Below, piece after piece: positions 1 through 64,000 of a stretch of DNA of 64,000 bases. The DNA comes from an uncultured Pseudomonadota bacterium. GTDB lineage: Bacteria > Myxococcota_A > UBA796 > SXON01. A model generated the notes under the pieces. That model ran no database searches and was not told the origin of the DNA. It was given only the letters and a program-made list of their open reading frames with translations. Both the position numbers and the translations under genes were made by a program. The stretch lies in NCBI GenBank assembly GCA_903844155.1, contig CAIMSU010000162.1, positions 70,845 to 134,844 of the forward strand, in the 5' to 3' direction. The stretch's first letter is position 1. Every line of letters starts with the position of its first letter.

Positions 1-1371
1 GGCGGGCGTGGGTGCTGGCGCGACGGTCGCGGTGCGGGTCGGCTGGGAGTAGGTGTTCGAGGAGGTTCGGCTGTTGTTCGCGGCGGCCGCACGAGCCGCA
101 GCGGCGGCCTTGTCCGACGCCGCCTTGTCCGCGGCGGCCTTGTCGGAAGCAGCGCGATCGGCAGCGGCCTTGTCAGCAGCAGCCTGGGCGTCCTGCTGGG
201 AGGAGGCCGAGGGCTGGATGCGCGTCGGCGCCGCGGGCTGCGCGTTGGCCTGGGGCGCGGGGGCCGGGACGGGCGCGGTCACCGCGGGCGCTGTCCCGGC
301 GGGGGCGACAGCGGGCGCCGTCGCGTCCACCGGCGGAGCGGTCGGGGCCGAGGCGACCGCCGGCACAGCAGCCGGGACGGCGACGTCCGCCATCGTCGCG
401 GCAGCAGCATCCGTCTTCGCGGAGTGCGGCGGGGTCACGACGGCGACGGACGGGTTCGGGCCGCTCTTGAGCCACCAGCTCCCGCCGCTGATCGCCAGCG
501 CGGCGGCGAGGCTGATGACGGTCGAGAGCGCGAGCGCCGCCAACAGGCTGGCCTTGCGCGTGCCCCGGCCGCCGGTGAGCAGCAGCAGGACGATGATGAG
601 CAGGCCGAACAGCGCGAGGAACGAGCCGCCCGCGCCGACCCACGCGTTCGCCAGAAGGTTGGCCGTCACGAGGCCCACCACGCCAACGAGCGCGACGGCC
701 GCGCCGATCAGCGCGATGGTCAGGTCACCCGAGGGGTCGTAGGCGGGCCCTGCGTCGGCCATCGGGCGAGGGGCGGCGAGCGGGGCGGCCGGGGGCGCGT
801 AGGCTGGCTGCACGGCGCTGGGTGTCGGCGAGACGGCGACGGGCGCCGCGGTGGCGACAGGCGGATTGGACTGCCGGGGCGACGCCGCCGGGCCGGGTGG
901 GATCGAACGGCCGGCGGGCTTGGCTGGCCAGTCTGCAGGCGGGGTCTGCGAGGCGATCGTCGGACGGTCGCGGTCGACGGCAGGGGGATTGCCGGCGTAG
1001 CCGTTGCCATTTCCGTTCGCGCCGGGGTAGCCGCCGCTCACCTGCTGCCGCGCGTCGTCGGGCAGGAGCGTCACGCCACCGCCGCGCGCGGACATCGCCG
1101 GCTCCGGGGGCATCGGCTCGTCCCGGGGGATCGTCGACTCCCCGCCGGACGCGTCGTGCTGGACGGCCGTGGGACGATCCAGGTCGCCGACGGACTTGAT
1201 CTGCGTCCGCTCCTCACTGGCCGGGACGGGAGATTCCGCGTTCTCCACACCGTTTTTCCGGATGTAAATGGCGTGTCCGCACTTCCTGCACGTCGCCTTG
1301 TTCACCTCTCGGGTGAGCTTGCTGTCAGGGATTTTGTAGGAAGCACCGCAATTGTCGCAAACGACGCGCAT
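1..1371 (-). CDS. MJ0042-type zinc-ribbon membrane protein (3' end runs off the window)
   Basis: ATG at 1371. N-terminus is MRVVCDNCGASYKIPDSKLTREVNKATCRKCGH, with two CxxC pairs. A Pro/Ala-rich linker follows, then hydrophobic helices (TIALIGAAVALVGVVGLV, FLALFGLLIIVLLLL) and an Ala/Asp/Lys repeat tail. The frame stays open to position 1, so it is absent from the ORF track. Confidence 0.8.
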   Translation of the reverse strand, partial: MRVVCDNCGASYKIPDSKLTREVNKATCRKCGHAIYIRKNGVENAESPVPASEERTQIKSVGDLDRPTAVQHDASGGESTIPRDEPMPPEPAMSARGGGVTLLPDDARQQVSGGYPGANGNGNGYAGNPPAVDRDRPTIASQTPPADWPAKPAGRSIPPGPAASPRQSNPPVATAAPVAVSPTPSAVQPAYAPPAAPLAAPRPMADAGPAYDPSGDLTIALIGAAVALVGVVGLVTANLLANAWVGAGGSFLALFGLLIIVLLLLTGGRGTRKASLLAALALSTVISLAAALAISGGSWWLKSGPNPSVAVVTPPHSAKTDAAAATMADVAVPAAVPAVASAPTAPPVDATAPAVAPAGTAPAVTAPVPAPAPQANAQPAAPTRIQPSASSQQDAQAAADKAAADRAASDKAAADKAASDKAAAAARAAAANNSRTSSNTYSQPTRTATVAPAPTPA

Positions 1372-1486
1372 GGAAGACCTCGTACCGCCTGAACCGGTAA
1401 CCCTGCGTTCTACGTTCTAACTCCCTCGTTGTCAACTCTCGCGGCCGGCGCGCCCGTCGACCCCCGCCGGCGGCTTAGAACCCTGC

Positions 1487-2224
1487 ATGGCCGACGCCGT
1501 CATCGCCGCGACCGCCCTGCGCCGCGTCTGGCCGCTTGCGCAGAAGCAGGAAGTGGTCGCCGTGGACCTCGTCTCATTTGAGGTTCGCGCTGGCGAAGTC
1601 TTCGGGCTGCTCGGCCCGAACGGCGCGGGAAAGACCACCACGATCCGCATGCTGGCCACCCTCACGGTCCCCACGTCGGGCTCCGCGAGCGTGTGCGGGC
1701 ACGACGTTGCGCGTGAGGCGGACGCCGTCCGCCGGTCGATCGGGTACGTCAGCGTTTCGTCAGGTTTGCCTACGCTGCTCACCGTCGGCGAGACGATCCG
1801 GACGTTCGCTGCGCTTCAGGGCGACGCCCCATCCGCTGCCGTCGACGCCCTCGCCCGCTTCGGCCTCGCCGACCTCGGTGACCGCGCTGTGGACGCCCTC
1901 TCCACCGGCCTCCGCCAGCGCCTGCGCCTCGCCTGCGCCACCGTGCACGACCCACCCGCCTGGATCCTCGACGAGCCGACCTCCGGCCTCGACGTCATGG
2001 CTGCCGACGAGCTGCTCACCGCCGTCCGCGCAGCCCGGGATCGCGGTGCGGCTGTGCTCTTCTCGACCCACGACATGGGCATCGCCGAGGACATCTGCGA
2101 CCGCATCGCCATCATGCATGCCGGGCGGATCCACGCCGTCGGCACGGCCGAGGCGCTCAAATCGCTCGCGGGCGTTCCCGACCTGCGCCGCGCCTTCGTG
2201 GCGATCGTTCGTGGGGCGGGCTGA
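1487..2224 (+). CDS. ABC transporter ATP-binding protein (ABC-2/NatA-like)
   Basis: Walker A GPNGAGKTT, signature LSTGLRQRL, Walker B ILDEPTSGLD and H-loop STHD are present. The stop overlaps the next start by 1 nt. Confidence 0.93.
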   Translation: MADAVIAATALRRVWPLAQKQEVVAVDLVSFEVRAGEVFGLLGPNGAGKTTTIRMLATLTVPTSGSASVCGHDVAREADAVRRSIGYVSVSSGLPTLLTVGETIRTFAALQGDAPSAAVDALARFGLADLGDRAVDALSTGLRQRLRLACATVHDPPAWILDEPTSGLDVMAADELLTAVRAARDRGAAVLFSTHDMGIAEDICDRIAIMHAGRIHAVGTAEALKSLAGVPDLRRAFVAIVRGAG

Positions 2225-3288
2225 TGCGGGCCTCTGCCCGGGCTTTTTTCGCGCTCGTCGCCATGGATGTCCGCCGGATCGTACGCACGCGCTGGGCGAT
2301 GCCGCTGCTCATCGTGGTCCCGCTGTTCCTCGTGCCGATCTCGGAGCTGGCGGCGGTGCTCATCACCCGGCCGTCGGCGGCGGACACGGTCGCGATCCCG
2401 ATGGACCTGCCGGACGGGTTCCCGCTGCAGGAGCAACTGCTGGCGTTCAAGCTTACGGCTGTGCCGTCGGCGGACCCGCGCGCTGCGGTCCTGCGGGGCG
2501 AGGTGGATGCCGGGATCTACGGTATTGCTGGGTCGGTAACGTCGGGTTGGACGGCCAACGTTGCCGGCGACGTCGACTGGCGCGTTCGTCGGGCGGTGAT
2601 GACGGCGGGGCAACGCGCGCTCCTGGACGAGGCGGGTCGACGAGGTGGGGACGGGCTGACGACGGCGTCGCCGATCGTGCTGTGGCCGAAAGCCACGGCC
2701 GGCCCGCCCGAAGGCCTGTTTGACGACGTTCCGCGCGGCGTCTTGTCCGGCTGGCTCGCGCTGGTCCCGCTCTCGGTGCTGTTCTACGCGCTCCTGCCGC
2801 TGGCTGCATCCGACCGGGCGACGGGCCTCTACGAGACGCTGTTGACGATGCCGCTCTCGCCCAGACGCGCGGTCGTGGCGCGGGTCGTCGCGGTGATGGT
2901 CATCTCGCTGACGGCGACGGGCCTCTACACGGGCGGCGGGCTCACGCTCGTGGGGATGTTGCGCGCGTCGATGCTCCCGGGCCCCATCGACGTGCTCCGC
3001 GTTGCGTCCGCGCAGGCCGCGATGATCTCGGCGCTGGTCTGGGCGGGCGAGGGTGCGCAGACCAGCGCCTCGGCGATGCGCATGGGCGGGCTCATCCTGT
3101 ACGGGGCGATGGGGCTGGTGGGCGCGGCGACGGCCATTCAAGGGTCGTGGGTCCCGCTCGGGGGTCCGCTCGTCGCGAACGTCGCGAAGGACGGCTACGG
3201 GCCGTTCGCGCTGGGGCTCTTGTCGACGTCGGCGTTGACGGCTGTTTTTCTGGCGATGGCGGCGCGTGAACGCGGAAAGCCGCCATGA
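2224..3288 (+). CDS. ABC-2 type permease (NatB-like, large external loop after TM1)
   Basis: N-terminal TM helix, about 150 aa of soluble loop, then a cluster of hydrophobic helices. It is translationally coupled on both sides, with an ATGA overlap at 3285-3288. Confidence 0.75.
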   Translation: MRASARAFFALVAMDVRRIVRTRWAMPLLIVVPLFLVPISELAAVLITRPSAADTVAIPMDLPDGFPLQEQLLAFKLTAVPSADPRAAVLRGEVDAGIYGIAGSVTSGWTANVAGDVDWRVRRAVMTAGQRALLDEAGRRGGDGLTTASPIVLWPKATAGPPEGLFDDVPRGVLSGWLALVPLSVLFYALLPLAASDRATGLYETLLTMPLSPRRAVVARVVAVMVISLTATGLYTGGGLTLVGMLRASMLPGPIDVLRVASAQAAMISALVWAGEGAQTSASAMRMGGLILYGAMGLVGAATAIQGSWVPLGGPLVANVAKDGYGPFALGLLSTSALTAVFLAMAARERGKPP

Positions 3289-5141
3289 GCCGGTTCACCG
3301 CGATCCCGCCCCTCGTCCGCATGCTCGGCGCGCCCATCTATCGGCGTCGGCAGAGCATCTACTTTGGTTTTCTGTTCTCGCTGGTCTCCGGGTTCGGGGT
3401 CGGGCGATGGCCGCAAGGCTTCTCGCCGCCGGCGTTCCTCTCCGACCCGATCCCGAAGTCAGGCTGCGCCGCCGACCTACCCACCGTCGCCCTCGACGGC
3501 TGGTTCACGTCGCCCCCGTTTACCTGGCCCGGCGCCGTCACCGACGCTGCCAGCGCGGCCGTCCTCGTCAGCATGAAGGCGCCCGCGCGCTGCGAAAAGG
3601 GGTTGACGGCCGACTGCGTCTCCCGGACACGCCTCATCATCACGGCCGCCGACCCGAGCAGCGACGGGCACGACGCCACCCTCGTCCGCCAGTGCCTCGA
3701 CGACCGCCTCGCCGCCGCTCAGGCCGCCCGGCTCGCCGCCATCGGCCTCCCCGTCGACCCCGCCGCTCCCGTCACCCTGACCGTCACCGATCCGCCCGAC
3801 CCCGGCGGGCTCAACCGCGTGGCCGCCTTGCTCTTCGCCTCCCTCGCGATGAGCGCCGCCAGCGTGGGCGGCTCCACGTTGCCCTCCGCGCGGATGTCCG
3901 GCGTCCTCGAAGCCGTTTTTGCGACGGGCGTGCCGCGACGGACGATCGGCGAGGCGTTTTTCGCGTTGGTCCTGGGCTCGGGGCTTACCGCGGGGCTGGT
4001 CTCCCTCGTGGCGCTGGTCATCGGCGGGCTGTCCGGACCGGGAGTCCCGTTGGACGCCCACCTCTGGATGCTGCCTGCCGTGCTGATCCTCGCGGTCGGT
4101 GCCACGCTGGCCACGGTCGTCGGCGCCCGCAGTCTCACGGAAGGCCACGTCCGCCTCGTCCTGCCGATGTTCGGCCCGCTCCTGCTCGCTGGGCTCGCCC
4201 GCCTGCTCGACAGTCACGGCGGCCACGTCGGCGCGCTTGTGCCGTTTGGCGGCGCCGTCTCCCTGCTCCTCGACACGCGCCCCCTCGGCCTCGCGCCCGC
4301 GCTGGGGGCCTACGCGGTCTCCGGCCTGACCGCTGCTGCCTGCTACGCATACGTGATTCGGCAGTTTACAAGCGGATCCGTCGTCGAGCCGGAGTCCGGC
4401 GGCACCCTCGCGCGTCATGCCGCCGGCAACTACCTCCCCGAAGCCATCCTGCTCGGCCTGGTGCCGATCCCCGGCATGGTCCTGATCTTCGGTGTCCTGA
4501 AAAACCTCGACCCGTGGGCGATGACGGCGATGGACGTCGGCGCCTTCGCCGTCCCCGCGGTTGTCGTGCCGCTCGCGCTCGGCTTGCCAGTTCGAACGGC
4601 ACTTTCGCTACGCCTGCCGCCGACCCGGGCCTGGGTGCTCATCCCGGGCCTCGTCGCCGCCACGCTCGCCGCCGGAGGTGCCGCAATGTGGTTCGTGTCG
4701 CTGTTCTGGACCGCGCACGCCACCGAGCTCGCCGACTACGGCGATGCCGTCGCGAAGATTCCGCTGGTCATCCTCACGCTTGGCGCCGGGATCCCCGAGG
4801 ATCTCCTCTTTCGCGGGGCCGTATTGGGACTCCTGCTCCGCCGGCTCAAGCCCTCGCAGGCGATCGTCCTCCAGGCGTTGCTCTTCGCGCTGGCCCACGG
4901 GGAGCTCTACAAGCTCGCGCCAACCTTCGCTATCGGGTGCGTGCTCGGTTGGGTCTGCTGGCGGACCCGCTCCGTGCTCCCCGGGATGCTGATCCACGCC
5001 CTCCACAATGGCGTCCTCGGCGTCGGCCTTTTCGACGAATTCACCGCCTCAGACCTGGCCGGACTCACGCTCGCCGGGGCCCTTGCCGCCCTCCTGCTCG
5101 CCCGTGCACCCGCGCCGGAAGCGCCCGTTACAACCCGCTGA
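3285..5141 (+). CDS. ABC-2-like permease fused to a C-terminal CPBP (CAAX/Abi) intramembrane protease domain
   Basis: The N-terminal two-thirds has the same architecture as the preceding permease. The C-terminus carries the three CPBP motifs: PEDLLFRG (EExxxR-like), FALAHG (FxxxH) and IHALHNG (HxxxN). Confidence 0.8.
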   Translation: MSRFTAIPPLVRMLGAPIYRRRQSIYFGFLFSLVSGFGVGRWPQGFSPPAFLSDPIPKSGCAADLPTVALDGWFTSPPFTWPGAVTDAASAAVLVSMKAPARCEKGLTADCVSRTRLIITAADPSSDGHDATLVRQCLDDRLAAAQAARLAAIGLPVDPAAPVTLTVTDPPDPGGLNRVAALLFASLAMSAASVGGSTLPSARMSGVLEAVFATGVPRRTIGEAFFALVLGSGLTAGLVSLVALVIGGLSGPGVPLDAHLWMLPAVLILAVGATLATVVGARSLTEGHVRLVLPMFGPLLLAGLARLLDSHGGHVGALVPFGGAVSLLLDTRPLGLAPALGAYAVSGLTAAACYAYVIRQFTSGSVVEPESGGTLARHAAGNYLPEAILLGLVPIPGMVLIFGVLKNLDPWAMTAMDVGAFAVPAVVVPLALGLPVRTALSLRLPPTRAWVLIPGLVAATLAAGGAAMWFVSLFWTAHATELADYGDAVAKIPLVILTLGAGIPEDLLFRGAVLGLLLRRLKPSQAIVLQALLFALAHGELYKLAPTFAIGCVLGWVCWRTRSVLPGMLIHALHNGVLGVGLFDEFTASDLAGLTLAGALAALLLARAPAPEAPVTTR

Positions 5142-6465
5142 TCGTCACGCTCCACGTGTCCGGCCCCGGCACCTGCACCGGCGCCGGCTCCCACACCGCG
5201 TACCCCACCGCCACGCCACCCCCGACGACCGCGACCGCACCGGTCCAGAACCACCATTCGTGCGAAAGACCTGCCTTTTTGGCCGGCCGTGGCGTCGGCT
5301 GTGTTGTTCGCTCGTCCGTCGGCTCGTCGTCGCGCGCGCTCACCGAAGCCGGTGCAATCACCGCTTTCCGCACGATGTCCGTCGCGAGCGAGTTGTAGGC
5401 ATCGTCGATCGACGGCGCGGGGAGCCCGACGCTGTACCCGTGAAAATCGGCGTAGAGCTTCACATCCTCGCCGCCAGCACCCCACAACTGCACCTCCAGG
5501 GCGCCGCCATCGTCGATCGAGCCGGTCACGACCCAGTCGACCTTGAGCGCGTCCCGGACCTGCAGGATCTCGGCGTGCGTGAGCTGCGGCCTTCCCGCGG
5601 CCGCCTCCGCTGCAGCGAGCAGCGGCCTCACGGCAGAAGGCACGTTCGTCGCCCGCTCTTCGAGGTAGCGCGGGTCCAGCTTGGCAACGTGCATGAAGGC
5701 GTCCGCGGCGTTGGACGTCAACTGGCTCTTCGCGCACGCCGCGCCAAGCGTGTACCAGGCGTCCGCGACCTCCTCGCGCCGCCCGACCTGCGAGAGGGCG
5801 TTGGCGTGCTCGCTCACCGCCTGCGTCGCCGCGGAGATGGCACCCGGGTAGTCGCCGGAAAGGTAGAGCCTGCGGGCCTCAGCGGCGTGATCCCGGGCCG
5901 CGCGCAGGTCGCCCTCGGTCTCGGCCGAGACCCCGTCCGCGATGTCCGAACCCGGCAGCGCGTCCAGGAAGCCGGCCGTGAGAATGGCAGAGCGCAGGCC
6001 TTCAGTTGCCGTCTCTGCGTCCGCCTGGCTCGCGCCCCAGGACTCAAAATCCAGGACAGCGACGGTGGCCGCGGCGGCGGGGTTCAGCGCGGCAAGGACG
6101 AGGAGCACGGCCGCAGCGTACAGCGGATCGGGGCTGGGGGGAAGGGCGGTTTTTCGGGCATCTCCTGGGCGGCTCGCCTGGCCCGACGCCGGTCCAGAAT
6201 CCGCTGTGGAACGCCGCTTTGCTCTGGCGGCGGGTTCCGGGGCCTGGCGGTGTGGTGCGCGCGCCGCGGTCCGCGCCCGGGCCCGGCCGCGCCGCCGATC
6301 CCGGCGCTCGGCGAACCCCGCACCGGCCTCGGCGCTGATTGTTCGGCGTTCCAATGCCACGTTCGCCGACAGCCGCCGAAGCCGGCAGCCGGCACCGAAC
6401 GCGCGGGGAACGCCGCGTTGGGGGGCCATCTCCCTGCCAATCATCGTGAATTCAGGTACTTCCAC
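5128..6465 (-). CDS. Hypothetical bitopic membrane protein with a periplasmic helical/TPR-like domain; start uncertain
   Basis: The body from about 6130 down has good high-GC3 coding signal. There is a TM helix near LYAAAVLLVLAAL and a second near the C-terminus (WWFWTGAVAVVGGGVAVGYAVW). The first roughly 110 codons are Arg-rich with weaker GC3. In-frame starts exist only between about 6357 and 6465. It overlaps the preceding gene's 3' end convergently by 14 nt. Confidence 0.6.
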   Translation of the reverse strand: MEVPEFTMIGREMAPQRGVPRAFGAGCRLRRLSANVALERRTISAEAGAGFAERRDRRRGRARARTAARAPHRQAPEPAARAKRRSTADSGPASGQASRPGDARKTALPPSPDPLYAAAVLLVLAALNPAAAATVAVLDFESWGASQADAETATEGLRSAILTAGFLDALPGSDIADGVSAETEGDLRAARDHAAEARRLYLSGDYPGAISAATQAVSEHANALSQVGRREEVADAWYTLGAACAKSQLTSNAADAFMHVAKLDPRYLEERATNVPSAVRPLLAAAEAAAGRPQLTHAEILQVRDALKVDWVVTGSIDDGGALEVQLWGAGGEDVKLYADFHGYSVGLPAPSIDDAYNSLATDIVRKAVIAPASVSARDDEPTDERTTQPTPRPAKKAGLSHEWWFWTGAVAVVGGGVAVGYAVWEPAPVQVPGPDTWSVTISGL

Positions 6466-6559
6466 GTTGCTTGTTTGCGCAGCGCTCCCAATGGCCCCCA
6501 GGGCGTCGACGACGACCGTGGCCGCGCGCGTTGGCTTGTCTTCCGCGCCCGGTTGAGGT

Positions 6560-6823
6560 CATGGGGGTGGTTTTGGCGCGACTCGGGACTCAAGGGGGGC
6601 GTCTTGGCGCGGCCCGCGTGCCAACGCGCCAGGTGGACGTCGGCCGGGTCGCGCGTGACCGCCAAAATGCAGGTTGCTCCGTTCGGGCGAGCCCCGCGCT
6701 TCCCCCCGGTGGGCCACCCAGCGCCCGATTCCGGGTCGCCCACCTCCTTCAGCAGCCGCGGCGAACGAGCCCGCGCCAACGCTGGGGCCATGAGTCCCGC
6801 ATCGCGCCAAAACTGCACCCATG
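6560..6823. repeat. Long imperfect inverted repeat (33-nt arms, 28/33 identical, about 198-nt spacer)
   Basis: The left arm 6560-6592 is catgggggtggttttggcgcgactcgggactca. The reverse complement of the right arm 6791-6823 is catgggtgcagttttggcgcgatgcgggactca. Weaker symmetry continues inward: gcgtcttggcgcgg versus gcgttggcgcggg. Confidence 0.85.
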
Positions 6824-6888
6824 GCTCCATCGCCGGCGGTGGGACCTGCTCGCGCGGAACCGGGTGTCAAAGCCTGGGCAGGTGCGAA

Positions 6889-7387
6889 ATGCTCCTCCTC
6901 CAAGCGGCCGTCTTTGCGTGCGTCGACGGGAGGGGCCCCGGACACGCCCACGCGTCCGACTCCGCCGCCAGGGCCGACTCCGTCGTCGACGCCGTCACGA
7001 CCGCCGACTCCGTGCCGGAGAGCACCGCCGAAAGCGTCAGCGACAGCGTCCCCACCCCTTACAGGCCCGTCGCAGTGTGCACGGCCGAGCCGCTGGTCGT
7101 CGAGGCGCCTGTGACCACCATCTCGTAGTTCGGAAGCGACTCCCATGCCCTGGAGGGCGCGACGATCGCTGACTACGACTGGGAGATCGCGTCCGCGCCG
7201 ACCGGCTCGGGCGCCGGGCCCGTGCGCGCCTGGGCTACATCAACGCTGATCGCCGATCTCCGTGGCGGTGCTGATCTACGAGGATGGCGTCCTCACCTGG
7301 ACGGACACGCGCGACGTCGACGGCGAGGCCGACTATGCGTGGTTCGCCACGGTGGATTGGCCGAACGGTGCAGTGACGTCGTTGTGA
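6889..7387 (+). pseudogene. Decayed lipoprotein gene with a PKD/Ig-like fragment (in-frame TAG plus a frameshift)
   Basis: ATG at 6889 gives MLLLQAAVFAC with a lipobox. An in-frame TAG lies at 7126-7128, inside ...VVEAPVTTIS*FGSDSHALEGATIADYDWEIASAPTGSGAG, which is a PKD-like pattern. Coding-like sequence resumes in another frame from about 7268 (VLIYEDGVLTWTDTRDVDGEADYAWFATVDWPNGAVTSL) and stops at 7385-7387. Confidence 0.5.
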
Positions 7388-7405
7388 CGCGCGGGCGCTC
7401 GCTCG

Positions 7406-7876
7406 CTACTCCTCGACCCCGTCCGCCTGCGGCGTAAACCCCCGTTCGATCGGACGATTCTCACGTGGCAGCCGTGGCCCAGCGCTGGCTGCGTGCTCGA
7501 CGCTGGTGTACACGCGCCCCTCCACGCGCGCCCAGGGATGCAGTCTCCCGGCTGCCCGAGCAAAATCCCGTGCTTGCGCCTCGACTTTGTGGAGATGTCG
7601 CGCCTCGGCCCGGCGCTCGGTGACCTTGACCTCCACAGCAAGGAGCCGGTCGTGACCGTCGAAGTACAGCAGGTCGCCGGCATGGCCGGCGCGCGCCGAC
7701 CATTCCAGACCGATCAAGTACGGGAAGTCGGGGATCAGCGCGCCGCTGTTCAGCACCAGATGCCGCCGCAGCGCCCCCTCGGCCGAGAGGTCCCAGTCGC
7801 AGCCGGCGACATAGGCGTGCAACACCGAATCCCGGCGTTGCGCCTCCTCAAGCGGGATGGGGCCGCCGGCCGGCAC
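7406..7876 (-). CDS. Hypothetical protein, possible PD-(D/E)XK nuclease fold
   Basis: The GTG start shares 1 nt with the mdh stop (TAGTG). The motif GDLLYFDGHDRLLAVEVK fits D...ExK. GC3 is high through most of the ORF. Confidence 0.6.
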   Translation of the reverse strand: MPAGGPIPLEEAQRRDSVLHAYVAGCDWDLSAEGALRRHLVLNSGALIPDFPYLIGLEWSARAGHAGDLLYFDGHDRLLAVEVKVTERRAEARHLHKVEAQARDFARAAGRLHPWARVEGRVYTSVEHAASAGPRLPRENRPIERGFTPQADGVEE

Positions 7877-8868
7877 TACGCCAGCAGGTCCTTGACGGTC
7901 TCGCGCTCGTTGACCAATTCCTGGGTCGTCGCCGCGATCTTCGCCCTGGCAAAGTCGTCGTGCTCAAGACCCTCGACGATCTGGTAGTCGCCCTTGCCGG
8001 ACGTGACCGGGAAGCTGAAGATAAGGCCCTTCGGAACACCATACTGTCCGTCGGACCACACGCCCATGGAGGTGAAGGTTGCCGCATCTGAGGGAGAAGC
8101 GCTGCCGTGCCACAGGGTGCTCATGTGGTCGATCGCCGCGGCCGCTGCGGAAGCCGCGGAAGACTGGCCGCGCGCCTCGATGATCGCCTTGCCGCGCGTG
8201 GCCACGGTCTTGAGGAAGTCGCCCTCCAGCCAGTCGCGCCCGACCTGCTCGGTCACCGCCTGGCCGCGAACCTTCGCGTGCGCGAAGTCCGGGTACATCG
8301 TGTCGGAGTGGTTGCCCCAGATGCCGAGGTTCGAAACCTCACCGGGGAGGCTTCCCAGCTTTTTGGCGAGCTGCGCCTTCGCGCGGTTCTCGTCCAGCCG
8401 GGTCATGGCGTGGAAGCGGTTCTTCGGGATGCCGGGGGCGGAGTGCGCGGCGATGAGGGCGTTGGTGTTGCAGGGGTTGCCGACCACGAGAACACGTAGG
8501 TCGTCCGCCGCGTTGTCGTTGAGCGCGCGGCCCTGCCCGGTGAAGATCGGGCCGTTGGCGGAGATCAGGTCGGCCCGGTTCATGTCCTTGGTGCGCGGGC
8601 GGGAGCCGACGAGAAACGCCTGGTTGATACCGGAGAAAGCCTTGTTCGGGTCGTCTGAGATCTCGACGCCGTGCAGGAGCGGGAACGCCGAGTCGAGCAG
8701 CTCCATCACCACGCCTTCGAGCGCTTTCATGCCGGGCGGGATCTCCAGGAGCTGGAGGATGATCGGCTGGTCCTTGCCGTAGCAGTCGCCCGCGGCGAGG
8801 CGAAAGAGCAGGGCGTAGCCGATGTTTCCAGCGGCGCCGGTGACAGAGATGCGGATGGGGGCGGTCAT
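7876..8868 (-). CDS. mdh: Malate dehydrogenase (NAD-dependent, LDH-like type 2 family)
   Basis: [25 protein letters not shown] Rossmann N-terminus, plus [18 protein letters not shown] and IWGNHS motifs. The start was trimmed to the ATG at 8868, which has GGAG 9 nt upstream. Confidence 0.93.
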
Positions 8869-8948
8869 TTTGGAACTCCGGGACGGTTTCGGGAGACGCG
8901 GGAGAGAATCGGCCACCCGTCTATCGCGCGGGTCCGGCCGGCTCCATG

Positions 8949-8977
8949 TATCAAAAGCGACAACGTCGCTTTTGATA
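8949..8977. promoter_or_regulatory. Perfect palindrome in the divergent mdh/YARHG intergenic region (candidate operator)
   Basis: TATCAAAAGCGAC-aac-GTCGCTTTTGATA has 13-bp perfect arms and AT-rich ends in a GC-rich background. Both flanking genes start here, so it is not a terminator. Confidence 0.5.
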
Positions 8978-9040
8978 GGTCCCTACGTTCGGGGGCGCGG
9001 GTCCACTGGCGCGCGATCGGCAACGCGCATAGTCGGGGGC

Positions 9041-9910
9041 ATGCCCGCCACCTTCCGACGTTTCCTCCTCGCTTCCGCTGTCCTCACGATGGTCCTGGCT
9101 TGCGGCGGTGCGCCCGTCGCCACACCCGTCGCCACACCCGTCGCCGCACCCATCGCCACACCCGTCGCCGCACCGCCGACGGCCACCGCGACCGCGTCCT
9201 CCGCCCGTCCGCTCTACTACGACCGCGCCCTCACTTCCGCCGACCTCGACGGCCGCTCGCTTCGTGAGCTGTCGCTCATGCGCAACACCATCTTCGCGCG
9301 CGCCGGCAATCCCTTCGTCAAACCCTGGCTCGACCAGTATTTTCGCGCCCAGCCCTGGTACCAGCCCGCCGCCAGGATCGACGTGTCGAAGCTGACAGAC
9401 ATCGACAAAGCCAACGTCACCGCGATCTCCAACAAGGAGAACGGGTTTTCCCGCGCCCAACTGCTCGCGATGCGCGACGCCATCACCGCGCGCGACGCCG
9501 CCGGCACCGATGCCAACGACGTTGTGGAGCTGTCGCTGTTGAGCGAGGCGCTCGGCGAGTGGGTGGGGTCCAACACAACGCCGATCTCCCAACGCAACCC
9601 GCTGGAGGACCCGTCGGCGCTCGACCAGCAGCTCACGCTCACGCAGATCAACACGATGTCCAGGCGCGATCTACGCCTCCTGCGCAACACCATCTACGCC
9701 CGTCACGGCCGCCCCTTCAAGTCCGCCATCCTCCAACAGTACTTCGCCGACAAAGCCTGGTACCAGGTCCACGCCGACTACACCGACGCTGCGCTCTCGG
9801 ACGTGGACAAGCGCAATATTGCCCTTGTCCAAAGTATGGAAGACCGCCTCGGCGGCCCGCTGACCGAGTGGGACCACGAGCGGGAGGAGGGCTGGTTCCA
9901 GGGTGCCTGA
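9041..9910 (+). CDS. YARHG-domain lipoprotein (two YARHG-type domains)
   Basis: The signal/lipobox is MPATFRRFLLASAVLTMVLAC. The two domain motifs are NTIFARAGNPFVKPWLDQYF and NTIYARHGRPFKSAILQQYF. The start was trimmed from the track ORF. Confidence 0.85.
   Translation: MPATFRRFLLASAVLTMVLACGGAPVATPVATPVAAPIATPVAAPPTATATASSARPLYYDRALTSADLDGRSLRELSLMRNTIFARAGNPFVKPWLDQYFRAQPWYQPAARIDVSKLTDIDKANVTAISNKENGFSRAQLLAMRDAITARDAAGTDANDVVELSLLSEALGEWVGSNTTPISQRNPLEDPSALDQQLTLTQINTMSRRDLRLLRNTIYARHGRPFKSAILQQYFADKAWYQVHADYTDAALSDVDKRNIALVQSMEDRLGGPLTEWDHEREEGWFQGA
9113..9172 (+). repeat. 12-nt tandem repeat x5 inside the YARHG gene, encoding a (PVAT)n linker
   Basis: The five units read cccgtcgccaca, cccgtcgccaca, cccgtcgccgca, cccatcgccaca, cccgtcgccgca. 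Confidence 0.9.
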
Positions 9911-9923
9911 TAAGGGTCATCCC

Positions 9924-9940
9924 GCGCCCCGGTGGGGTGC
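9924..9940. terminator. Hairpin between convergent genes (candidate bidirectional terminator)
   Basis: gcgcccc-ggt-ggggtgc forms a 7-bp stem with one G-U pair. It lies in the 35-nt gap between two convergent stops. There is no U-tract. Confidence 0.35.
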
Positions 9941-9945
9941 AACCA

Positions 9946-10860
9946 TCAGAACGTCGCAAACTTCGGCCCTTTTCTCAACGGACTGCTCCCGATCGCCTCG
10001 AGCAGATCGAGGATCCCGGCCGGATCCGTCGCCAGGCTCGCGGGCGCGCCCCCAAGCCCCGCGCGGACGGGGATGATCTCGGCCGGATGCCCGCTTTCGA
10101 GGGAGACGCGCAAGATCACGGCCTCGTCCTTGTCGGTGCAGGTGCAGTCAAAAAGCAGGTTGCCCAGGCCCCAGGCGATGACCGTCTGACCACGTCGCTC
10201 GATTGGGCCGATCACGTGGGTGCCGTGCGCGACGACGATGTCGGCGCCGTCGTGCGCGGCCTCGTCCACTGCGGCGACGAGCGCGGCGGTCGGCAGGTAG
10301 GACGGGGGGCCGGTCACGTGGAAGGTCTCGACCCGCACCGTCGAGGGGTCGGGGGCGCCGAGCTCGCGGCGGATCTGGCCGACGACGTCGTCCTCGCCGA
10401 GATCGTGGGCGTACAGGGCGACCAGGAAGTGGCCGACTTTGACGCGGGCGTGGCCTGCGTCCCCGCCAAAGGGTTCGACGTCCGCGCGTCGCAGCTCCCG
10501 GATCGTGCGCGGTTCGGAGCGGTCGCCCCCGTCGTGGGCGTGATTGTTGGCGACGCTGGCGGCGAGCACGCCGTTCGCCGCCAGGAACCGGCCACTTTCG
10601 GCGGGATTCGCCAGGTCCACCTTCTCGTCCAGGCCTGCGCCTGTCACGCGCGCGTAGCCCTCGCCGTCCGCGATCGGCCCCTCCAGGTTGACGACGCCAA
10701 CGGCATGACCGACCATGGCGCGAATGTCCGTCAGCCCGCCACGCGCCGTCGCGCCAACGTGCACGTCCCCGCCGAACCAGATCGCCGCGGGTTCCGGGTC
10801 CGCGTGCGTCCAGGCGCCCGTGCACGCAGTTGGCAGAACCGCGCCCGTAACCGTCATCAT
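9946..10860 (-). CDS. CapA/PGA-cap family metallophosphatase-like protein
   Basis: NLEGP, ANNHAHD and AHGTHV motifs match the poly-gamma-glutamate CapA family. The start was trimmed to MMTVTG at 10860. Confidence 0.75.
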   Translation of the reverse strand: MMTVTGAVLPTACTGAWTHADPEPAAIWFGGDVHVGATARGGLTDIRAMVGHAVGVVNLEGPIADGEGYARVTGAGLDEKVDLANPAESGRFLAANGVLAASVANNHAHDGGDRSEPRTIRELRRADVEPFGGDAGHARVKVGHFLVALYAHDLGEDDVVGQIRRELGAPDPSTVRVETFHVTGPPSYLPTAALVAAVDEAAHDGADIVVAHGTHVIGPIERRGQTVIAWGLGNLLFDCTCTDKDEAVILRVSLESGHPAEIIPVRAGLGGAPASLATDPAGILDLLEAIGSSPLRKGPKFATF

Positions 10861-11620
10861 GGCGAAACCCAGTGGAGCGCCGGCGCCCCACGGCCGTCGC
10901 CTCGTCGTCGCCTTCGTCGCCCTTGCGGCCTGTGCCTCGGCAGCGTCGACGCCGGTCCCGACGCTCGCCCCCACCCCGGTCCCGACGGCCGTCCCCGCAC
11001 CCCTTGCCGCCGCCGATCTCGTCGTCGCCGAGCACCTCATCCCATGGACGCCGGAACGCGAAGCCCTCACGGAGACCTACCTTGGGCTGCACCGTACCAC
11101 GCCCCTGACCGGCGACTCGGCCGCCGACACGCGCATGACCCCGCAGGTCATCGTCCTGCACTGGACCGGTGGGCCGACGGCCGCCAGCGCGTGGGCGACG
11201 TTTGCGCCGGACACGCTGTCGGGACGCCCGGAATTGCTCAAGGGCGGCACGCTCAACGTCGGCGCGCACTACGTCGTCGAGCGCGATGGCCGGATCGAGC
11301 GCCTTTTTCCCGAGGACCGGGTTGTGCGGCATTGCATCGGCCTCAACCACGTCGCGATTGGCGTCGAGAACGTTGGCGGGGAGCCGGACCTGCCGCTCAC
11401 GGATGCGCAGGTCGAGGCCGACGCCGCGTTGATTCGGGACATCGTCCGCCGCCAACCGGTCAAATGGCTCTACGGGCACCTCGAGTCCAGCGCGATCGAG
11501 GCGTGCCCGCTCTACGAGGAGAAGGACCCGACCTACCGCAACGCCAAGCCGGACCCCGGCGCGGCGTTCATGGCGAAGGTCCGGGCGAAGGTCGCGGATC
11601 TCGGGCTGGCCGGCGGGTAG
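10859..11620 (+). CDS. N-acetylmuramoyl-L-alanine amidase (Amidase_2/AmpD-like) lipoprotein
   Basis: The lipobox is RRLVVAFVALAAC. Motifs VLHWTGG, HYVVERDGRI and HCIGLNHVAIGVENVG are present. ATG at 10859. Confidence 0.8.
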   Translation: MAKPSGAPAPHGRRLVVAFVALAACASAASTPVPTLAPTPVPTAVPAPLAAADLVVAEHLIPWTPEREALTETYLGLHRTTPLTGDSAADTRMTPQVIVLHWTGGPTAASAWATFAPDTLSGRPELLKGGTLNVGAHYVVERDGRIERLFPEDRVVRHCIGLNHVAIGVENVGGEPDLPLTDAQVEADAALIRDIVRRQPVKWLYGHLESSAIEACPLYEEKDPTYRNAKPDPGAAFMAKVRAKVADLGLAGG

Positions 11621-11673
11621 CGGCGCTGTTGCCCGGTGGGGCGCGGACCGATATCGCCGAACCCGAGGTACCC

Positions 11674-12102
11674 ATGGACGACCCCGTTGAGATCGCCTGC
11701 GACCCCGACCGCATGGACCTCGCGGTCATCCACGGCTTTCTCACGGAGAGCTACTGGAGCGCCGGCATCTCCGAGGACGTCGTCCGCAGGGCCGTTGCCA
11801 ATTCGCTTTGCTTCGGGGTTTTCACCGGGGGTCGGCAGATCGGGTTTGCGCGCGTGGTCACGGACCGCGCGACCTTCGGCTACCTCGCGGACGTGTTCAT
11901 CCTCCCGGAATTCCGCGGTCGTGGGCTTTCGAAGCGGCTCGTGGCGGTCATCCTCGCTCATCCGGATCTGCAGGGTCTACGCCGGTTGCTGCTGGCGACG
12001 CGCGACGCGCACGACCTCTACCGCCTGTTCGGCTTCAAGCCCGTCGCCGTCCCGGGGAACTTCATGGACCGCCACGATCCGGACGTGTACCAGCGCGGCT
12101 AG
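11674..12102 (+). CDS. GNAT family N-acetyltransferase
   Basis: FRGRGLSKRLV is the acetyl-CoA motif. Only the last 143 codons of the 847-aa track ORF look coding. Confidence 0.8.
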   Translation: MDDPVEIACDPDRMDLAVIHGFLTESYWSAGISEDVVRRAVANSLCFGVFTGGRQIGFARVVTDRATFGYLADVFILPEFRGRGLSKRLVAVILAHPDLQGLRRLLLATRDAHDLYRLFGFKPVAVPGNFMDRHDPDVYQRG

Positions 12103-12908
12103 TCGGTCGCGGAGGGTACGCCCTCGTCTTCCGGCTGGTCGTCGTGGAGTCCCGTCGCCTTCCGTTGCCGCAACGCCCGCTTCTCGCGTCGTCGCCTCGG
12201 CCAGGTGTACAGGGCTTCGATGGGGCCGCTCACGACATGCGTGACGCCAAGCAGCATCAGCACCGTCGAGATGTTGTACACCGCGCCCACCGCCAGGCAG
12301 ACGCCGAGCACAAGCACCGTTCCGGCGAGCGTTTTGGGCGAGAGCTTGAAGGTCTTCATGGTCCGGTAGGGGACGCTGGACACCTCCAGGAACGAGACGG
12401 CGAGCACCAGAAGGACCGTCAGCACCGGGTTCTGCGGCGCGCCCCACCCCTCCGACGCCTGCCACATCACCACGGCGCCAACCGTCCCGCCGCCGAGCGT
12501 GATCGTGAGGCCCTGGCTGTACTTGTGCGCCTTGCCGTCTGTGGTGACGTTGAAGCGCGCCAGGCGGAAAGCCCCGCACAACATCAGCGAGCCGGCGACG
12601 AAAAGGCCGAACGGACCGGCGTCCTGCAGCGCCCAGAACCACACGAGGCAGGCGGGGGCGACGCCAAAGCTGATGATGTCGACGAGGGAGTCGAGCTGCA
12701 CGCCGAAAGCGGAGCCTGTCCCGGTCATTCTCGCGACGCGCCCGTCGAGCATGTCGAACAGGCCGGCGTAGAAGATCATCAGGCCCGCTTTGTAGAAGTA
12801 GTTCGCGTCGCCCTGAGCCTGTCCCGCGAGGAGGATGGCGTACAAGCCACAGAAAAGGCTGGCCGAGGTGAACCAGTTGGGCGGGTTGAGGAACTGGCGG
12901 ACCATCAT
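12099..12908 (-). CDS. pssA: CDP-diacylglycerol--serine O-phosphatidyltransferase
   Basis: The CDP-alcohol phosphatidyltransferase motif DMLDGRVAR...GVQLDSLVD is present, with multiple TM helices. It overlaps the ask stop by 4 nt. Confidence 0.88.
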
Positions 12909-14095
12909 GGGCGGGCGTCCCCGAGCCCGAGGCGGTGGTGGATCTCCAGCTCGACGCGCGCGGCCTCCGCAGGTGGCACGCGGAGGATCACCGCGTCACC
13001 TGTGGCGTGCCAGTCAAACGCGATGCGGGTGGGCGGGGCGGTCGTCGTGTCGACGCCCCCGGCGCAGCACCCGTGGGTGGCGACGAGGATGCGCCCGAGC
13101 AGCTCCGGGTCGGCTCCCGCCCGGCTGCCGACGATGGTGACGGTGGCGGCCTCCCGCAGAAAGTCCAGCGGCGCGTGGAGGTTCCGGCGGTCGACGAGCA
13201 CACCCTCCGGCGAGGCAAACCGGATCGCGGCGCTCGGCAGGTCGGTCAGGTGCCGAAGCTCGCAGGTGGCAAGCTGGGTGTCCGCCGTCACCGCCACGAT
13301 CCGCGCCGGGACGGCCTCGTCGCTGACGACGGTTCCGCCGACCTCGACCCGGTCCGTCTGGCTCGCCCGCAGCGTCACCCCCTCGCGCTTCGCCCAGAGC
13401 ACCGCCTCCTCGTAGAGCACCTTGGCGCCGTTCTGCGCGAGCGCCAGCGCCTCGTCGACGGTCAGACGCTCGATCTTCCGCGCGCCTGGGACCGTGCGCG
13501 GGTCTGCGGACCAGATCCCGTCGATGTCCGAGCAGATCTCGCATTCATCGGCGTGCAAGGCCGCGGCAAGGACGACGGCGGTGGTGTCGCTCCCACCTCG
13601 CCCCAGCGTCGTGACCTCACGCGCGCGGCTGACGCCCTGAAAACCCGCGACGATCGCCACCTCACCGCGGTCGAGCGCCTCGCGCACGCGGTCCGGGCGC
13701 ACCTCCACCACGCGCGCGTTCGCGTGGTGCTCGTCCGTCACGATACCGCTTTGGCTCCCCGTGAACGATCGGGCTGGAACGCCGAGATCCCCCAGCGCCA
13801 TGGCGAGCAGCGCCATGCTCACCCGCTCGCCCACGCTGATGAGCATGTCCAGCTCGCGGCGCCCCGGGGTCGCGCTGACCTGCCTCGCCAACGCCAGCAA
13901 TTCGTTCGTCGTGTTCCCCATCGCGGAGACCACGACGACCACACCCGCCCCCGTTGCCCGCGTGCGTGCGATCCGCGCTGCGACCGCCCGCAGCTTCGTC
14001 AGGTCGGCGACCGAGCTTCCCCCATATTTTTGCACGACCAGCCGCGGTGCTCGCGCCGGGTCCGAGCCGCTCGTCGTCGCCCCCGGTGACGTCAT
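12905..14095 (-). CDS. ask: Aspartate kinase
   Basis: [32 protein letters not shown] and C-terminal ACT-like repeats are present. The start was trimmed to the ATG at 14095, in an ATGA overlap with the upstream gene. Confidence 0.92.
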
Positions 14096-14916
14096 CGCAG
14101 CTCCAGATCGTCGATCCAGAGCTCGTTCGGGCCGCGGTCTTCGGACAACTTGCCAGTCAGATCCTCGATCCGGAACAGCCTCGCCTGCGCGGACCAGCCG
14201 CCCTCTTCGGCCGCCCGAAAATCGGCGACCTTCAACTCCACGCTCGTCCAGTCGTCGGTGGGCACCTGCACCGGCTCCGACTGGGCGCGCGCGCCGGTGC
14301 CATCGTCCAACGCCACCCGGACGTAACTGAGCACCTTCGACGCCCGAATTCGGAAGGCGACCGTGCGCAATGCCTCGGGCTGCTTGAGCACCGCCTCGAG
14401 CGCGTCTGAAGCGCCCGCCTTCACGTCCGTCGTCCACACCAGCATCCGGCCCTCGCCCGTCGCCCGCAGCGTCGGCGCGCCGTTACGGCTCCAGACGCGG
14501 TGCAGCCCGCAGAGATCATCGTCGTCCGAGCTGTCAAAATCGCAGGTTCGCGGAATCGACTTGATGGGCGCGCCGGCCTCCTCGTACCGGGAGAGGATGG
14601 CGACCGCGGCGATGCTCTGGGGCGTTGCCTTCTCGGCCTGCTCCCAGGCGATGGCGGCGCCGGGCCCGTCGCCCTGCTCGGCACGCGCTTGACCAAGGAA
14701 GTACCAGGCTTGTCCGAGGAGCGGGTCGTTGGGGGAGAGGTCGTCGAGGACGTCCTGACAGTACATCGCGGCGGCAGCGGGGGTGCCGTCGAGGGCCTGC
14801 GCGAGGCGCGCATCGTAGAGGGACTCCCAGTTGCGCTCGGAGTCGCCGGCGGCGAGCGCCAGGGCGGGGAGCAGGGCCAGGGCGAGCGCGCCAGCCAGCG
14901 GGCCGCGGGGGACCAA
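14092..14916 (-). CDS. Hypothetical secreted protein
   Basis: The signal peptide is [16 protein letters not shown]. An N-terminal helical part is followed by a beta-rich C-terminal domain. GC3 is high. Confidence 0.7.
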
Positions 14917-14918
14917 GA

Positions 14919-15620
14919 TCAGCTCTCGGTCCCGACGAACTTGTAGCCGATTCCGTGGAAGGTCTCGATGAACTTGGGTTTTCCGGCGTCGTCCCGCAGC
15001 TTTTTGCGGACGTTCAGGATGTGCGTGTCCACGGTGCGCGTGGTGACGCCCGCGCTGTACTTCCAGATCGCCGAGAGCAATTCTTCCCGATCAACGACCT
15101 TTCCACGGTGCTCAATCAGGTACCGGAGCAGGTCCTGCTCGCGGTTGGAAAGCCGCTCCTCGGCGTCCGGGTGGCGGATCAGGTAGTTGTCGAGGTCCAC
15201 TTCCGTGGTGCCGTAGCGGTAGATGCTCTTGGCGCCGCCCGCTCGCTTGAGCACGGCCTGGATGCGGGCTTTGAGCTCCAGGAGTGAGAACGGCTTGGTG
15301 AGGTAGTCGTCCGCGCCGAGGTCGAACGCCAGCAGCTTGTCCGTCTCCAGCGTCCGCGCCGTCAGGAAGATCAGCGGGCCTGAAAAGCCCTTTTTCCGCA
15401 GCTCGGAGAGGATCTGGAAGCCGTCCATGCCGTCCGGGCCTTCCGGGCCTTCGTGGAGCATCACGTCGCAGACGGCAACGTCGATGGCGCGCTGATCCAC
15501 CACCTCCAACGCGGCTTTACCGCCGCGGGCGTGGTAGACCTCAAACCCTTCCCGGATGAAGAACGCGACGAGGGAGGAGAGCAGGTCTTCCTCGTCTTCG
15601 ACAAAGAGAATGCGGGGCAT
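14919..15620 (-). CDS. OmpR/PhoB-family response regulator
   Basis: The receiver domain begins RILFVEDEEDL and carries a conserved D and K. A C-terminal winged helix is present (TVDTHILNVRKKL...GIGYKF). Confidence 0.92.
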   Translation of the reverse strand: MPRILFVEDEEDLLSSLVAFFIREGFEVYHARGGKAALEVVDQRAIDVAVCDVMLHEGPEGPDGMDGFQILSELRKKGFSGPLIFLTARTLETDKLLAFDLGADDYLTKPFSLLELKARIQAVLKRAGGAKSIYRYGTTEVDLDNYLIRHPDAEERLSNREQDLLRYLIEHRGKVVDREELLSAIWKYSAGVTTRTVDTHILNVRKKLRDDAGKPKFIETFHGIGYKFVGTES

Positions 15621-15629
15621 CTGGGGCTC

Positions 15630-17750
15630 CTAGGGGACGACAGAGGCGGGGAGGACGTTGGCGGACGGGGGCGTGAACGAGAGGGGGAAGTGCAGGGTGA
15701 ACGTTGAGCCGACGCCGGGCGCAGACTCTATCCCGACGTGCCCGCCGTGAGCCTCCATGATGTAGCGCACGATGGTGAGGCCGATGCCAGTGCCCTTTTT
15801 GCTGCGTGCCTGGGGGTCGGACGAGCGGTAGTATTGGTCAAACACCTGCTTCTGCTCCGCAGGGGCGATGCCGATGCCCCTGTCGGACACATCCACACAG
15901 ATCTCGCCGCCACCCTTTTTCCCGCCCGGCTCCTCGGTCCCGGTCACGCGCACGCGAACCCCGATCCACCCGGATTGTTGCCCGTACTTCGCCGCGTTTG
16001 AGAGGAGGTTTATCACCACCTGCGAGACGGCGTCGGCGTCGTGCCAGATGACCGGCAGGTCGTCCGGCAACTCAAAATCGATGGTCATTGCCTTCGTTTC
16101 CATCGCGACGCGGGCCTGTTCCACACACCGCGCGACGGTCAGTCCAAGGTCCCCGATGCGGAAGCTGTAGCGCTTCTTTCCAAGCTCAATCGCGGAAAAG
16201 TCGAGAATGTTGTCGATGAGCCGGGAGAGGCGCTCGGACTCGCGGACGATGATGTCGTAGTGGCGGCTCCGGGCGGCGTCGTCCGTCGCGAGGCCAAGTT
16301 GCAGGGCCTCGGCCTTCAGCCGGATCTGGGTGAGGGGCGAGCGAAGTTCATGCGAAACATGGGCGGCGAAGTCGGACTTGTCGCGGGCCGCGTCAAGCTC
16401 GCGGCGCACGAGTCGCGTGGACATGACCGTGCCGACCACGATCATGGTCAGGGAGAGGAGGATGATGCCAAAGCCGCGGCGACGCTGGCTTGCTTGCTGC
16501 TCGGCAAGGGCGGCGGGATCGCGTGCGCCGACGACCACCGACCACCCCGGAAGCCAGGGCGTGAGCGATGCCCGGGCGAGGGTGTCTGGGGGGACCGGCG
16601 CGTCGGGCGCAAGCAACGTTGCGCGCACCACATCGTCCGCCCCGCCGTCTGCCGCGGCCATTGCCCGGTAACGGTCGAGGAGGCGTCGAAGATCCAGCGC
16701 GAAAGCGTATTGTTCGCTCTCGGTCCAGGTCATCGCCCAGAGCGCGGAGTCGGTCCGCATGTAGACGAAGTTTCCGGTGTCCGCGCGCAACAATCGCCCC
16801 TTGGCCCCGAGGGTGTCGAGCTCCGGCTGCAGCCGCTCCGCCCAGTAGAGCTGGGACGAGCGCTCGTCGACCCGCCCCTGGGCGCGCGCCTTCCAGTCCC
16901 CGCTCGGGAGCTCCTCGATGGCCCGACGGGCGACGGCGGCCTCGCCCCCTCGCCCGATCTCCCATGGCGCCGTGAGCAGGCTGTCGGTGAGCGCCTGGAG
17001 GTCCTCCTGTCCCCCGGCAGGGTCGCGGCGGAACTTCGTCTGTGCGAGCTGCAGTCGCGCGAGATCGCCGAGGCGAAACCCGTAGAGATCACGGGTTTTC
17101 TCCTCGATCTGCTGCTGCCAGATCGCCTCCGCCTCCCGGGTCTGGCCGGCCCGGTCGAGCGCCCGGGCGCGGTTGTAGAGGCAGCGCTCCTTGTCCCGCC
17201 GGTTGTGCGTCTGTCGTGCGGCGTTCCCGTACGCGGTGGCGGCCCGGTCCCACTCCCCGGCCTGCTCGGCCTTCTGGGCTTCCTGCCACCCGTCGAACAG
17301 CAGGAACGTCTGGTCCTCCCGCGGGTCGATCCCTCCGCCGCCGAGGAACGGCTCGGCGAGGTTGCCGTCGTTGTCGAAGCGGAAGACGACGCGGAGCGCG
17401 TCGGAGAGCTCCTTCTGACCGGTGTAGACCGACTGCCCGGAGGTGAGGCGGGTCAACGCGCGGTCCTTGAAGGTCGAGAATTGGGCGTCGAGATCGCCCT
17501 TGAAGGCCTCCGCAGCCGTGTCCGCGCGATGGCGGACGTCCGCGGCGGAGGCAAGCTCATCAGCCCGGATGCCGACGATGCCGTAATAGACCAGCATCAA
17601 GCCCGGCAAGCCGATGGTGGCGGAGAGGACGACGATGACGGTCAGCACCCCGCGCAGGTGGTACACGTCCTCCATGGCCCGTACGTCGCCCCGCCGCGCC
17701 GCGATCAGGCGCTTGAGCAGGGAGAGCGGGCCGAGGTCGCGGGTGGCCAT
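15630..17750 (-). CDS. Sensor histidine kinase with a large periplasmic domain
   Basis: H-box HVSHELRSPLTQI, N-box LLSNAAKYG, G1 DRGIGI and G2 GTGIGL are present, with two TM helices. The start could be 17750 (MATRDLG) or 17822. Confidence 0.88.
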   Translation of the reverse strand: MATRDLGPLSLLKRLIAARRGDVRAMEDVYHLRGVLTVIVVLSATIGLPGLMLVYYGIVGIRADELASAADVRHRADTAAEAFKGDLDAQFSTFKDRALTRLTSGQSVYTGQKELSDALRVVFRFDNDGNLAEPFLGGGGIDPREDQTFLLFDGWQEAQKAEQAGEWDRAATAYGNAARQTHNRRDKERCLYNRARALDRAGQTREAEAIWQQQIEEKTRDLYGFRLGDLARLQLAQTKFRRDPAGGQEDLQALTDSLLTAPWEIGRGGEAAVARRAIEELPSGDWKARAQGRVDERSSQLYWAERLQPELDTLGAKGRLLRADTGNFVYMRTDSALWAMTWTESEQYAFALDLRRLLDRYRAMAAADGGADDVVRATLLAPDAPVPPDTLARASLTPWLPGWSVVVGARDPAALAEQQASQRRRGFGIILLSLTMIVVGTVMSTRLVRRELDAARDKSDFAAHVSHELRSPLTQIRLKAEALQLGLATDDAARSRHYDIIVRESERLSRLIDNILDFSAIELGKKRYSFRIGDLGLTVARCVEQARVAMETKAMTIDFELPDDLPVIWHDADAVSQVVINLLSNAAKYGQQSGWIGVRVRVTGTEEPGGKKGGGEICVDVSDRGIGIAPAEQKQVFDQYYRSSDPQARSKKGTGIGLTIVRYIMEAHGGHVGIESAPGVGSTFTLHFPLSFTPPSANVLPASVVP

Positions 17751-17827
17751 GTGCCGGGTGTATTCCGCGCGCCCAACCCTGAGGCAATCCGGGCGCCTTC
17801 GGACTTGTACGGGTAGAATCACCGACG

Positions 17828-18694
17828 ATGTTCGTCTGTCCCCGCACCCGAGGTCCGCTCCAGGGATGGCGTTCTGTGGACGCGGGCATCGTCTACCCGG
17901 TCGTCGATGGCGTCCCCGTGCTGGTTCCAGACCCGCGCGGCCTCCTGATGCAGACCTCGGTACGCGGCCTCAGCAGCGCCCAGATGGCGCGCGTGGACGC
18001 CCCCGACGCCGTTACCCCGCACCTCCCTTTCGGCCTCCTCGGCGCCCCCGGTTCATTCGGCCAGTGGCTCTCCGCCGTCGGAGACGATGGCCCGGACGCG
18101 GCGTGCGCCGGATTCGCGGCCGACTACGCCCCGGACGGCCCCGCCGTGGATGTTGGATGCGGCCTCGCTCCGATGGCGCGGCGCATGGTCGGTCTCGGGC
18201 GCGAGGCGTGGGCGTTTGACCTCTCGCTCGACAGCGTGCTCATCGCGAAAGGCGTGCTGTCCGGGGCGCTGCCAGTCGTGCAGATTCCGACGCACCGAAA
18301 CGGACTGCGTGCGGTCAAGGTGCCGTTTCGCCCGGTCACCGACGTCAACTACGCGGTGGCGGACGCCGCAACGCCGCCCTTCCCGCGCGCATCGTTCGCC
18401 TGGGTGCACCTCGGCGATGTGCTCGACAGCACCGGGGATCGCCACCGCGAGGTCCTGTACGGCGCGGCCGATCTGGTGCAGCCTGGCGGCATCCTGACCG
18501 TCTCGTCCTCCTTCGGGATGCTCGATCAGCCCGCGGAAGGCCGGCCGCCGCCCGAGGATGCCCTGCTGGACGAGATCGGGGAGATGGGGTTTGAGATCGT
18601 CGGCCGGTCGGACCGCGTCCCGCACGTTCGACGGGTCTACGACCGCCGCTTTGAGGTTCGGATGTTCTTCTGCGTCGGGGCCCTTCGGCCCTGA
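17828..18694 (+). CDS. Trm112-like zinc-ribbon N-terminus fused to a class I SAM-dependent methyltransferase
   Basis: [10 protein letters not shown]...[11 protein letters not shown] is the Trm112-like part. VDVGCGLAP is a SAM-binding motif I. Confidence 0.7.
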
Positions 18695-18709
18695 TGCCGA
18701 CGCGGGCGG

Positions 18710-21700
18710 CTACCCCCGCGCGATCACCCGCCTCAACGCCGCGCCCGTCGCGCTTGCTGATGACGCCGCGACCACCTCGGGCGTGCCGCTGGCGACGATG
18801 CGCCCGCCGTCCGGCCCCGCGCCCGGCCCCATGTCGATGACGAAGTCGGCGTGCCGGATCACGTCCACGTGGTGCTCGACGACGATGACCGTGTGCCCCT
18901 TCTCCACGAGGTGATCGATCACCGTCACCAACCGGGCGACGTCCGAGAGGTGCAGCCCCGTGGTCGGCTCGTCGAGGACGTAGAGCGTGGGCTGGGCACG
19001 ATCAGCAAGCCCCAACGCCAGCTTCACGCGCTGTGCCTCACCGCCCGAAAGGTCGGTCGCCGGTTGGCCGAGCCGGACGTAGCCGAGCCCGACCGCTGAG
19101 AGCCCCTCCAGCGCGCGCTTGATCGCCTTGTGCTGCGCGAACAGCTCCACGGCGTCGTCCACGCGCATGTCGAGCACGTCCGCGATCGAGAGGCCCTTCC
19201 AGCGCGCCTCCAGCGTCTCCGGCGAGAACCGGCGCCCGTGGCAGGTCTCGCACTTCACCCAGACATTCGACAAAAAATGCATCTCGACCTGCTCAGAGCC
19301 GTACCCACCGCAAACGGTGCACGCCCCTGCGCCGCCGTTGCTGCTGAAGTGGCTGTGGGTCCAGCCCCGTTCGCGCGCGAGCGGCGTCTGCGCGTAGAGC
19401 TTGCGGAGCGGGTCCATGACGCCGACGTAGGTCGCCGCTGACGATCGCGGGCTGCGGCCGATCGGCGACTGGTCGATGACCTGGAGCTGCAGCGGGCCGG
19501 TCGCGAGCGACGGCAGGGTGACGTCGACCGGTCGCGCCTCGCCTTGCAGCTTGCCGACCATCAAGTCCAGGATGAGCGTGCTCTTTCCCGAACCGCTCAC
19601 GCCCGTGACGACCGTCAACGCGCCGGTTGGGATGTCCACCCCAACGCCAACGAGCGAGTGGCGTGTGGCCCCGCGGATCTGGATGGGCGGCCCGCCCGTT
19701 CTGCGCGTTGCAGGCAGCGGGATGAAGCGCTCGCCCGAGAGCCACGGGCCCGTGACGCTCGTGGGCCCGAGCGCCAGCGGTGGGCCTGCCGCCACCACCT
19801 GGCCGCCCCGCTCGCCGGCCTCCGGGCCGAGGTCGATGACGTGGTCCGCGCGCCGGATGGTCTCGGGGTCGTGCTCGACGATGACGAGCGTGTTGTCGAG
19901 CGCGCGCAGGCCCTCCAGCGTGTCGAGCAGGCGGTCGGTGTCGCAGGGATGCAGGCCGACAGTTGGCTCGTCGAGGACGTAGATGACGCCGGTCAGGCCG
20001 CCGCCAAGCTGCGTTGCGAGGCGGATCCGCTGCGCTTCGCCGCCGGAGACCGTGTTCCCGCCGCGATCGAGGGAGAGGTAGCCCACGCCGACGTCGTCGA
20101 GAAAGCCGAGCCGGGCGCGGATCTCGCGGAGCGGCTGGGCGGCGATGAGGGCGGCTTCGGGCGCGAGGGCGAGGTTGTCGAACCAGGCGCGCGCCTCCCG
20201 GATCGTCTTCGCGGAGACAGCGTGCAGGCCGAGGGGCGGGGACGAGCCGGGCCCGGAGTCAACGGCGCTGCCGAACGTGACGGCCATGATCTCGGCTTTC
20301 AGGCGTCCGCCGAGGCACTTCTTGCAGTGCCAGAGCTGACCCTTGATCTCGATGCGCCCCATGCCGTCGCACGTGGAGCAGGCGCCGAGGTAGTGGTTGA
20401 AGCTGAAATGCCGGGGTGTGAGGACGGTTTTATGGATGAGGCCATGGTCGGGGCAGCGGGCGAGCGCCGAGAGCGCGATGGCCGGTTCGGTGGGTCGCTT
20501 CCCGCCGGCGCCGCGCGGCTGAAAGCGTGCCTGGTTCGCCCCGTATCGGTAGGCCGTGGTGATTGCCTCGACGACCCGGCTGCGCTCGACGGTCGCCGGG
20601 TCCAGCCGGTCGATCACCAGCGTCGAGACCTTCGGCTGGTCGGTCAGCTCGTAGTCGCCCGTTCGGCCGTCGTAGCCCCTTGCGAAGCCGGCTTTTCGCA
20701 GGTCCTCGGCAGGGGCTGGCTCGGCGAGGGGGCAGAGCAGCCAGCCGACGCCCGGCGATTGGCTGACGAGGAATTCGGCGGCCTGAACCGGCGGTCGCGC
20801 GTGAATCTCGACGCCGCAGGTCGGGCAGTGCGGAACCCCGAGGTTGGCCCACAACAGGCGGAAGTGGTCCTGCAGCTCCGTGATGGTCGCGACCGTGCTG
20901 CGTCCGCTCCCGCCCGACGTGCGCTGGTCGATCGCGATGGCCGGCGCGAGCCCGGTGATGCTGTCGATGGGCGCGCGCTCCAGGCGCCCGAGGAACCGGC
21001 GCGCGTACGTCGACAGGCTCTCGACATAGCGGCGTTGTCCCTCGGCAAAAATCGTGTCGAACGCGAGGGAGGTCTTTCCAGACCCGGAAGGCCCGGTGAT
21101 GACCGTCATCTTTCCGCGCGGGATCCGCACATCCACGCTGCGCAGGTTGTGGCAGCGCGCGCCCTTGATGACGAGGTCGTGGCTGGCGGCGTACACCGGC
21201 CGGATCCGCGGCTCGTGGAGGAACGACGTCGGCTTTCCACCGAATTCGGGCAACGCGGCGAGTACCCGGCCCGTGGGCGTGTCCGTCTTCGCGATCGCGC
21301 GCGGGGGCCCGGCCGCGAGGATCCGCCCGCCTGCAACGCCCCCTTCCGGCCCAACCTCCACAATGTAGTCCGCGATCTTGACCAGATCGCTGTTGTGCTC
21401 GATCACCAGCACGGTGTTCCCAGCGTCCACCAGGAGCTGGATCGCGTCGATCAGCACGCGAACATCGGCAAAGTGCAGGCCCGTGGTCGGCTCGTCCAGG
21501 AGGTACACGGTGTTGCCGGTCGCGGGGCGTTGCAGCTCGGTCGCCAGCTTGAGGCGCTGCGCCTCGCCGCCTGAGAGCGTCGTCGCGGTCTGGCCGAGCG
21601 TGAGGTAGCCGAGGCCGACCTGGTCGAGGGTTGCGAGGACGCGGTGGATCTTCTGGTGGTTCGTCCAGAAGCCCACGGCCTCGTGGATCTGCATCTCCAG

Positions 21701-23806
21701 CACGTCCGCGATGGACTTGCCCCGGTAGAGGATCTCCAGGGTCTGCGCGTTGAATCGCCGGGTGGCGCAGGTCTCGCACGGGACTTCGACGTCTGCCAGA
21801 AAATGCATCGCGATCGTCCGCACGCCCGCGCCTTCGCAGGCATCGCAGCGACCGCCCTTCACGTTGAAGCTGAATTGCCCCTTCTTGTAGCCCCGCGCCT
21901 TGCTCTCCGGCAGGTTGGTGTAGAGGTCCCGGATCAGGTCCCAGACCCCCGAATAGGTGCCCGGGTTGGACCGCGGCGTGCGCCCGATGGGCGTCTGCGC
22001 GATCTCGATCACCTTGTCCGGCACCTGCGCGCCTTCGGGACCGACGAGCGTCATCGTGCCGCAGTCCGCCGTCGCCCGGCCCTCCAGGTGCGCATGGAGG
22101 ACGTCAAAGAGCAGGGTGGACTTGCCGGATCCGGACACGCCCGTGAACACTGTGAGGCACCCGAGCGGGATCTCCAGCGCATCGCCCCGCAGGTTGTGGA
22201 CCTTCGCCCCGACCACCCGCAACACGCCGCGGCCGACCGTTTTGGCGCTGCGAAGCTGCTTCGGCAGTGGGATCACGTCCTCGTCGCGCAGGTGCCGGGC
22301 CGTTGGCGAGTCGACGGTCAGGAAGGTGGACGGCGGCCCCGACGCCATCAGCCAGCCGCCCCGAATTCCCGCGCCCGGCCCGATGTCGACGAGGTGATCG
22401 GCCATCTCCATCGTCTCGCGGTCGTGCTCGACGATGAGCAGCGTGTTCCCCTGGTCGCGGAGCACGCCCAGCGCGAGGAGCAGGCGGCGATTATCGCGGG
22501 GATGGAGGCCGATGCTCGGCTCGTCGAGCACGTACGTCACTCCTTGCAATCCGCTCCCCACGCACGCCGCGAGCCGGATGCGCTGCGCCTCGCCGCCCGA
22601 GAGCGTGTTCGCGCGCCGGTCGAGCGTCAGGTAGCCGAGCCCGACCTCGTCCAGAAAACGCATCCGGTCGCTGATCTCCTTGATGATGCCTTCGCCGAGC
22701 AGGATCTCCGGGCCGGCGAGCGTGACGGACGAGAAGAAGCGGTTGGCGTCCTGCACGCTCATGCTCGCCGCGTCGTCGATGTGCTTGCCGCGGAACTCGA
22801 CCGCCAGCGCTACGGCGTTGAGCCTGCGGCCGTCGCAATCGGGGCAGGTCCGGCGCTGCTCGGGCGGGGTGTCGGAGGCTGCTGGGACGGTGAGGCCGCG
22901 CATCGCCACGACCTGCCCGATGCCGTTGCAGGTGGGGCAGGCCCCCTGCGGCGCGTTGAACGAGAACAGCCGAGGTTCAAGCTCCGGGATCGAGATGCCG
23001 TGCTCGGGACAGGCGCGGTCGACGGCGTGCACCGAGTAGTGTTCCGGACGGGCGCCGACGGCCGGGACCAGCAGCGCGACGACCCCGTCCGCCAGCCTGA
23101 GGGCCCGCTCCACCGACTCAACGAGCCGCGCGCGGTCCTGGTGCAGGCAGACAAGCCGGTCGATGACCAGCTCGATCGTATGCTTTTCGTACCGGGCGAT
23201 CTCGAGCGGCTCCTCGATGCGCTTGATCTCGCCGTCCACGCGCGCGCGAAGCCATCCTGCCTTCTGCCATTGCTCCCATTCTTCGCGGTATTCGCCCTTC
23301 CGGTCGCGCACCATCGGCGCGAGGACGAGGATGCGCTCGCCCTCGTGGTCGCGCAGCCAGCGATCCGCCAGTTCCCCAGGGCTCTGGCGGGTGATCGTCC
23401 GGTTGCACTTCGGGCAGTGGGGCGTGCCGAGCCGGGCGAAGAGCAGACGCAGGTGGTCGTAGACCTCGGTCACCGTCCCGACCGTCGACCGCGGGTTCCG
23501 GTTCACCGTCTTCTGGTCGATGGAGAGCGTTGGCGAGAGGCCCGTGACGCGGTCGACCTTCGGGCGCTCCATCTGCCCGAGGAACTGGCGTGCGTACGGC
23601 GACAGCGACTCCATGAACCGCCGCTGGCCCTCCTGGTAGATCGTGTCAAACGCCAAGGACGACTTGCCCGACCCGGAGACACCCGTGATGACGACGAGCG
23701 AATCCCGTGGGAGATCGAGCGAAAAGCCGCGGAGGTTGTGCTCGCGGGCGTTCTCGACGTGGAGGGTGTGGCTCGCGCCGGAGGTCGGGGCGGGGTGGTC
23801 GGCCAT
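18710..23806 (-). CDS. Tandem double UvrA-like protein (two UvrA modules, four ABC ATPase domains)
   Basis: There are four Walker A motifs ([36 protein letters not shown]) and four signatures (LSGGEAQR three times, VSGGEAQR once). Each module has UvrA zinc modules of CxxC type. The second module starts near [16 protein letters not shown], at about nt 21180. Confidence 0.9.
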
Positions 23807-23838
23807 GACGCCGTCGCGGTAACGCGGGCCCGGTCCGC

Positions 23839-23855
23839 TTGCACATCTGTTCAGT
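23839..23855. promoter_or_regulatory. LexA-box-like motif (Myxococcus type) in the divergent intergenic region
   Basis: ttgcacatctGTTCAGt matches 15 of 17 positions of the M. xanthus LexA box as I recall it (CTRHAMRYBYGTTCAGS). It lies 33-49 nt upstream of the UvrA-like start. Confidence 0.35.
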
Positions 23856-23929
23856 ACGTTTTTTCACCCGCGCCCCAACCGCGCTGGCGCCCGCGATTTC
23901 CGGTATAGTGCGACGGTCGGGAGCTCCGC

Positions 23930-25639
23930 ATGGCCGGTCAACAGCGTCAGTCTGTCTCCACCTCGGCCCCCGCCGTCGCCCCGGATGTGGGCGACAAGGA
24001 CGTTGCACCTGCCGTTACGCAGGCGCGCGGGAACGACGCCGCTCAGGCTGGCCTCCCCGGCGGGCAGGGCGACAAGGAGGGCGGTGCCGACGGCGGCGCG
24101 GCGCCCGATGCCGGCCTGGCGAACTACGAGTCGGCGCTCGGCGAATTCCTCGGCAGTGAGCTGTACAAGGCCATCGGGCCGCAGCTGTCCTACGAGAAGC
24201 TGTCCGGCGTCGCGAAGAAGGGCGTTGACGGCGCGCTGGACGCCATCGCCAAGCAGATCGGCAGCCTGGACAAGGGCACCGTCGACCCCAAAGTCGTCGA
24301 GACGCTTGGCGCGTTGCTGAAGGACTCCCTCGATCCGCTCGTCGACGTGTGGCTCGCGAAGAACGGCGCGGGGCTCTCTGCGGGGCTGACGAAGTGGGTG
24401 GGCGCGCACCCGCGCACGATCGTCCTCACAGCGCTGCTCGCTGCCGCCGGGGCCATCATAGCCAACGTCGGAATTCCGACGTTGAAGCAGAAGTTCTCGC
24501 TCGGGAAGGGGCTCTCGGCAGAGGTCGAGGCCAACCTCGGCAAGATCCGCGCGCTCTCGCTCCAAAGCGTGCGGGCCAAGCTCACTTACGAGAGTGGTCC
24601 GCTGCTCGCGGCCGTCTCCGCCGGGCACGACGAGAAGGGCAACACGGCGGAGCTGCACGCCACGCTGGCCGGCCAGGGCAAATCGCTGAAGGCAGACGCC
24701 GTCGCGGACAGCAAGGGCCTGACATTCGCCGGCTTGAACGGGGTGATTGACACGGGCATCGGCGAGGTGACGGCCGGTGTCAACGAGAAACGGGGCGAGG
24801 GGACGGTCGCCGGCGTGAAGCTCAAGCGGGTGAACGGGAAGACGACCGACACGACGGACTTCGACTACAATGCTTCAACCGGCATCTTCTCCCTCGGCCT
24901 CGGCAGCGTCTACGACGACAGCGGCCTGACCGTCGACAAGCAGTCGAAGCTCAATAGCGACGGCACCGGCAGCATCTCCGAGACCGTCGCCAGCCAGCAG
25001 ACCTCCGGCGGCGTCACGCGCGGCGGCTCCATCGGCGTCTCGCACGAGTCGATCAAGACGCCATTCGGCATGACGCAGACGGACAAGCTCAAGCTCGGCC
25101 TGAATTATTCCCGCGAGGACCTCAAGGCGAAGCTCGACGCCGCCTTCGCGAGCGACGGGAACAACGCGGTCTCCGGCTCGGCCAGCAAGATCGACGGAAA
25201 CCTGACGTACGGGGCGGACTTCAACCTCAAAACCGGCAGCGACAAGCTCTGGGAGGTCGGCGGGTTCTATGGCTTCAAGTCCAAGGACGAGTTCCGAAGC
25301 TACATCCTCGATTACCGCTACAAGTCCAACATCGACCAGAGCAAATTCGGCCTGCTCGTCGAGCAGGAATTCAAGGGGACCTACCTGCGCTGGCAGTCGG
25401 CGATGACCTGGGGCGGGCAGAACAGCTCGGTGCTCGACACGTCGCTCCAGGCCGCGCGCCCGATCAACGAGAACACCTCGCTCATCGCCGGCGCGCACTA
25501 CCAGAAGGACTTCGGGACAGGCCAGAACACAATCAACCCGCAGATCGGCGTGCAGTACAAGGGCATTCCGGTGGTCGCGGAGTACAACACGCAGAACCAC
25601 GGCGTCATGTTGAGCATCACGATCCCGTTCGGGAGGTAG
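23930..25639 (+). CDS. Hypothetical 569-aa protein with a helical N-terminal half, one hydrophobic segment and a beta-rich C-terminal half
   Basis: GGGAG lies 8 nt upstream of the ATG, and a TATAGT box lies at 23904-23909. There is no N-terminal signal peptide. The hydrophobic stretch is IVLTALLAAAGAIIANVGI. The C-terminal half is rich in K/N/S/T/Y/G with alternating patterns. I recognise no family. Confidence 0.75.
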   Translation: MAGQQRQSVSTSAPAVAPDVGDKDVAPAVTQARGNDAAQAGLPGGQGDKEGGADGGAAPDAGLANYESALGEFLGSELYKAIGPQLSYEKLSGVAKKGVDGALDAIAKQIGSLDKGTVDPKVVETLGALLKDSLDPLVDVWLAKNGAGLSAGLTKWVGAHPRTIVLTALLAAAGAIIANVGIPTLKQKFSLGKGLSAEVEANLGKIRALSLQSVRAKLTYESGPLLAAVSAGHDEKGNTAELHATLAGQGKSLKADAVADSKGLTFAGLNGVIDTGIGEVTAGVNEKRGEGTVAGVKLKRVNGKTTDTTDFDYNASTGIFSLGLGSVYDDSGLTVDKQSKLNSDGTGSISETVASQQTSGGVTRGGSIGVSHESIKTPFGMTQTDKLKLGLNYSREDLKAKLDAAFASDGNNAVSGSASKIDGNLTYGADFNLKTGSDKLWEVGGFYGFKSKDEFRSYILDYRYKSNIDQSKFGLLVEQEFKGTYLRWQSAMTWGGQNSSVLDTSLQAARPINENTSLIAGAHYQKDFGTGQNTINPQIGVQYKGIPVVAEYNTQNHGVMLSITIPFGR

Positions 25640-25666
25640 TGCGGGTCGGCGTGATACCATCCTGAA

Positions 25667-27594
<1,928 letters not shown>

Positions 27595-27598
<4 letters not shown>

Positions 27599-28209
27599 GG
27601 GCAGCGCACGTCGGGCAACTGCCTGGCAGTCGGCAGCTTGGCGTTGCACTTTTCGGTGAGGGGGCCGAGGTCCGGGCAGACGGTGCGGTTCTGGCACGCG
27701 AGGTACTTGAGCGTGGGCTCGTAGATCACGGCCCCGTAGGGGCTCTCTGCGGCGACCTTGAGCGTGGCGTCGTCGGGCTGCGTGCGAAAGAAGCGTTCGC
27801 CGGCGTGCCCGATGCAGTCCGTCGCCATCTTCCCGGTCCACTTCACGCAGCCCGCCGCCTGGTCGAGGAAGTTGCCTTCGGGGCGTTGATCGAGCACATA
27901 GAACCCGCAGTCCGGCGCGCCGTCGCAGAAGTTGAGCAGGTCCTCGCGGGTCCCCTCAAACCGCACGGCCTGGGTCGCCGCGCCGGCCACCCACGCCGCG
28001 CGACACACCAGGTCGTCCGCGGGAGCGAGCTGGTCGCACCACTTGGCCGCATCCGCCGTCGTCTTCTCGGAGCGGACGCGGCGGCTGATGCAGGTCGCGA
28101 AGACCTCGGGGACGGCCGTGTAGGGCTGGCACGGGTGCTGCGGGTCGATCGGCGGCGGAATGCAGGCCGATAACGCCGTGAACGGGCCGATGAGCCAGAG
28201 CGCCATCAT
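27595..28209 (-). CDS. Cys-rich lipoprotein, unknown function
   Basis: The start was trimmed to MMALWLIGPFTALSAC (lipobox) at 28209. It forms an ATGA overlap with the upstream gene. The mature part contains 14 Cys after the lipobox Cys. Confidence 0.65.
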
Positions 28210-28526
28210 TGCCGGTGCAGGTGCGGCGAGTTGACCTTCCGCGCGCAGGTCTGCTTCTCGCCCTCGAGCAACGTGTCGCATAGCCGCACGCCCTGCGCGG
28301 GATTGACCTTGGGGTTCAGCTTCAGCCAGAGCTCCACCGCGGTCATGCGCACGACGGGGTCCTGCATGGCCGTCACCGCGGCGACCGCGATGGTCGCGTC
28401 GTGGGGCGGATCGTCGCGAAATTTCTCGTAGCGGCAGAGGTCACCGAAGGGGTCGGTGATGCAGGGGGAGTCGAGGCCGCAAGCGGGCAGGACGAGGAGC
28501 GCGAGGGCGGGCAGGGTGCGGGGCAC
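28206..28526 (-). CDS. Small lipoprotein, unknown function
   Basis: MPRTLPALALLVLPAC is a lipobox. It is coupled to the downstream lipoprotein gene. Confidence 0.6.
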   Translation of the reverse strand: MPRTLPALALLVLPACGLDSPCITDPFGDLCRYEKFRDDPPHDATIAVAAVTAMQDPVVRMTAVELWLKLNPKVNPAQGVRLCDTLLEGEKQTCARKVNSPHLHRQ

Positions 28527-28697
28527 GGGCTGCTCGTAATCCAGATCGGCCGGTTCGGCGGGGTCCGTCGCTCGCCCCGGTGGCAGCCCACGGCCCGGTG
28601 CCTACGTTCGAATCATCCCAGAAACACCCGTCGTCGGCCCCGACGTCGGCTCACCCCATCCCCGCCCCGCAGCCACCCGCTGGGCTAAGAGTGCCCC

Positions 28698-31295
<2,598 letters not shown>

Positions 31296-31300
31296 GGCAT

Positions 31301-31354
31301 CGCCTACACGCGTAGGCGCGGGTCGCGAGCGGCGGCGCTACACTGCCGCCGCTC
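31301..31354 (+). terminator. Two tandem GC-rich hairpins after clpB
   Basis: The first is cgcctac-acgc-gtaggcg (7 bp, 31301-31318). The second is gagcggcggc-gctacact-gccgccgctc (10 bp, 31327-31354). There is no U-tract. Confidence 0.5.
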
Positions 31355-31365
31355 CGAGGATCCCG

Positions 31366-32466
31366 ATGCCGCGCCCCTGTCTCCGCGTCGCTGTCGGCGT
31401 CGCCCTCCTCGCCGCGACCGTCTCGCCGGCCTGCACGCCGCGACCGGTGGTCGATGGTCCCTGGGCGTACGACAGCGGAGCGTCGTCGACGGACTCCGGA
31501 ACGTCCGGCGATTCAGGCCGCGATTCGGGGCCCGGGCACGACTCGGGTCACGACAGCACCCCTGGCGACACCGGGCCCGGGCCCACGACCGACGTCCGCA
31601 TCATCGTCGAACCCTCGGACGACGGGTCCGCGCTCATCGCCGCGATCAAAGCGGCTCAGACGTCCGTCCACATGACCATGTACATCCTCTCGGACGACGA
31701 CATCATCAGCGCGCTGGAGGCTGCACACACAGCAGGCGCCGACGTTCGCGTGGTGCTCGACGCCAAGGAGACGACCTACAACACAACGTCGTACAACGCC
31801 CTGAAGGCGAAGGGGATCGGCGTGGTCTGGTCGTCGCCCAGCTACTACTACACACACCAGAAGACGGTGATCATCGATGGTGGCACCGCCTGGATCATGT
31901 CGATGAACGCGTCGTATTCGGGCATGACGTCCGACCGGGACTACCTCGCGGTCGACACGGAGCCAGACGACGTGGCAGACGCCGAGCGCGTATTTGCGGC
32001 GGACTACGCTGGGTCTGCGCTCACGAGCTACGACGGCGCGCTCGTGCTCTCGCCCGTGAACAGCAAGACCAGGCTGCTCGGGCTGATCGAAGCCGCGACG
32101 AGTACGATCGACATCGAGGACGAGGAGTACTCCGATTCGGACGTGACGACGGCGCTGATCGCCCGGGCGCGTGCGGGGGTTGCGGTCCGGCTCGTGCTCT
32201 CCGACAGCACGCCGGATAGCTACGAGACCGCTGCGGTCGGCCAACTCGAGGCCGCTGGCGTCTCCGTGGTCGTGACAAGCAGTCCCTACATCCACGCCAA
32301 GGCCATCGTCGTCGACAAAGCCACCGCGTACGTTGGCTCCGCGAACCTGACCTACACGTCGCTTGAGAAGAACCGGGAGCTGGGCGTGATCTTCGATGCC
32401 ACCGCCGGGGTCACAGCAGTCAGTGACACCATCGCGACGGACTTCGGGAACGGCGGCCCGTTCTGA
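31366..32466 (+). CDS. Phospholipase D-family (two HKD motifs) lipoprotein
   Basis: The start was trimmed to MPRPCLRVAVGVALLAATVSPAC. The HKD motifs are HQKTVIIDGGTAWIMSMN and HAKAIVVDKATAYVGSANLT. GAGGA lies upstream of the ATG. Confidence 0.82.
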   Translation: MPRPCLRVAVGVALLAATVSPACTPRPVVDGPWAYDSGASSTDSGTSGDSGRDSGPGHDSGHDSTPGDTGPGPTTDVRIIVEPSDDGSALIAAIKAAQTSVHMTMYILSDDDIISALEAAHTAGADVRVVLDAKETTYNTTSYNALKAKGIGVVWSSPSYYYTHQKTVIIDGGTAWIMSMNASYSGMTSDRDYLAVDTEPDDVADAERVFAADYAGSALTSYDGALVLSPVNSKTRLLGLIEAATSTIDIEDEEYSDSDVTTALIARARAGVAVRLVLSDSTPDSYETAAVGQLEAAGVSVVVTSSPYIHAKAIVVDKATAYVGSANLTYTSLEKNRELGVIFDATAGVTAVSDTIATDFGNGGPF

Positions 32467-32491
32467 AGGTTTCGGGGTTACGCCGCCGCCG

Positions 32492-34528
32492 ATGCGCGCC
32501 TTCGCCCCCCTCGTCGTCGTGGCCGCCTGCACGGGCGCAACGGGCGGCAGCCATCACGCACACACCACCGACTCGGGCCATGCTGCCGAATCGGGCCATG
32601 CTGCCGACTCGGGCGACACCGGCACCCCGGCCACCTTCACGCTCTCCGCCCCCGCGAGCATCGCCCTCCCCTACGTCTCCGTCGGTGACGCGCGGCCATC
32701 CACGACGTTCGCGGTGCAGAACACGGGAGCGACGGGCTCCACCGGCGCGCTCGCCCCGGGCGCTTCCGGCCCGTTTGACGTCCAGATCGACACCTCGCCC
32801 TTTGCCCCGGGGGAGGTCCGCATTGGAACGGTGACCTACACCGGCACGACGGACGCCCCAGTTCTCCAGGTTGGCACGGTCGGATTGGCGGTGGATGGGC
32901 AGACGGCCGACATTCCCGTCGCCGCCGTGGTCGGCGACGCCGCCATCCCTGCGGCAACGTGGGCGACCGACGACTGGGGAGCTTGTACCACGGTGTTACT
33001 GCCATCGGCGCCATTCCCGTACGGCTCCGCGCCCTACGCGGATTCGTCGGTGATGATCTGCGTCCCCACCGGCTTGTCCGACCGCGGGAACATCGGCATC
33101 GTCACGCACTTCCATGGGTGGAATGCGACGATCGACGAGGTCGACAACTACGAGCACCTGCACGCGCAGGCGGCGCTGTCGGGTCGGGATGCGGTGTTCG
33201 TGCTTCCGCAGGGCCCCGTGGAGGCCCAGGACGGCGATTTTGGGAAGTTGGACCAGCCAGACGGCCTCTCCAACCTGGCGCGGGACGTCGTCTCGGTGCT
33301 CTACCGGGATGGGTACGTCACGCGGCCGGTCGTCGGGCCGGTGGTCCTGACCTCGCACTCAGGCGGCTACAACGCCGTCGCGGACGCGCTGACCGTGGGT
33401 GGCCTGCCCATCGCCGCCATCCACCTCTACGACTCGATGTACGGCGACGAGGCGACCTACCTCGCCTACGCGGAGTCAGGCGGAACGCTTCGTTCGAGCT
33501 ACACATCGGGCGGCGGGACGGACGGGGTGAACGCGGACGCGGCCGCTTCCCTCGCCTCGGCCGGGCTGGATGTCTCGGCCGACTTCTACGAGGATGATCT
33601 GCGGCAAAGCCCCGTCAGCATCGGCTTCATCGACTCCTCACACGACGATTGTCTGTCGACGGATCAGAGCTACGCCCGCTGGCTTGCAGCCTCGGGCCTT
33701 CCACGCCTCCCCGCCGCCCCGCCGGAGATCCTGTCCACGGTCGACCGGGCCGGCGATGTCTCGATGAACTGGCGGGCAGACGCCGGGTTCTCCGCGGTCG
33801 TCCAGGGCTCGGCCGATGGGGTGACATGGACCGATCTCGTCTCGACGACCGACCATGACGCGACCGTCCCGGCGCAGGGGTACCTGCGTGTGGAGGCGGA
33901 CGTGGCAGGCGCTCGCCCCTCGAACGTCTACGGCGCGACGGGGCAGACCTGGCTGATCGTCGACGGCTTCGACCGGATCTTCGGGGGTAGTTGGAGCAAG
34001 CCCACCCATGACTTCCCCGCGCAGATGGGCGCCGCGCTCACCGCCAACGGCGCGACATTCAGCGTGGCGTCACACGAGGCGGTTGCGGAGGGGCGGGTCT
34101 CGCTCGGTGACTACACACATGTCCTGTGGCTGCTGGGGGATGAGTCCACCGCCGATCGGACGTTCGACGATCGGGAGAAGTCGGCGATCGAGGGGTACGT
34201 TTCGGGTGACGGCAAGCTCGTCGTCTCCGGCAGCGAGGTCGGGTACGCGACCGACGGAAGCTGGCTTTCGAGCACGTTGCACGCGCGCTACGTGAGCGAC
34301 AGCGCCGGGACGGATGCCGTGGAGGGGTGGACCCTGGGGGTCACCTACCCCGAGGACTACCCCGATGTGCTCGATGGCGACGACGTGATCTGGCAGTACG
34401 GCACCGGCGGTGGCGCGGCAGTTGGTTGGAGCCAGCGCGTCGTGGTCGTCGGGTTTGCTTTGGAGACGCCGAGCGCGCCTGACCGCGCGGCGATGGTCGG
34501 GGAGCTGATCGCGTATCTTGGGGGTTGA
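32492..34528 (+). CDS. Hypothetical lipoprotein, possible alpha/beta-hydrolase-like central domain
   Basis: The lipobox is MRAFAPLVVVAAC. An HFHGW...TSHSGGY segment resembles an esterase nucleophile elbow. I do not recognise the C-terminal domain. Confidence 0.65.
   Translation: MRAFAPLVVVAACTGATGGSHHAHTTDSGHAAESGHAADSGDTGTPATFTLSAPASIALPYVSVGDARPSTTFAVQNTGATGSTGALAPGASGPFDVQIDTSPFAPGEVRIGTVTYTGTTDAPVLQVGTVGLAVDGQTADIPVAAVVGDAAIPAATWATDDWGACTTVLLPSAPFPYGSAPYADSSVMICVPTGLSDRGNIGIVTHFHGWNATIDEVDNYEHLHAQAALSGRDAVFVLPQGPVEAQDGDFGKLDQPDGLSNLARDVVSVLYRDGYVTRPVVGPVVLTSHSGGYNAVADALTVGGLPIAAIHLYDSMYGDEATYLAYAESGGTLRSSYTSGGGTDGVNADAAASLASAGLDVSADFYEDDLRQSPVSIGFIDSSHDDCLSTDQSYARWLAASGLPRLPAAPPEILSTVDRAGDVSMNWRADAGFSAVVQGSADGVTWTDLVSTTDHDATVPAQGYLRVEADVAGARPSNVYGATGQTWLIVDGFDRIFGGSWSKPTHDFPAQMGAALTANGATFSVASHEAVAEGRVSLGDYTHVLWLLGDESTADRTFDDREKSAIEGYVSGDGKLVVSGSEVGYATDGSWLSSTLHARYVSDSAGTDAVEGWTLGVTYPEDYPDVLDGDDVIWQYGTGGGAAVGWSQRVVVVGFALETPSAPDRAAMVGELIAYLGG
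32573..32614 (+). repeat. 18-nt tandem repeat (2.3 copies) in the lipoprotein linker
   Basis: The copies are tcgggccatgctgccgaa, tcgggccatgctgccgac and tcgggc, encoding DSGHAAESGHAADSG. Confidence 0.9.
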
Positions 34529-34630
34529 CATGGACGAATGCGGCTTGTCCGGTCGAGCCGCCCGCGGAATCGGTTGCGCTCTCGGCAGCCGAGCGCCGGG
34601 ATCTTCGGCACCATGCCGGCATCCTACTCC

Positions 34631-37519
34631 CTAGTCAAACAACGCGGCGATCTCGTCCCGACCGAGCGCCGACGCCAGCGCCGCATCGTCCAGCGCTGCT
34701 GCGGCGAGCAGGCGCTTGCGAGCTTGTAGCTCCATGATCCGCTCCTCGACGGTGCCTTCGGCGACGATGCGGGTCGCCACGACGGGGCGGGTCTGGCCGA
34801 TGCGGTGGGCGCGGTCGGTAGCTTGATCCTCGACGGCGGGGTTCCACCACGGATCCATGAGAAAAACGTAGTCCGCAGCAACGAGATTCAGGCCGGTGCC
34901 ACCGGCCGTCAGCGACAGGAGGAACACCGGCGGCCCGTCCGGGGACTGGAATTCGGCGACGACGGCCGCGCGATCGACCGTGCTGCCGTCCAGGCGGACG
35001 TAGCGAATTCCCCGTGCCTCAAGCTCGGGTTCGATGAGGTCCAGCATCGACGTCCACTGGCTGAACACAAGCGCCTTGTGGCCGTCGCCGACCTCGTCGC
35101 CGGACCCGTCCCCGATCCCGAGATCGTCCAACTCCTCCATCAGCAAATCGACCTTCGCGCTGCTCTTCGCCGTTCGGCCCGGCAAAAGCCCGCTATGGCA
35201 GGCCGCCTGCCGCATCCGCAGCAGCACCTCCAGCACCTGCAGCGTGCGTCCGCCGCCGAGCATCTTCGCGACGTCTGCCCGCGTCAGCGAGCGCACCGAC
35301 TCGTAGATCGCCCGCTCCTCGGCCGACAACGTGCACCGGACAACGCGGTCGGTGCGCTGCGGGAGATCCTTTGCCACATTGATCTTCAGGCGGCGCAGGA
35401 CGAACGGGCGCACCCGACGGCGCAGGTCGTCACGCGCCCGCCGGCTGCCGTTGGCGATGGGCGTGCCGAAGCGGTCGCGAAACGCGGTGCGACCGCCGAG
35501 CAGCCCGGGTTGGACGCAGTGAAAAAGCGACCACAGCTCGTCCAGACGGTTCTCCACGGGCGTGCCGGTGACCGCAAGCTTCAGCGTGGCCGGCGTGCGA
35601 CAAGCCGCCTCCGCAGCCTGCGAATCCGGGTTCTTCATCGCCTGCGCCTCGTCCAGGATCAAGGTCGACCATGTGCGCGCCCCGAGCGCCTCCGCGTCCA
35701 GGCGCAGGAGCGCCCAGGTCGTGACCGTGAGGTCGGCGGCGGGGTCGAGGGCACGCTTTGGCCCGTGGTAGACGTTGACGGTGAGGGAGGGCGCGAACTT
35801 CGCAGCCTCGCTCGCCCAGTTCCGGAGCACGGACGTTGGTGCGACGACCAGGGCGGGGCCGAGCGGCCGCCGGGTGAGCAGCAGCGCGAGGCACTGAATC
35901 GTCTTCCCGAGCCCCATGTCGTCGGCGAGCACACCCCCGGAGGTCGTCGCGCCGAGGCTGCCGAGCCAGGCGAGCCAGTCCAGACCGCGCTGCTGGTAGG
36001 GCCGCAGGGCGCCGACGAAGCCCGGGTGGAGTGGAGCGGCGGGGACGGCATCAAAGTCGCCTGCGAGGGCCTTGAGGGCCGAGAGCGCGGGCGGGATGGG
36101 GAGGGCGAGGGCGTCTGCGGCGTCGAGGAGGACGGCGGCGCGGTCGCGGCGGACGGTGCCGTCGGCGTCGCGCGCGTCGAGGAGCTCGGCGAGGAGCGGG
36201 CCATAGCGGTCCAGCCATTCGCGCGGGACGGGCCGGAACCCGCCTTCGAGGAGCGGAACGAGCGAAATGTGGTCCTGCCATGCGGACAGCAGCGCGCTCG
36301 GGTCGGCGCCGGCGGTGTCGATGGCGACGGCGAAGCTGCTGCCGTCACCGCTGGCGTTGATGGCGATTGCGGGGTCGCCGGCCGCGCGTTCGATGCGGAA
36401 CTGCGGTGCTTTGGTGAGGATCATCGACCGTATCTGCGGCTTGAGCCCCTCCACCCACCGCGCCGCCTCTGTGCCGACGCGAGCGGTGCCCGACCCCGGT
36501 GCAAGCCGCATCTCGCCGAGCTCAGCCTCCAGCCGGCGTTCCGCGACGAGGTCGCGCGCAGGCAGGTCGCCGGTGAGGCGGACCAGTGTCCCGCGTTGCA
36601 GGCGCGCGATCGGCGGATCGCCGTACACGATCCAGGGCGTGACGGCGAGCGCGCAGCCCGCCCCGTAGCTCCCGGACGCCGTGACCTCCCACTCCAGCCG
36701 CGGCGGCACCGTCACCACCTTCGGCAGCTTTGCCGAGCGCCGCTCGACCGGCACGAGCTTTTCCAGCCGCGGGAGAAAGCGTGTCAGCAGCTCCTCGGCG
36801 TCCGTCGCCCGGTACAGGATGCCGCTGTTGAGGCGGTTTTTCAGCTCGACGTCCAGTCCGCCATCCGTGAACGGGCGCAGGACCGTCCCCATCCGGACCA
36901 CGCCGTTGCGAAAAGCTTCGTCGATCCCCGGCGCGCGCACGAGGCGGACCTTCCAGCCCCCGTCGTGATCCTCGACCAGCGCTCGCGGAACGACCGGCTC
37001 CCCGTCCGCGGTCACCGGGGCGCCGTCGAGCGTGACGTCCAGCCCCTTCAGCGCGGCGAGCACGTTCTGGAGGACGACCCGGGGCACGATGGGCGAGCCC
37101 TCGCCCGCCCGCTGCCCGTCGCCGCTGGTCAGCCACTCGCGCGCGACGCGCTGCACCAGCTTGTCGTCGTCCGTCCAGACGGCGTCGGCCGGTGCTCGGG
37201 CCGAGAGCCGTAAGCCCTCGGGGCTGCGGGTGAGGCGCCACTGCACCCGGCCTGCCGCTCGCTGGGTGAACCGACCGGCGGCCCGGGCGATGGCGACGGC
37301 GCCAAAATGCACGCAGCCGGGGCTCTCGCAGGTGCAGTACCAGTCGGCATCGCCGGGCCACAGCGTGACCTCCCAGGGGGCTGCGCGGGGTGGCACGCGC
37401 ACAAACCACGTCTCCTCGGTGGCCGTGCGCTTGCCGAGGCTGACGGCGTCGCCGTTGGCGAGGGCTTCTGCGCGCTCCCACTGGCCAGGCGGGACGACGC
37501 GGCGGGCTTTTTCAAGCAT
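34631..37519 (-). CDS. SNF2-family helicase with an N-terminal SWIM zinc finger
   Basis: The SWIM finger is WYCTCESPGCVHFGAV. SNF2 motifs are DDMGLGKTIQ, LILDEAQAMKN and GGTGLNLVAADYVFLMDPWWNPAVEDQATDRAHRIGQ. The start overlaps the upstream gene by 8 nt. Confidence 0.92.
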   Translation of the reverse strand: MLEKARRVVPPGQWERAEALANGDAVSLGKRTATEETWFVRVPPRAAPWEVTLWPGDADWYCTCESPGCVHFGAVAIARAAGRFTQRAAGRVQWRLTRSPEGLRLSARAPADAVWTDDDKLVQRVAREWLTSGDGQRAGEGSPIVPRVVLQNVLAALKGLDVTLDGAPVTADGEPVVPRALVEDHDGGWKVRLVRAPGIDEAFRNGVVRMGTVLRPFTDGGLDVELKNRLNSGILYRATDAEELLTRFLPRLEKLVPVERRSAKLPKVVTVPPRLEWEVTASGSYGAGCALAVTPWIVYGDPPIARLQRGTLVRLTGDLPARDLVAERRLEAELGEMRLAPGSGTARVGTEAARWVEGLKPQIRSMILTKAPQFRIERAAGDPAIAINASGDGSSFAVAIDTAGADPSALLSAWQDHISLVPLLEGGFRPVPREWLDRYGPLLAELLDARDADGTVRRDRAAVLLDAADALALPIPPALSALKALAGDFDAVPAAPLHPGFVGALRPYQQRGLDWLAWLGSLGATTSGGVLADDMGLGKTIQCLALLLTRRPLGPALVVAPTSVLRNWASEAAKFAPSLTVNVYHGPKRALDPAADLTVTTWALLRLDAEALGARTWSTLILDEAQAMKNPDSQAAEAACRTPATLKLAVTGTPVENRLDELWSLFHCVQPGLLGGRTAFRDRFGTPIANGSRRARDDLRRRVRPFVLRRLKINVAKDLPQRTDRVVRCTLSAEERAIYESVRSLTRADVAKMLGGGRTLQVLEVLLRMRQAACHSGLLPGRTAKSSAKVDLLMEELDDLGIGDGSGDEVGDGHKALVFSQWTSMLDLIEPELEARGIRYVRLDGSTVDRAAVVAEFQSPDGPPVFLLSLTAGGTGLNLVAADYVFLMDPWWNPAVEDQATDRAHRIGQTRPVVATRIVAEGTVEERIMELQARKRLLAAAALDDAALASALGRDEIAALFD

Positions 37520-39068
37520 TCGACGTGGGCGTTCCCGCCTCGACCGTCAGCGGTGGCGTCCGGTGCGACTCGACGAGCAACCAGACGCCCATCACCACGG
37601 CATAGCCAAGCAACAACCAGGCGGTTCCGCCGATGAGGTAGACGCGGTGGTCGGGGTAGGTGACCTCGGAGTGGTTCGTGAACAACTCGATGCCCGCGAG
37701 CATCGCCAGACCTGCTGTGTGCCGCGTGCGCGACTCCCCAACGTCTGGCTTCACGAGGCCCGCGGCGTGCGCCACCCAGAGCGTCCAACGGGCGATGTAG
37801 TAGTAGTAGCTCGCGGTCGTCAGCAGGAAGAACGGGATGAATCCGTAGGCAAACACCTCTTCGTCGCGGCGCTTTCGCAGGCCCCAGCCCATCACCAGCA
37901 TCACGATGCCCGAGATCGCGTACCGGAGCGGCTTCTGGTGCTCGATGACCTCCTTCTCGGCCGTCGTGATGTTCTTGGGGAGCAGGTCGCCGCGGAACGG
38001 CAGAGCGAGCGCCAGCCCGATCCGGCGCGACGACAGGTTCTCCGACTTGTTGTGGTCCTCCATGTTGTCGTAGTGCGTCCGGACGATCTCCGGCCCGAAG
38101 TACAGCGTGGCCGCGCCCTGGAACACGGCGATGCCAAGGCAGAAGCCGGCGAGGAGCTTGAGCGCCGGCTGGTGGACCTTTCGCTCCAGCAGCCCGAATA
38201 CACCCTTCGCCCCCGGCCCGTACAGCCACATCGCCGGGAACATGCGCAGCGTCGTCGACCAGCCGGTCAGGAACCCGCCGAGGATCGGTCGCCCCTTCCG
38301 CACGCACGCCATGGCGATCACCAGCAGCGACACGTAGTCGTAGCGGTTGAACGCCCACGTGATCGTCGGCCAGCGCGTGGAATAGCTGACCATCAGGAAA
38401 AGCGCGGCCCAGAGCGCGGTGGTCCCGTCCCACGCCCACATCACCGCCCCGATCGCGGCGCCGAGCCACACGAGATCGAGGTAGCCGAGCGTCTTGATGT
38501 ACTCGACGGGGAGCTGCGCGAAGGGGAGCGACTGCAGCACCCACACCGTCGTGCCGTTGAAGCCGTGGTCCTGGATGAGCTGCTTCCACAGCTCGTCGTT
38601 CATGCCCTCCACATCCCGCTGCAGGTACAGAAAATCGTGGGTGAACGCCTTCCAGCGCTCGGGCGTGAACTTCGTGTCCCGGACCTGTCTTCCCTCGTCC
38701 AGCGCGACGGAGATCGGCGCCAGGTGGTGACCGTCGTCGTCCTGGTCCATGAACTTGTCGCCCTCATGGAACCTTGGGCCGCCGTTCTCGTGATCTGCGA
38801 GGATGCACGCCGGGTAGAGGTCGTAGTAGCCGAGCTCGTCGTAGTATTTCGTGTTCAGGTAGTAGTGGATCAGGTCATAGGTGTCGACCTGCCGAAAAGG
38901 CAGTTTGAAGCCGAAACGACAGTAGTCGAGGACGCCAAATGCGAGCAGGAGGACGAGGATGCCGCGGGCGACGCGCGGGTGCAGCAATGTCCAGGCGATC
39001 GCGAGCAGGACAGCGCCACCGCAGAGCCAGAACTTCCACGTCTCTGAGAGGCTGCGGGAGATGTCCAT
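37512..39068 (-). CDS. Polytopic membrane protein, unknown family (possibly a GT-C-like glycosyltransferase or polymerase)
   Basis: The start was trimmed to MDISRS at 39068, 2 nt after the GT2 stop. There are at least 10 hydrophobic helices. The protein is rich in Tyr/Lys/Phe and the gene is visibly less GC-rich than its neighbours. Confidence 0.7.
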   Translation of the reverse strand: MDISRSLSETWKFWLCGGAVLLAIAWTLLHPRVARGILVLLLAFGVLDYCRFGFKLPFRQVDTYDLIHYYLNTKYYDELGYYDLYPACILADHENGGPRFHEGDKFMDQDDDGHHLAPISVALDEGRQVRDTKFTPERWKAFTHDFLYLQRDVEGMNDELWKQLIQDHGFNGTTVWVLQSLPFAQLPVEYIKTLGYLDLVWLGAAIGAVMWAWDGTTALWAALFLMVSYSTRWPTITWAFNRYDYVSLLVIAMACVRKGRPILGGFLTGWSTTLRMFPAMWLYGPGAKGVFGLLERKVHQPALKLLAGFCLGIAVFQGAATLYFGPEIVRTHYDNMEDHNKSENLSSRRIGLALALPFRGDLLPKNITTAEKEVIEHQKPLRYAISGIVMLVMGWGLRKRRDEEVFAYGFIPFFLLTTASYYYYIARWTLWVAHAAGLVKPDVGESRTRHTAGLAMLAGIELFTNHSEVTYPDHRVYLIGGTAWLLLGYAVVMGVWLLVESHRTPPLTVEAGTPTSNA

Positions 39069-39070
39069 CG

Positions 39071-40528
39071 TTACTTTCCGGCCAGCGCGGCGGTGTCGAT
39101 CGAGGGGGCGGTGGCCGAGAGGTGACCCGCGCGGGCGACGAGCGCCCCGGCCGGAATCGACAAACGTAGCGCTGCCACCCAGCCGTACCCGCCGCCGAAG
39201 AGGAGGAGGAAGGGGACCGTGGCACAATGTGACGACGCGACCGCCCAGGCCGCCACGCCGAGGTTCAACGCCGCGAGCACCGCCTCCACGGGCAGACGGG
39301 ACACGGGGAGCGCGTAGCTGCCGATGCCGCCGCCGTTCTTGGGGGTTCGCACGAATTCGCCTCGCCCGCCGAAGAGCCCCTCAAACGTCGCGGCGGCTTG
39401 CGAGGGGCCGATGCCGATGCCGAGCGCCAGGACGCGCGGGAGGTCGCGCCACCGGGCCCCGCCCGCCCGGTAGAAGCCGGCGTTGGTGAGCAGCGAAAAC
39501 CCGACGAGCGGCAGGTCCAGCGCCAGGTGTCCCAGCGACGCCGACCCGCGCAGGGCCACGACCAGCGGCAGCAACACGCCGACAAGCACGCAAAGCGGCC
39601 AGGCGAGGTTCCCTGTCAGGTGCGCGGTCGCCTCGGCCTTCACGCGCAGGGGGATGGGCGCCCGCCAGATTCGTGGCAGCAGCTTCTTCGCGGTCTGGAT
39701 GCTGCCCCGGGCCCATCGGCGTTGCTGGGCGAGGAACGCGGCGATCGTGTCGGGGACCTCCGCAGGCACCGCGCCGTCCGAAAGGTAGAGGAAGCGCTCG
39801 CCTGCCAACAGCGCCCGGTAGGACAAGTCGAGGTCCTCCGTCAACGTGTCGTGCTGCCAGCCGCCGGATCGGATGATCGCCTCGCGCTGCCAGACGCCCG
39901 CAGTGCCATTGAAGTTGAACCATGCGCCCATCGCTTGCCGGGCGGGCTGTTCCACGACAAAGTGCCCGTCGAGCAACGCCGCCTGGCTGCGGGTGAGCGC
40001 GTTCGCATCGCGATTGAGGTGGGCCCAGGCGACCTGCACCATGCTGTACCCGGCGAGGAGGTGGGGGACGGTGCGTTCGAGAAAGTCGGGTGGTGGGACA
40101 AAGTCCGCGTCGAAGATGGCGATGAGCTCGCCCTGCGCCTGGCCAAGTCCGGCGGCCAGCGCCCCAGCCTTGTAGCCGACCCGACCGCTTCGGCGCACGA
40201 CCTCGGCAGTGATCCCGCGCTCCCGGGCGCGGCGGATCGCGGGGCTGGCCGCGCGGCCAGTGTCGTCCGTCGAGTCGTCGAGGAGCTGGATTTCAAGCCG
40301 GTCGGCTGGCCAGCGCAGCGCGGCGACGCTGTCCACGAGCCGCTCCACGACGTCGCGCTCGTTGTAGACGGGGAGCTGCACCGTGACGAACGGGTAGCGC
40401 GTGAGCGGCGGGCTGACGGGGTCGGCGAGCCGCCGCCGGAATGCCCAGCCGAGCACGAGGCGGTGCGCTCCGTGGACGGCCAATAGGGCGACCACGACGA
40501 GATAGCAGCGGTAGACCACCTCGGTCAT
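39071..40528 (-). CDS. Processive family-2 glycosyltransferase (cellulose/mannan-synthase-like)
   Basis: Motifs VQLPVYNE, LLDDSTDDT, FDADF, TEDLDLS and QQRRWARGS (QxxRW) are present, with flanking TM helices. Confidence 0.88.
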   Translation of the reverse strand: MTEVVYRCYLVVVALLAVHGAHRLVLGWAFRRRLADPVSPPLTRYPFVTVQLPVYNERDVVERLVDSVAALRWPADRLEIQLLDDSTDDTGRAASPAIRRARERGITAEVVRRSGRVGYKAGALAAGLGQAQGELIAIFDADFVPPPDFLERTVPHLLAGYSMVQVAWAHLNRDANALTRSQAALLDGHFVVEQPARQAMGAWFNFNGTAGVWQREAIIRSGGWQHDTLTEDLDLSYRALLAGERFLYLSDGAVPAEVPDTIAAFLAQQRRWARGSIQTAKKLLPRIWRAPIPLRVKAEATAHLTGNLAWPLCVLVGVLLPLVVALRGSASLGHLALDLPLVGFSLLTNAGFYRAGGARWRDLPRVLALGIGIGPSQAAATFEGLFGGRGEFVRTPKNGGGIGSYALPVSRLPVEAVLAALNLGVAAWAVASSHCATVPFLLLFGGGYGWVAALRLSIPAGALVARAGHLSATAPSIDTAALAGK

Positions 40529-40545
40529 GCGGCCTGCCCCTTCAC

Positions 40546-41472
40546 ATGTTCAGCCCCTCCCCGCCACCCGTCGGCGTCCTGCCGGGTGAGCTGCCGCCGG
40601 GAACGGCGGATCTGCTGCGCTTGGTGCTGTACTTCGACGTGTTTCGGCACCCGGTACGCCCGCAGGAGGCGGCCTGGATGTGCGGGGGGTCGGTCGACGA
40701 TCGCGTTCGGGCGGCGGTGGACGCGGGTCTCCTCCAGGAATCGCAAGGCTTTCTCGTGCGACCGGGGCGGCTCGCTACGATCCAGCGGCGCCGGGAGCGG
40801 ACCGCCCACGCCGAGCGGCTGTGGCCTGCAGCGATGCGGGCCGCACGGGTCCTGGCGCGGCTTCCCTTTGTCCACGGCGTGTTCCTGACCGGCGGCCTGT
40901 CGAAGCAGAGCTCCGAGCCCGGCGGGGACGCCGACTTTCTGCTGCTGGTCGAGCCGGGCTGTGTCTGGACGACGAAGACGGGCCTGCAGGTGGTCCGACG
41001 CGTGCTCCCCGAGGCCGTTCGCCGGCTGTTCTGCACCAACTACCTGCTTTCGACGGACGCGTTGGTGCTGGACGACCAGGACGTCTACACGGGCTTTGAA
41101 CTGGCGACGGCCATCCCGTTGGCGGGCGCGTCGGCGTGCACCGCGTTTCTCGCCGCGAACGGGTGGTCCCGACGCTGGATCCCGGGGCTGGACTGGGCGG
41201 TCGAGCGGGCGAAGGGCATTCCGCCGGGGCCTCGCGCGCCCTCGGCCCTCGCGGTGGCGGCGCGCACGATGGACCAGCGGCTCCAGGGTCGTTGGGACCG
41301 GCTCTGGGACGAAAAATACCGGTGGCTCCCGGAGGATGTCCGCGCCCGCCGGTTCAAGCGTTCCAGCGCGCGCGCGACCAACCACCTCCACGACTTTCGT
41401 GGCTTCGTGGTTGCCGAGTACCGCTCCCGTTGCCTGGAATTGGGCGTTGATCCCCTGCAGGAAGCGCTGTGA
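40546..41472 (+). CDS. Hypothetical protein with a Pol-beta-type nucleotidyltransferase-like motif
   Basis: The start was trimmed to MFSPSPPP. GVFLTGGLSKQSSEPGGDADFLLLV fits the GS-x(n)-DxD pattern. It forms a GTGA overlap with the next gene. Confidence 0.6.
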   Translation: MFSPSPPPVGVLPGELPPGTADLLRLVLYFDVFRHPVRPQEAAWMCGGSVDDRVRAAVDAGLLQESQGFLVRPGRLATIQRRRERTAHAERLWPAAMRAARVLARLPFVHGVFLTGGLSKQSSEPGGDADFLLLVEPGCVWTTKTGLQVVRRVLPEAVRRLFCTNYLLSTDALVLDDQDVYTGFELATAIPLAGASACTAFLAANGWSRRWIPGLDWAVERAKGIPPGPRAPSALAVAARTMDQRLQGRWDRLWDEKYRWLPEDVRARRFKRSSARATNHLHDFRGFVVAEYRSRCLELGVDPLQEAL

Positions 41473-42554
41473 GGATCGCGATGGTGGGGCTTCGTGCGCC
41501 ATGGGGCGTGGAGGGGGGCGTGGAAGCAGCGGTCGCCGCGCTGGCACCCCGCCTGGTCGCCGCCGGTCATGAGGTCACCGTCTACTGCCGGACCCGCTAC
41601 AACCCGCATGGCAGCAGCGTTCGCGAGGGTGTGCGGCTGCGCGATGTGGAGACCGTGTACGGGCGTTCGAGTGAGGCGTTCGTCCACACGCTGCTCTGCG
41701 CGCCGCGCGCGTCGTTGCGCCACGACGTCGTCCACCTGCACGCGTGCGGTCCAGCCCTGTTCTCGCCGATCCCCCGCCTTCTTGGCCGTAGAGTGGTCGT
41801 GACCCTCCATGGGGAGGACTGGCAGCGGGCAAAGTGGGGGGCGACGGCGCGCACGGTGCTGCGTGCGGGGGCGGAGGTCGGTGGGCGGTCAGCGCACGGC
41901 CTCATCGCCGTGTCCGCGGGACTCGCGGCGTGGGCCGGACGTTTTGGCCGGCGGGTGGCCCACATTCCCAACGGCGTCGCCCCGCACCAGCCGCAGGCCT
42001 GGGACGCCACCGTCTTCCCGATGCTCCAACCGGGTCGCTACCACCTTTTCCTTGGCCGCCTCGTCCCCGAAAAAGGCCTCGATCTGCTCGTCGCCGCCGC
42101 GCGTTCGCACCATGGCGATCCCATCGTCATCACGGGTGGCGCGTCCCATACAGACGCCTGGGTCTCGCGCCTTCGGGGGAGCGCGCCGCCGAACGTGATC
42201 TTCACGGGGACCCGGTTTGACCTCGAAAAGCGGATGCTGCTCACGCACGCCCGCTCGTTCCTGCTGCCAAGCCGGACGGAGGGCATGCCGGTCGCGTTGC
42301 TGGAGGGGATGGCCGCGGGGCTCCCGGCGCTGACCAGCGGCATCGCGCCGGTCCGGGAAGCGCTTGGCGACACGGGGACGATCGTCGAGGAGGACCCGCA
42401 AGCGTGGGCGCGGGCTCTGGCGGCCGTCGAGGGGCTCTCGGCGGGCGAGTGGGGTCGGCGCGGCGATGCGTGTCGCGCGCGGGTGCTGACGTCGTTCGGA
42501 TGGGAGCGGGCGGTCAACGCCCACGATGCGCTGTACCGCGCGCTGTTGCCGTAA
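41469..42554 (+). CDS. GT4-family (GT-B) glycosyltransferase
   Basis: MRIAMVG...GGVEAAV is a typical N-terminus. The C-terminal EGMPVALLEGMAAGLP matches the E-x7-E motif region. Confidence 0.85.
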   Translation: MRIAMVGLRAPWGVEGGVEAAVAALAPRLVAAGHEVTVYCRTRYNPHGSSVREGVRLRDVETVYGRSSEAFVHTLLCAPRASLRHDVVHLHACGPALFSPIPRLLGRRVVVTLHGEDWQRAKWGATARTVLRAGAEVGGRSAHGLIAVSAGLAAWAGRFGRRVAHIPNGVAPHQPQAWDATVFPMLQPGRYHLFLGRLVPEKGLDLLVAAARSHHGDPIVITGGASHTDAWVSRLRGSAPPNVIFTGTRFDLEKRMLLTHARSFLLPSRTEGMPVALLEGMAAGLPALTSGIAPVREALGDTGTIVEEDPQAWARALAAVEGLSAGEWGRRGDACRARVLTSFGWERAVNAHDALYRALLP

Positions 42555-43511
42555 CTACCCGACGCTCGCGGCCACCCCGTCCTTGTGGTCCGGGTACTTC
42601 CAGACAAAACCAAGCTGTTTTTCGAGCGCGTCCGTCCGCAGCCGCAGCGACGACGTGTAGATCTTGAGGTTGTCCGAGGTGAACCGGGGCTTCCAGCCGA
42701 AGATCGTGGCGAGGCGCTCGTTGTCCTTCGCGGCGCGAAACTGGAAGACGCTCGGGATCCAGGTCGACCAGAACCGCATCGGCTTCCCGCCCGCGCGCTC
42801 AAAGACCGCCTTGTAGAATTCGCGCAGGAGCGGCGTGCTTTTTCCCGCGATGTGCACGACGGTGCCGCCCGCCTTGAACTCGGCCTTTTCGGCGATCAGC
42901 ACCAGCGCCGCAACGCAGTCGTCGATGTGGACGAGGGGGACGAGGTTCTTGCCCTCGCCGGGGAGCCAGGCTCGGCCTGCTTTCATGCGGTCGTCCGCCG
43001 TGAACCGGATGCCGCGGCCGTACACGGCGGCGATTCGAGCGACCACCAGGGGCACGCCGAGCGCGGCGAGCGCGGCCTCGGCCGCAACCTTGGACTTGCC
43101 GTACTCCGTCTGCGGGTTGGACGGAAAGTCCTCGGGCACCCAGAGCCCGCTTCGATCGCCGTAGATGGCCGCGGAGCTGGCATACACCACGCGCGTGCGG
43201 CGCCCGGCCGTGCGCAGGACGTCCGCGAGCAGCTCGGTGGCCTGCCGGTTGATGACGTCGGCCGTCTCGCGCCCCTTTCCGCGCATGCCTCCGGCGAGGT
43301 GAAAGACCACGTCCGCGCCGGCAATGCCGCGCTCCAGTGCCGCCCGATCGCTCATCGACCCGGCGATGATCTCGGCACCTGCAGAGCGGACCGCCTCCTC
43401 CTTCTCGGCGCTACGAACGAGCGCGCGCACCGCCCATCCGCGCCCCGCAAGCTCGCGCACCAGCGGGAGGCCGATCTGGCCGGAGGCGCCTGTCACAAAT
43501 GCCAGCATCAA
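42555..43511 (-). CDS. NAD-dependent epimerase/dehydratase (extended SDR)
   Basis: VTGASGQIG is a Rossmann motif and a YGKSK catalytic motif is present. Confidence 0.85.
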   Translation of the reverse strand: MMLAFVTGASGQIGLPLVRELAGRGWAVRALVRSAEKEEAVRSAGAEIIAGSMSDRAALERGIAGADVVFHLAGGMRGKGRETADVINRQATELLADVLRTAGRRTRVVYASSAAIYGDRSGLWVPEDFPSNPQTEYGKSKVAAEAALAALGVPLVVARIAAVYGRGIRFTADDRMKAGRAWLPGEGKNLVPLVHIDDCVAALVLIAEKAEFKAGGTVVHIAGKSTPLLREFYKAVFERAGGKPMRFWSTWIPSVFQFRAAKDNERLATIFGWKPRFTSDNLKIYTSSLRLRTDALEKQLGFVWKYPDHKDGVAASVG

Positions 43512-43517
43512 TACTCC

Positions 43518-43985
43518 CTAATCTTCGTCGTCGCCCGGCAGGAAGGGGTCCATCCGCAGGCGCACGCCCGTCGCCACGGAGGCCCGAACGTCGGTCAGCG
43601 AGACCTTCCGCGTGGGGAAGAGCGCCTTGCGGATCTTCGCGCCGAGCAGGGTGGCGCCGTCGAGGTTCGCGTAGTCGAGGTCCGCCTCTTCGAGATTTGC
43701 CCCGTCAAAACACACTTCCCGCAGGTTCGCCCCGAAGAAGCTGGCGCCGGTGAGCTCCGCCCCCTTGAAGCTGGAGCGGGAGACGTTGGCCTCCGCGAAC
43801 TTGGCTTGCGCGAGGTTGAGCCCGTCGAACACCAGCCCGGACACGTCCGCCCCGCGCAGGTCGGCGTCCTCAAAGCTGTCCCGCCGCCGGATCATCTCCA
43901 TGACCTGCTTGCGCGGGAGGGCCGCATCGCCGAACTCCTCGGGGTCGTGGGGCTCGGTCGGAGGGATGGACTTCTTTCGGCTCAT
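43518..43985 (-). CDS. Pentapeptide-repeat protein
   Basis: A(D/N)LxG-type pentapeptides run consecutively: ADLRGADVSGLVFDGLNLAQAKFAEANVSRSSFKGAELTGASFFGANL... Confidence 0.88.
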   Translation of the reverse strand: MSRKKSIPPTEPHDPEEFGDAALPRKQVMEMIRRRDSFEDADLRGADVSGLVFDGLNLAQAKFAEANVSRSSFKGAELTGASFFGANLREVCFDGANLEEADLDYANLDGATLLGAKIRKALFPTRKVSLTDVRASVATGVRLRMDPFLPGDDED

Positions 43986-44000
43986 GCGGGTGGGCGCTGT

Positions 44001-45086
44001 TTAGCCGGTTGGCGTGGCGGGGCGCAGATCAATTTGACTCCGTTCCGAGAACCAGGAGCGCAGCACGGCCTCGGCCGGCCGGCGGGCGGGCAGGAACGCG
44101 TCGGCGAGGTCGTCATCGTCGGCGTTCAAGTCGGTGAACCACTTCCACCAGTAGACCCCCTGGAACCACGGGCGGGCGGTCGCTGCCCTGAGGAGCGCCT
44201 CGTAGGCCCGGGCTTGGAGGCCCGGGTCGGCGGCCCCCTCGACCGAGGTGTCCCAGGGACGTTCGGTCGCACCGGCCACGGCGCGGTACCCGGCCTCGCA
44301 AAAGATGACCGGGCGACCGAGCCCTTGGAGACGGTCGAGGTGCGGGGCCCACGACGCGGCCAGCGCATCGACGGTGCCGCCGACGAGCGGGAAGTAGGCG
44401 TTGACGCCGACGGCATCGAACGCCGCCCAGTCGGTGAATGTCTCGCATTCCTCGTACCAGTTCGCCGCGTACAGGATCTGCCCGGGGTACACGCGCCTGC
44501 AGGCATCTGCCACCTTCGCCCAGGCGCCTGGGTTCTTCCGTGTCGCGGTCGCGAATTCAAGGCCTACGCACAGGCTCGTCGCCCCGCCGGCGGCCGCGAC
44601 CGTCGCGTAGTGGACGACGTAGTCGGTGTACGAGGCGAACCACGCGGGCCAGTCGGCGACGTCGATGTCGCCGTTCCCCTTGCCGCTGCCGAACGCCATG
44701 CTCCACAGGTGCGGCTTCATCATCACGCGCACACCTCGGCCCGCAGCATGTCGGCATTGCAGAAGGATGTCGTCGTCCGTCATCGTGGGGTCCCCGCCCC
44801 AGCGGATGGAGGTGGAGTCGAGCGTTGGCGTGTAGGCAAATGGGTTCAGCGCGAGATCGGTGATGCCGATGCCGACGAGGCGATCAAGCTCTGCCAGGGC
44901 GCGCGGGCTGCCGTAGCCGTGACCCCGGGCGTGGATGTGGGCGAAGTTCATCCCCCGTCGAAAATTCGCCGTCAACGCCCGCGGCTCCGATTTCCATTCC
45001 GGGCCGGGAGGCAACGGCAGGGCGTTCGCGCCACATGCCGCCGCCAACGTGGCAGCCGAGCTACCGAGAAAGTCGCGGCGTCGCAC
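44001..45086 (-). CDS. Putative secreted glycoside hydrolase (TIM-barrel, clan GH-A-like) with a Tat signal
   Basis: The start was trimmed to the GTG at 45086, giving a twin-arginine signal (VRRRDFLGSSAATLAAAC). It sits directly after the pyrD stop. GLEFAT and IFCEAGY are candidate catalytic-Glu motifs. Confidence 0.65.
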   Translation of the reverse strand: MRRRDFLGSSAATLAAACGANALPLPPGPEWKSEPRALTANFRRGMNFAHIHARGHGYGSPRALAELDRLVGIGITDLALNPFAYTPTLDSTSIRWGGDPTMTDDDILLQCRHAAGRGVRVMMKPHLWSMAFGSGKGNGDIDVADWPAWFASYTDYVVHYATVAAAGGATSLCVGLEFATATRKNPGAWAKVADACRRVYPGQILYAANWYEECETFTDWAAFDAVGVNAYFPLVGGTVDALAASWAPHLDRLQGLGRPVIFCEAGYRAVAGATERPWDTSVEGAADPGLQARAYEALLRAATARPWFQGVYWWKWFTDLNADDDDLADAFLPARRPAEAVLRSWFSERSQIDLRPATPTG

Positions 45087-45087
45087 G

Positions 45088-46125
45088 CTATTTCCCCGCG
45101 GGGACCGGCAGGCGCGCGGCGAGATCCCGGTGGATCCGGGCGACCAGACCGGGGCCCTCGTAGATGAGCGCGGTGTAGAGCTGGGTCGCAGCGCAGCCCA
45201 TCGCGAGCAGCTCGGCGACGTCGTCCGCGCAGGCGACACCGCCGACGCCGATAACCGGGATGCGGCCGCCCGTGGCCTGGAGCGCCACCCGGATTTTCGC
45301 GCGCGCCAACGCTCGCAACGGCGCGCCCGACAGTCCACCGTACTGCTCGGCCCGCGCCGTGTCGCCGGGTCGTGACAGGGTCGTGTTGGTCGCGATGATG
45401 CCGGCGCAGCCGCTCTCAATGGCAACCCCGACGGCCTCGGCGAGCGCATCGTCCTCCAGGTCCGGGGCGAGCTTCAGGAACACGGGCGTTCGGCCGGCTT
45501 CGGGCACGGCGGCGGCGAGCAGGCGTTGCAGGGGCTCTTTTTCTTGCAGCGCCCGCAGGCCCGGCGTGTTCGGGCTGGACACGTTGACGACGAAATAGTC
45601 GGCCCGATCCTTGAGCGCTTTCAGGCTGTTCAGGTAGTCGGCGACGGCGTTGTCGTTTTCAACCAGCTTGGACTTGCCGAGGTTGGCGCCGACGGGGACC
45701 TTCGGCCAGCGGCCGGAGTCCCGAAGGCGCTGCAGGGTGGCTGCGAGCGCGATGGCGCCGTTGTTGTTGAAGCCCATCCGGTTGACCAGCGCGTGCTGCT
45801 CCTTCAGGCGGAACAACCGGGGCCGCGGGTTGCCCTTTTGCGCGAGCCCGGTGACCGTGCCGACCTCCACGGCGCCGAAGCCCAGCGCTTCCCAGGTGCG
45901 GATGCCGACGCCGTCCTTGTCCAGCCCCGCGGCCAGGGCCACCGGGCCCGCGAACGTCAACGGCCCGACGGCGCAGGCGAGCCGCGGATCGGGAGTCAAG
46001 TTCGCGAGGCGGGCGAGCATTCCGGCGACCGGGAGCGTCCCGAGCACGAGCTCATGGGCCTCTTCGGGGTCGAGCCGGAAGAGCAGGGGTCGCACCACCC
46101 GGTACAGGAAGTCCAGCACGCTCAC
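45088..46125 (-). CDS. pyrD: Dihydroorotate dehydrogenase (quinone), class 2
   Basis: The N-terminus LDFLYRVVRPLLFRLDPEEAHEL is class-2 like. GFNN, NLGKSK, NVSSPNTPGLR and IGVGGV motifs are present. The start must be the GTG at 46125 or 46119, because the track start at 46209 lies inside the tRNA. Confidence 0.9.
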   Translation of the reverse strand: MSVLDFLYRVVRPLLFRLDPEEAHELVLGTLPVAGMLARLANLTPDPRLACAVGPLTFAGPVALAAGLDKDGVGIRTWEALGFGAVEVGTVTGLAQKGNPRPRLFRLKEQHALVNRMGFNNNGAIALAATLQRLRDSGRWPKVPVGANLGKSKLVENDNAVADYLNSLKALKDRADYFVVNVSSPNTPGLRALQEKEPLQRLLAAAVPEAGRTPVFLKLAPDLEDDALAEAVGVAIESGCAGIIATNTTLSRPGDTARAEQYGGLSGAPLRALARAKIRVALQATGGRIPVIGVGGVACADDVAELLAMGCAATQLYTALIYEGPGLVARIHRDLAARLPVPAGK

Positions 46126-46179
46126 CCCGCTTATCGAAAAATGACGAAGGCGGCCCGTCACCGGACCGCCTCCGCGAGG

Positions 46180-46265
46180 TGGTGCGCGAAGCGGGACTTG
46201 AACCCGCACGGGAGTTACCCCACTAGCACCTCAAACTAGCGCGTCTACCATTCCGCCACCCGCGC
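46180..46265 (-). tRNA. tRNA-Leu (anticodon GAG), CCA encoded
   Basis: GCGCGGGTGGCGGAATGGTAGACGCGCTAGTTTGAGGTGCTAGTGGGGTAACTCCCGTGCGGGTTCAAGTCCCGCTTCGCGCACCA. It has a 7-bp acceptor stem, a CTAGT/GCTAG anticodon stem with loop TTGAGGT, a long variable arm and a GCGGG-TTCAAGT-CCCGC T-arm. Confidence 0.92.
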
Positions 46266-46315
46266 AGCGCTGGCCTGCTAAACCACGCGCGGGCGGTCGT
46301 CAAGCCGGCTGTCGC

Positions 46316-46828
46316 GTGTACGATGTGAACGTGCTGCCGGTCCTGCCGCTTCTGTCCTACCTGCTCGGTTGCACCGCCGCGCACGGGTCGGCCGAGAGCG
46401 GTCCTGGGGACTCCGGGGGCGACTCGCGTGGCGATTCTCAGGTCGATTCCGGCGTTTCTTCGGACAGTGGATTCCGGGTCACCCGCCCCGCCCGGTCCCG
46501 CCCTGACGTCCACCCGTCCGGCGCGCTCGCGGTGACGAACGGCACGGACGCCGACCTGTACCGCGTCTGGCTCTACGACCCCGTGAGCGGCTTGTCGTCC
46601 TTCAAGGCCAAGGACTCCGGCTCCGGCCCGCAGCCGCTGATCCCGGTCGGCGAGGTGTTGACCTGGGCGGGTCTGCACATCGGGCCCTGGCGCGCCGCCG
46701 TAACGACCGTCGATGGGCGCTGTGCTTCGGAGAACCTTACGATCTCCGCGGGCGTCGTGACCGCGTGGACGGTCACCACGCTCCCCGGCACCTTCAGCGA
46801 CGCCAGCCAGACCTGCATCGTGCCGTGA
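46316..46828 (+). CDS. Small lipoprotein, unknown function
   Basis: The lipobox is VLPLLSYLLGC, followed by a Ser/Asp/Gly linker and a beta-rich body. Its 3' end overlaps the convergent gene by 35 nt. Confidence 0.6.
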   Translation: MYDVNVLPVLPLLSYLLGCTAAHGSAESGPGDSGGDSRGDSQVDSGVSSDSGFRVTRPARSRPDVHPSGALAVTNGTDADLYRVWLYDPVSGLSSFKAKDSGSGPQPLIPVGEVLTWAGLHIGPWRAAVTTVDGRCASENLTISAGVVTAWTVTTLPGTFSDASQTCIVP

Positions 46829-49154
46829 GGGCGCTCAGGAAAAACAGGAGGAAGGAGGCGGAGAGCGTCCCCGCCTGAGGCGCGCCGGTCGACGCGCACC
46901 CGCATCGCCGAACGCCCGTCAGCACGGCCCCGTCGGCGCTCCCCTCGACCCCGTCCAGACAGACGGCGTCCTCCGCACCCGCCTCGTCGGGCGACCCGGT
47001 CAGCGAAACGTCGTGCCAGGCGTCGGTGAGCGTGCCGGATTCGAGCAGGAGCGAGCCCTGTTTCTTCACTTTTTCGCCGAAGCTGCCGATCGCGGTGCCG
47101 TCGACAGTCACGCTCACGTCGCCGGACCCGTCGCTCCGCCCCCAGACCCGCACGACCGTTCCGCGCACGCTCCCCGTCACGGTCGCCCCCGCCGGGAGTG
47201 GCGTGCAGGTGCCGATCGCAGCGTCGCTGTCGCTGCGGGCGCGGGTGCCGTCGACGGTCAGGAAGCCGCTGTGGTCGTCGAGGCGCTCGTAGCGGCCGAA
47301 GCGCGCGAGGGTGTCGCCGGAGAGGAGCCAGGCGCCATCGTACGTACCGAGGACGAGGTCGGGGTGCGCGGCAAAATCGGGCCGCGCGGCCAGCTCGGAG
47401 ACAGCCGCGGTGAGCTGGACACCGACGTCGGTGAACGAAGCGGCCTGGTCGACGCTTTTGAGCAGACGTCCGCTCCGTGTCGCGGCAAACACGGTGTCGT
47501 CGTCGGTGGTGGTCACGGCGACGACGGGGTCTGCCGAGCCGTCGTAGACGAGCGTGGGGACGCAGTTGTCGACGGTGTAGACGCCCTCGTCGACGGTCGC
47601 GACGATGAGACGGCCGCTGGACAGCTCGGCGACGCCCTTGACCGTGCTCGCGCCTGCGTACACGGTGGTCCAGGTCCCACCGTCGTCCGTCGAGCACGCC
47701 ACATTCCCGGCCGCGATCGCGCAGATGCGCGTGGGGGTGCGAGTGAACGCGCCGACCGTCTCGGTCAGGCCCAGGCCTGCGACGGGCGCCCAGCTCACGC
47801 CCCCGTCTGGGCTGCGGGCGGCAGTGCCAGTCACGCCGAAAACGTTGGTTGGATCGGGGTCGCCGGAGAGCCAGAGCTCCCCGCCCGTACCCGCCGCGAG
47901 CCCGTGGAGCGCCGAGAACGGGGTCGTCGGCTGCGTCCAGGTCGTCGCACCATCGTCGCTGCGCCAGAGCAGGTGGTCGGCGATCGCGTAGGCGGTGTGC
48001 GGATCGTCGGGGGCGATGGCGAGCGGACCCTGGATGTTCGCCTCAGTGAGGCCGAGGCCCGGCGCGTCCCAGGTCGCCCCGCCATCGTCCGTCCGCTCGA
48101 CGCCTGCGGAGTAGCCTCCGAGCAGCACCACGCCGTCCTTTTCGACGTTCGGGGAGATCGCGACTGCGCGGATGTAGTCGGGCGGGAGCACGACGACCTT
48201 TTTCCAGGTTGCGCCACCGTCCTCGCTCGCGGAAAAACCGTCCCAGCCGGCCTGGATGAGGAGCTCGCCAGCGATGGCGAGCTCGGTGGTGGCGGCAGCG
48301 TCGCTCTGGGCGCTGCCGTTGTTCGTGAAGTCGGTGTCCATCGGGGCGGCGACGGAGGTCCAGGTCGCGCAGTCGTCCGAGGAGACGGCGGGGCCACGGC
48401 TCGCCGCGCTGGCGAGGAGCCGGAGATCATCGCTTGCAAGCGCGACGATCGCGGGGTGATCGTCGCCGGCCTCGGGCGTCGGGCCGCACGGGGCCCAGGT
48501 CGTGCCGTCCCAGCGCGAGACGGCGCCGGATCCCATGCCCGCGTAGATCGTGGAGGACGTTGCGAGCGAGGCGGTGACGGGCTCGGCGAGGGCGGGGAGG
48601 GCGACGAGGTCCGCGCCCGCGACCGTCCAGACTGCGCCGTCGACGTCGACGGCGGTGTAGCCGCCGGGGCCCCCCGAGGGGTTCGAGAACGCTGTGCCCG
48701 TCGCCATCGTCGCCAGTTCGCCGGGCTGGCCGAGGGCGACGCCGTCGTCCATCGTGATGAGGATGCCGTCACCCGCCGCGAGCCCCGTGCCGACCGCTGG
48801 AAGATCAGCGTTGGACCACGTCGCCCCGTCGTCCTCGGACCACCAGTAGTGTGTGTCTGAAAGCAGGACGAGCGTGCCGTCGTCGGTCCGGGCAGCGTCG
48901 ATGAGCAAGTCGGCGTTTGGCGGGCCGGAGACGGCGCTCCAGTTGTCACCGGCGTCGGTGCTCTCCAGGATCAACGTGCTCGATCCGGTCGCGTGGATCA
49001 GCACCCAGGGGTGGGCGTTGGCGAGCCCGGCGTCGACCGCACCCGCGAGCATGTCGTTGTGCGGGACGTGCGCTTCTGCAGTCGCGGCCACCAGGTACAG
49101 CAGCGCGACGGGCGCGCCGCTGGCCCATCGCCGGGTCAAAAAGCTTGCCCCCAA
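46794..49154 (-). CDS. BNR/Asp-box beta-propeller protein with a MYXO-CTERM tail
   Basis: The signal peptide is APVALLYLVAATAEA. There are at least 8 Asp-boxes (STDAGDNWS, SEDDGATWS, SEDGGATWK, TDDGGATWD, SDDGATTWT, SPDGGVSWA, STDDGGTWT...). The C-terminus is RRCGCASTGAPQAGTLSASFLLFFLSALTAR. The start is the TTG at 49154 or 49139 (TTGA overlap). Confidence 0.85.
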   Translation of the reverse strand: MGASFLTRRWASGAPVALLYLVAATAEAHVPHNDMLAGAVDAGLANAHPWVLIHATGSSTLILESTDAGDNWSAVSGPPNADLLIDAARTDDGTLVLLSDTHYWWSEDDGATWSNADLPAVGTGLAAGDGILITMDDGVALGQPGELATMATGTAFSNPSGGPGGYTAVDVDGAVWTVAGADLVALPALAEPVTASLATSSTIYAGMGSGAVSRWDGTTWAPCGPTPEAGDDHPAIVALASDDLRLLASAASRGPAVSSDDCATWTSVAAPMDTDFTNNGSAQSDAAATTELAIAGELLIQAGWDGFSASEDGGATWKKVVVLPPDYIRAVAISPNVEKDGVVLLGGYSAGVERTDDGGATWDAPGLGLTEANIQGPLAIAPDDPHTAYAIADHLLWRSDDGATTWTQPTTPFSALHGLAAGTGGELWLSGDPDPTNVFGVTGTAARSPDGGVSWAPVAGLGLTETVGAFTRTPTRICAIAAGNVACSTDDGGTWTTVYAGASTVKGVAELSSGRLIVATVDEGVYTVDNCVPTLVYDGSADPVVAVTTTDDDTVFAATRSGRLLKSVDQAASFTDVGVQLTAAVSELAARPDFAAHPDLVLGTYDGAWLLSGDTLARFGRYERLDDHSGFLTVDGTRARSDSDAAIGTCTPLPAGATVTGSVRGTVVRVWGRSDGSGDVSVTVDGTAIGSFGEKVKKQGSLLLESGTLTDAWHDVSLTGSPDEAGAEDAVCLDGVEGSADGAVLTGVRRCGCASTGAPQAGTLSASFLLFFLSALTARCRSGWRR

Positions 49155-50632
49155 CCAACAACGATGCCGGCGCTGACGGTGCCGTCGGGGTTTGGCACGA
49201 ACCCGACGTCGATGCGCGTGACGTTGAGGTCCGACGGCGGGAGCACCAGCCGCACCCCTCCGCCGACCGAGACATGCGCGTCGCTCAACGAGGGCGCCCA
49301 GCCCGCGCCAGGCAGCCCGCCGACGTAGGCGCTGTCGACGAAAAGCGCCCCCTGGAGTGCGCCGAAGAGGTGCTGACGGTACTCAAGCTGTGCCGCGGCC
49401 AGCAGCGGGCCCCGCCAACGCCCTGCCGGTGCCCCTCGCAGCAGGTTGGACCCGCCCGCCGACGGCAGCCGGTAGAACGGCCCGTCCGTCGACGTCTCCT
49501 CCAGCAATCGCCCGACGACACGCCCGCCGGTCGCCGCGATCGGCAGGTTCTTCCGGACGTCCACGCTGCCCATCGCGAACAGTGGCGCCCCGGCCATCCC
49601 GTCGACGTCGCCCGCCACCGAGACCCGCGCGGGCCCGGACCACGTGACGGCCGCCCAGGGCCCGCCCGCGAGGCCGCCGTCCCTGTCGAGCGCGGGCATC
49701 GGCGCCACCACCTCCGCCCGGTCCCACCGCACCTCGCCGCCGCCCTCGACCACCAACGGCCCATGCGTCGACGCAATCCCGCTGGCCGCCTGCGCCGTCT
49801 GCCAGTTGTAGCTGGTCTCCGCCGCATCCGGCCCTCGCCCCGCGCCCCAGACGTCGCCGCGCAGGTTCCCCCCGAGCGCTCGCCCGATCAGCGATCGCGT
49901 CGACGCCCGCTGGATGAAGCTGCCGGCGACCTCAAATCCGCCGAGCGAGTCGACGTCGCCGTCCAGGCTCAGCCGGTGGCCTTCAAATCCCAGGTCCGGG
50001 TCGACAAAATGGAGCCCGAAGCCGACACCCGACCCCGGCACGATGCTGATGCCGTAGCCGAGCACCCAGGTTCCGGGCCACGGGTTTGGCGAGGCGGCTC
50101 CCTTCGCTGAGTGTAGATGGGCCTTCGCGGCGGCGATTCGCGTGTCGGCAGGCGCCCAGCCGGCCAGCGGTGTGAGATCCTTCTGCACCTGCGCCGGGTG
50201 CGCACCCGCGATCCCCGGCATCCAAAGGTCATAGTCCGCCTGCGCGATGCGACACCAGTCCGCCCCCGGCCCGGCGGGACCGGAGAGCACGCGGTCACAC
50301 CGCGCGACCGCGGCGTCCAGCGGGCCCTCCAGCCAAAGTGGGCCGAGATTGCCGGAGATCGGCAGGAGTCGCACCCGGAGCATGACCGTCAACGCGTCCG
50401 CTGGCAGGCCGTCGGTGCCCTCCGTCTCGGTGCCTGCGAGCAGCGCACGCCAGATCCGCACGGCCGTCAGCCGATCGCCGGAGGCCCACTTCGCATCGGC
50501 GTCGTCGAGCTGGGCCATCGCGGGCGGGTACGGGGGCGCAGCGGGCGTGCTGTCCACGGGGATGGCCAGTGGGAGGTCGACGGGGGCGGTCTCTGCCTGC
50601 GGCGCCGGCTCGACCGGGGGGGCCGGATCCAT
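49136..50632 (-). CDS. Omp85/D15 'surface antigen'-type beta-barrel protein with a non-POTRA helical N-terminal domain
   Basis: The C-terminal half matches the barrel family pattern (GGSNLLRG, LEYRQHLFGALQGALFVDSAYVG, VGGGVRL, terminal GWGQAF). The ATG at 50632 overlaps the FAAL stop (TGATG). I see no signal peptide in any in-frame start. Confidence 0.75.
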   Translation of the reverse strand: MDPAPPVEPAPQAETAPVDLPLAIPVDSTPAAPPYPPAMAQLDDADAKWASGDRLTAVRIWRALLAGTETEGTDGLPADALTVMLRVRLLPISGNLGPLWLEGPLDAAVARCDRVLSGPAGPGADWCRIAQADYDLWMPGIAGAHPAQVQKDLTPLAGWAPADTRIAAAKAHLHSAKGAASPNPWPGTWVLGYGISIVPGSGVGFGLHFVDPDLGFEGHRLSLDGDVDSLGGFEVAGSFIQRASTRSLIGRALGGNLRGDVWGAGRGPDAAETSYNWQTAQAASGIASTHGPLVVEGGGEVRWDRAEVVAPMPALDRDGGLAGGPWAAVTWSGPARVSVAGDVDGMAGAPLFAMGSVDVRKNLPIAATGGRVVGRLLEETSTDGPFYRLPSAGGSNLLRGAPAGRWRGPLLAAAQLEYRQHLFGALQGALFVDSAYVGGLPGAGWAPSLSDAHVSVGGGVRLVLPPSDLNVTRIDVGFVPNPDGTVSAGIVVGWGQAF

Positions 50633-52350
50633 CAGCTTCGCCGACCCCAATGGCTGAGCGTGCCCCGCAGCAGCGCACCGGCGACCAGCAGCGGCGTGAC
50701 CGGCGAGGGCGCCTTGAGGTCACCGGCCAGGTACAAACGGAGCGCTTCGCCGCGTCGGATCTTGCCCGAGCTGGTACGCGGAAGGGTGCCGGGGCCGAGG
50801 AGGATGACCTCGTCGGGCGCAAGCTGGGTCGCGGCGAGGATCGCGTCCGAGCAGCGCTTTTCGAGCCCCGGGGCGCGTGTCTCCACGAACACGATGAGGC
50901 GCTCCGTGTCGCCGCCTTCGGCCAGGTAGCTGACAGCGGCCGCGCACCCGGTCCGGACGCCGTCGACGCTGTCCACGGCCTGCTCAACCTCGTGCGGGGC
51001 GTAGTTGCGGCCACGCAGGATCAGCACGTCGCGCGATCGCCCGGTGATGTACAGCTCGCCGGCGTGGAGAAAGCCAAGGTCGCCGGTGTCCAGCCAGCCG
51101 TCCACGATCGCGGCGGCGGTGCGCTCGGGCTGGTGAAAATACCCGGCCATGACCGAGCCGCCCTTCACCCGCACCCGGCCGATCACGTCGGTAGGCACGT
51201 CCAGCTCCAGCCCCACAAGGGGCTTGCCAACGCTGACCAGCTCCACCCCGTCGGTTTCAACGGGGAGCGCGGCGCCCCGACCGAGCGCCTCGCGGTCAAA
51301 TCTGGCGGTGTGAAAGCGGGTCCGCGGGGCGGAGAATGTGACCGCAAGGCTCGCCTCAGCGAGCCCGTACACGGGCGTGAGGGCCTCGGGACGCAGGCCC
51401 CATCGGGCAAAGCGCTCGACAAAGCGGTTCAGCGTCGCCGGGCTCACCGGCTCGGCGCCGTTCAGGGCCAGGCGCCAGCCGGAGAGGTCCACGCCCTCCA
51501 TCTCCTCGTCCTTGACGCGATCGACGCACAATGCGTACGCGAAATTGGGCGCGGGGGACACGACGGCGCCGGTCCGGCCTAGCGCGCGCAACCAGATCGC
51601 CGGCCGTGCGATGAAGAGCTCCGGTGGGATCAACGTGAGCGTTCCAGGCTGGACCAACGCCGGAAACACGCAGCCGATCAGCCCCATGTCGTGGTACAGC
51701 GGCAGCCAGCTCACGCCCGCCCGCGAATTGTGCTCGTCCACATCCAGGACGTGGCCGAGGATCGCCCGCACGTTCGTGAGCATGTTCGCGTGGGAGAGGG
51801 CGACGGGCTTCGGGTCGACGGTCGTGCCCGAGGAGAACTGCACCAGCGCGATGTCTCCGGGCGAGGCCTCGGTGTGGAGGGGGTCGGCGGCGTCCGGTCC
51901 CGTCGTAGGGATCGTCTCGATGGCGACGCACGGGATGTTGGCGCGCCGCACCGTCTCGCCGAGGATGCGCCAGAGCCGGTCGTCGGTGAGGAGGAGGCGG
52001 GCGTTGGCGGCCCGCAACATGGCCGTCGTGCGCGCGTGGTACTCGTCGAGGCGGCCGAGGCGGACCGGCGGGTAGAGCGGGACGGGGATGGCGCCGGCGA
52101 GGATCGTCCCGAAGAAGGCGTCGAAAAAGCCGGGCCCGGTCGGCAGGATCAGCGCGACGGTCTCGCCGGAGAGGACGCCTCGGGCGCGCAGGGCGCCGGC
52201 GAATCGCTGGGCGCGCGCGTAGAGATCGCCCCAGCCAAGCCTGGTTTCCCGCTCGCCCTTGTTCAGGAATGCGAGGCCGGTGCCGGCGCCTTCGCGTGCG
52301 GCGCGCCGTAGCGCTTCGCCGAGCGTGGCTGGGGACACCGAGGGGGTCAC
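50632..52350 (-). CDS. Fatty acyl-AMP ligase (FAAL-type adenylating enzyme)
   Basis: LAFLNKGERETRLGWGDLYARAQRFA is a FAAL-like N-terminus. FSSGTTVDPKPV is the adenylation core. YHDMGL, TGDLG and GKIRR motifs are present. The GTG start at 52350 overlaps the ACP stop (GTGA). Confidence 0.85.
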   Translation of the reverse strand: MTPSVSPATLGEALRRAAREGAGTGLAFLNKGERETRLGWGDLYARAQRFAGALRARGVLSGETVALILPTGPGFFDAFFGTILAGAIPVPLYPPVRLGRLDEYHARTTAMLRAANARLLLTDDRLWRILGETVRRANIPCVAIETIPTTGPDAADPLHTEASPGDIALVQFSSGTTVDPKPVALSHANMLTNVRAILGHVLDVDEHNSRAGVSWLPLYHDMGLIGCVFPALVQPGTLTLIPPELFIARPAIWLRALGRTGAVVSPAPNFAYALCVDRVKDEEMEGVDLSGWRLALNGAEPVSPATLNRFVERFARWGLRPEALTPVYGLAEASLAVTFSAPRTRFHTARFDREALGRGAALPVETDGVELVSVGKPLVGLELDVPTDVIGRVRVKGGSVMAGYFHQPERTAAAIVDGWLDTGDLGFLHAGELYITGRSRDVLILRGRNYAPHEVEQAVDSVDGVRTGCAAAVSYLAEGGDTERLIVFVETRAPGLEKRCSDAILAATQLAPDEVILLGPGTLPRTSSGKIRRGEALRLYLAGDLKAPSPVTPLLVAGALLRGTLSHWGRRS

Positions 52351-52601
52351 GCCCCGCCCCGGCGTTCGAGCAGGGCGACCAGGTCGGCGACGGTGATGAG
52401 GCCCTGCTCGTCCCCCTCCTCGAGGCAAACGGCGAAGTGGTTCTCGAGCTCGGCGACGAGCGTCAGCATCCGCACGCTGTCGAGGCGCAGGGTCTCAACG
52501 AGCGGTTGGTCGGCGGTGAGCGGTGCGTCATGACCGAGATGCGCGCGCGCGACCTCGGAGATTCCGTCGAGGTAGCGGTTCGTGGTCGGGAGCGCATTCA
52601 T
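52347..52601 (-). CDS. Acyl carrier protein
   Basis: The ORF is 84 aa with an LRLDSVRMLTLV phosphopantetheine-attachment motif. The start was trimmed to the ATG at 52601. Confidence 0.8.
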   Translation of the reverse strand: MNALPTTNRYLDGISEVARAHLGHDAPLTADQPLVETLRLDSVRMLTLVAELENHFAVCLEEGDEQGLITVADLVALLERRGGA

Positions 52602-52780
52602 CGGGGCGTCGGGTATCAAGGTGGGCGTCGGGGCGACGTCACGTCGGCCCCTCCGGTCCGGTGTTGGCTGTCTCTTGCCCGTCGCGCCGTGTTTTCCGAC
52701 TGGGCCGCGTGTTCGTGACCTCCCTTGACCCGTCCACACCTGCGCGGTTTCCGGTGCGCGCGACCGCTGCTGACCGCGTC

Positions 52781-52818
52781 GAAGGCACGCTTCGTGCGGG
52801 GCACGAAGTCGCGCCTTC
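52781..52818 (-). terminator. Long imperfect hairpin overlapping the stop of the membrane gene
   Basis: The outer stem is gaaggc...gccttc and the inner stem is cttcgtgc-ggg-gcacgaag (8 bp). There is no U-tract. Confidence 0.4.
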
Positions 52819-53173
52819 AACCCGTCCAGCCACACACCAGCCAACCGATCCCGACGACAAGCCAGCCAAGCGATGCCCCGGCTCGGTAGCACGTGCGTGC
52901 AAGGTCGGGCGCCCCGGCGCGTAGCAGCCCCGCACCGGCGCCCGCGAGCACGACGACGCAGAACGCCAGGTGCTCCTTCACCTCAAACGCTTGAGCGAGC
53001 CCAAACGCGTGGCCGAGCAGCTCGTGCTTCACACCGGCGCGGTAGTCGCCGTAGATCAGGAGCCCGCTTCCGAACGAGACGATCGCGAGCGCGGAGGCTG
53101 CCAGTGCGCTGCTGCCCTGCGCCGTCCGCGCGAGGGCCGGGTGGGTCAGCGCCGCTGCAGCGAGCACGCCCAC
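52817..53173 (-). CDS. Small hydrophobic membrane protein; start uncertain
   Basis: There are about four hydrophobic helices (VLAAAALTHPAL, ALAASALAIVSFGSGLLIY, LAFCVVVLAGAGAGLL, LGWLVVGIGWLVCGW). The frame is open right up to the upstream stop at 53214, and the first canonical start is the GTG at 53173. Confidence 0.45.
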   Translation of the reverse strand: MGVLAAAALTHPALARTAQGSSALAASALAIVSFGSGLLIYGDYRAGVKHELLGHAFGLAQAFEVKEHLAFCVVVLAGAGAGLLRAGAPDLARTCYRAGASLGWLVVGIGWLVCGWTG

Positions 53174-53213
53174 AAAGCCGTGCGCGGACCTCTCCAGCGC
53201 GAACGCGTCGAGG

Positions 53214-53996
53214 CTAATGATCGGCCGCGAAGGTGATGGTGATCGGCGTGATCTTGGCGTCCGGCTTGTCGGTGAATCCCGGCGGCACATCGCCCGTCTC
53301 GTAGTCCCAATGCCGTGTTTCACCCGGCGCGATCGGCTTGTAGAACGTGTCCGGCATCGGGGTCTTGTACGTTGGCGCGACCGCGGGCATCTGGATCGGG
53401 TTCGTCGCCGCGCCCGACGGGTCGATGATCTGCAACGACACGTTCAGGTAGGAGATCGTCTTGTCGCCGCCGTTGGTGACGTCCGCTGAAAACCCCCAGC
53501 CATCCTTCGGTCCCTTCGGGTTCTCGGCGAGGTTCACCTGCTCGATCTTCAGCGGCGTCCACGTCAGCTTCGGCCCGTAGGCCGCCATCACGATGCGGTT
53601 CTTCGCATCCTTCACCACGGCGCCGTCGGCCGTCGGGTTCTCTGTCATGAACTTCTGCCAGCCCTCCGGCGTGTTCGTGGCCTCGGCCTCCGTGAGCGCG
53701 AGGTCGGTGCGGGCTTTCTGCAGCTTCTTCAGGTTCCGGGTCTTCGGGAAGCGCTTGATGACCGCATCGTAGTCCGCGATGGTCTTCTCGGTGTCGGCTT
53801 TCGCGGTCATCAACTGCTCCAGACGTCCCTCGCCCTCGATCTTGTTCGAGCCCGTGGCCTCCGGCATCGCCAGATACGTGTTCCAGGCCTCGATGGTGTC
53901 GGCCTTCCGGGCGTCGTCGACGGGGTCGGAGCACCCGGTGCCAACGAAAGGGCAGGAGAGCAGGGCGTAGAGGGCGACGAGGGGCAGGTTGCGCAT
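53214..53996 (-). CDS. Hypothetical lipoprotein
   Basis: MRNLPLVALYALLSC is a lipobox. AAGGA lies upstream of the ATG. The N-terminal half is Lys/Glu-rich and helical, and the C-terminal half is beta-rich. Confidence 0.75.
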   Translation of the reverse strand: MRNLPLVALYALLSCPFVGTGCSDPVDDARKADTIEAWNTYLAMPEATGSNKIEGEGRLEQLMTAKADTEKTIADYDAVIKRFPKTRNLKKLQKARTDLALTEAEATNTPEGWQKFMTENPTADGAVVKDAKNRIVMAAYGPKLTWTPLKIEQVNLAENPKGPKDGWGFSADVTNGGDKTISYLNVSLQIIDPSGAATNPIQMPAVAPTYKTPMPDTFYKPIAPGETRHWDYETGDVPPGFTDKPDAKITPITITFAADH

Positions 53997-54017
53997 GGGA
54001 ATCCTTGGAATGTCAGC

Positions 54018-54026
54018 ATTCTATCA
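54018..54026 (-). promoter_or_regulatory. Extended -10-like promoter element (TGaTAGAAT) upstream of the lipoprotein gene
   Basis: The minus strand reads ...catgaTAGAATgctgacattccAAGGAttcccATG. The -10 box lies about 22 nt upstream of the ATG, in a locally AT-rich patch. No clear -35 is visible. Confidence 0.3.
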
Positions 54027-54156
54027 TGAAACTCGTCGGGACGTTCGCCACCGGATCGCGTTCCAATCGAGGCGCTACCTTCTTTTCTGAGGGGTGCGCC
54101 TACGCGGCGCCTCCCTCCGGACGCCGGGGGCGGCCTACCCCCGTGCCGGGCCCTGA

Positions 54157-54182
54157 CGCTGATTCGGAGTACCGAATCAGCG
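54157..54182 (-). terminator. Perfect 11-bp hairpin downstream of lepB
   Basis: cgctgattcgg-agta-ccgaatcagcg lies about 90 nt after the lepB stop on the minus strand. A second weaker hairpin lies at 54190-54211. There is no U-tract. Confidence 0.45.
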
Positions 54183-54269
54183 CGACTTTACTCCGCCGCA
54201 AGCGCCGGAGTACCGTCGGGCAGCGTCGCAAGGGTCGGGGCCGGCCGCCAGGAACACAGTCCCGACGCT

Positions 54270-55118
54270 CTACTTCAACATCTGCCCGACGCGCTCGGTC
54301 CTCAGCTTGCCGAGGCCCCGAATCGCACCCTGGCAACTGTCAAACGAGAGCCACACCAGCTCGGCCTTGCCCCGCACATTGTCACGCGGAACGAAGCCCC
54401 ACACACGGCTGTCTGCTGAGTTGTCGCGGTTGTCGCCCATCACGAAGAAGTTGCCATCTGGCACGGTGATCGGCCCATAGTTGCTGATCCCGCCCATCGT
54501 GATCCCTTGCGATTGCAGCACCGGGTGTGGCATCCCCTCGAGGTCCTCGGTGTACTCCTTCATCGTGTCTGGCCGGCACGTGGTGTCGGTGTAGTCGTAG
54601 TCCTGCGTGTACTGCCGGGATTCTTCCTTCCCGTTGATGTAGACGACGTTGTCGCGCACCTCGATGGTGTCGCCAGGCTCGCCCACGATGCGCTTGATGT
54701 AGTCGATCCCACACTCCGGCCCGTCGATGAACCCGAGCGAGAGCGTGTGTGGCAGCCCCTTGACCCAGCAGAGCGGGTCGTCCGATTGTGAGGGCGGGTA
54801 GATGAACACGATGATGTCGCCGCGCTTGGGCTCACCGAGCGGCAGGATCTCGATGTTGGTGAAGGGGACGCGAAGGCCGTAGGTGAACTTGGAGACAAGG
54901 ATGAAGTCGCCGATCGCGAGCGTCGGGACCATCGAGCCCGACGGGATCTGGAACGGCTCAAACAGGATGCTGCGAATCACGAGGACGATGAGGATCGGCG
55001 GGCCCCAGGCGCTCAGGACCTCCCAGAGCCAGGCCCCGGAGCGTTTGAGCGCCGACCCCTGGGGTTCGGGCGGCGGAGGCTCCACCGGCTGCCGCAGGTC
55101 GATGTCGAGGCCGCTCAT
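54270..55118 (-). CDS. lepB: Signal peptidase I
   Basis: IPSGSMVPTL carries the catalytic Ser. GDFILVSKF and GDNRDNSADSRVWGFVP are present. The start was trimmed to the ATG at 55118, which has GGAGCAAGG upstream. Confidence 0.92.
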   Translation of the reverse strand: MSGLDIDLRQPVEPPPPEPQGSALKRSGAWLWEVLSAWGPPILIVLVIRSILFEPFQIPSGSMVPTLAIGDFILVSKFTYGLRVPFTNIEILPLGEPKRGDIIVFIYPPSQSDDPLCWVKGLPHTLSLGFIDGPECGIDYIKRIVGEPGDTIEVRDNVVYINGKEESRQYTQDYDYTDTTCRPDTMKEYTEDLEGMPHPVLQSQGITMGGISNYGPITVPDGNFFVMGDNRDNSADSRVWGFVPRDNVRGKAELVWLSFDSCQGAIRGLGKLRTERVGQMLK

Positions 55119-55265
55119 CCTTGCTCCGGGCTTGGTCGTTCGCTTCGGGCCGCCGCATAGCCCGCCACCCGCCGGCTCGCTCACGTTGCCGGCCGGACGC
55201 CTTCGGGTTGTCGCTACCGGTCACGCCTCCCGAATCGCCTTGAATCGAGGTAACCGGGGGCGCAG

Positions 55266-55910
55266 ATGTACTCGCCCGACGCCCTCCATCGCTTGACCCT
55301 GCCCGCGCCTTTGCGGGGGGCGGGCGTGAATGTGGAGGCGGGGGAGGGGAGCGCTGCGATCGGCCTGCGACGGGCCTCTGTCGCGATTGTTCTTGGATCG
55401 GATGACAAGTTGTTGCTCATCCGGCGGGCCGCGCGCGACGGGGATCCCTGGAGCGGCGACATGGCCTTTCCGGGCGGTCGGCGCCAGGTGGAGGACGCCG
55501 ACGACGTCGCCACTGCGGTTCGGGAGACGCAGGAGGAGGTGGGCCTGGACCTGTCGACGGCCACGCTGGTTGGCGCGATGGCCCCCCAACATTCCCCGCT
55601 TCGTCGCCCGGATCTGGCCGTGTCGGTCTACCCGTTCTTCTTCCGGACGGCCGACTGGGGACCGTTCGTCCCCTCCGACGAGGTCGCAGGCGTCCATTTG
55701 CTTGATGCGCACGCACTTTTGAGCGGCGCCTGTCGCCAGACGTTTCGTTATCAGGGGTGGGGGCTCGATCGCGAATTGCCGTGCTTGCGGCTGGACGAGG
55801 TGTTCATCTGGGGGTTGACGCTGCGGATGCTGGACGACCTCGCGGAGGCCTGTGGCGTTCCGGCCCGGGACGACTGGCCCCGGGCGACCAGCTTCGAGGC
55901 CCACAAATGA
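55266..55910 (+). CDS. NUDIX hydrolase (CoA pyrophosphatase-like)
   Basis: The Nudix box is GGRRQVEDADDVATAVRETQEEVGL. It forms an ATGA overlap with the next gene. Confidence 0.85.
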   Translation: MYSPDALHRLTLPAPLRGAGVNVEAGEGSAAIGLRRASVAIVLGSDDKLLLIRRAARDGDPWSGDMAFPGGRRQVEDADDVATAVRETQEEVGLDLSTATLVGAMAPQHSPLRRPDLAVSVYPFFFRTADWGPFVPSDEVAGVHLLDAHALLSGACRQTFRYQGWGLDRELPCLRLDEVFIWGLTLRMLDDLAEACGVPARDDWPRATSFEAHK

Positions 55911-56452
55911 CCCCGCTCCTGCTTGCGCTCGCGTGTGTCCACACGCCCCCGCACCTCGCACCCTCGGGTGAGTGGAAAAAGGACTACACCCGCCGCGAGG
56001 AGACGCGCGAGGACGGCACCTACTGCGCCTGGGAGGCCGAATCGTTGACCTACAAGGGCGTGCCGCTCTGGTCCGCCGAGCCGCCCGAGGGCGAAAACTG
56101 GTGCGCTGCCGCCGATGAATCGTCCCGGTACTTCGACGTTGTCGGGCAGGACGGACCGTTCCTCTCGGTGAGGACGGTGGAGACCGGCTGCTGCCCGGAG
56201 CGGTCGACAGCGGCCTGCCTGACGTGGAACCTGGAGACCGGAAAAGTGGCCACATTGGCCGACTATGACGAGCATCACGCCGCCAAGCGGATCACGGACG
56301 CGACCGCGATCCTCGCGGACGAGGACTACAAGGGCTTCGTCCTGGCCGACAACGGCTGGGTGGTCAAGCCCGATGGCCACGTAGCCCTTTGCGCGGTGCC
56401 TGCTGCCGGGGCCCACTCCGCGGCCGACATCCGCGAGATCGACGTCAAGTGA
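55907..56452 (+). CDS. Hypothetical lipoprotein
   Basis: The start was trimmed to MTPLLLALAC (lipobox) at 55907. It is translationally coupled on both sides. Confidence 0.6.
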   Translation: MTPLLLALACVHTPPHLAPSGEWKKDYTRREETREDGTYCAWEAESLTYKGVPLWSAEPPEGENWCAAADESSRYFDVVGQDGPFLSVRTVETGCCPERSTAACLTWNLETGKVATLADYDEHHAAKRITDATAILADEDYKGFVLADNGWVVKPDGHVALCAVPAAGAHSAADIREIDVK

Positions 56453-57711
56453 GCGCTGACTCCGGCAGGCGGCCCGTTCACGCCGCGCTCCTCGCATTCG
56501 GCCTCCTGGTGCACGTCCTGTTCCAGGTACTACCAGCTAAAACAGCGGTCTGGGACACCGGGAACGGTCGCGACTTTGCCAGCTACTACTACGCGTACAA
56601 GGTGGCAGATCACGGTGGCGACCCCTATGACAACGCCCAGCTCGACCGCATGGCGTCGTCCGAACACACGCGCCCCACCGTCCAGCCCTATTTCTATCCA
56701 CCGCCGTTCCTGGCGACGATGGCGTGGGTTCCGGCGTTCAAGCTGCCGATTGCGTATCGCGGCATGCTTGTTCTCAACGAGCTCGCCCTGGCAAGCTGCC
56801 TCGTCGTGCTGTGGGCGGGCTTCTCCGTTCCGATGGGCGCGATCGGGGTGCTCCTGGCGATCTGGTCGCCCATCCCCGACAACCTCAAGATGGGCCAGGC
56901 GAACCTCCTCGCGTTGCTCCCCGCGCTGCTCGGCCTGTGGACGGCCCGCATCGACCGTCGCTGGGCCCCCTGGGTTGGCGGCGTGCTGCTCGGAACAGCG
57001 GCGATGTTCAAGATGAGCCCGGCGTTGTTCCTGCTCTACTGGGCGATGCGCCGCGAGTGGAAGCCCGTCCTTGCGGCCATCGGTACAGCCGTCGGGCTCT
57101 CGCTGGCCTCGCTCGTCCTCGTGCCGCTCACGACCCAGATCGAGTTCTACACCGTCGTGCTGCCCGGGTTCGCCAGGGGCGACTACCACGGCCTCTCCAT
57201 CCCCATTTCGCTCTCCGCAAACCACTCGATCCCGGACATCTTCAACACCTGGTGGCCGGGCCCCAGCAAGACGGCGCTCAGTGGAAAAGCCCTGCTCGCC
57301 AGCCGTATTGTCACCGTGGTGTTGCTGACCTGGTGGTTCGCCCGGAGCGCGGTACTGGTGCGCTCCACCGTCGCCTCGGAGCCCGTCGGGGTTGCCCGGG
57401 CGCTGGGCGCGCTGACGATCCTGATGGTCACCCTCCCGACGTATACCTACGAGCACCACCTCGTGTTCCTGCTTTTGCCTGTTGCAACGCTGATAGCGCT
57501 CGTGTTCGAGCGTGCCCCCGCCGCGTTTGCCTCGGGCGCGAGCACGCCCTCGCGCGTTTGGGTGTTCTCCTCGGTGATCGCCATCTTCTTCGTCGCGTGG
57601 CCCCTCGATGTGCTCAACGCTACGATGCACGCCGTGCCGACCGCCCTCGCGCCGCTCGTGCGCGAGAGCAAGTTCATGGGCTTGATCGCCATGTTTTTCC
57701 TGCTGCTCTGA
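56449..57711 (+). CDS. Polytopic membrane glycosyltransferase, GT87/DUF2029-like
   Basis: The GTG at 56449 forms a GTGA overlap. GRDFASYYYAYKVADHGGDPY resembles the family's first-loop motif. There are about 10 TM helices. Confidence 0.65.
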   Translation: MSADSGRRPVHAALLAFGLLVHVLFQVLPAKTAVWDTGNGRDFASYYYAYKVADHGGDPYDNAQLDRMASSEHTRPTVQPYFYPPPFLATMAWVPAFKLPIAYRGMLVLNELALASCLVVLWAGFSVPMGAIGVLLAIWSPIPDNLKMGQANLLALLPALLGLWTARIDRRWAPWVGGVLLGTAAMFKMSPALFLLYWAMRREWKPVLAAIGTAVGLSLASLVLVPLTTQIEFYTVVLPGFARGDYHGLSIPISLSANHSIPDIFNTWWPGPSKTALSGKALLASRIVTVVLLTWWFARSAVLVRSTVASEPVGVARALGALTILMVTLPTYTYEHHLVFLLLPVATLIALVFERAPAAFASGASTPSRVWVFSSVIAIFFVAWPLDVLNATMHAVPTALAPLVRESKFMGLIAMFFLLL

Positions 57712-57745
57712 CCCCGACACCCCACCACCGAGCGCCCGTCAGACA

Positions 57746-57774
57746 TACCACAACTGCAGAGACCATTTGTGGTA
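57746..57774 (+). terminator. Hairpin after the GT87-like gene
   Basis: taccacaa-(13 nt)-ttgtggta forms an 8-bp stem, 35 nt after the stop. The loop is large, so this is weak. Confidence 0.3.
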
Positions 57775-57874
57775 CACGGCGCGGCTCGCGCGGCCCGGCG
57801 CCGTTCCCGATATCCCAAGATTGCCTTGCCCCATGCCCCCGAACGGGTGAAGCCCGGATCTACCCGAGCCCTCC

Positions 57875-58183
57875 ATGACCCGTCGCTTCGCCGTCCTCGC
57901 CATCCTGTTCTCCTTCTTCGCGGTCATCCTCGCGCTCGGTCAGAACGCCCGCGCACAGGACTACGGGGCCTGCAGCTTCGCCTCCGACTGCCACGCCAAC
58001 GTGGTGTGCAACGCCAGCAAGTGCGCGGATTCCAAGGGTAGCTCCTGCAACTTCGACTCGGACTGCGGCGGCAACGGCGCGAAGTGCAACGGTAGCAAGT
58101 GCAGCACGGCTCCCGATGGCACGTGCAGCTTCGAGAGCGAGTGCCCGGGCGGCCACTGCTCCTCGGGCCATTGCGGCAAGTGA
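57875..58183 (+). CDS. Small secreted cysteine-rich protein with three internal repeats
   Basis: The signal peptide is [27 protein letters not shown]. The mature roughly 75 aa contain 12 Cys as 3x C-x5-C-x(4-6)-C-x4-C (CSFASDC...C..SKC, CNFDSDC...C..SKC, CSFESEC...C..GHC). Confidence 0.75.
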
Positions 58184-58203
58184 CCGCTTAGGATCCCGTC
58201 ACC

Positions 58204-58779
58204 ATGCGCATCGTCCTCGGCATCAGCGGCGCGTCCGGCGCACCCTACGCTCGGCGCGCGATGGAATTCCTGGCGGGACCCGGCCGGGCCGCGGGCGTCG
58301 AGACGGAGGTCGTGTTCACCAAGACTGGCAAGCTCGTCTGGCAGCACGAGGTTGGCACCGACCCCGCGGCCTTTGGGCTGCGAATCTGGCCTCATGGCGA
58401 TCTGACCGCGCCGTTCGCGTCCGGCAGCGCGCGCTACGACGGCATGCTCATTGCGCCGTGTTCGGTTGGTTGTGCCTCGCGGATCGCCAACGGTGTCTCC
58501 AGTGACCTCGTCTCCCGCGCTGCCGACGTCATGCTGAAAGAGCGCCGTCCGCTGGTCGCCGTCGTTCGTGAAACGCCGCTTTCGCTCATCCATCTTCGCA
58601 ACCTGACCCAGCTTGTGGAGGCCGGCGCGTTCGTGATGCCCGCGTCCCCGAGCTTCTACTCCCGGCCAACGACCGTCGACCAGGTGCTTGACACCGTCGT
58701 CTGCCGCGCGCTGGATCGCCTCGGCATCGACAACGACCTCATGCGCCGCTGGAGCGGCCTGGAGCTGACCCGTGACTGA
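58204..58779 (+). CDS. ubiX: Flavin prenyltransferase UbiX family
   Basis: MRIVLGISGASGAPYA is a typical N-terminus. APCSVGCASRIANG and a RETPLS...NL motif are present. Confidence 0.9.
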   Translation: MRIVLGISGASGAPYARRAMEFLAGPGRAAGVETEVVFTKTGKLVWQHEVGTDPAAFGLRIWPHGDLTAPFASGSARYDGMLIAPCSVGCASRIANGVSSDLVSRAADVMLKERRPLVAVVRETPLSLIHLRNLTQLVEAGAFVMPASPSFYSRPTTVDQVLDTVVCRALDRLGIDNDLMRRWSGLELTRD

Positions 58780-59935
58780 GCCCGATGTATCAATTCCGAC
58801 GACGTCAGTTTTCGTACATTCCGGACTCTCCCCGATCTCCGCGCGGGCGATCGAAGCCGCGGGCCTCGGTGACATCCGCGAAAAGGTCCTGGCCCGGGAG
58901 CGGCTGACCTACGACGATGGCGTTCGGCTCTACAATACGGGTGAGATCGCGGTGCTCGGCGCGCTCGCAAACCTCGACCGCGAACGCCGGTGGGGCGACC
59001 TGACGTTCTTCAATCGGAATCTCCACGTGAACGCGACGAACGTGTGCGAGGCGAGCTGCATCTTCTGCAGCTTCGCACGCCTGAAGACGGGCGACGCGGG
59101 CGCGTACACGATGGCGCTGGACGAGGCGGTTGGGCGCGTGCGCGCGCTGAAGGACGAGCTGATCACTGAGGTCCACATCGTGAACGGGTTGAACCCGGAC
59201 CTGCCCTGGGCCTACTACGTCGATCTTCTGAAGGCGATCAAGGACGAACGCCCGGACCTCCACATCAAGGGGTTCACCGCCGTGGAGATCCACTACTTCG
59301 CCGAGAAGTTCGGCAAGACCTACGAGGAGGTGCTCACCGAGCTGATCGCCGCGGGTCTGGGCTCGTTGCCGGGCGGCGGCGCCGAGATCTTCCACCCCCG
59401 CGCTCGCAAGAAGCTGTGCCACGACAAGGTCGACGCGGACGGCTGGCTTGAGGTCCACCGCGTCGCCCATCGTCTCGGCCTGCGCACGAACGCAACCATG
59501 CTCTTCGGCAGCATCGAGACGCTCCCCGAGCGCATCGATCACATGGTTCGTCTACGCGAATTGCAGGACGAGACCCACGGCTTCCAGACCTTCATCCCCC
59601 TGCGCTTCCATCACGAGAACAACCGCCTCGCGCGTGTGAAGGAGCCCACCGGCTTCGATTCGCTGCGGACCTACGCGATCAGTCGGTTGATGCTCGATAA
59701 TTTCGACCACATCAAGGCGTACTGGATCATGCTCGGCCAGAAGCTGGCGCAGGTCTCGCTGGCGTTCGGCGTGGACGACCTGGACGGCACGGTCCGCGAA
59801 GAGCGCATCTACCACATGGCCGGGGCCAGGACGCCGCAGGAATTGACCCGTGCGGAGCTGGTCAATCTCATCCGCCACGCGGGTCGGGTGCCAGTGGAGC
59901 GGGACACGCTTTACAACGTTGTCGCGGAGTGCTGA
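58772..59935 (+). CDS. Radical-SAM menaquinone (futalosine pathway) enzyme, MqnE/MqnC family
   Basis: NATNVCEASCIFCSFAR is a CxxxCxxC cluster. The CofH/Mqn-like layout includes a C-terminal DDLDGT motif. The GTG start overlaps the ubiX stop by 8 nt. I cannot separate MqnE from MqnC by eye. Confidence 0.8.
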   Translation: MTEPDVSIPTTSVFVHSGLSPISARAIEAAGLGDIREKVLARERLTYDDGVRLYNTGEIAVLGALANLDRERRWGDLTFFNRNLHVNATNVCEASCIFCSFARLKTGDAGAYTMALDEAVGRVRALKDELITEVHIVNGLNPDLPWAYYVDLLKAIKDERPDLHIKGFTAVEIHYFAEKFGKTYEEVLTELIAAGLGSLPGGGAEIFHPRARKKLCHDKVDADGWLEVHRVAHRLGLRTNATMLFGSIETLPERIDHMVRLRELQDETHGFQTFIPLRFHHENNRLARVKEPTGFDSLRTYAISRLMLDNFDHIKAYWIMLGQKLAQVSLAFGVDDLDGTVREERIYHMAGARTPQELTRAELVNLIRHAGRVPVERDTLYNVVAEC

Positions 59936-59972
59936 GCGCGTGAGCGCCGGCTGGGCAGGGTAGCTTTCATCG

Positions 59973-61196
59973 ATGCTCCCTTTCCGCTCGCTCGTGCTGG
60001 CCCTTGCGTTGCTCGCCGTCGCAGGGTGCGGCTGTGACCACTGCCTGAAGTCCGAGGGGGCTGCCTTCATCGCCCCGGACCTCCCCGGCCCCTACGGCGT
60101 CAGCGCCACGACGATGACCTGGATGGACGCACGCGGGATTACCCTCACCGCCGAAGTGTGGTATCCAATCGCCCTCAATTCCGACGGCAGCCTCCCCTGC
60201 ACGCCAAAGCCCTACCCCGAGATCCCCATCACCGGTCAGGCCTGCCGGGACCAGGCCCCCTACGGCCCGCTCTCACCCTTTCCCGTCGTCGCTTTCTCCC
60301 ACGGTAACGCCGGGATTCGCTTCCAGTCCATCTTCCTCACCGAGTCCCTCGCGCAGCACGGCTACGTCGTCGTCGCTCCGGACCACCCGCACGACACGCT
60401 GCTCGACTTCGACGAAACCCAGCTTGGAACCGTCGCCATGCGCCGGCCTGGCGACATCACGTCCGCGGTTGATGAGCTGGTGATGCGCGTGGCCGGGAAC
60501 GACTCGGGAGAGTTGGCGACCTCCGGTGCCCGGGTCGACCTTTCGGGCATCGCCGACGCGTCCGAATTCGGCATGTCCGGCCATAGTTTCGGCGGCTGGA
60601 CCACGTTCGCGGTCGCTGGCGGGCAGATCGATGTGGCGGGGCTGATCACCTTCTGCACCGACGCGACCAACGCAGCCGTCGGCTACGACCTCTGTCGCAT
60701 CATCGGCCTTCTCCCCGAAGGGACGACCAACGCCGACTTTGACCCACCCGACCCGCGCGCGACGTCTGCGCTGTCGATGGCGCCCGCGGGCTGGTACAGC
60801 TTCGCTCCCGGCGCGGTCGGCACCGAACCGAACGGCCTCGACAACGTGCCGCCCACCTTGCTCTTCGGCGGATCGAAGGACGACTCTGAGACCGTCGCCA
60901 ACGAGATCCAGCCGCTCTACGATAGGCTACCCGTCACGATTGAGGGCACCGAGAACGCCCTGGGCATCCTCCAGAACGCCGGCCACTACGCGTTCACCGA
61001 CATCTGCCTGATTGGCGACATCCAGCCCGACTGTCAGGAGGAGGCCGGCGGCTACATCAACCTCGACGAGGCCCACAGCATCGTGTCCGAGCTGGCGATC
61101 GCGTGGTTCGGTGTGTACCTGGAGCACGACTCGGCCTACCAGCCCTACCTTGACAAGGCGGCGGGTGAGTGGGCGGACCTGGCGTACGCGAAATAG
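59973..61196 (+). CDS. Alpha/beta hydrolase lipoprotein (PAF-acetylhydrolase/dienelactone-hydrolase-like)
   Basis: The lipobox is LVLALALLAVAGC. PVVAFSHGNAG is present, and GMSGHSFGG is the nucleophile elbow. Confidence 0.75.
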   Translation: MLPFRSLVLALALLAVAGCGCDHCLKSEGAAFIAPDLPGPYGVSATTMTWMDARGITLTAEVWYPIALNSDGSLPCTPKPYPEIPITGQACRDQAPYGPLSPFPVVAFSHGNAGIRFQSIFLTESLAQHGYVVVAPDHPHDTLLDFDETQLGTVAMRRPGDITSAVDELVMRVAGNDSGELATSGARVDLSGIADASEFGMSGHSFGGWTTFAVAGGQIDVAGLITFCTDATNAAVGYDLCRIIGLLPEGTTNADFDPPDPRATSALSMAPAGWYSFAPGAVGTEPNGLDNVPPTLLFGGSKDDSETVANEIQPLYDRLPVTIEGTENALGILQNAGHYAFTDICLIGDIQPDCQEEAGGYINLDEAHSIVSELAIAWFGVYLEHDSAYQPYLDKAAGEWADLAYAK

Positions 61197-61249
61197 AGGT
61201 CGACGCCGTCGGCGCCGCGCGATGCGCGCGTTATTCCTTGGCTTTCGGG

Positions 61250-63034
61250 CTACGGGCGGCCCCCGCCACGCACGTCCTTGTACTTCGCTGTCCCGCACAT
61301 CCCCTTGATCTCACACTGCGCCTCCGCCGGCAGCGGGAACCAGCGCAAGCGCTCGTACTCCGCCGAGATCGCGTGCCCGGCCTCAAGCGGCGCCGTCGCC
61401 TGCTCCGCCTCGATCGTGGCGACCAGCCGGTGCGCCTCGGCCAGATAGGTCTGCAGCACCCACTCCGGCTCAGTCTCCCGGTGGCAGCGGTACTCCAGCT
61501 TGCCCGAGCGGTAGGTGATGTCCTGCAAGCTTCGCAATTGCCCAGACGGCGTCCCGCGGTGCACCCAGTTGCCTGGGCCCGGGATGAAGTCGTAGTGTGT
61601 CAGGAACTTCCAGCCGTGTGTCGCGACGAAGTCCACCGCGGCGAGGATGAACTCAAACTGCGCCTCCGGGATGAAATAGTTGAAATTCACCCGCGCCCAG
61701 CCGGGCTTCACGCCATGGCCACCTCGCACGATCTCCTGCTCGAAGGCCTTGGACATCGTCAGGTCGTACCCGAGCAGCCGGTGTCCGTACGGGCCCGCGC
61801 AGGAGCACCCGCCGCGCGCCTGGACGCCGAACAGGTCGTTGAGCAGCGCGACGACGAAGTTGTGGTGCAGCCAGCCGGTCGGTGCCGGGGCCCCACTCGG
61901 GCCCACGGGGGCGGAATGCTGGATGACAAAGCTGACAATGGAGAGACGCCACGCGCCCTGGTTCCCGAGGATGCTGATGTTCGGGTTTTTTGACCAGGTC
62001 TCGATCGCCCGACGGACAAAGTGGCTTTCACGCTCGTAGATCGCCGCGTGACCGACCGCCTCCTTGAGCTGGAAGACGAGGCCAGCGCGGATGCTCTCGA
62101 TGATCGCGGGCGTTCCGCCCTCCTCGCGGTGCACGGGATCCTCGTTGTAGCGATGCTCGGCGGCGCTCACGTAGACGACGGTTCCGCCGCCGGGCATGGC
62201 CGGGACGGTGTTCTGGAACAGATGACGCTTGGCGATGAGCAGGCCCGGGGTGCCCGGCCCACCGATGAATTTGTGCGGCGAGACGAAGATCGCATCCTTG
62301 TACGCCCCTTCCATGCCCGGCTCGCCGAGGTCCGGGTGGTTCATCTCGATCTGGACGTAAGGACCGGCAGCGGCGAAGTCGAAGAACGAGAGGGCGCCGT
62401 GCTTGTGCAGCAATTTCGAGATCGCCCACGTCTGGCTGCCGATGCCGGTGACGTTGCTTGCCGCTGAGAAGCTGCCGATCTTGAGAGGGCGGTCGGCGTA
62501 CTTCGCGAGCTGCACTTCCAATTCTGCGAGGTCGATGTGCCCGTCCCCGTCCTCGTCGATCGTAACGACATCGGCGATGCTCTCGCGCCACGGGATCTCG
62601 TTGGAGTGGTGCTCGTAGGGCCCGATGAAGACGACGGGGCGCTGATCAGCGGGGATCTGTGCGTCGAGCTTCCAGCGCGCGGCGAGGTCGTGCGGGAGGC
62701 GCAGGTTCAGCACGTCGACGAGCTTGTTGACGGCACCGGTCGCCCCCGAGCCGCAGAAGATCACCAGGTCGTCCGGCCCACCCCCGACGGCGTGATGGAT
62801 GATGCTGCGCGCGTCTTCGCGAAAACGGTTGGTTTGACGCCCCGTACCGGACATCTCCGTGTGCGTGTTGGCGTAGTAGGGCATCACCTCCGAGCGAATG
62901 AATTCTTCGATGAACGTCAGGGATCGGCCGGAGGCGGTGTAGTCGGCGTAGGTCACCCGGCGCGGCCCGTAGGGCCCGTGGATCACCTGGTCGTCGCCGA
63001 TGATCGATGCCTGGATCGTCTCGATGAGGTTCAT
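61250..63034 (-). CDS. Class V aminotransferase-fold PLP enzyme (cysteine desulfurase-like) with a C-terminal extension
   Basis: YADYTASG, FCGSGATGAVN and FVSPHKFIGGPG (PLP lysine) are present. At 594 aa it is about 170 aa longer than a typical class V enzyme. Confidence 0.8.
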   Translation of the reverse strand: MNLIETIQASIIGDDQVIHGPYGPRRVTYADYTASGRSLTFIEEFIRSEVMPYYANTHTEMSGTGRQTNRFREDARSIIHHAVGGGPDDLVIFCGSGATGAVNKLVDVLNLRLPHDLAARWKLDAQIPADQRPVVFIGPYEHHSNEIPWRESIADVVTIDEDGDGHIDLAELEVQLAKYADRPLKIGSFSAASNVTGIGSQTWAISKLLHKHGALSFFDFAAAGPYVQIEMNHPDLGEPGMEGAYKDAIFVSPHKFIGGPGTPGLLIAKRHLFQNTVPAMPGGGTVVYVSAAEHRYNEDPVHREEGGTPAIIESIRAGLVFQLKEAVGHAAIYERESHFVRRAIETWSKNPNISILGNQGAWRLSIVSFVIQHSAPVGPSGAPAPTGWLHHNFVVALLNDLFGVQARGGCSCAGPYGHRLLGYDLTMSKAFEQEIVRGGHGVKPGWARVNFNYFIPEAQFEFILAAVDFVATHGWKFLTHYDFIPGPGNWVHRGTPSGQLRSLQDITYRSGKLEYRCHRETEPEWVLQTYLAEAHRLVATIEAEQATAPLEAGHAISAEYERLRWFPLPAEAQCEIKGMCGTAKYKDVRGGGRP

Positions 63035-63073
63035 GGCACGGTTCTAACCGGGCCGGTGCGCTACATTTGAGCC

Positions 63074-64000
63074 ATGGCCGTCCGCATCAACGATCTCATC
63101 ACCGCGTCCATCGAGCTCCGCGCGTCCGACATCCACGTCTCGGCGGGCGAGATCCCGGCGTTTCGCGTGGACGGGGAGATCCTTCGCATGAATGGGGCGC
63201 CAGCGCTATCCAACGACGACGCCCGTCGCCTCGCCTACTCGATGATGCAGGAGCGGCAGCGGACGACGTTTGAGACCACGTTGGAGACGGATTTTGCGAT
63301 CTCCTTCAAGGGCCTCGCCCGCTTCCGTGTGAACGTCTACACGCAGACGCGCGGCGTGGGGTTCGTCATGCGGCAGATCCCCACGCGCGTGCTCACGCTC
63401 GAGCAGCTCGGCCTCGGGCCAGTCTTCCAGCGGATCGCCGGCTTCAAGCGTGGCCTTGTCCTCGTCACCGGACCCACGGGATCGGGAAAGTCGACAACAC
63501 TGGCCGCGGTCATCGACTGGATCAACAAAAACCGGCGTGAGCACATCCTGACCATCGAGGATCCCGTCGAATTCGTGCACGTTCCGGACAAGTGCGTGAT
63601 CAACCAGCGAGAGGTTGGTGCGGACACGAAGAGCTTCGCAGCCGCATTGCGCTCGGCGCTGCGCGAGGATCCGGACGTCATCCTGGTCGGCGAGCTGCGC
63701 GATCTCGAGACGATCTCGCTGGCGATCTCCGCCGCGGAGACGGGGCACCTCGTTTTTGGCACCCTCCACACCAACTCGGCCCCCGAGACCGTCGACCGGC
63801 TCATCGACGCGTTCCCGCATGAGCAGCAGGGCCAGATCCGCACCATGCTCTCGACCTCGCTGCAGGCGGTCGTCTCGCAGGTGCTGCTCCGAAAGATCTC
63901 CGAGCCCGGTCGGGTGGCGTGTCAGGAGATCATGCTTTGCAACTCCGCGATCCGGAACCTCATCCGGGAGTCCAAGCTCTACCAGATCCCGTCGATGATG
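63074..64000 (+). CDS. pilT: Type IV pilus retraction ATPase PilT (3' end runs off the window)
   Basis: ASDIHV, Walker A GPTGSGKST, ILTIEDPVEF, ILVGELRD, GHLVFGTLHTN and AIRNLIRE are present. There is no stop in the window, so it is absent from the ORF track. Confidence 0.93.
   Translation, partial: MAVRINDLITASIELRASDIHVSAGEIPAFRVDGEILRMNGAPALSNDDARRLAYSMMQERQRTTFETTLETDFAISFKGLARFRVNVYTQTRGVGFVMRQIPTRVLTLEQLGLGPVFQRIAGFKRGLVLVTGPTGSGKSTTLAAVIDWINKNRREHILTIEDPVEFVHVPDKCVINQREVGADTKSFAAALRSALREDPDVILVGELRDLETISLAISAAETGHLVFGTLHTNSAPETVDRLIDAFPHEQQGQIRTMLSTSLQAVVSQVLLRKISEPGRVACQEIMLCNSAIRNLIRESKLYQIPSMM

What the first reader, a model, noticed from the sequence alone, without database searches (positions are those of the whole stretch)
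6466..6888. Unusually long non-coding gap containing a 33-nt-arm inverted repeat
No frame between about 6466 and 6888 looks coding. The gap may extend down to about 6130 if the Arg-rich 5' part of the neighbouring ORF is not translated. Inside it, 6560-6592 and 6791-6823 are inverted copies with 28/33 identities. Degenerate symmetry continues about 25 nt further inward, enclosing roughly 150-200 nt. Perfect 12-mers such as gttttggcgcga / tcgcgccaaaac are unlikely by chance in a region this small. Candidate explanations are a MITE-like or IS remnant, a long structured RNA, or an inverted duplication of a gene 5' end. Both arms begin with an ATG and read MG(V/A)VLAR(L/C)GT..., pointing at each other.
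Basis: seen in the sequence. Interest (0 to 1): 0.55.

Follow-up and report, generated by a model that had tools for sequence, protein, structure and literature searches.

The report
Orphan inverted repeat of four sites
A real but single-copy 264-276 bp inverted repeat, built from four copies of one 21-nt motif, sits in a 1.3 kb stretch of orphan DNA in an uncultured myxobacterium; it most resembles the two ends of a small dead transposon and is a modest curiosity.

Summary
Arms 6560-6612 and 6771-6823 are the best inverted repeat in the 64 kb window, and 0 of 500 shuffles reach its score. The non-coding gap is longer than reported, 6109-6888, because the neighbouring TPR gene starts at 6108.

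Each arm is two tandem 31-nt units. All four units share CAWGG-N5-G-N2-TTGGCGCG. That motif occurs nowhere else in the window. Outside the motif the inner units are unrelated, so this looks like four protein-binding sites rather than a decaying duplication.

The repeat lies in a 1.3 kb insertion (6109-7405) that five related lineages lack. The insertion also holds a disrupted orphan ORF.

Nothing similar turned up in Rfam, Pfam, 5.8 billion proteins (all six frames), genome, metagenome or viral contigs, plasmids or phages.

My best reading, at confidence 0.4, is a relic non-autonomous transposon with compound ends: two transposase sites per end, as in IS21, Mu and Tn7. It has no target-site duplication, no second copy and no transposase.

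The rivals are an operator array with DNA looping, an invertible promoter, an RNA hairpin and a neutral palindrome. Duplication of a gene 5' end is rejected. Interest is low to moderate.

The parts
6109..6888 (.). Non-coding gap of 780 nt between the TPR gene start (6108, - strand) and the orphan ORF start (6889, + strand).
   Evidence: Gene calls on the source scaffold; homologue lengths mostly 319-344 aa among the closer relatives; codon log-odds at or below about 0.1 in all frames; flat GC1/2/3; no Pfam hit in six frames.
6554..6829 (.). Candidate element at its widest, 276 bp. It is bounded by 5'-TG and CA-3' at mirror positions 6 nt outside the outer motifs (TGAGGT-CATGG / TGGAGC-CATGG).
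   Evidence: Read directly from the sequence. The repeat fades beyond these positions. No flanking direct repeat: CCGGT on the left, TCGCC on the right.
6560..6612 (+). Left arm. Unit A is 6560-6590 (motif 6560-6580). Unit B is 6591-6621 (motif 6591-6611). The two are tandem with a 31-nt period.
   Evidence: the repeat finder I1 and D1; motif search; nhmmer E-values 9e-8 and 1e-6.
6771..6823 (-). Right arm. Unit C is 6823-6793 (motif 6823-6803). Unit D is 6792-6762 (motif 6792-6772). The two are tandem with a 31-nt period on the - strand.
   Evidence: the repeat finder I1 and D3; motif search; nhmmer E-values 1e-8 and 8e-6.
6613..6770 (.). Interior of 158 nt. It has no coding signal and no further motif copy.
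   Evidence: Unit scan finds no score above the null apart from windows that overlap units A and D themselves.
6604..6624 (.). Small palindrome TTGGCGCG-GCCCG-CGTGCCAA. The core of unit B faces an inverted copy that differs by one base.
   Evidence: Sequence; it forms the 8-bp hairpin in the minimum-free-energy fold. Its significance is untested.
6109..7405 (.). Lineage-specific insertion of about 1.3 kb between the 156-aa gene and the TPR gene. It contains the repeat and the orphan ORF.
   Evidence: In L003/L004, L006/L007, L008, L043 and L044/L045 the TPR gene starts 0-35 nt after the preceding co-directional gene. The spacer CGGCTACACTCTG(C/T)TCAGGAG is conserved between L004 and L008.
6889..7387 (+). 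Disrupted orphan ORF. 79 codons are called (MLLLQAAVFAC...). An in-frame TAG sits at 7126-7128. Coding signal continues to about 7224, then shifts to the +1 frame and runs to the stop at 7387.
   Evidence: GC3 is 0.91, 0.91 and 0.81 in the three segments; codon log-odds; the same 79-aa product is on 7 contigs; no homologue; no Pfam hit.
5128..6108 (-). TPR-repeat protein gene, 326 aa. It is the left neighbour of the gap.
7406..7876 (-). Conserved 156-aa gene with no Pfam family. In relatives it directly precedes the TPR gene.
   Evidence: 69-72% identity to the relatives.

Best explanation
The repeat is an array of four binding sites for one sequence-specific DNA-binding protein. Two sites lie in tandem on each side, and the two pairs face each other. 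This is the layout of the two ends of a small non-autonomous DDE transposon with compound terminal inverted repeats, the 'L1-L2 ... R2-R1' arrangement of IS21, Mu and Tn7. In an active element a transposase tetramer would bind the two repeats at each end, synapse the ends, and cleave after the terminal CA. Here the element has no transposase gene and has diverged arms, so I infer it is an immobile relic. It arrived with, or inserted into, a 1.3 kb piece of orphan DNA that split an otherwise tight operon junction. Shown: the four-site architecture, the motif-only conservation, the insertion, and the absence of coding capacity. Inferred: that the binding protein is or was a transposase, and that the element is dead.
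For: There are four matches to CAWGG-N5-G-N2-TTGGCGCG, all inside 6560-6823, where 0.08 are expected in 64 kb. Both arms have the same 31-nt unit period. Unit identities out of 31 are A-C 26, A-B 21, B-C 19, C-D 18, A-D 16 and B-D 16, with 13 invariant columns that form the bipartite motif. Outside the motif, unit D matches A or B at only 3/18, which is random level. The sites therefore share a recognition motif rather than residual homology. The motif is long (21 nt), bipartite and not dyad-symmetric; from general knowledge this is typical of transposases with two DNA-binding domains. IS5376, an IS21-family member, has about 54-nt terminal repeats, each made of two 23-bp direct repeats. It ends in TG...CA, and IstA needs both repeats (PMC10122671 and its supplement). 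Here the arms are 53 nt with two repeats each, and TG/CA lie at mirror positions 6 nt outside the outer motifs. The outer units are more alike than the inner ones, as expected if the terminal sites carry extra constraint. The interior is non-coding. The element lies in DNA that five related lineages lack, next to a decaying orphan gene.
Against: There is no target-site duplication at 6560/6823 or at 6554/6829 (sequence). There is no second copy in the 64 kb window. A genome scan of 185,579 species representatives gave only one chance-like hit. Two metagenome scans found nothing. The viral contig scan gave single chance hits only. Plasmids and phages gave no match to the repeat. Proteins called in any of six frames gave no hit. 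No transposase gene lies within +/-10 kb. The sequence has no similarity to the IS5376 ends, and the period is 31 rather than about 24. The TG/CA coincidence has roughly 3% chance probability once the freedom in choosing the distance is allowed for. The rest of the source genome could not be searched.
Confidence: 0.4

Rival explanations
1. Operator array for a transcription factor. Two pairs of sites about 200 bp apart are bound cooperatively and loop the DNA, as AraC does with I1-I2/O2. The loop would control the orphan ORF at 6889 and/or the displaced TPR gene.
For: Conservation is limited to the motif. The core centres at 6576.5, 6607.5, 6775.5 and 6806.5 are spaced 31, 168 and 31 nt, about 3, 16 and 3 helical turns, so all sites lie on one face (computed). 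The array ends 66 nt upstream of the ORF start at 6889. A single-locus motif fits a dedicated regulator.
Against: No regulator gene lies in the insertion or next to it; the nearest is a two-component pair several kb away. The motif lacks dyad symmetry, and a 31-nt period is unusual for known direct-repeat binders. No sigma-70-like promoter was found, and sigma-54-like matches are below chance level. The only adjacent + strand gene is disrupted. The extra A-C similarity outside the motif (13/18) is not explained.
Confidence: 0.2
2. Functionless quasi-palindrome. A tandem duplication followed by an inverted duplication, through replication template switching, in junk DNA that is now drifting.
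For: It is single-copy everywhere searched. It lies in decaying orphan DNA. No function-linked feature was found.
Against: Under one inverted duplication event, B-D should be about as similar as A-C. They are 16/31 against 26/31. Unit D keeps 13/13 motif positions while the other 18 are at random level, and matching those 13 positions in register by chance has a probability of about 1e-7.
Confidence: 0.15
3. Invertible promoter (inverton). A site-specific recombinase encoded elsewhere flips the 160-200 bp between the arms and switches expression of the exported-protein-like ORF at 6889 on and off.
For: Inverted repeats flank a segment under 300 bp, the size range of most known invertons (PMC11602134). 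The position is immediately upstream of an ORF with a hydrophobic N-terminus ending in Cys. Invertons have been predicted in Myxococcota.
Against: No recombinase gene lies within +/-10 kb. No promoter-like site was found in the segment. The arms are only 85% and 52% identical and are built from tandem direct sub-repeats rather than dyad half-sites. Both independent assemblies that could be read, ENA and Logan, have the same orientation. The downstream gene is disrupted.
Confidence: 0.1
4. Structured RNA. When transcribed, the long imperfect hairpin acts as an mRNA-stabilising or attenuating element, or as an sRNA. On the - strand it would separate the MDH/156-aa transcript from the TPR gene.
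For: The predicted fold is -172 kcal/mol against -150 +/- 5 for shuffles, z = -4.2 on the + strand and z = -2.9 on the - strand.
Against: No Rfam family reaches threshold, and the weak hits have E >= 0.4. The z-scores follow trivially from the inverted repeat. G.U counts give no strand preference: 2 against 1 in the outer arm. No terminator-like site lies in the gap; the only one found in 5900-7600 is inside the TPR gene. No homologues exist for a covariation test. Motif-only conservation of the inner units leaves 7 of 20 inner-arm positions (6593-6612) as non-pairing mismatches (12 Watson-Crick, 1 G.U).
Confidence: 0.07

Closest known systems
IS21-family compound terminal inverted repeats (L1/L2 ... 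R2/R1, e.g. IS5376), with the analogous multi-site ends of Mu and Tn7, and MITEs derived from such elements
   Same: The arms are about 53-54 nt, and each holds two direct repeats of a bipartite motif of about 21-23 nt. The two arms are inverted relative to each other. TG...CA lies a few nt outside the outermost repeat. The interior is short and non-coding, as in a MITE. (PMC10122671, compared.)
   Different: The repeat period is 31 nt rather than about 24. There is no sequence similarity to the IS5376 ends. There is no 4-8 bp target-site duplication, no istA/istB or other transposase nearby, and only one copy is detectable.
Invertons (invertible promoters flanked by inverted repeats)
   Same: Inverted repeats enclose a segment under 300 bp directly upstream of a putative exported-protein gene (PMC11602134).
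   Different: No invertase gene is nearby, no promoter is detected, the arms are imperfect and made of tandem sub-repeats, and no alternative orientation is seen in the two assemblies available.
AraC-type looping operators (paired asymmetric half-sites plus a distal site about 200 bp away)
   Same: Asymmetric sites occur in tandem pairs, the second pair is about 170-230 bp away, and the spacings are integral numbers of helical turns. The AraC comparison is from my own knowledge.
   Different: No regulator gene is adjacent, the period is 31 nt rather than 21, and no promoter is identified.
Myxobacterial retron msr-msd regions, whose a1/a2 inverted repeats (about 34 nt in Mx162, recalled from memory and not checked here) flank the msr-msd region
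   Same: An inverted repeat of about 33 nt encloses about 200 nt in a member of the Myxococcota.
   Different: No reverse-transcriptase ORF is present in any frame and there is no Rfam hit.

Membership tests
MITE / non-autonomous DDE transposon | Terminal inverted repeats bounding a short element | tested here: met
   53-nt arms at 75% complementarity, 33-nt core at 85%; 0 of 500 shuffles reach the score.
MITE / non-autonomous DDE transposon | No coding capacity, size about 100-400 bp | tested here: met
   264-276 bp; no coding signal, Pfam hit or homologue.
MITE / non-autonomous DDE transposon | Target-site duplication abutting both ends | tested here: not met
   The flanks are CCGGT against TCGCC at 6554/6829 and GGTCA against TGGCT at 6562/6821. 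No abutting direct repeat is present.
MITE / non-autonomous DDE transposon | Multiple copies in the genome | tested here: inconclusive
   There are no other copies in 64 kb or in any public collection searched. The rest of the source MAG could not be read.
MITE / non-autonomous DDE transposon | An autonomous partner with matching ends | not testable with these tools
   The source genome is not in the searchable DNA collections. The exact-pattern scans found none.
IS21 family | Each terminal repeat is composed of two or more direct repeats bound by the transposase | tested here: met
   Two units per arm at a 31-nt period. Binding itself was not tested.
IS21 family | Terminal 5'-TG ... CA-3' | tested here: inconclusive
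   TG at 6554-6555 and CA at 6828-6829 sit at mirror positions, but this could be chance (about 3%) and the true termini are unknown.
IS21 family | istA (DDE transposase) and istB (AAA+ ATPase) genes | tested here: not met
   None lies in the element or within +/-10 kb. This is expected for a non-autonomous derivative, so it does not decide membership.
Inverton | Both orientations present in a population | not testable with these tools
   Only assemblies can be read. ENA scaffold_27 and Logan ERR4194714 are identical in orientation.
Inverton | Promoter inside the invertible segment | tested here: inconclusive
   No sigma-70 consensus site was found in 5900-7600. The consensus may not apply in this phylum.
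Inverton | Site-specific recombinase, usually nearby | tested here: not met
   None lies within +/-10 kb. A trans-acting enzyme is not excluded.
Rfam RNA families (all 4227, whatever they include) | Covariance-model match at the gathering score | tested here: not met
   Only a tRNA at 46183-46265 reaches threshold. The best hits in the region have E >= 0.4.
Structured RNA (new) | Compensatory base changes in homologues | not testable with these tools
   No homologous copy was found anywhere.

The most novel reading that the evidence does not exclude
The four-site array is a live switch rather than a relic. One possibility is an invertible or looping control region recognised by a recombinase or regulator encoded elsewhere. 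The other is the first sighting of a new compound-end transposon family in uncultured Myxococcota, with a 21-nt bipartite end motif CAWGG-N8-TTGGCGCG at a 31-nt period.
Probability: 0.12. Interest if true: 0.5.

Novelty: new member of a known kind. Interest (0 to 1): 0.25.

Why it matters
If it is a transposon relic, it records how a 1.3 kb piece of foreign DNA split a conserved operon junction (MDH - 156-aa gene - TPR gene) in one uncultured myxobacterial lineage. It also supplies an end motif that could lead to an undescribed mobile element once the full genome is searched. If it is instead a live regulatory or invertible switch, it would be an unusual four-site architecture in a phylum where such switches have only been predicted. 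In either case the practical consequence is small. It is one degenerate copy with no detectable relatives.

Tried and rejected
1. Coding explanations.
- ORF129 (6441-6830, - strand) has marginal GC3 periodicity but no homologue among 1.84 billion representatives and poor codon usage.
- The MG.VLAR frames and all six frames of 6535-6850 have no hit at E <= 1 in 5.8 billion proteins.
- Six-frame Pfam on 6109-7405 was empty.

2. My first impression that 7129-7387 encodes a PKD-like domain was not supported by Pfam, even at E <= 1. I dropped it.

3. Sigma-54 promoter. The TTGGCACGCGGGCCGC on the - strand at 6609-6624 has three mismatches to TGGCACG-N4-TTGCW. Two-mismatch sites are already below chance frequency in the window.

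4. A fifth degenerate unit at about 6646-6683, seen by eye, scored no better than the null.

5. Retron. There is no RT ORF and no Rfam hit.

6. Paralogous origin of the insertion. blastn of 6109-7405 against the rest of the window found nothing. The tblastx output from the same call was low-complexity noise and I discarded it.

7. The single genome-contig hit, in a Marmoricola MAG (L009), and the 32 viral hits each carry one unit only and are chance.

8. The plasmid hit H1 covers 69 nt at 77% identity inside the orphan ORF's low-complexity part and is irrelevant.

9. I tried to see alternative orientations or other assemblies through the 79-aa ORF look-up. All 7 contigs were collapsed into one place.

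Full report
**Source and setting.** The window is about 69% G+C. It is identical to part of an ENA metagenome scaffold, BUCK21-1_SAMEA6872997_METAG-scaffold_27 (203 kb), and to a Logan contig from ERR4194714. Homologues of the neighbouring genes come from Myxococcota/Myxococcales MAGs. Around the finding the genes are:
- an Rce1-like membrane protein (3285-5141, +);
- a TPR-repeat protein (- strand);
- the gap;
- a 79-codon orphan ORF (6889-7128, +);
- a conserved 156-aa gene (7406-7876, -);
- malate dehydrogenase (7876-8868, -).

**Check of the observation.**
- 6560-6592 pairs with 6791-6823 at 28/33.
- The repeat finder extends the arms to 53 nt (6560-6612 / 6771-6823, 75% complementary, 158 nt apart).
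- An ungapped score of 18 is reached by 0 of 500 dinucleotide shuffles of the gap (mean 10.7, maximum 15).
- It is the highest-scoring inverted repeat in the whole 64 kb; the next best scores 14.

The gap is truly non-coding and longer than reported.
- The gene caller and 19 homologues of 208-383 aa (the closer ones, >=51% identity, are mostly 319-344 aa) place the TPR gene start at 6108.
- The Arg-rich upstream extension has flat GC1/2/3 of 0.77/0.71/0.72 and negative codon log-odds.
- The gap is therefore 6109-6888, 780 nt. It is the largest intergenic space in the 21 kb annotated around it.

**Anatomy.** Each arm consists of two tandem 31-nt units. Units A (6560) and B (6591) are on the + strand. 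Units C (6823) and D (6792) are on the - strand.
- All four units match CAWGG-N5-G-N2-TTGGCGCG.
- With one mismatch allowed, the window holds exactly these four matches, where 0.08 are expected.
- A profile of the units finds nothing else in 64 kb.
- A gapped scan of the insertion finds no fifth unit.

The pairwise identities out of 31 are A-C 26, A-B 21, B-C 19, C-D 18, A-D 16 and B-D 16. Thirteen columns are invariant, and these are exactly the bipartite motif. Outside the motif, unit D matches A or B at 3 of 18 positions, which is random level.

This pattern does not fit a single inverted duplication followed by neutral decay. Under that history B-D should resemble A-C. It is what one expects of four recognition sites for one protein.

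The core centres are spaced 31, 168 and 31 nt, close to 3, 16 and 3 helical turns. TG and CA occur at mirror positions 6 nt outside the outer motifs (6554-6555 and 6828-6829). No direct repeat abuts any plausible pair of ends.

**Context.** The repeat sits in an insertion.
- In five related lineages the TPR gene starts 0-35 nt after the preceding co-directional gene. These are L003/L004, L006/L007, L008, L043 and L044/L045, with TPR protein identity of 51-64%.
- In three of those loci (L003, L004 and L008, two of the five lineages) the preceding gene is the 156-aa homologue (69-72% identity), followed by a conserved spacer CGGCTACACTCTG(C/T)TCAGGAG.
- Only the window has 1.3 kb (6109-7405) at this junction.

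The insertion has no paralogue in the window. It has no similarity to plasmids or phages beyond one trivial 69-nt match. It has no Pfam domain in any frame.

Its right part is a disrupted orphan gene.
- The 79-codon ORF ends at a TAG, but GC3 stays at 0.91 in the same frame for 32 more codons.
- The signal then moves to the +1 frame (GC3 0.81) and runs to the stop at 7387.
- The same 79-aa product is encoded on seven contigs, so the stop is not an assembly slip.
- A reconstruction of this gene has no homologue.

**Searches for relatives of the repeat.** All came back empty.
- Rfam at gathering thresholds finds only a tRNA at 46183-46265. Permissive hits in the region have E >= 0.4.
- GTTTTGGCGCGANNCGGGACTCA finds one single-unit, chance-like match among 185,579 species representatives and none in JGI metagenomes.
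- The two-unit motif pattern finds none in JGI metagenomes.
- A one-unit pattern gives 32 single hits in viral contigs, none with a second unit.
- ORF129 has no hit in 1.84 billion representative proteins.
- A concatenation of all six frames of 6535-6850 has no hit at E <= 1 in 5.8 billion proteins.

That last result carries some weight. The protein collection includes the source MAG, and spurious ORFs are often called across repeats in high-GC genomes. However, the DNA of the rest of the source genome could not be searched. Multi-copy status in that genome therefore remains open.

**Interpretation.** The architecture is two direct repeats of a long, asymmetric, bipartite motif per arm, with arms of about 53 nt, inverted ends, a TG...CA boundary and a short non-coding interior. 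This is the layout of compound transposon ends.

For the IS21 family, the paper on IstA states that each terminal repeat of IS5376 contains two 23-bp direct repeats (L1/L2, R1/R2). It also states that IstA needs both repeats, that the ends finish in CA, and that insertions carry 5-bp duplications. It notes that Mu and Tn7 ends are likewise multi-site (PMC10122671). The IS5376 ends are 54 nt long.

I therefore rate a relic non-autonomous transposon with compound ends as the most likely reading, at 0.4. The weaknesses are that there is no target-site duplication, no second copy and no transposase, that the period is 31 rather than about 24 nt, and that there is no sequence similarity to the IS5376 ends. 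Membership of the IS21 family specifically is not established. The claim is about architecture only.

**Rivals.**
- Transcription-factor operator array with looping (0.2). It fits the helical phasing and the position 66 nt upstream of the ORF at 6889. It lacks a nearby regulator, dyad symmetry and any detectable promoter.
- Functionless quasi-palindrome (0.15). It fits the single-copy, junk-DNA setting but not the motif-only conservation.
- Inverton (0.1). It fits the size range (PMC11602134) and the position. It has no nearby recombinase, no promoter and imperfect arms, and the two readable assemblies share one orientation.
- RNA hairpin (0.07). It rests only on fold z-scores of -4.2 and -2.9, which follow from the repeat itself. 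G.U counts do not favour a strand.
I reject it.

**Verdict.** It is nevertheless a single degenerate copy in decaying orphan DNA, with no relatives anywhere that I could search. I file it as a probable new, dead member of a known kind: a small transposon with compound ends. Interest is 0.25. About 12% probability remains that it is a live switch or the first trace of an undescribed element family.

Noticed in passing
window 6109-7405: A 1.3 kb lineage-specific insertion splits a gene junction that is tight (0-35 nt) in five related lineages. In L003, L004 and L008 the junction is the 156-aa gene followed by the TPR gene. The insertion probably uncouples the TPR gene from the upstream MDH operon.
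   Followed up: yes
window 6889-7387 (+): Orphan ORF with a hydrophobic N-terminus ending in Cys (MLLLQAAVFAC). It has an in-frame TAG at 7126-7128 and a later frameshift, while GC3 stays at 0.81-0.91. This looks like a recently disrupted gene of about 165 codons. It has no homologue anywhere and is identical on 7 contigs.
   Followed up: partly
window 7406-7876 (-): Conserved 156-aa protein (69-72% identity in relatives) with no Pfam family. By eye, its GDLL(F/Y)FDG...LLAVE(I/V)KVT segment resembles a PD-(D/E)XK nuclease motif. This was not tested.
   Followed up: no
window 6604-6624: Palindrome TTGGCGCG-GCCCG-CGTGCCAA. The core of unit B faces an inverted copy that differs by one base. TTGGC/GCCAA pentamers are enriched across 6530-6810 (7 counted by eye, about 0.7 expected by my own rough estimate; neither figure comes from a tool run).
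   Followed up: partly
window 6208-6221 and 6407-6420: Direct repeat GGAACGCCGC(T/G)TTG (13/14) with 199-nt spacing, inside the very GC-rich (77%) left part of the gap. It may be chance.
   Followed up: no
window 5128-5141: The 3' ends of the convergent Rce1-like gene (+) and TPR gene (-) overlap by 14 nt. The same overlap is called in the closest relative (L003/L004).
   Followed up: no
window 46183-46265 (-): A tRNA gene. It is the only Rfam match at gathering score in the 64 kb.
   Followed up: no
window 5008-7128 (+): One + strand frame stays open for 706 codons across the antisense of the TPR gene, the whole gap and the orphan ORF. Codon scores show it is not coding upstream of 6889. It is a reminder of how long spurious ORFs can run at 70% G+C.
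   Followed up: yes

Follow-up and report, generated by a model that had tools for sequence, protein, structure and literature searches.

Class I UvrA (e.g., Bst 2R6F/3UWX, C. thermocellum 9GXK, M. tuberculosis 3ZQJ) is a non-covalent homodimer and has an insertion domain (ID) of ~115-120 aa. Class II enzymes are devoid of Zn1 and of the UvrB-binding domain and have kept the insertion domain (PMC9328131, PMC5128194), and they serve as examples of UvrA-like ATPases with functions beyond canonical NER (PMC9328131). In C. thermocellum UvrA, the residues of the dimer interface and those probing DNA include R54, Y55, S58, Y62, A63, Q65, F66, L67, and G80-I85 (PMC12796330). A much longer UvrA is present in Chlamydia trachomatis, which has a uvrA of 1786 aa plus a separate uvrB gene (PMC6686042).

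The gene described here is located in a 64-kb window, i.e., the whole stretch of 64,000 nucleotides that was analysed. Unlike class I UvrA, its product carries two UvrA units in one chain, both without insertion domain.

Gene and Module Architecture

The features of the locus are listed in Table 1. The ORF has no internal stop, and UvrA HMMs match each of its halves, which bears out the single uninterrupted ORF with two complete UvrA modules of the preliminary description. Module 1 scores 1105 bits and module 2 scores 864 bits with TIGR00630 (cut-off 729.8 bits), both above the cut-off, and NF001503 gives 1126 bits, just below its equivalog cut-off of 1147, and 893 bits, respectively. The whole protein is matched in four stretches by each model, with 1963 bits for TIGR00630 and 2013 bits for NF001503 (cut-offs of NCBIfam).

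Table 1. Features of the double UvrA locus, in positions of the window.
Feature	Position	Strand	Basis or remark
Complete ORF, 1698-aa double UvrA, stop codon included	18710..23806	-	ATG start
Module 1, aa 1-852, class I-type UvrA unit without insertion domain	21251..23806	-	PDB alignment, AF2, Foldseek
Module 1 UvrB-binding domain, aa 141-245	23072..23386	-	PF17760
Module 1 Zn2 mini-module, aa 290-328	22823..22939	-	C290/C293 and C321/C324 across 23-aa loop
Inter-module linker, aa ~853-875	21182..21250	-	In frame, without stop codon
Module 2, aa 876-1698, more divergent UvrA unit without insertion domain	18713..21181	-	PDB alignment, AF2, Foldseek
Module 2 UvrB-binding-domain-like segment, aa ~998-1118	20453..20815	-	Fold kept (predicted model), sequence degenerate
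Module 2 Zn2 mini-module, aa 1143-1169	20300..20380	-	C1143/C1146 and C1161/C1164 across 10-aa loop
Candidate LexA (SOS) box, 33-49 nt upstream of ATG	23839..23855	.	Reads ACTGAACAGATGTGCAA on gene strand

The four Walker A motifs, four ABC signatures and paired zinc modules noted earlier could all be placed. Walker A motifs start at aa 42, 556, 905, and 1402, signature motifs at aa 402 (LSGGE), 744 (LSGGE), 1253 (VSGGE), and 1586 (LSGGE), and Walker B motifs at aa 425, 768, 1276, and 1609. The CxxC pairs are found at aa 131, 290, 321, 654, and 677 in module 1 and at aa 994, 1143, 1161, 1496, and 1519 in module 2. Among 55 double UvrAs, little or no variation is seen in the Walker A, signature, Walker B, and H-loop residues at the four sites, and all four ATPase sites are intact.

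AF2 models were built separately for module 1 (pLDDT 90.5, pTM 0.82) and module 2 (pLDDT 89.9, pTM 0.84). The best Foldseek matches were 2r6f_A (TMq 0.85) and 3uwx_A (TMq 0.84) for module 1, and 3uwx_A and 2r6f_A (TMq 0.84) for module 2. The structural reading proposed earlier, a covalent asymmetric tandem with four ABC domains, holds.

Absence of the Insertion Domains

Alignments to solved class I UvrAs skip the insertion domain in both modules, as had been claimed. In module 1, aa 15-302 and 320-849 correspond to residues 26-308 and 427-956 of 9gxk, with residues 309-426 of 9gxk skipped; in module 2, module residues 26-304 and 312-848 correspond to residues 21-305 and 424-958 of 2r6f, with residues 306-423 skipped. 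The two Zn2 half-sites are separated by 23 aa in module 1 and 10 aa in module 2 vs. 116-128 aa in relatives with insertion domain, and the 12-25 aa estimated earlier was accurate. The module 1 Zn2 mini-module is modelled with block mean pLDDT of 84-94 and has a beta-hairpin at E298-302/E305-308. The 25 Pfam families assigned to the double UvrA do not include PF17755 (UvrA_DNA-bind). Precomputed Pfam lists likewise lack it for the identical protein (P0001) and for the close homologues P0002-P0031, whereas they include it for most longer double UvrAs. By these alignments and spacings, the DNA-binding insertion domain is missing from both modules.

Recent cryo-EM work has given the insertion domains a role in clamping or lesion recognition, and their complete absence could therefore mean altered or reduced damage sensing. 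E. coli UvrA without insertion domain reportedly still discriminates damage, a result said to be that of Wagner, Moolenaar and Goosen in 2011.

Asymmetry of the Two Modules

The UvrB-binding domains of the two modules differ. PF17760 matches module 1 with E = 1.2e-34 and 118.9 bits over model positions 1-105 of 109, and R169, K170, G171, Y173, R187, R189, H209, E212, D216, and R217 of this domain are invariant in 55 doubles; the domain is canonical. In module 2, the same model reaches 16.4 bits, which is less than the cut-off of 23.3, with a match confined to the final third of the model, and the RKGEY motif has disappeared. Mean identity among the proteins with no insertion domain in either module (no-ID/no-ID group) is 64% for the module 1 domain and 51% for the module 2 segment. 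The module 2 segment is modelled with block mean pLDDT of 92-97, and module 2 has TMq of 0.84 to full-length Bst UvrA vs. 0.59-0.67 to the core-only 3ux8 and 6n9l; in the AF2 model, the UvrB-binding domain of module 2 thus keeps its fold while its sequence has diverged. These scores, and a length smaller by ~10 aa in module 2, agree with the preliminary description, in which module 1 had a full-length and module 2 a shortened and divergent UvrB-binding-like segment.

The dimer-interface and DNA-probing residues of ATP-binding domain I, as listed for the C. thermocellum enzyme (PMC12796330), are present in both modules, with two consistent differences. The equivalent of Y55 is F in 90 of 101 module 1s and Y in 97 of 101 module 2s, and the equivalent of Q65 is Q in all 101 module 1s and R in all 101 module 2s. 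This asymmetry fits a dedicated interface between module 1 and module 2. The Zn3 beta-hairpins of both modules keep the tip Phe (MHF at aa 667 and at aa 1509).

Homologues and Evolution of Double UvrAs

All of the best 150 cluster representatives at 50% identity are longer than canonical UvrA, and 133 of these 150 are at least 1400 aa long. Homologous doubles are annotated just as "excinuclease ABC subunit UvrA." Fused double UvrAs are common and come in many architectures, yet they are unstudied. The rarity that the preliminary description implied was not upheld, since doubles fill the best 150 representatives and the Chlamydia trachomatis UvrA of 1786 aa is a known double. The fusion per se was already known; the window protein belongs to a stripped-down no-ID/no-ID branch, found in freshwater myxobacteria-like genomes.

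The 30 sequences of this form (1531-1714 aa), the window protein among them, make up a single monophyletic subclade, nested among doubles keeping one or both insertion domains. In a NJ tree, all module 1s cluster with canonical Bst and Mtb UvrA in a single clade, and a second clade holds all module 2s. Both module trees recover the no-ID/no-ID proteins as a monophyletic group. Monophyly was not seen for the ID/no-ID proteins, which suggests that the insertion domain of module 2 was lost more than once. The linker motif LP[E/D][F/L]G recurs in no-ID/no-ID, ID/no-ID, and ID/ID homologues; beyond the motif the linker is poorly conserved (mean pairwise identity 38% in the no-ID/no-ID group).

Upstream Region and Gene Neighbourhood

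The candidate LexA box agrees at 15 of 17 positions (2 mismatches) with the M. xanthus SOS box consensus CTRHAMRYBYGTTCAGS (PMC9705874), which is that of a different myxobacterium. It is the sole match in the window at ≤2 mismatches, with 1.66 expected over the window, and is not significant alone. The box is conserved at five orthologous loci. Upstream of the orthologues L002-L006, the block TACTGAACAnnTGTGC is all that is conserved; it is unique in the window, where 0.08 chance matches are expected. No such LexA-like box was found at the class C locus L012, and M. xanthus uvrA was reported to have no SOS box (PMC9705874). The genes around the double uvrA are housekeeping genes, and neither uvrB nor uvrC is found within the 64-kb window.

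Proposed Function

The protein is probably, on balance, a covalent asymmetric UvrA pseudo-dimer serving as NER damage sensor in a freshwater Myxococcota-like bacterium. Its two modules would pair via the ATP-binding-I interface, like the protomers of UvrA2, and form a permanent heterotypic "dimer." Contact with DNA would run along signature domains II, with the Zn3 hairpins and the Y/Q(R)/F element as probes and no clamp from an insertion domain. The UvrB-binding domain of module 1 and signature domain II of module 2 may together recruit a single UvrB, which would result in a complex A-A'·B rather than A2B2; one intact UvrB-binding arm could be enough for one UvrB. Expression is probably damage-inducible via the LexA-type box, a candidate element. 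Fusion would make dimerisation independent of concentration, and this may have permitted the loss of the insertion domains, which would have happened several times for module 2 and a single time, in the no-ID/no-ID clade, for module 1.

A further-reaching proposal, which is tentative and for now rather doubtful, is that the permanent heterotypic dimer makes the insertion-domain clamp dispensable. The protein would then be a natural minimal sensor, recognising lesions solely by the signature-II surface, the Zn3 hairpins and an asymmetric Q/R-F probe, loading exactly one UvrB via its one intact UvrB-binding arm and acting as the sole UvrA in these bacteria.

Alternative Explanations

The sequence originates from a metagenome assembly (ENA ERZ18667900), in which a sequencing error might have joined two adjacent uvrA genes, or the gene might be a pseudogene in decay, but such an artefact has next to no probability here. 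The identical 1698-aa protein is found on five contigs, in NCBI and ENA, and the contig is recorded in two samples. Among the 120 top homologues listed, 119 carry all four Walker A motifs within a single ORF, and these stem from independent assemblies (NCBI, ENA, JGI, and Logan); in five GTDB MAGs, the orthologue runs without a break from query residue 2 to 1695. The (near) invariance of the catalytic motifs at all four sites also speaks against decay, as does GC3, which is 0.90 throughout the ORF and typical for genes of this window of 69% GC. A stop near nt 21200 had been named beforehand as the mark of an assembly fusion; neither stop nor frameshift was found there, and the linker (nt 21182-21250) is in frame. 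With the fusion accepted as real, the modules might still pair between chains and not within one chain, in which case a dimer of doubles or an assembly of higher order, with eight ATPase sites, would form. The intact interface residues of both modules make such intermolecular contact chemically possible, and the linker is short (~23 aa). The F vs. Y and Q vs. R differences, at ~90-100% in the 101 doubles, suggest a dedicated 1:2 pairing, but as a 1:2 pairing across two chains would fit them too, they are a weak argument against it. That insertion domains were lost repeatedly, and only once the modules were fused, is more readily understood if fusion provides a permanent dimer, and inter-chain pairing is considered improbable.

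The double UvrA could also be an auxiliary paralogue beside a canonical uvrA, having a role in tolerance to adducts or intercalators, in Mfd transcription-coupled repair, or in UvrB-independent activity like that of Ecm16 and DrrC. Myxobacteria have abundant secondary metabolites, which would suit such a role, and the loss of both insertion domains together with the degenerate UvrB-binding domain of module 2 would indicate relaxed canonical constraints. Extra UvrA paralogues are, moreover, frequent in bacteria, with roles that are unclear or concern drug resistance (PMC9328131; PMC5128194). However, neither module has class II architecture, the UvrB-binding domain of module 1 is strongly conserved, and the 64-kb window has no biosynthetic or resistance cluster. 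The synteny, which is common to close relatives only, involves housekeeping genes, and the LexA-like box fits a general damage response. This paralogue reading is regarded as possible but unlikely. The specialised role suggested in the preliminary description (drug tolerance, UvrB-independent activity) found no support, given class I-like modules and the lack of a biosynthetic cluster nearby. With the conserved module 1 UvrB-binding domain and the LexA-like box taken into account as well, an ordinary role in NER, as in the covalent pseudo-dimer proposed above, is no less likely than a specialised one.

Comparison with Known UvrA Types

Each module shares with class I UvrA the tandem-ABC core, the Zn1, Zn2, and Zn3 ligands, the Phe at the tip of the Zn3 hairpin and the ATP-binding-I interface residues. 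In the core, module 1 is 56% and module 2 is 51% identical to Bst and Mtb class I UvrA. The bona fide UvrB-binding domain of class I is likewise present in module 1, whereas the module 2 copy is degenerate. When the halves were aligned to class I and class II, both modules were nearer to class I structures (TMq 0.84-0.85 vs. 0.66-0.70 for the class II structures 2vf7 and 7sh1). In class II UvrAs (D. radiodurans UvrA2, 2VF7; Ecm16, 7SH1; DrrC) accessory domains are also reduced, but in the opposite pattern, and class II identity was rejected because both modules have Zn1 and a UvrB-binding-type domain, have no insertion domain, and give lower TMq to this class.

The chlamydial double (C. trachomatis CT333; NF001885/PRK00635) is likewise a single ORF, roughly double the length of a UvrA. 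With the chlamydial equivalog model NF001885, the window protein reaches 1155.6 bits, below the cut-off of 3054 bits, and is therefore not a member of it. The other doubles, found in Myxococcota, "Deltaproteobacteria," and Alphaproteobacteria MAGs, are ~1860-2010 aa (ID/ID) or ~1770-1810 aa (ID/no-ID) long and have the same fusion, module order, linker motif, and F/Y and Q/R asymmetries as the window protein. One or both of their insertion domains are retained, with a Zn2 spacing of 105-128 aa, whereas the window protein retains neither.

UvrA cores without insertion domain have been engineered in T. maritima UvrA (d117-399, 6N9L) and in the Bst core (3UX8), and both modules align to them with TMt of 0.87-0.91. 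Those cores are laboratory constructs from which the UvrB-binding domain was also removed, whereas the window protein, also without insertion domain, occurs naturally, is conserved, and has retained a UvrB-binding domain.

A tandem UvrA in a single reading frame

The 1698-aa protein of the window contains two complete UvrA units in one translation, module 1 and module 2, with a short linker between them. The preliminary description had proposed a tandem double UvrA with four Walker A motifs, four ABC signatures and paired zinc modules; all of these were found (see the table), and that description proved accurate in every checkable detail. The NCBIfam UvrA equivalogs NF001503 (2013 bits) and TIGR00630 (1963 bits) each match in four stretches, and each half of the protein matches them separately. 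The gene has a GC3 of 0.90, typical of real genes in this window of ~69% GC. Two antisense ORFs overlapping it failed the codon-position GC filter and are spurious, as is usual in a 70% GC genome.

The double uvrA is not an artefact. Fusion of two adjacent genes during assembly, raised earlier as a way in which the tandem form could be false, is contradicted by an in-frame linker, by recurrence of the identical protein and by continuous orthologues. NCBI and ENA both hold records of the identical protein, which come from five contigs of up to 228 kb; one of these contigs, scaffold_27 of ENA assembly ERZ18667900 (a metagenome), was recorded in two samples. Orthologues in five GTDB MAGs are continuous over query residues 2-1695 with 67-84% identity, the linker carries an LP[E/D][F/L]G motif recurrent across the family, and in 119 of the 120 top homologues listed one ORF carries four Walker A motifs. 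The domain and motif inventory is conserved, and in an alignment of 55 doubles every one of the four ATPase sites has invariant or near-invariant catalytic residues.

Features of the double uvrA and its surroundings (nucleotide positions in the window, or aa positions in the double UvrA)
Feature	Position	Strand	Remarks
Double uvrA ORF	18710-23806	-	ATG start, 1698 aa, uninterrupted
Module 1	aa 1-852
Linker	aa ~853-875
Module 2	aa 876-1698
Walker A	aa 42, 556, 905, 1402		motif scan
ABC signatures	aa 402, 744, 1253, 1586		motif scan; VSGGE at 1253
Walker B	aa 425, 768, 1276, 1609		motif scan
CxxC pairs, first half	aa 131, 290, 321, 654, 677
CxxC pairs, second half	aa 994, 1143, 1161, 1496, 1519
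UvrB-binding domain PF17760, module 1	aa 141-245
Candidate LexA/SOS box ACTGAACAGATGTGCAA	23839-23855		33-49 nt upstream of the uvrA ATG, in the 123-bp divergent intergenic region 23807-23929
LexA/SOS-box-like motif TACTGAACAGATGTGC	23839-23856		the same box, in the promoter region common to the divergent gene at 23930
Antisense ORF	19544-21574	+	676 aa, spurious
Antisense ORF	21644-23908	+	754 aa, spurious
Divergent gene	23930-25639	+	569 aa
FG-GAP/MopE gene	25667-27598	+	643 aa
SNF2-family helicase gene	34631-37519	-	962 aa
ORF upstream of SNF2 gene	37512-39227	-	571 aa

Absence of both insertion domains

The insertion (DNA-binding) domain (ID; PF17755) is missing from both modules, as had been noticed from the sequence. 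Residues 15-302 and 320-849 of module 1 align with residues 26-308 and 427-956 of Clostridium thermocellum UvrA (9gxk), and residues 26-304 and 312-848 of module 2 with 21-305 and 424-958 of Bacillus stearothermophilus UvrA. Both alignments skip ~118 reference residues, which are those of the ID; in Mycobacterium tuberculosis UvrA this domain spans residues 290-411 (PMC3167621). The spacing between the Zn2 half-sites is 23 aa in module 1 and 10 aa in module 2, against 116-128 aa in relatives that keep the ID. PF17755 does not figure among the 25 families in the Pfam scan of the protein, nor in the Pfam lists precomputed for the identical database protein and its closest homologues; in such lists it is present for most longer doubles. 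Recent cryo-EM papers are at odds on the function of the ID, which is seen either as a DNA clamp or as holding a flipped base.

Structure and asymmetry of the modules

AlphaFold2 models were built for the separate modules from a 55-sequence alignment, so that the 1698-aa chain is represented as two modules only. They reached pLDDT 90.5 and pTM 0.82 (module 1), and pLDDT 89.9 and pTM 0.84 (module 2). In Foldseek searches against PDB, full-length class I UvrA (2R6F, 3UWX) gave TMq 0.84-0.85, class II UvrA2 (2VF7) and Ecm16 (7SH1) 0.66-0.70, and core-only constructs (6N9L, 3UX8) 0.59-0.68. Module 2 equals module 1 in its match to full-length class I structures.

The modules differ in their UvrB-binding segments, in the manner first suspected. 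That of module 1 is full (PF17760, 118.9 bits), and its RKGEY motif is invariant (R169, K170, G171, Y173). The segment of module 2 is divergent, having lost this motif and scoring 16.4 bits, under the cut-off of 23.3, over the last third of the model only. Module 2 is nevertheless predicted to keep a UvrB-binding-type fold despite sequence drift, because its full-length class I match is as good as that of module 1 and the block mean pLDDT of this region is 92-97. Within the clade of doubles lacking the ID in both modules (no-ID/no-ID), mean identity is 51% in the module 2 region, 64% in the module 1 domain and 38% in the linker, and therefore the module 2 region is constrained, less so than the real UvrB-binding domain of module 1.

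A second asymmetry concerns dimerization. In C. thermocellum UvrA, the ATP-binding-I residues R54, Y55, S58, Y62, A63, Q65, F66, L67 and G80-I85 contribute to the dimer interface and DNA probing, and F755 lies at the tip of the Zn3 hairpin (PMC12796330). The listed interface and probe residues are present in both modules, and the Zn3 tip phenylalanine is kept in both (MHF at aa 667 and 1509). The Y55 equivalent (aa 64/927) is F in 90 of 101 module 1s and Y in 97 of 101 module 2s, and the Q65 equivalent (aa 74/937) is Q in all 101 module 1s and R in all 101 module 2s. In a homodimeric UvrA these positions face their own copies, whereas in the doubles the residues differ by module. The fixed F/Y and Q/R differences thus fit a dedicated module 1-module 2 interface.

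Genomic context and a candidate SOS box

The window is ordinary chromosome, with genes for an ABC ATPase, malate/lactate dehydrogenase, an amino-acid kinase, a two-component pair, a methyltransferase, ClpB, a PLD-type enzyme, SNF2 helicase, glycosyltransferases, dihydroorotate dehydrogenase, signal peptidase and others. Only relatives that are 80% or more identical share the gene arrangement around the double uvrA (hyp569/uvrA/HK-RR-TPR-AA kinase), which is not found in L005, an orthologous locus from a more distant relative; this synteny was rejected as a sign that the neighbours share a function.

Upstream of the double uvrA, the candidate box is the sole match in the window, at up to two mismatches, to the SOS box CTRHAMRYBYGTTCAGS (PMC9705874), a consensus of Myxococcus xanthus and not of the host. 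The upstream regions of five orthologous loci (L002-L006) cannot be aligned except at the block TACTGAACAnnTGTGC, the one stretch that they conserve; this block occurs once in the window, where chance alone would give 0.08 matches. This phylogenetic footprint is compatible with LexA control rather than proof of it. M. xanthus uvrA is reported to have no SOS box (PMC9705874), and no match was found upstream of L012, a class C locus. A scan of 18500-24100 gave no sigma-70-like promoter, and terminator-like matches there were at chance level.

The divergent 569-aa protein, which would share the SOS-like box with uvrA, has no Pfam or NCBIfam match. Its N-terminal region is rich in Ala, Gly and Asp and its C-terminal half in Gly, Ser, Thr and Lys, and it adjoins the double uvrA in L002, L003 and L006 (68-72% identity). 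The 643-aa protein encoded beyond it, with FG-GAP repeats and four MopE-type Cu-binding motifs, is absent at the orthologous position in L002-L006. Farther away, the ~500 N-terminal residues of the SNF2-family helicase have no domain match; the 571-aa ORF just upstream, also without family match, overlaps the helicase gene by 8 nt, and the two may form a two-gene unit.

Relatives and history of the fusion

Among 119 close homologues, 28 are no-ID/no-ID (1531-1714 aa), 13 have the ID in module 1 only (1767-1812 aa) and 69 in both modules (1862-2010 aa); one spacing was unmeasurable in two further members of the first type and seven of the last. A neighbour-joining tree of the separated modules (783 core columns) places all module 1s in one clade, which includes the canonical B. 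stearothermophilus and M. tuberculosis UvrAs, and all module 2s in another single clade. Both module trees recover the no-ID/no-ID group as monophyletic; the ID/no-ID sequences do not form such a group. The core of module 1 shares 56% identity with canonical UvrA and that of module 2 shares 51%, and identity between the two module types is ~49%. For this set the simplest history would be one old fusion, repeated loss of the module 2 ID and a single loss of the module 1 ID in the lineage of the window; it is provisional because the tree is a distance tree, midpoint-rooted with two outgroups only.

Named relatives are freshwater MAGs ('Myxococcales bacterium Baikal-deep-G128', 'uncultured proteobacterium' lake bins), and Myxococcota or Deltaproteobacteria labels are attached to some homologues. 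The loci L003 (CALQBK020000029.1) and L005 (CAYWGD010000016.1) are titled 'Bifidobacterium breve' and 'uncultured Enterobacteriaceae bacterium', respectively. These labels look wrong because both encode a window-like double UvrA, 83% identical with neighbours as in the window in L003 and 67% identical in L005.

A probable covalent UvrA pseudo-dimer

The best-supported reading is that of a covalent, asymmetric UvrA pseudo-dimer serving nucleotide excision repair, whose modules would pair intramolecularly, load UvrB and presumably act under SOS control. Such a protein would sense damage without an insertion-domain clamp, and its one intact UvrB-binding arm, in module 1, together with signature II of module 2 could dock one UvrB. 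Wagner, Moolenaar and Goosen reportedly found in 2011 that E. coli UvrA without the ID still discriminates damage and binds DNA less stably; if this holds, a permanent dimer could plausibly offset the loss.

The main rival is a specialised paralogue working beside a coexisting canonical uvrA, in which case the outcome would be a modest annotation refinement. The 64-kb window contains no canonical uvrA, and no uvrB, uvrC, mfd, lexA or biosynthetic cluster. As to what the specialisation might be, the preliminary description had offered drug or lesion tolerance, or transcription-coupled or UvrB-independent activity. Class II (drug-resistance) identity was rejected on domain architecture and structure scores, and a class II-like drug role is unlikely in view of the architecture and the context.

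Read as a pseudo-dimer in repair, the protein bears on two points still argued in bacterial nucleotide excision repair, the part of insertion domains in lesion recognition and the presence of one or two UvrB in the working complex. A natural, conserved UvrA that has no insertion domain and a single intact UvrB-binding arm, and that would be locked as a heterodimer, is a ready-made asymmetric construct. Unlike in a homodimer, a mutation can be placed in one 'protomer' and not in the other, and the protein could help to tell apart what each protomer, the insertion domains and the UvrB stoichiometry contribute.

Double-length UvrAs and the chlamydial type

UvrA fusion is very common. When 1.84 billion cluster representatives were scanned in full by HMMER with module 1 alone as query, the best 150 all exceeded canonical UvrA length, and 133 of them have at least 1400 aa. 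A motif survey of these representatives (proteins P0156-P0304) distinguished class I-type doubles with the ID in both halves (~1860-1960 aa), doubles with the ID in the first half only (~1750-1830 aa) or in the second half only (P0168, P0194 and P0232 among them), class II + class II doubles without UvrB-binding domain and with the ID in both halves (~1570-1680 aa), and class I + class II doubles. Because the scores of two modules add up, doubles dominate this search and single-module UvrAs without ID would not surface; the few continuously matching representatives in the range 1044-1431 aa resemble truncated doubles. When 99 aa around the Zn2 mini-module served as query, 30 short fragments were all that came back, and the protein from which the query was taken was not among them. 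Planctomycetota MAG doubles (L007-L009; 1933-2078 aa) have the ID in both halves and a longer, Lys/Pro-rich linker without the LPEFGG motif, and may derive from an independent fusion.

Double-length UvrAs are thus a large, architecturally varied group annotated as plain 'UvrA', the source names, where given, being 'excinuclease ABC subunit A/UvrA' or 'UvrABC system protein A'. The literature search found no paper discussing the doubled architecture, the sole relevant item being the length of one chlamydial gene. Goosen and Moolenaar reportedly set out a class scheme in 2008, which may mention duplicated UvrAs. The tandem UvrA is a widespread, unstudied architecture, and the no-ID/no-ID form is a clade-level variant of it. 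Chlamydia trachomatis uvrA (CT333) has 5361 bp, corresponding to 1786 aa (PMC6686042), and NCBIfam has a dedicated model of 1809 positions for the chlamydial-type double (NF001885). The window protein differs from this type, scoring 1156 bits against the NF001885 cut-off of 3054 and so falling below it.

Follow-up and report, generated by a model that had tools for sequence, protein, structure and literature searches.

On the minus strand of the 64-kb stretch of DNA analyzed here (the window), four ORFs encode an acyl carrier protein (ACP), a fatty acyl-AMP ligase (FAAL), a barrel protein of the Omp85 type and a secreted beta-propeller protein (Table 1). Direct reading of the sequence placed the ACP stop codon TGA on the FAAL start codon GTG (GTGA, 52350-52347) and the FAAL stop codon on the barrel ATG (TGATG, 50634-50630). 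The barrel stop codon TGA (49138-49136) shares its first base with the propeller TTG at 49139 (TTGA), and a second possible TTG start of the propeller lies at 49154. GC3 values of 0.87-0.88 were obtained for the ORFs of FAAL, barrel and propeller, the shorter ACP ORF (84 aa) falling under the filter of the script, and public gene calls agree with products of 572, 498 and 781 aa. An earlier note on this DNA had described four genes with three stop/start overlaps, whose products are almost certainly made together; the sequence and the public gene calls confirm this organization, and the overlaps indicate translational coupling of the genes. The gene identities that it gave were recovered by profile matches (ACP, FAAL and propeller) and by a structure model (barrel). 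The note had stated that a condensing enzyme, NRPS/PKS or acyltransferase does not follow these genes, and none was detected anywhere in the 64-kb window.

Table 1. Coordinates of genes and protein features at the locus, with the basis of each assignment.
Feature	Position	Strand	Basis
Acyl carrier protein, stand-alone, FtpC-type, 84 aa	52347..52601	-	PF00550, NCBIfam ACP matches, LDSV motif
Fatty acyl-AMP ligase, FtpD-type, 572 aa	50632..52350	-	PF00501, NF006624, PDB FAAL matches
Omp85-type barrel protein, leaderless, 498 aa	49136..50632	-	AF2 model, Foldseek
Barrel N-terminal extension, acidic Pro/Ala/Glu-rich, low-confidence	50525..50632	-	pLDDT <50, residues 1-34
Barrel TPR-like seven-helix N-domain, invariant Cys pair	50108..50524	-	AF2 domain model, Foldseek
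16-strand Omp85-type beta-barrel, including stop codon	49136..50071	-	AF2 strands 194-500, Foldseek
Secreted BNR/Sortilin-type beta-propeller, 781 aa	46794..49139	-	PF15902, PF13088, NF045728
Propeller Sec signal peptide, MTRRWASGAPVALLYLVAATAEA cut before HVPH	49071..49139	-	Read from sequence
Degenerate MYXO-CTERM-like tag, RCGCASTG – hydrophobic helix – RCRSGWRR	46797..46907	-	Read from sequence
TM130, small membrane protein of ~130 aa, start codon uncertain	52817..53215	-	tblastn conservation
260-aa lipoprotein, lipobox-type N-terminus	53214..53996	-	Conserved in group A; no family match
Type I signal peptidase (S26)	54270..55184	-	PF10502, E 3.5e-51

The genes upstream of the ACP belong to a conserved co-directional cluster with the order S26 – lipoprotein – TM130 – (ACP) – FAAL – barrel, and loci of this order are referred to as group A. 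The cluster is headed by the S26 signal peptidase, which is syntenic in L001, L005, L006, L007 and L008. It is followed by the 260-aa lipoprotein, for which no family was matched and which is present at 61-65% identity in all group-A loci. In every group-A locus TM130 occupies the place directly before the ACP (tblastn identity 64-72% in L001, L002 and L005-L008) and it gave no Pfam or NCBIfam match; a relationship to the ICMT-like methyltransferases was considered and rejected (hhalign probability 0.2%). In the other group-A contigs ACP, FAAL and barrel follow one another in the same way, again with overlaps of 1-4 nt, at a barrel identity of 49-66%. The stop/start overlap of FAAL and barrel is kept in every group-A genome, down to a barrel identity of ~50%, and the ACP is missing in L005/L007. 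ACP-FAAL-barrel is a conserved unit. The propeller, the fourth gene of the order given in the earlier note, stands behind the barrel in only one further locus (L033).

Analysis of the first two gene products verified their assignment. The ACP matched the PP-binding family (PF00550, E 4.4e-5) and ACP models of NCBIfam, and its translation shows an LDSV serine motif. The FAAL matched AMP-binding (PF00501) at E 1.3e-53, and its best NCBIfam model was the FAAL model NF006624 (E 3.5e-121) with 405 bits, a score under the curated cutoff of 600 bits. The core motifs of the ANL-superfamily adenylation domain (SSGTT..PK, YGLAE, TGDLG and SGKIRR) are intact in the translation. All top PDB matches were FAALs (7r7e, 3kxw, 3pbk, FadD23 and FadD32); FAALs were matched at E 1e-84 to 1e-46 and CoA ligases at 1e-26 or weaker, and the enzyme is nearer to the FAALs than it is to acyl-CoA synthetases. 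Its group is conserved and very large, with 2567 proteins at E<=1e-150.

The closest counterparts of this pair lie in type III PKS clusters. Identity to the pair of one such cluster (L034) is 72% for the ACP and 66% for the FAAL, and the C-terminal tail of the FAAL (~25 aa) is common to FAALs of type III PKS clusters. The gene order in L034, L035 and L036 is Chal_sti_synt – ICMT/PEMT – PP-binding – AMP-binding – FAD_binding_3. The arrangement type III PKS – methyltransferase – ACP – FAAL – FAD-monooxygenase was found, wherever the contig reaches, in 22/22 of the nearest outgroup loci (L034-L054 and L101; FAAL 52-66% identical), and the barrel was found in none of them. The ACP-FAAL pair is orthologous to the starter-loading pair of phenolic-lipid clusters with a type III PKS, like Ftp of M. 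xanthus and Srs of Streptomyces, and an unlinked condensing enzyme would therefore be its obvious partner. Clusters of this kind produce alkylresorcinol/alkylquinone membrane lipids. In M. xanthus, FtpA takes the acyl-ACP that is made by the FAAL FtpD (PMC5707447), and the products of SrsA and FtpA undergo oxidation to alkylquinones (PMC10896814). In both settings the ACP is a stand-alone protein whose gene overlaps that of the FAAL behind it, and the hand-off from FAAL-ACP to the type III PKS is documented for the Ftp/Srs clusters (PMC5707447; PMC10896814). In contrast to those clusters, no tblastn match to a type III PKS, an ICMT-like methyltransferase or an FAD monooxygenase was obtained in the 64-kb window or in the group-A loci. 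Here the outer-membrane barrel takes the slot of the monooxygenase, and an unrelated small membrane protein takes that of the methyltransferase.

No Pfam match was obtained for the barrel, including none to PF01103 at Pfam thresholds, and NF047779 was reached at E 0.036 only. The AF2 model (pLDDT 77) contains 16 strands at 194-500, for which Foldseek returned TamA, BamA and CdiB at E 2.5e-11 to 2e-9 (prob 1.00). A profile of the barrel family reaches PF01103-positive proteins at E ~1e-18 to 1e-23 and BamA of F. nucleatum (9ccg) at E 0.004. The sequence carries an L6-like motif, RLPSAGGxNLLRG, and ends in GWGQAF; in the family alignment (A1) an L6 motif of the (V/L)RG type, F-x-D-x-(A/G) and a C-terminal aromatic beta-signal are seen, the L6 and beta-signal motifs being invariant. 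The model shows an Omp85 fold. BamA/TamA, which are the best structural matches, also have a barrel of 16 strands, but signal peptide and PF01103 match are missing here, the AF2 model contains no POTRA domain and a TPR-like N-domain is found instead. This N-domain was modeled with a pLDDT of 89.6 as an all-helical fold of seven helices, and Foldseek returned TPR domains only (FKBP52, Sec72, Sgt1 and BamD), the best of them no better than E 0.03; its invariant residues include C118 and C133.

That the barrel is leaderless, as the earlier note had remarked, is borne out: the reading frame is closed 6 codons upstream of the ATG (at 50650), and the N-terminus lacks a hydrophobic stretch. A signal peptide is likewise missing in 39/70 full-length relatives. 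We know of no route by which a barrel without a signal peptide reaches the outer membrane; the protein is nevertheless presumed to be localized there. A long acidic, Pro-rich N-terminal extension is found only on the FAAL-linked (group-A) barrels, which hints at a group-specific interaction.

The barrel founds a small, previously undescribed family, whose ~85 clusters at 50% identity all come from uncultured Myxococcota. Members of this family close three unrelated types of operon: group A, group B (8 loci) with the order PMT_2 – lipoprotein sulfatase – barrel, and group C with CN_hydrolase – (membrane protein – lipoprotein Beta_propel) – barrel. FAAL and ACP are absent near most members. The earlier note had offered, as one hypothesis, a dedicated lipidation module that includes the barrel, which does not agree with a family that mostly occurs without FAAL and ACP and closes other operons.

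The propeller matched Sortilin-Vps10 (PF15902, E 9e-14, 51.5 bits at a cutoff of 33), BNR_2 (PF13088, E 1e-7, 32.1 bits at a cutoff of 31.4), BNR and NF045728 (E 3e-25). Its orthologues (P0027-P0032) keep the context of the cleavage site and the mature N-terminal H-x-P-H. At the extreme C-terminus the tail reads RCGCASTGAPQAG – TLSASFLLFFLSALTA – RCRSGWRR, i.e. a Cys motif, a TM helix and an Arg-rich end, and this tag is positionally homologous to the tags of the orthologues. Of the MYXO-CTERM tag with its Cys that had been read from the sequence, the tripartite layout is present, but the tail in the window did not match TIGR03901 even at E<=10. The tail of the closest orthologue (L033) scored 16.6 bits and fails the cutoff of 20, tails of three more distant orthologues/paralogues (L030 x2 and L032) pass it with 24.9-27.3 bits, and the tag in the window is the most degenerate of the tails compared. 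The propeller adjoins the barrel only in the window and in L033, which has the same barrel-propeller overlap; no propeller lies downstream of the barrel in L001/L002, L005/L007, L006 and L008+L009. MYXO-CTERM tags are retained in orthologues of 47, 41 and 38% identity, whose loci contain no FAAL, ACP or barrel. From these gene neighborhoods, the propeller appears to be a recent addition to the operon, limited to the immediate sub-branch of the window. Processing of MYXO-CTERM proteins is ascribed to MrtX and type II secretion, and cleavage works in E. coli with MrtX alone; lipidation is placed on the periplasmic side and ascribed to an enzyme that is probably universal, with Lgt as the candidate (PMC11980579). 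The propeller family resembles the substrates of this pathway in its Cys-containing tripartite tags, but the published route involves no FAAL, ACP or Omp85. The known route is generic and does not need a local acyl-ACP.

Several known systems offer partial parallels to the barrel and its neighbors. In Slam of type XI secretion and TpsB of two-partner secretion, a periplasmic TPR or receptor domain is combined with an outer-membrane barrel, and the gene for the translocon lies beside that of its cargo, a surface lipoprotein or an exoprotein. In architecture and gene pairing, the barrel-propeller and sulfatase-barrel pairs resemble these systems. In Slam the barrel has 14 strands and belongs to DUF560, not to Omp85; an assignment as Slam was rejected for the barrel studied here, a 16-strand Omp85 whose N-domain is TPR-like at weak scores only. 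TpsB has two POTRA domains and exports a cargo with an N-terminal TPS domain. A TpsB/TpsA pair was rejected as well, as the barrel has no POTRA and the propeller has BNR/Sortilin domains only, with no TPS domain. The 'noNterm' Omp85 paralogues described by Heinz & Lithgow in 2014 (Leptospira LIC12252/54/58) are also POTRA-less barrels of no known function that adjoin genes for surface lipoproteins or adhesins (PMC4104836; PMC11358297). They differ in having signal peptides, and the family described here has a folded TPR-like N-domain of 140 residues.

We favor, at roughly an even chance, a reading of the locus as a mosaic envelope operon and not as a dedicated machine for propeller lipidation. 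The FAAL would adenylate a long-chain fatty acid and transfer the acyl group to the phosphopantetheine arm of the ACP. This pair would be a starter loader of the FtpC/FtpD type that was parted from PKS, methyltransferase and monooxygenase in this lineage and may still supply a condensing enzyme encoded elsewhere, for which a type III PKS is the likeliest candidate. The gene in the usual monooxygenase slot would encode a POTRA-less Omp85 barrel of 16 strands that is fused to a TPR-like receptor domain in the periplasm. Because every characterized Omp85 known to us (BamA, TamA, TpsB and Sam50) acts on proteins, TPR domains bind peptides and most of the three operon types include a gene for an exported lipoprotein or a tagged protein, we infer that the barrel may serve as a modular translocase or insertase for periplasmic protein clients. 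In this genome the propeller, putatively a Sec-exported surface protein with a decayed tag of the MYXO-CTERM type, would be its likeliest client, and any lipid anchor of the propeller would be supplied by the general pathway of the periplasm and not by acyl-ACP. The client hypothesis is weak, because no exported protein adjoins the barrel in L014, L026, L028 and L029 and lipoproteins are common in Myxococcota.

Alternatively, though we consider this unlikely, the TPR-Omp85 could be a clade-specific housekeeping paralogue for outer-membrane protein biogenesis, which unites a BamA barrel with a BamD-like TPR and has no functional tie to its neighbors, its position reflecting the lack of a promoter of its own. 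This would fit the usual single copy of the barrel per MAG, a context that shifts with phylogenetic distance and is stable in synteny inside each clade, the presence of BamD among the weak structural matches and neighbors that are cytoplasmic enzymes without an envelope role, e.g. a Nit1-like CN_hydrolase. It accounts poorly for a barrel that is always the tightly coupled last gene in three independent arrangements, with exported lipoproteins or tagged proteins recurring as immediate neighbors, and an accessory role suits so small a family from one lineage better than a core role.

Coupling to lipid export is a rather improbable explanation. FAAL-ACP would start a phenolic or other specialized envelope lipid, the TPR-Omp85 in place of the monooxygenase would form the outer-membrane end of its delivery, and the N-terminal extension would reach an inner-membrane partner such as TM130. 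In its favor, besides the conserved overlap, the extension and the constant position of TM130, is a phenolic-lipid cluster of the same kind from Rokubacteria. That cluster carries an envelope set of its own (a DUF1302 outer-membrane protein, ABC/FtsX genes and a LolA-like protein), and phenolic-lipid clusters can therefore recruit export hardware. Against such a role stand the rarity of FAAL/ACP near family members, the absence of the ACP from L005/L007 and a FAAL-barrel link that is seen in one clade only and could be inherited synteny; to our knowledge, moreover, no Omp85 carries lipid.

Very improbable is the proposal of the earlier note that one dedicated four-part module lets FAAL and ACP donate an acyl group to the tag Cys of the propeller, or to an outer-membrane lipid, with insertion or export by the barrel: the coupling of all four genes, the repeated barrel-propeller overlap in L033 and a still unidentified lipidating enzyme (PMC11980579) speak for it, but tags are retained by orthologues at loci without FAAL, ACP and barrel, four other group-A lineages hold (ACP)-FAAL-barrel without propeller, the tag in the window is the most decayed, acyl-ACP is cytoplasmic and the tag Cys periplasmic, MrtX alone suffices for cleavage in E. 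coli and its authors favor a universal enzyme such as Lgt (PMC11980579), the locus has no acyltransferase, and the ACP-FAAL pair has a clear and different ancestral role. With regard to the mosaic reading, the FAAL-barrel overlap conserved in every group-A genome argues for more than accidental adjacency and, together with the confinement of the acidic Pro-rich extension to FAAL-linked barrels, is an observation that runs against it. The leaderless TPR-Omp85 is the interesting part of the locus.

The locus formed by genes for an ACP, a fatty-acyl-AMP ligase (FAAL), an outer-membrane barrel and a BNR propeller is read here as a mosaic, and what makes it interesting is the family of leaderless barrels and the way in which the barrel has taken the place of the monooxygenase behind an Ftp-type FAAL; the combination of four genes as such is not. 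Direct reading of the sequence placed all four open reading frames on the minus strand of the window (G+C content ~70%) and located a stop/start overlap at each of the three junctions (see table), as described in the earlier note. The FAAL, barrel and propeller frames have a GC3 of 0.87-0.88, the 84-aa ACP frame falling below the filter of the script, and their lengths of 572, 498 and 781 aa are the same in the public gene calls of identical proteins. Domain, PDB and Foldseek matches also confirmed the proposed gene identities. The ACP matches PP-binding and contains the LDSV serine motif, while the propeller matches Sortilin-Vps10, BNR_2 and BNR. The FAAL matches AMP-binding (E 1e-53) with 'fatty acyl-AMP ligase' as its best NCBIfam model, and among solved structures its best matches are FAALs throughout (7r7e, 3kxw, 3pbk, FadD23 and FadD32). 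Within the 64-kb window no condensing enzyme, NRPS/PKS or acyltransferase was found, again in agreement with the earlier note. A promoter/terminator scan of positions 46000-56500 detected no promoter-like sites and no operon-delimiting signal, and a literature search for an Omp85 together with an acyl-AMP ligase found nothing.

Features of the operon, its surroundings and the related loci (L, loci of relatives; P, homologous proteins; TM130, ~130-aa membrane protein)
Feature	Location	Remark
Four operon genes	window 46794-52601 (-)	ACP, FAAL, barrel, propeller
ACP stop/FAAL GTG overlap	window 52350-52347	GTGA
FAAL stop/barrel ATG overlap	window 50634-50630	TGATG
Barrel stop/propeller TTG overlap	window 49139-49136	TTGA; alternative TTG at 49154
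FAAL C-terminal tail	window 50632-50715	last ~27 codons
Barrel N-terminal extension	window 50525-50632	also N-termini of P0003, P0006, P0008, P0010, P0011
His-x-Pro-His of propeller	window 49059-49070	mature N-terminus
Propeller genes sharing His-x-Pro-His	L030 5739-7991, 8001-10316; L031 7911-10364; L032 686-2989; L033 966-3386	
Group A	window, L001/L002, L005/L007, L006, L008+L009, L033, P0002 contig	S26 signal peptidase – 260-aa lipoprotein – TM130 – ACP – FAAL – barrel; barrel identity 49-66%
Group B	L003/L013, L011, L012, L015, L016, L020, L023	PMT_2 (GT-C glycosyltransferase) – sulfatase-family lipoprotein – barrel; barrel identity 33-39%
Group C	L019, L022, L026, L028, L029	CN_hydrolase – (387-aa membrane protein – lipoprotein PF09826 beta-propeller) – barrel; barrel identity ~30-34%
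Group-A overlaps kept	L001 8298/8301 and 10001; L006 5177 and 6877	
ACP absent	L005 7903-10001; L007 7843-9941	FAAL directly after TM130
Toxin-antitoxin pair	L001 7166-8059; L002 1693-2501	opposite strand, between TM130 and ACP
Enoyl-CoA hydratase and ~100-aa gene	L034 3881-5016; L030 12558-13693	
T3PKS-MT-ACP-FAAL-FMO cluster with flanks	L035 2122-13780	Rokubacteria
Lipobox (LLGC) ORF	window 46316-46828 (+)	170 aa
Terminator-like hairpin	window 46175-46144 (-)	14 pairs + T-run
Envelope-glycan genes	window 37512-45449 and 56389-57711	
PLD-type gene	window 31198-32466	cardiolipin-synthase-like

The barrel is, by its predicted structure, an Omp85-superfamily protein, and the sequence evidence agrees with the structure match. 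No Pfam family matched it, and its NCBIfam matches to Omp85 and TamL were marginal. The AlphaFold2 model (20 homologues; pLDDT 77, pTM 0.70) consists of a disordered N-terminus of ~35 residues, a seven-helix domain (residues 43-181) and a 16-strand barrel (residues 194-500), and it contains no POTRA domain. Foldseek searches of the PDB with this model returned TamA, BamA and CdiB (E 2.5e-11 to 2e-9, probability 1.00). The family profile matched F. nucleatum BamA (E 0.004) and reached PF01103-positive proteins of 360-590 aa (E 1e-18 to 1e-23) in a library of 1.8 billion proteins. An invariant RLPSAGGxxLLRGxxxGRxRG stands at the position of Omp85 loop 6 in the alignment, together with an FxDxA motif and a C-terminal GWG(Q/E)AF. 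Modelled alone (pLDDT 89.6), the N-domain matched only TPR domains (FKBP52, Sec72, Sgt1 and BamD), none of them under E 0.03, and it is therefore named TPR-like rather than TPR. Within this known superfamily the protein, termed TPR-Omp85, represents a new architecture, in which a TPR-like domain replaces POTRA, and it lies outside every Pfam family.

No signal peptide was found in the barrel protein and its ORF is closed six codons 5' of the ATG, so that the leaderless Omp85-type barrel of the earlier note was upheld. An upstream alternative start that would supply a signal peptide is excluded by in-frame stops. A signal-peptide-like N-terminus is absent in 39 of the 70 full-length family members and short ones are present in the other 31. 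The barrels without a leader are the ones whose genes are tightly coupled to the ORF upstream, and all of them retain, besides a canonical beta-signal, an invariant Cys pair of disulfide type in the N-domain. A frameshift fusion of the FAAL or sulfatase to the barrel was considered as the source of an export signal and set aside, because no slippery site was seen at the FAAL/barrel junction, the FAAL has no signal peptide and its C-terminal tail is also present where a monooxygenase gene is next. Bacterial outer-membrane beta-barrels are as a rule Sec substrates, a rule that would be challenged if the leaderless barrels truly sit in the outer membrane. Exclusively the FAAL-linked (group A) barrels carry an acidic Pro/Ala/Glu-rich low-complexity N-terminal extension of 26-62 residues (for example MEPVEPVEPPLAIAAPLEQPLAIAAPLEQ), which resembles a TonB-type periplasmic spacer.

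A word-indexed search retrieved 25 barrel relatives, none with a Pfam domain, and an exhaustive profile search yielded 85 clusters at E<=1e-30, all with the full TPR-plus-barrel architecture. All 23 loci from GTDB species representatives belong to MAGs labelled Myxococcota, 'Deltaproteobacteria' or uncultured proteobacteria, and the family is confined to uncultured Myxococcota. Some barrel contigs with 65-78% G+C (L010, L014, L017, L019, L021, L022, L024 and L025) are titled 'Klebsiella pneumoniae', 'Enterobacteriaceae' or 'Enterobacterales' MAGs, and these titles are evidently taxonomic mislabels. Gene maps, based on public calls combined with ORF, tblastn and clustering analyses made here, revealed three arrangements (groups A to C), each of which ends with the barrel. 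NUDIX and GT87 genes are divergent from the group-A cluster. In the two loci without an ACP, a PKS of >3300 aa is encoded ~2.5 kb past the barrel on the opposite strand, and in L014, a group-B locus, the barrel comes straight after PMT_2 without the sulfatase. The toxin-antitoxin pair in L001/L002 is of the AbiEii / Rv0078B type; its insertion splits the cluster, and ACP-FAAL-barrel must therefore be expressible on their own there. An aminotransferase conserved near group-B barrels was considered as a sphingolipid link and rejected, being a generic class I/II enzyme (NF005744) and not of the Spt/KBL type.

There is nothing unusual about the FAAL-ACP pair, which belongs to a known system, the type III PKS pathways for phenolic lipids, and has been displaced from it. 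The FAAL group is very large and highly conserved (2567 proteins at E<=1e-150), and group-A orthologues are 73-81% identical to the window FAAL. Three relatives at 59-66% identity, from a JGI contig, a Rokubacteria MAG and an Acidobacteriota MAG (L034-L036), share the gene order Chal_sti_synt (type III PKS) – ICMT/PEMT methyltransferase – PP-binding – AMP-binding – FAD_binding_3 monooxygenase; identity to the L034 pair is 72% for the ACP and 66% for the FAAL. A metagenome scan with the FAAL gave 74 loci and brought only T3PKS-type relatives, with no additional group-A loci. Where the FAAL is 52-66% identical (L037-L054 and L101), the T3PKS cluster order is identical as far as the contigs extend, and the barrel, propeller, TM130 and lipoprotein are absent from all of these loci. 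No type III PKS, methyltransferase or monooxygenase was detectable in the window or the group-A loci. The cluster present in the 22 relatives is of the M. xanthus ftp / Streptomyces srs type, reportedly first described by Hayashi et al. in 2011 (pmid 21815236). The Ftp genes are arranged as ftpABCDE, and the order in the loci of the 22 relatives was computed here. FtpA takes the acyl-ACP produced by the FAAL FtpD (PMC5707447), and the products of SrsA and FtpA are oxidised to alkylquinones (PMC10896814). Judging by orthology, the ACP-FAAL pair would load a fatty acid for a now-unlinked condensing enzyme, most likely a type III PKS. This assignment leads to a concrete, checkable prediction, namely that these genomes encode a type III PKS at another locus.

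The tail of the FAAL (VTPxLxAGALxRGTLxHW followed by basic residues) extends past the end of the solved FAAL domains, is conserved in L034-L036 and L001-L008 and is common to T3PKS-cluster FAALs; it could serve as a docking peptide or, as an amphipathic helix, in membrane association. The idea that TM130 is a decayed form of the ICMT-like methyltransferase encoded in the ftp cluster was rejected (hhalign probability 0.2%). In L034 an enoyl-CoA hydratase gene and a ~100-aa gene adjoin the T3PKS cluster. The same pair (64% and 39% identical) recurs in L030 next to a TPR gene and without a T3PKS cluster, which is consistent with loss or relocation of that cluster in relatives of the window organism. 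Genes for a DUF1302 outer-membrane protein, for an additional KS+ACP and for ABC_tran – FtsX – FtsX – LolA-like (DUF1329/TP_0789-like) proteins flank the Rokubacteria cluster, which gives the impression of a phenolic-lipid cluster that brings along genes for export to the envelope.

The propeller starts with a convincing Sec signal peptide (MTRRWASGAPVALLYLVAATAEA/HVPH, the slash marking cleavage). With tblastn, no propeller match was obtained in the barrel loci recovered before L033. On the 3.4-kb contig of that locus, the orthologue P0027 (58% identity) lies directly behind a barrel fragment, 66% identical to the window barrel, with a 4-nt overlap. Orthologues at 47, 41 and 38% identity (L030, L031 and L032) have unrelated neighbours, and their loci lack a FAAL, an ACP and a barrel; the gene that follows the L031 orthologue (484 aa) showed no similarity and was rejected as a hidden barrel. 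The product of a 662-aa gene downstream in the P0002 contig is not among the propeller homologues. As the propeller stands beside the barrel only in the window and L033, the four-gene order is limited to the window's immediate sub-branch, and the propeller is a late addition to the operon. Of the four genes, the core ACP-FAAL-barrel is retained across group A, whereas the propeller is not. A Cys-containing tripartite C-terminal tag is present in all propeller orthologues. Against TIGR03901 (cutoff 20), the tails from L030 (two copies) and L032 pass at 24.9-27.3 bits and that from L033 scores 16.6. The window propeller had been assigned a MYXO-CTERM tag; it has the tripartite layout with its Cys, but its tail does not match TIGR03901 at all. 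After predicted cleavage the mature N-terminus is His-x-Pro-His in every family member (AEA/HVPH, AYA/HVPH, ALA/HVPH, AQA/HVPH, AWA/HLPH and AWA/HYPH). At the sequence level, a conserved His as predicted mature residue 1 would be reminiscent of N-terminal metal-binding sites, e.g. the histidine brace.

The TPR-like domain of the barrel probably receives periplasmic protein clients, because all characterised Omp85s, to our knowledge, act on proteins, TPR domains bind peptides and exported neighbours recur. In most arrangements these neighbours are evident: the propeller (window and L033), lipoprotein sulfatases (group B), a lipoprotein Beta_propel (L019/L022) and the 260-aa lipoprotein (all group A). 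Such recurrent lipoprotein or tagged-protein neighbours suggest a new dedicated surface-display translocon, which, if true, would join Slam, TpsB and the MYXO-CTERM type II route. Slam and TpsB are the closest analogies, together with the Leptospira noNterm Omp85s, which adjoin an adhesin lipoprotein gene, but the barrel lacks the defining features of each. That FAAL and barrel have no functional link is doubtful, given that the stop/start overlap is kept in every group-A genome, that the acidic extension is restricted to FAAL-linked barrels and that the Rokubacteria ftp-type cluster has outer-membrane, ABC and LolA-like export genes of its own. These same points keep lipid export, with the barrel tied to FAAL-dependent lipid delivery, as an alternative, though an unlikely one. 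A more elaborate proposal is quite improbable as a whole. According to it, TPR-Omp85 would be a new Omp85 branch able to enter the outer membrane with no Sec signal peptide, and in this clade it would have been recruited to the position behind an Ftp-type FAAL-ACP that the tailoring monooxygenase otherwise holds. The barrel would form the outer-membrane end of a route surfacing a FAAL-derived lipid or lipid-bearing protein, its acidic Pro-rich extension bridging towards the inner membrane.

The model of the earlier note, in which the four genes are one module and acyl-ACP lipidates the tagged propeller, is highly improbable, since it requires the genes to travel together, which they do not, and a cytoplasmic acyl-ACP to modify a periplasmic Cys without an acyltransferase, contrary to the published MYXO-CTERM model. 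In that model, Sec export is followed by lipidation at the outer face of the inner membrane and by MrtX cleavage; the lipidating enzyme is probably universal, with Lgt as the proposed candidate, and MrtX alone suffices for tag cleavage in E. coli (PMC11980579). The operon, the gene identities and the ACP-FAAL-barrel core thus stand, whereas the propeller-lipidation mechanism does not.

Several further features surround the operon. The lipobox ORF is convergent with the propeller gene and shares 35 nt with the 3' end of the latter, and the strong hairpin lies upstream of the likely true start of a dihydroorotate dehydrogenase gene. A PLD-type gene is also present in the window. Envelope-glycan genes are abundant on both sides and encode two GT87-like GT-C enzymes, GT2, GT4, an NAD-dependent epimerase, a pentapeptide-repeat protein and GH113.
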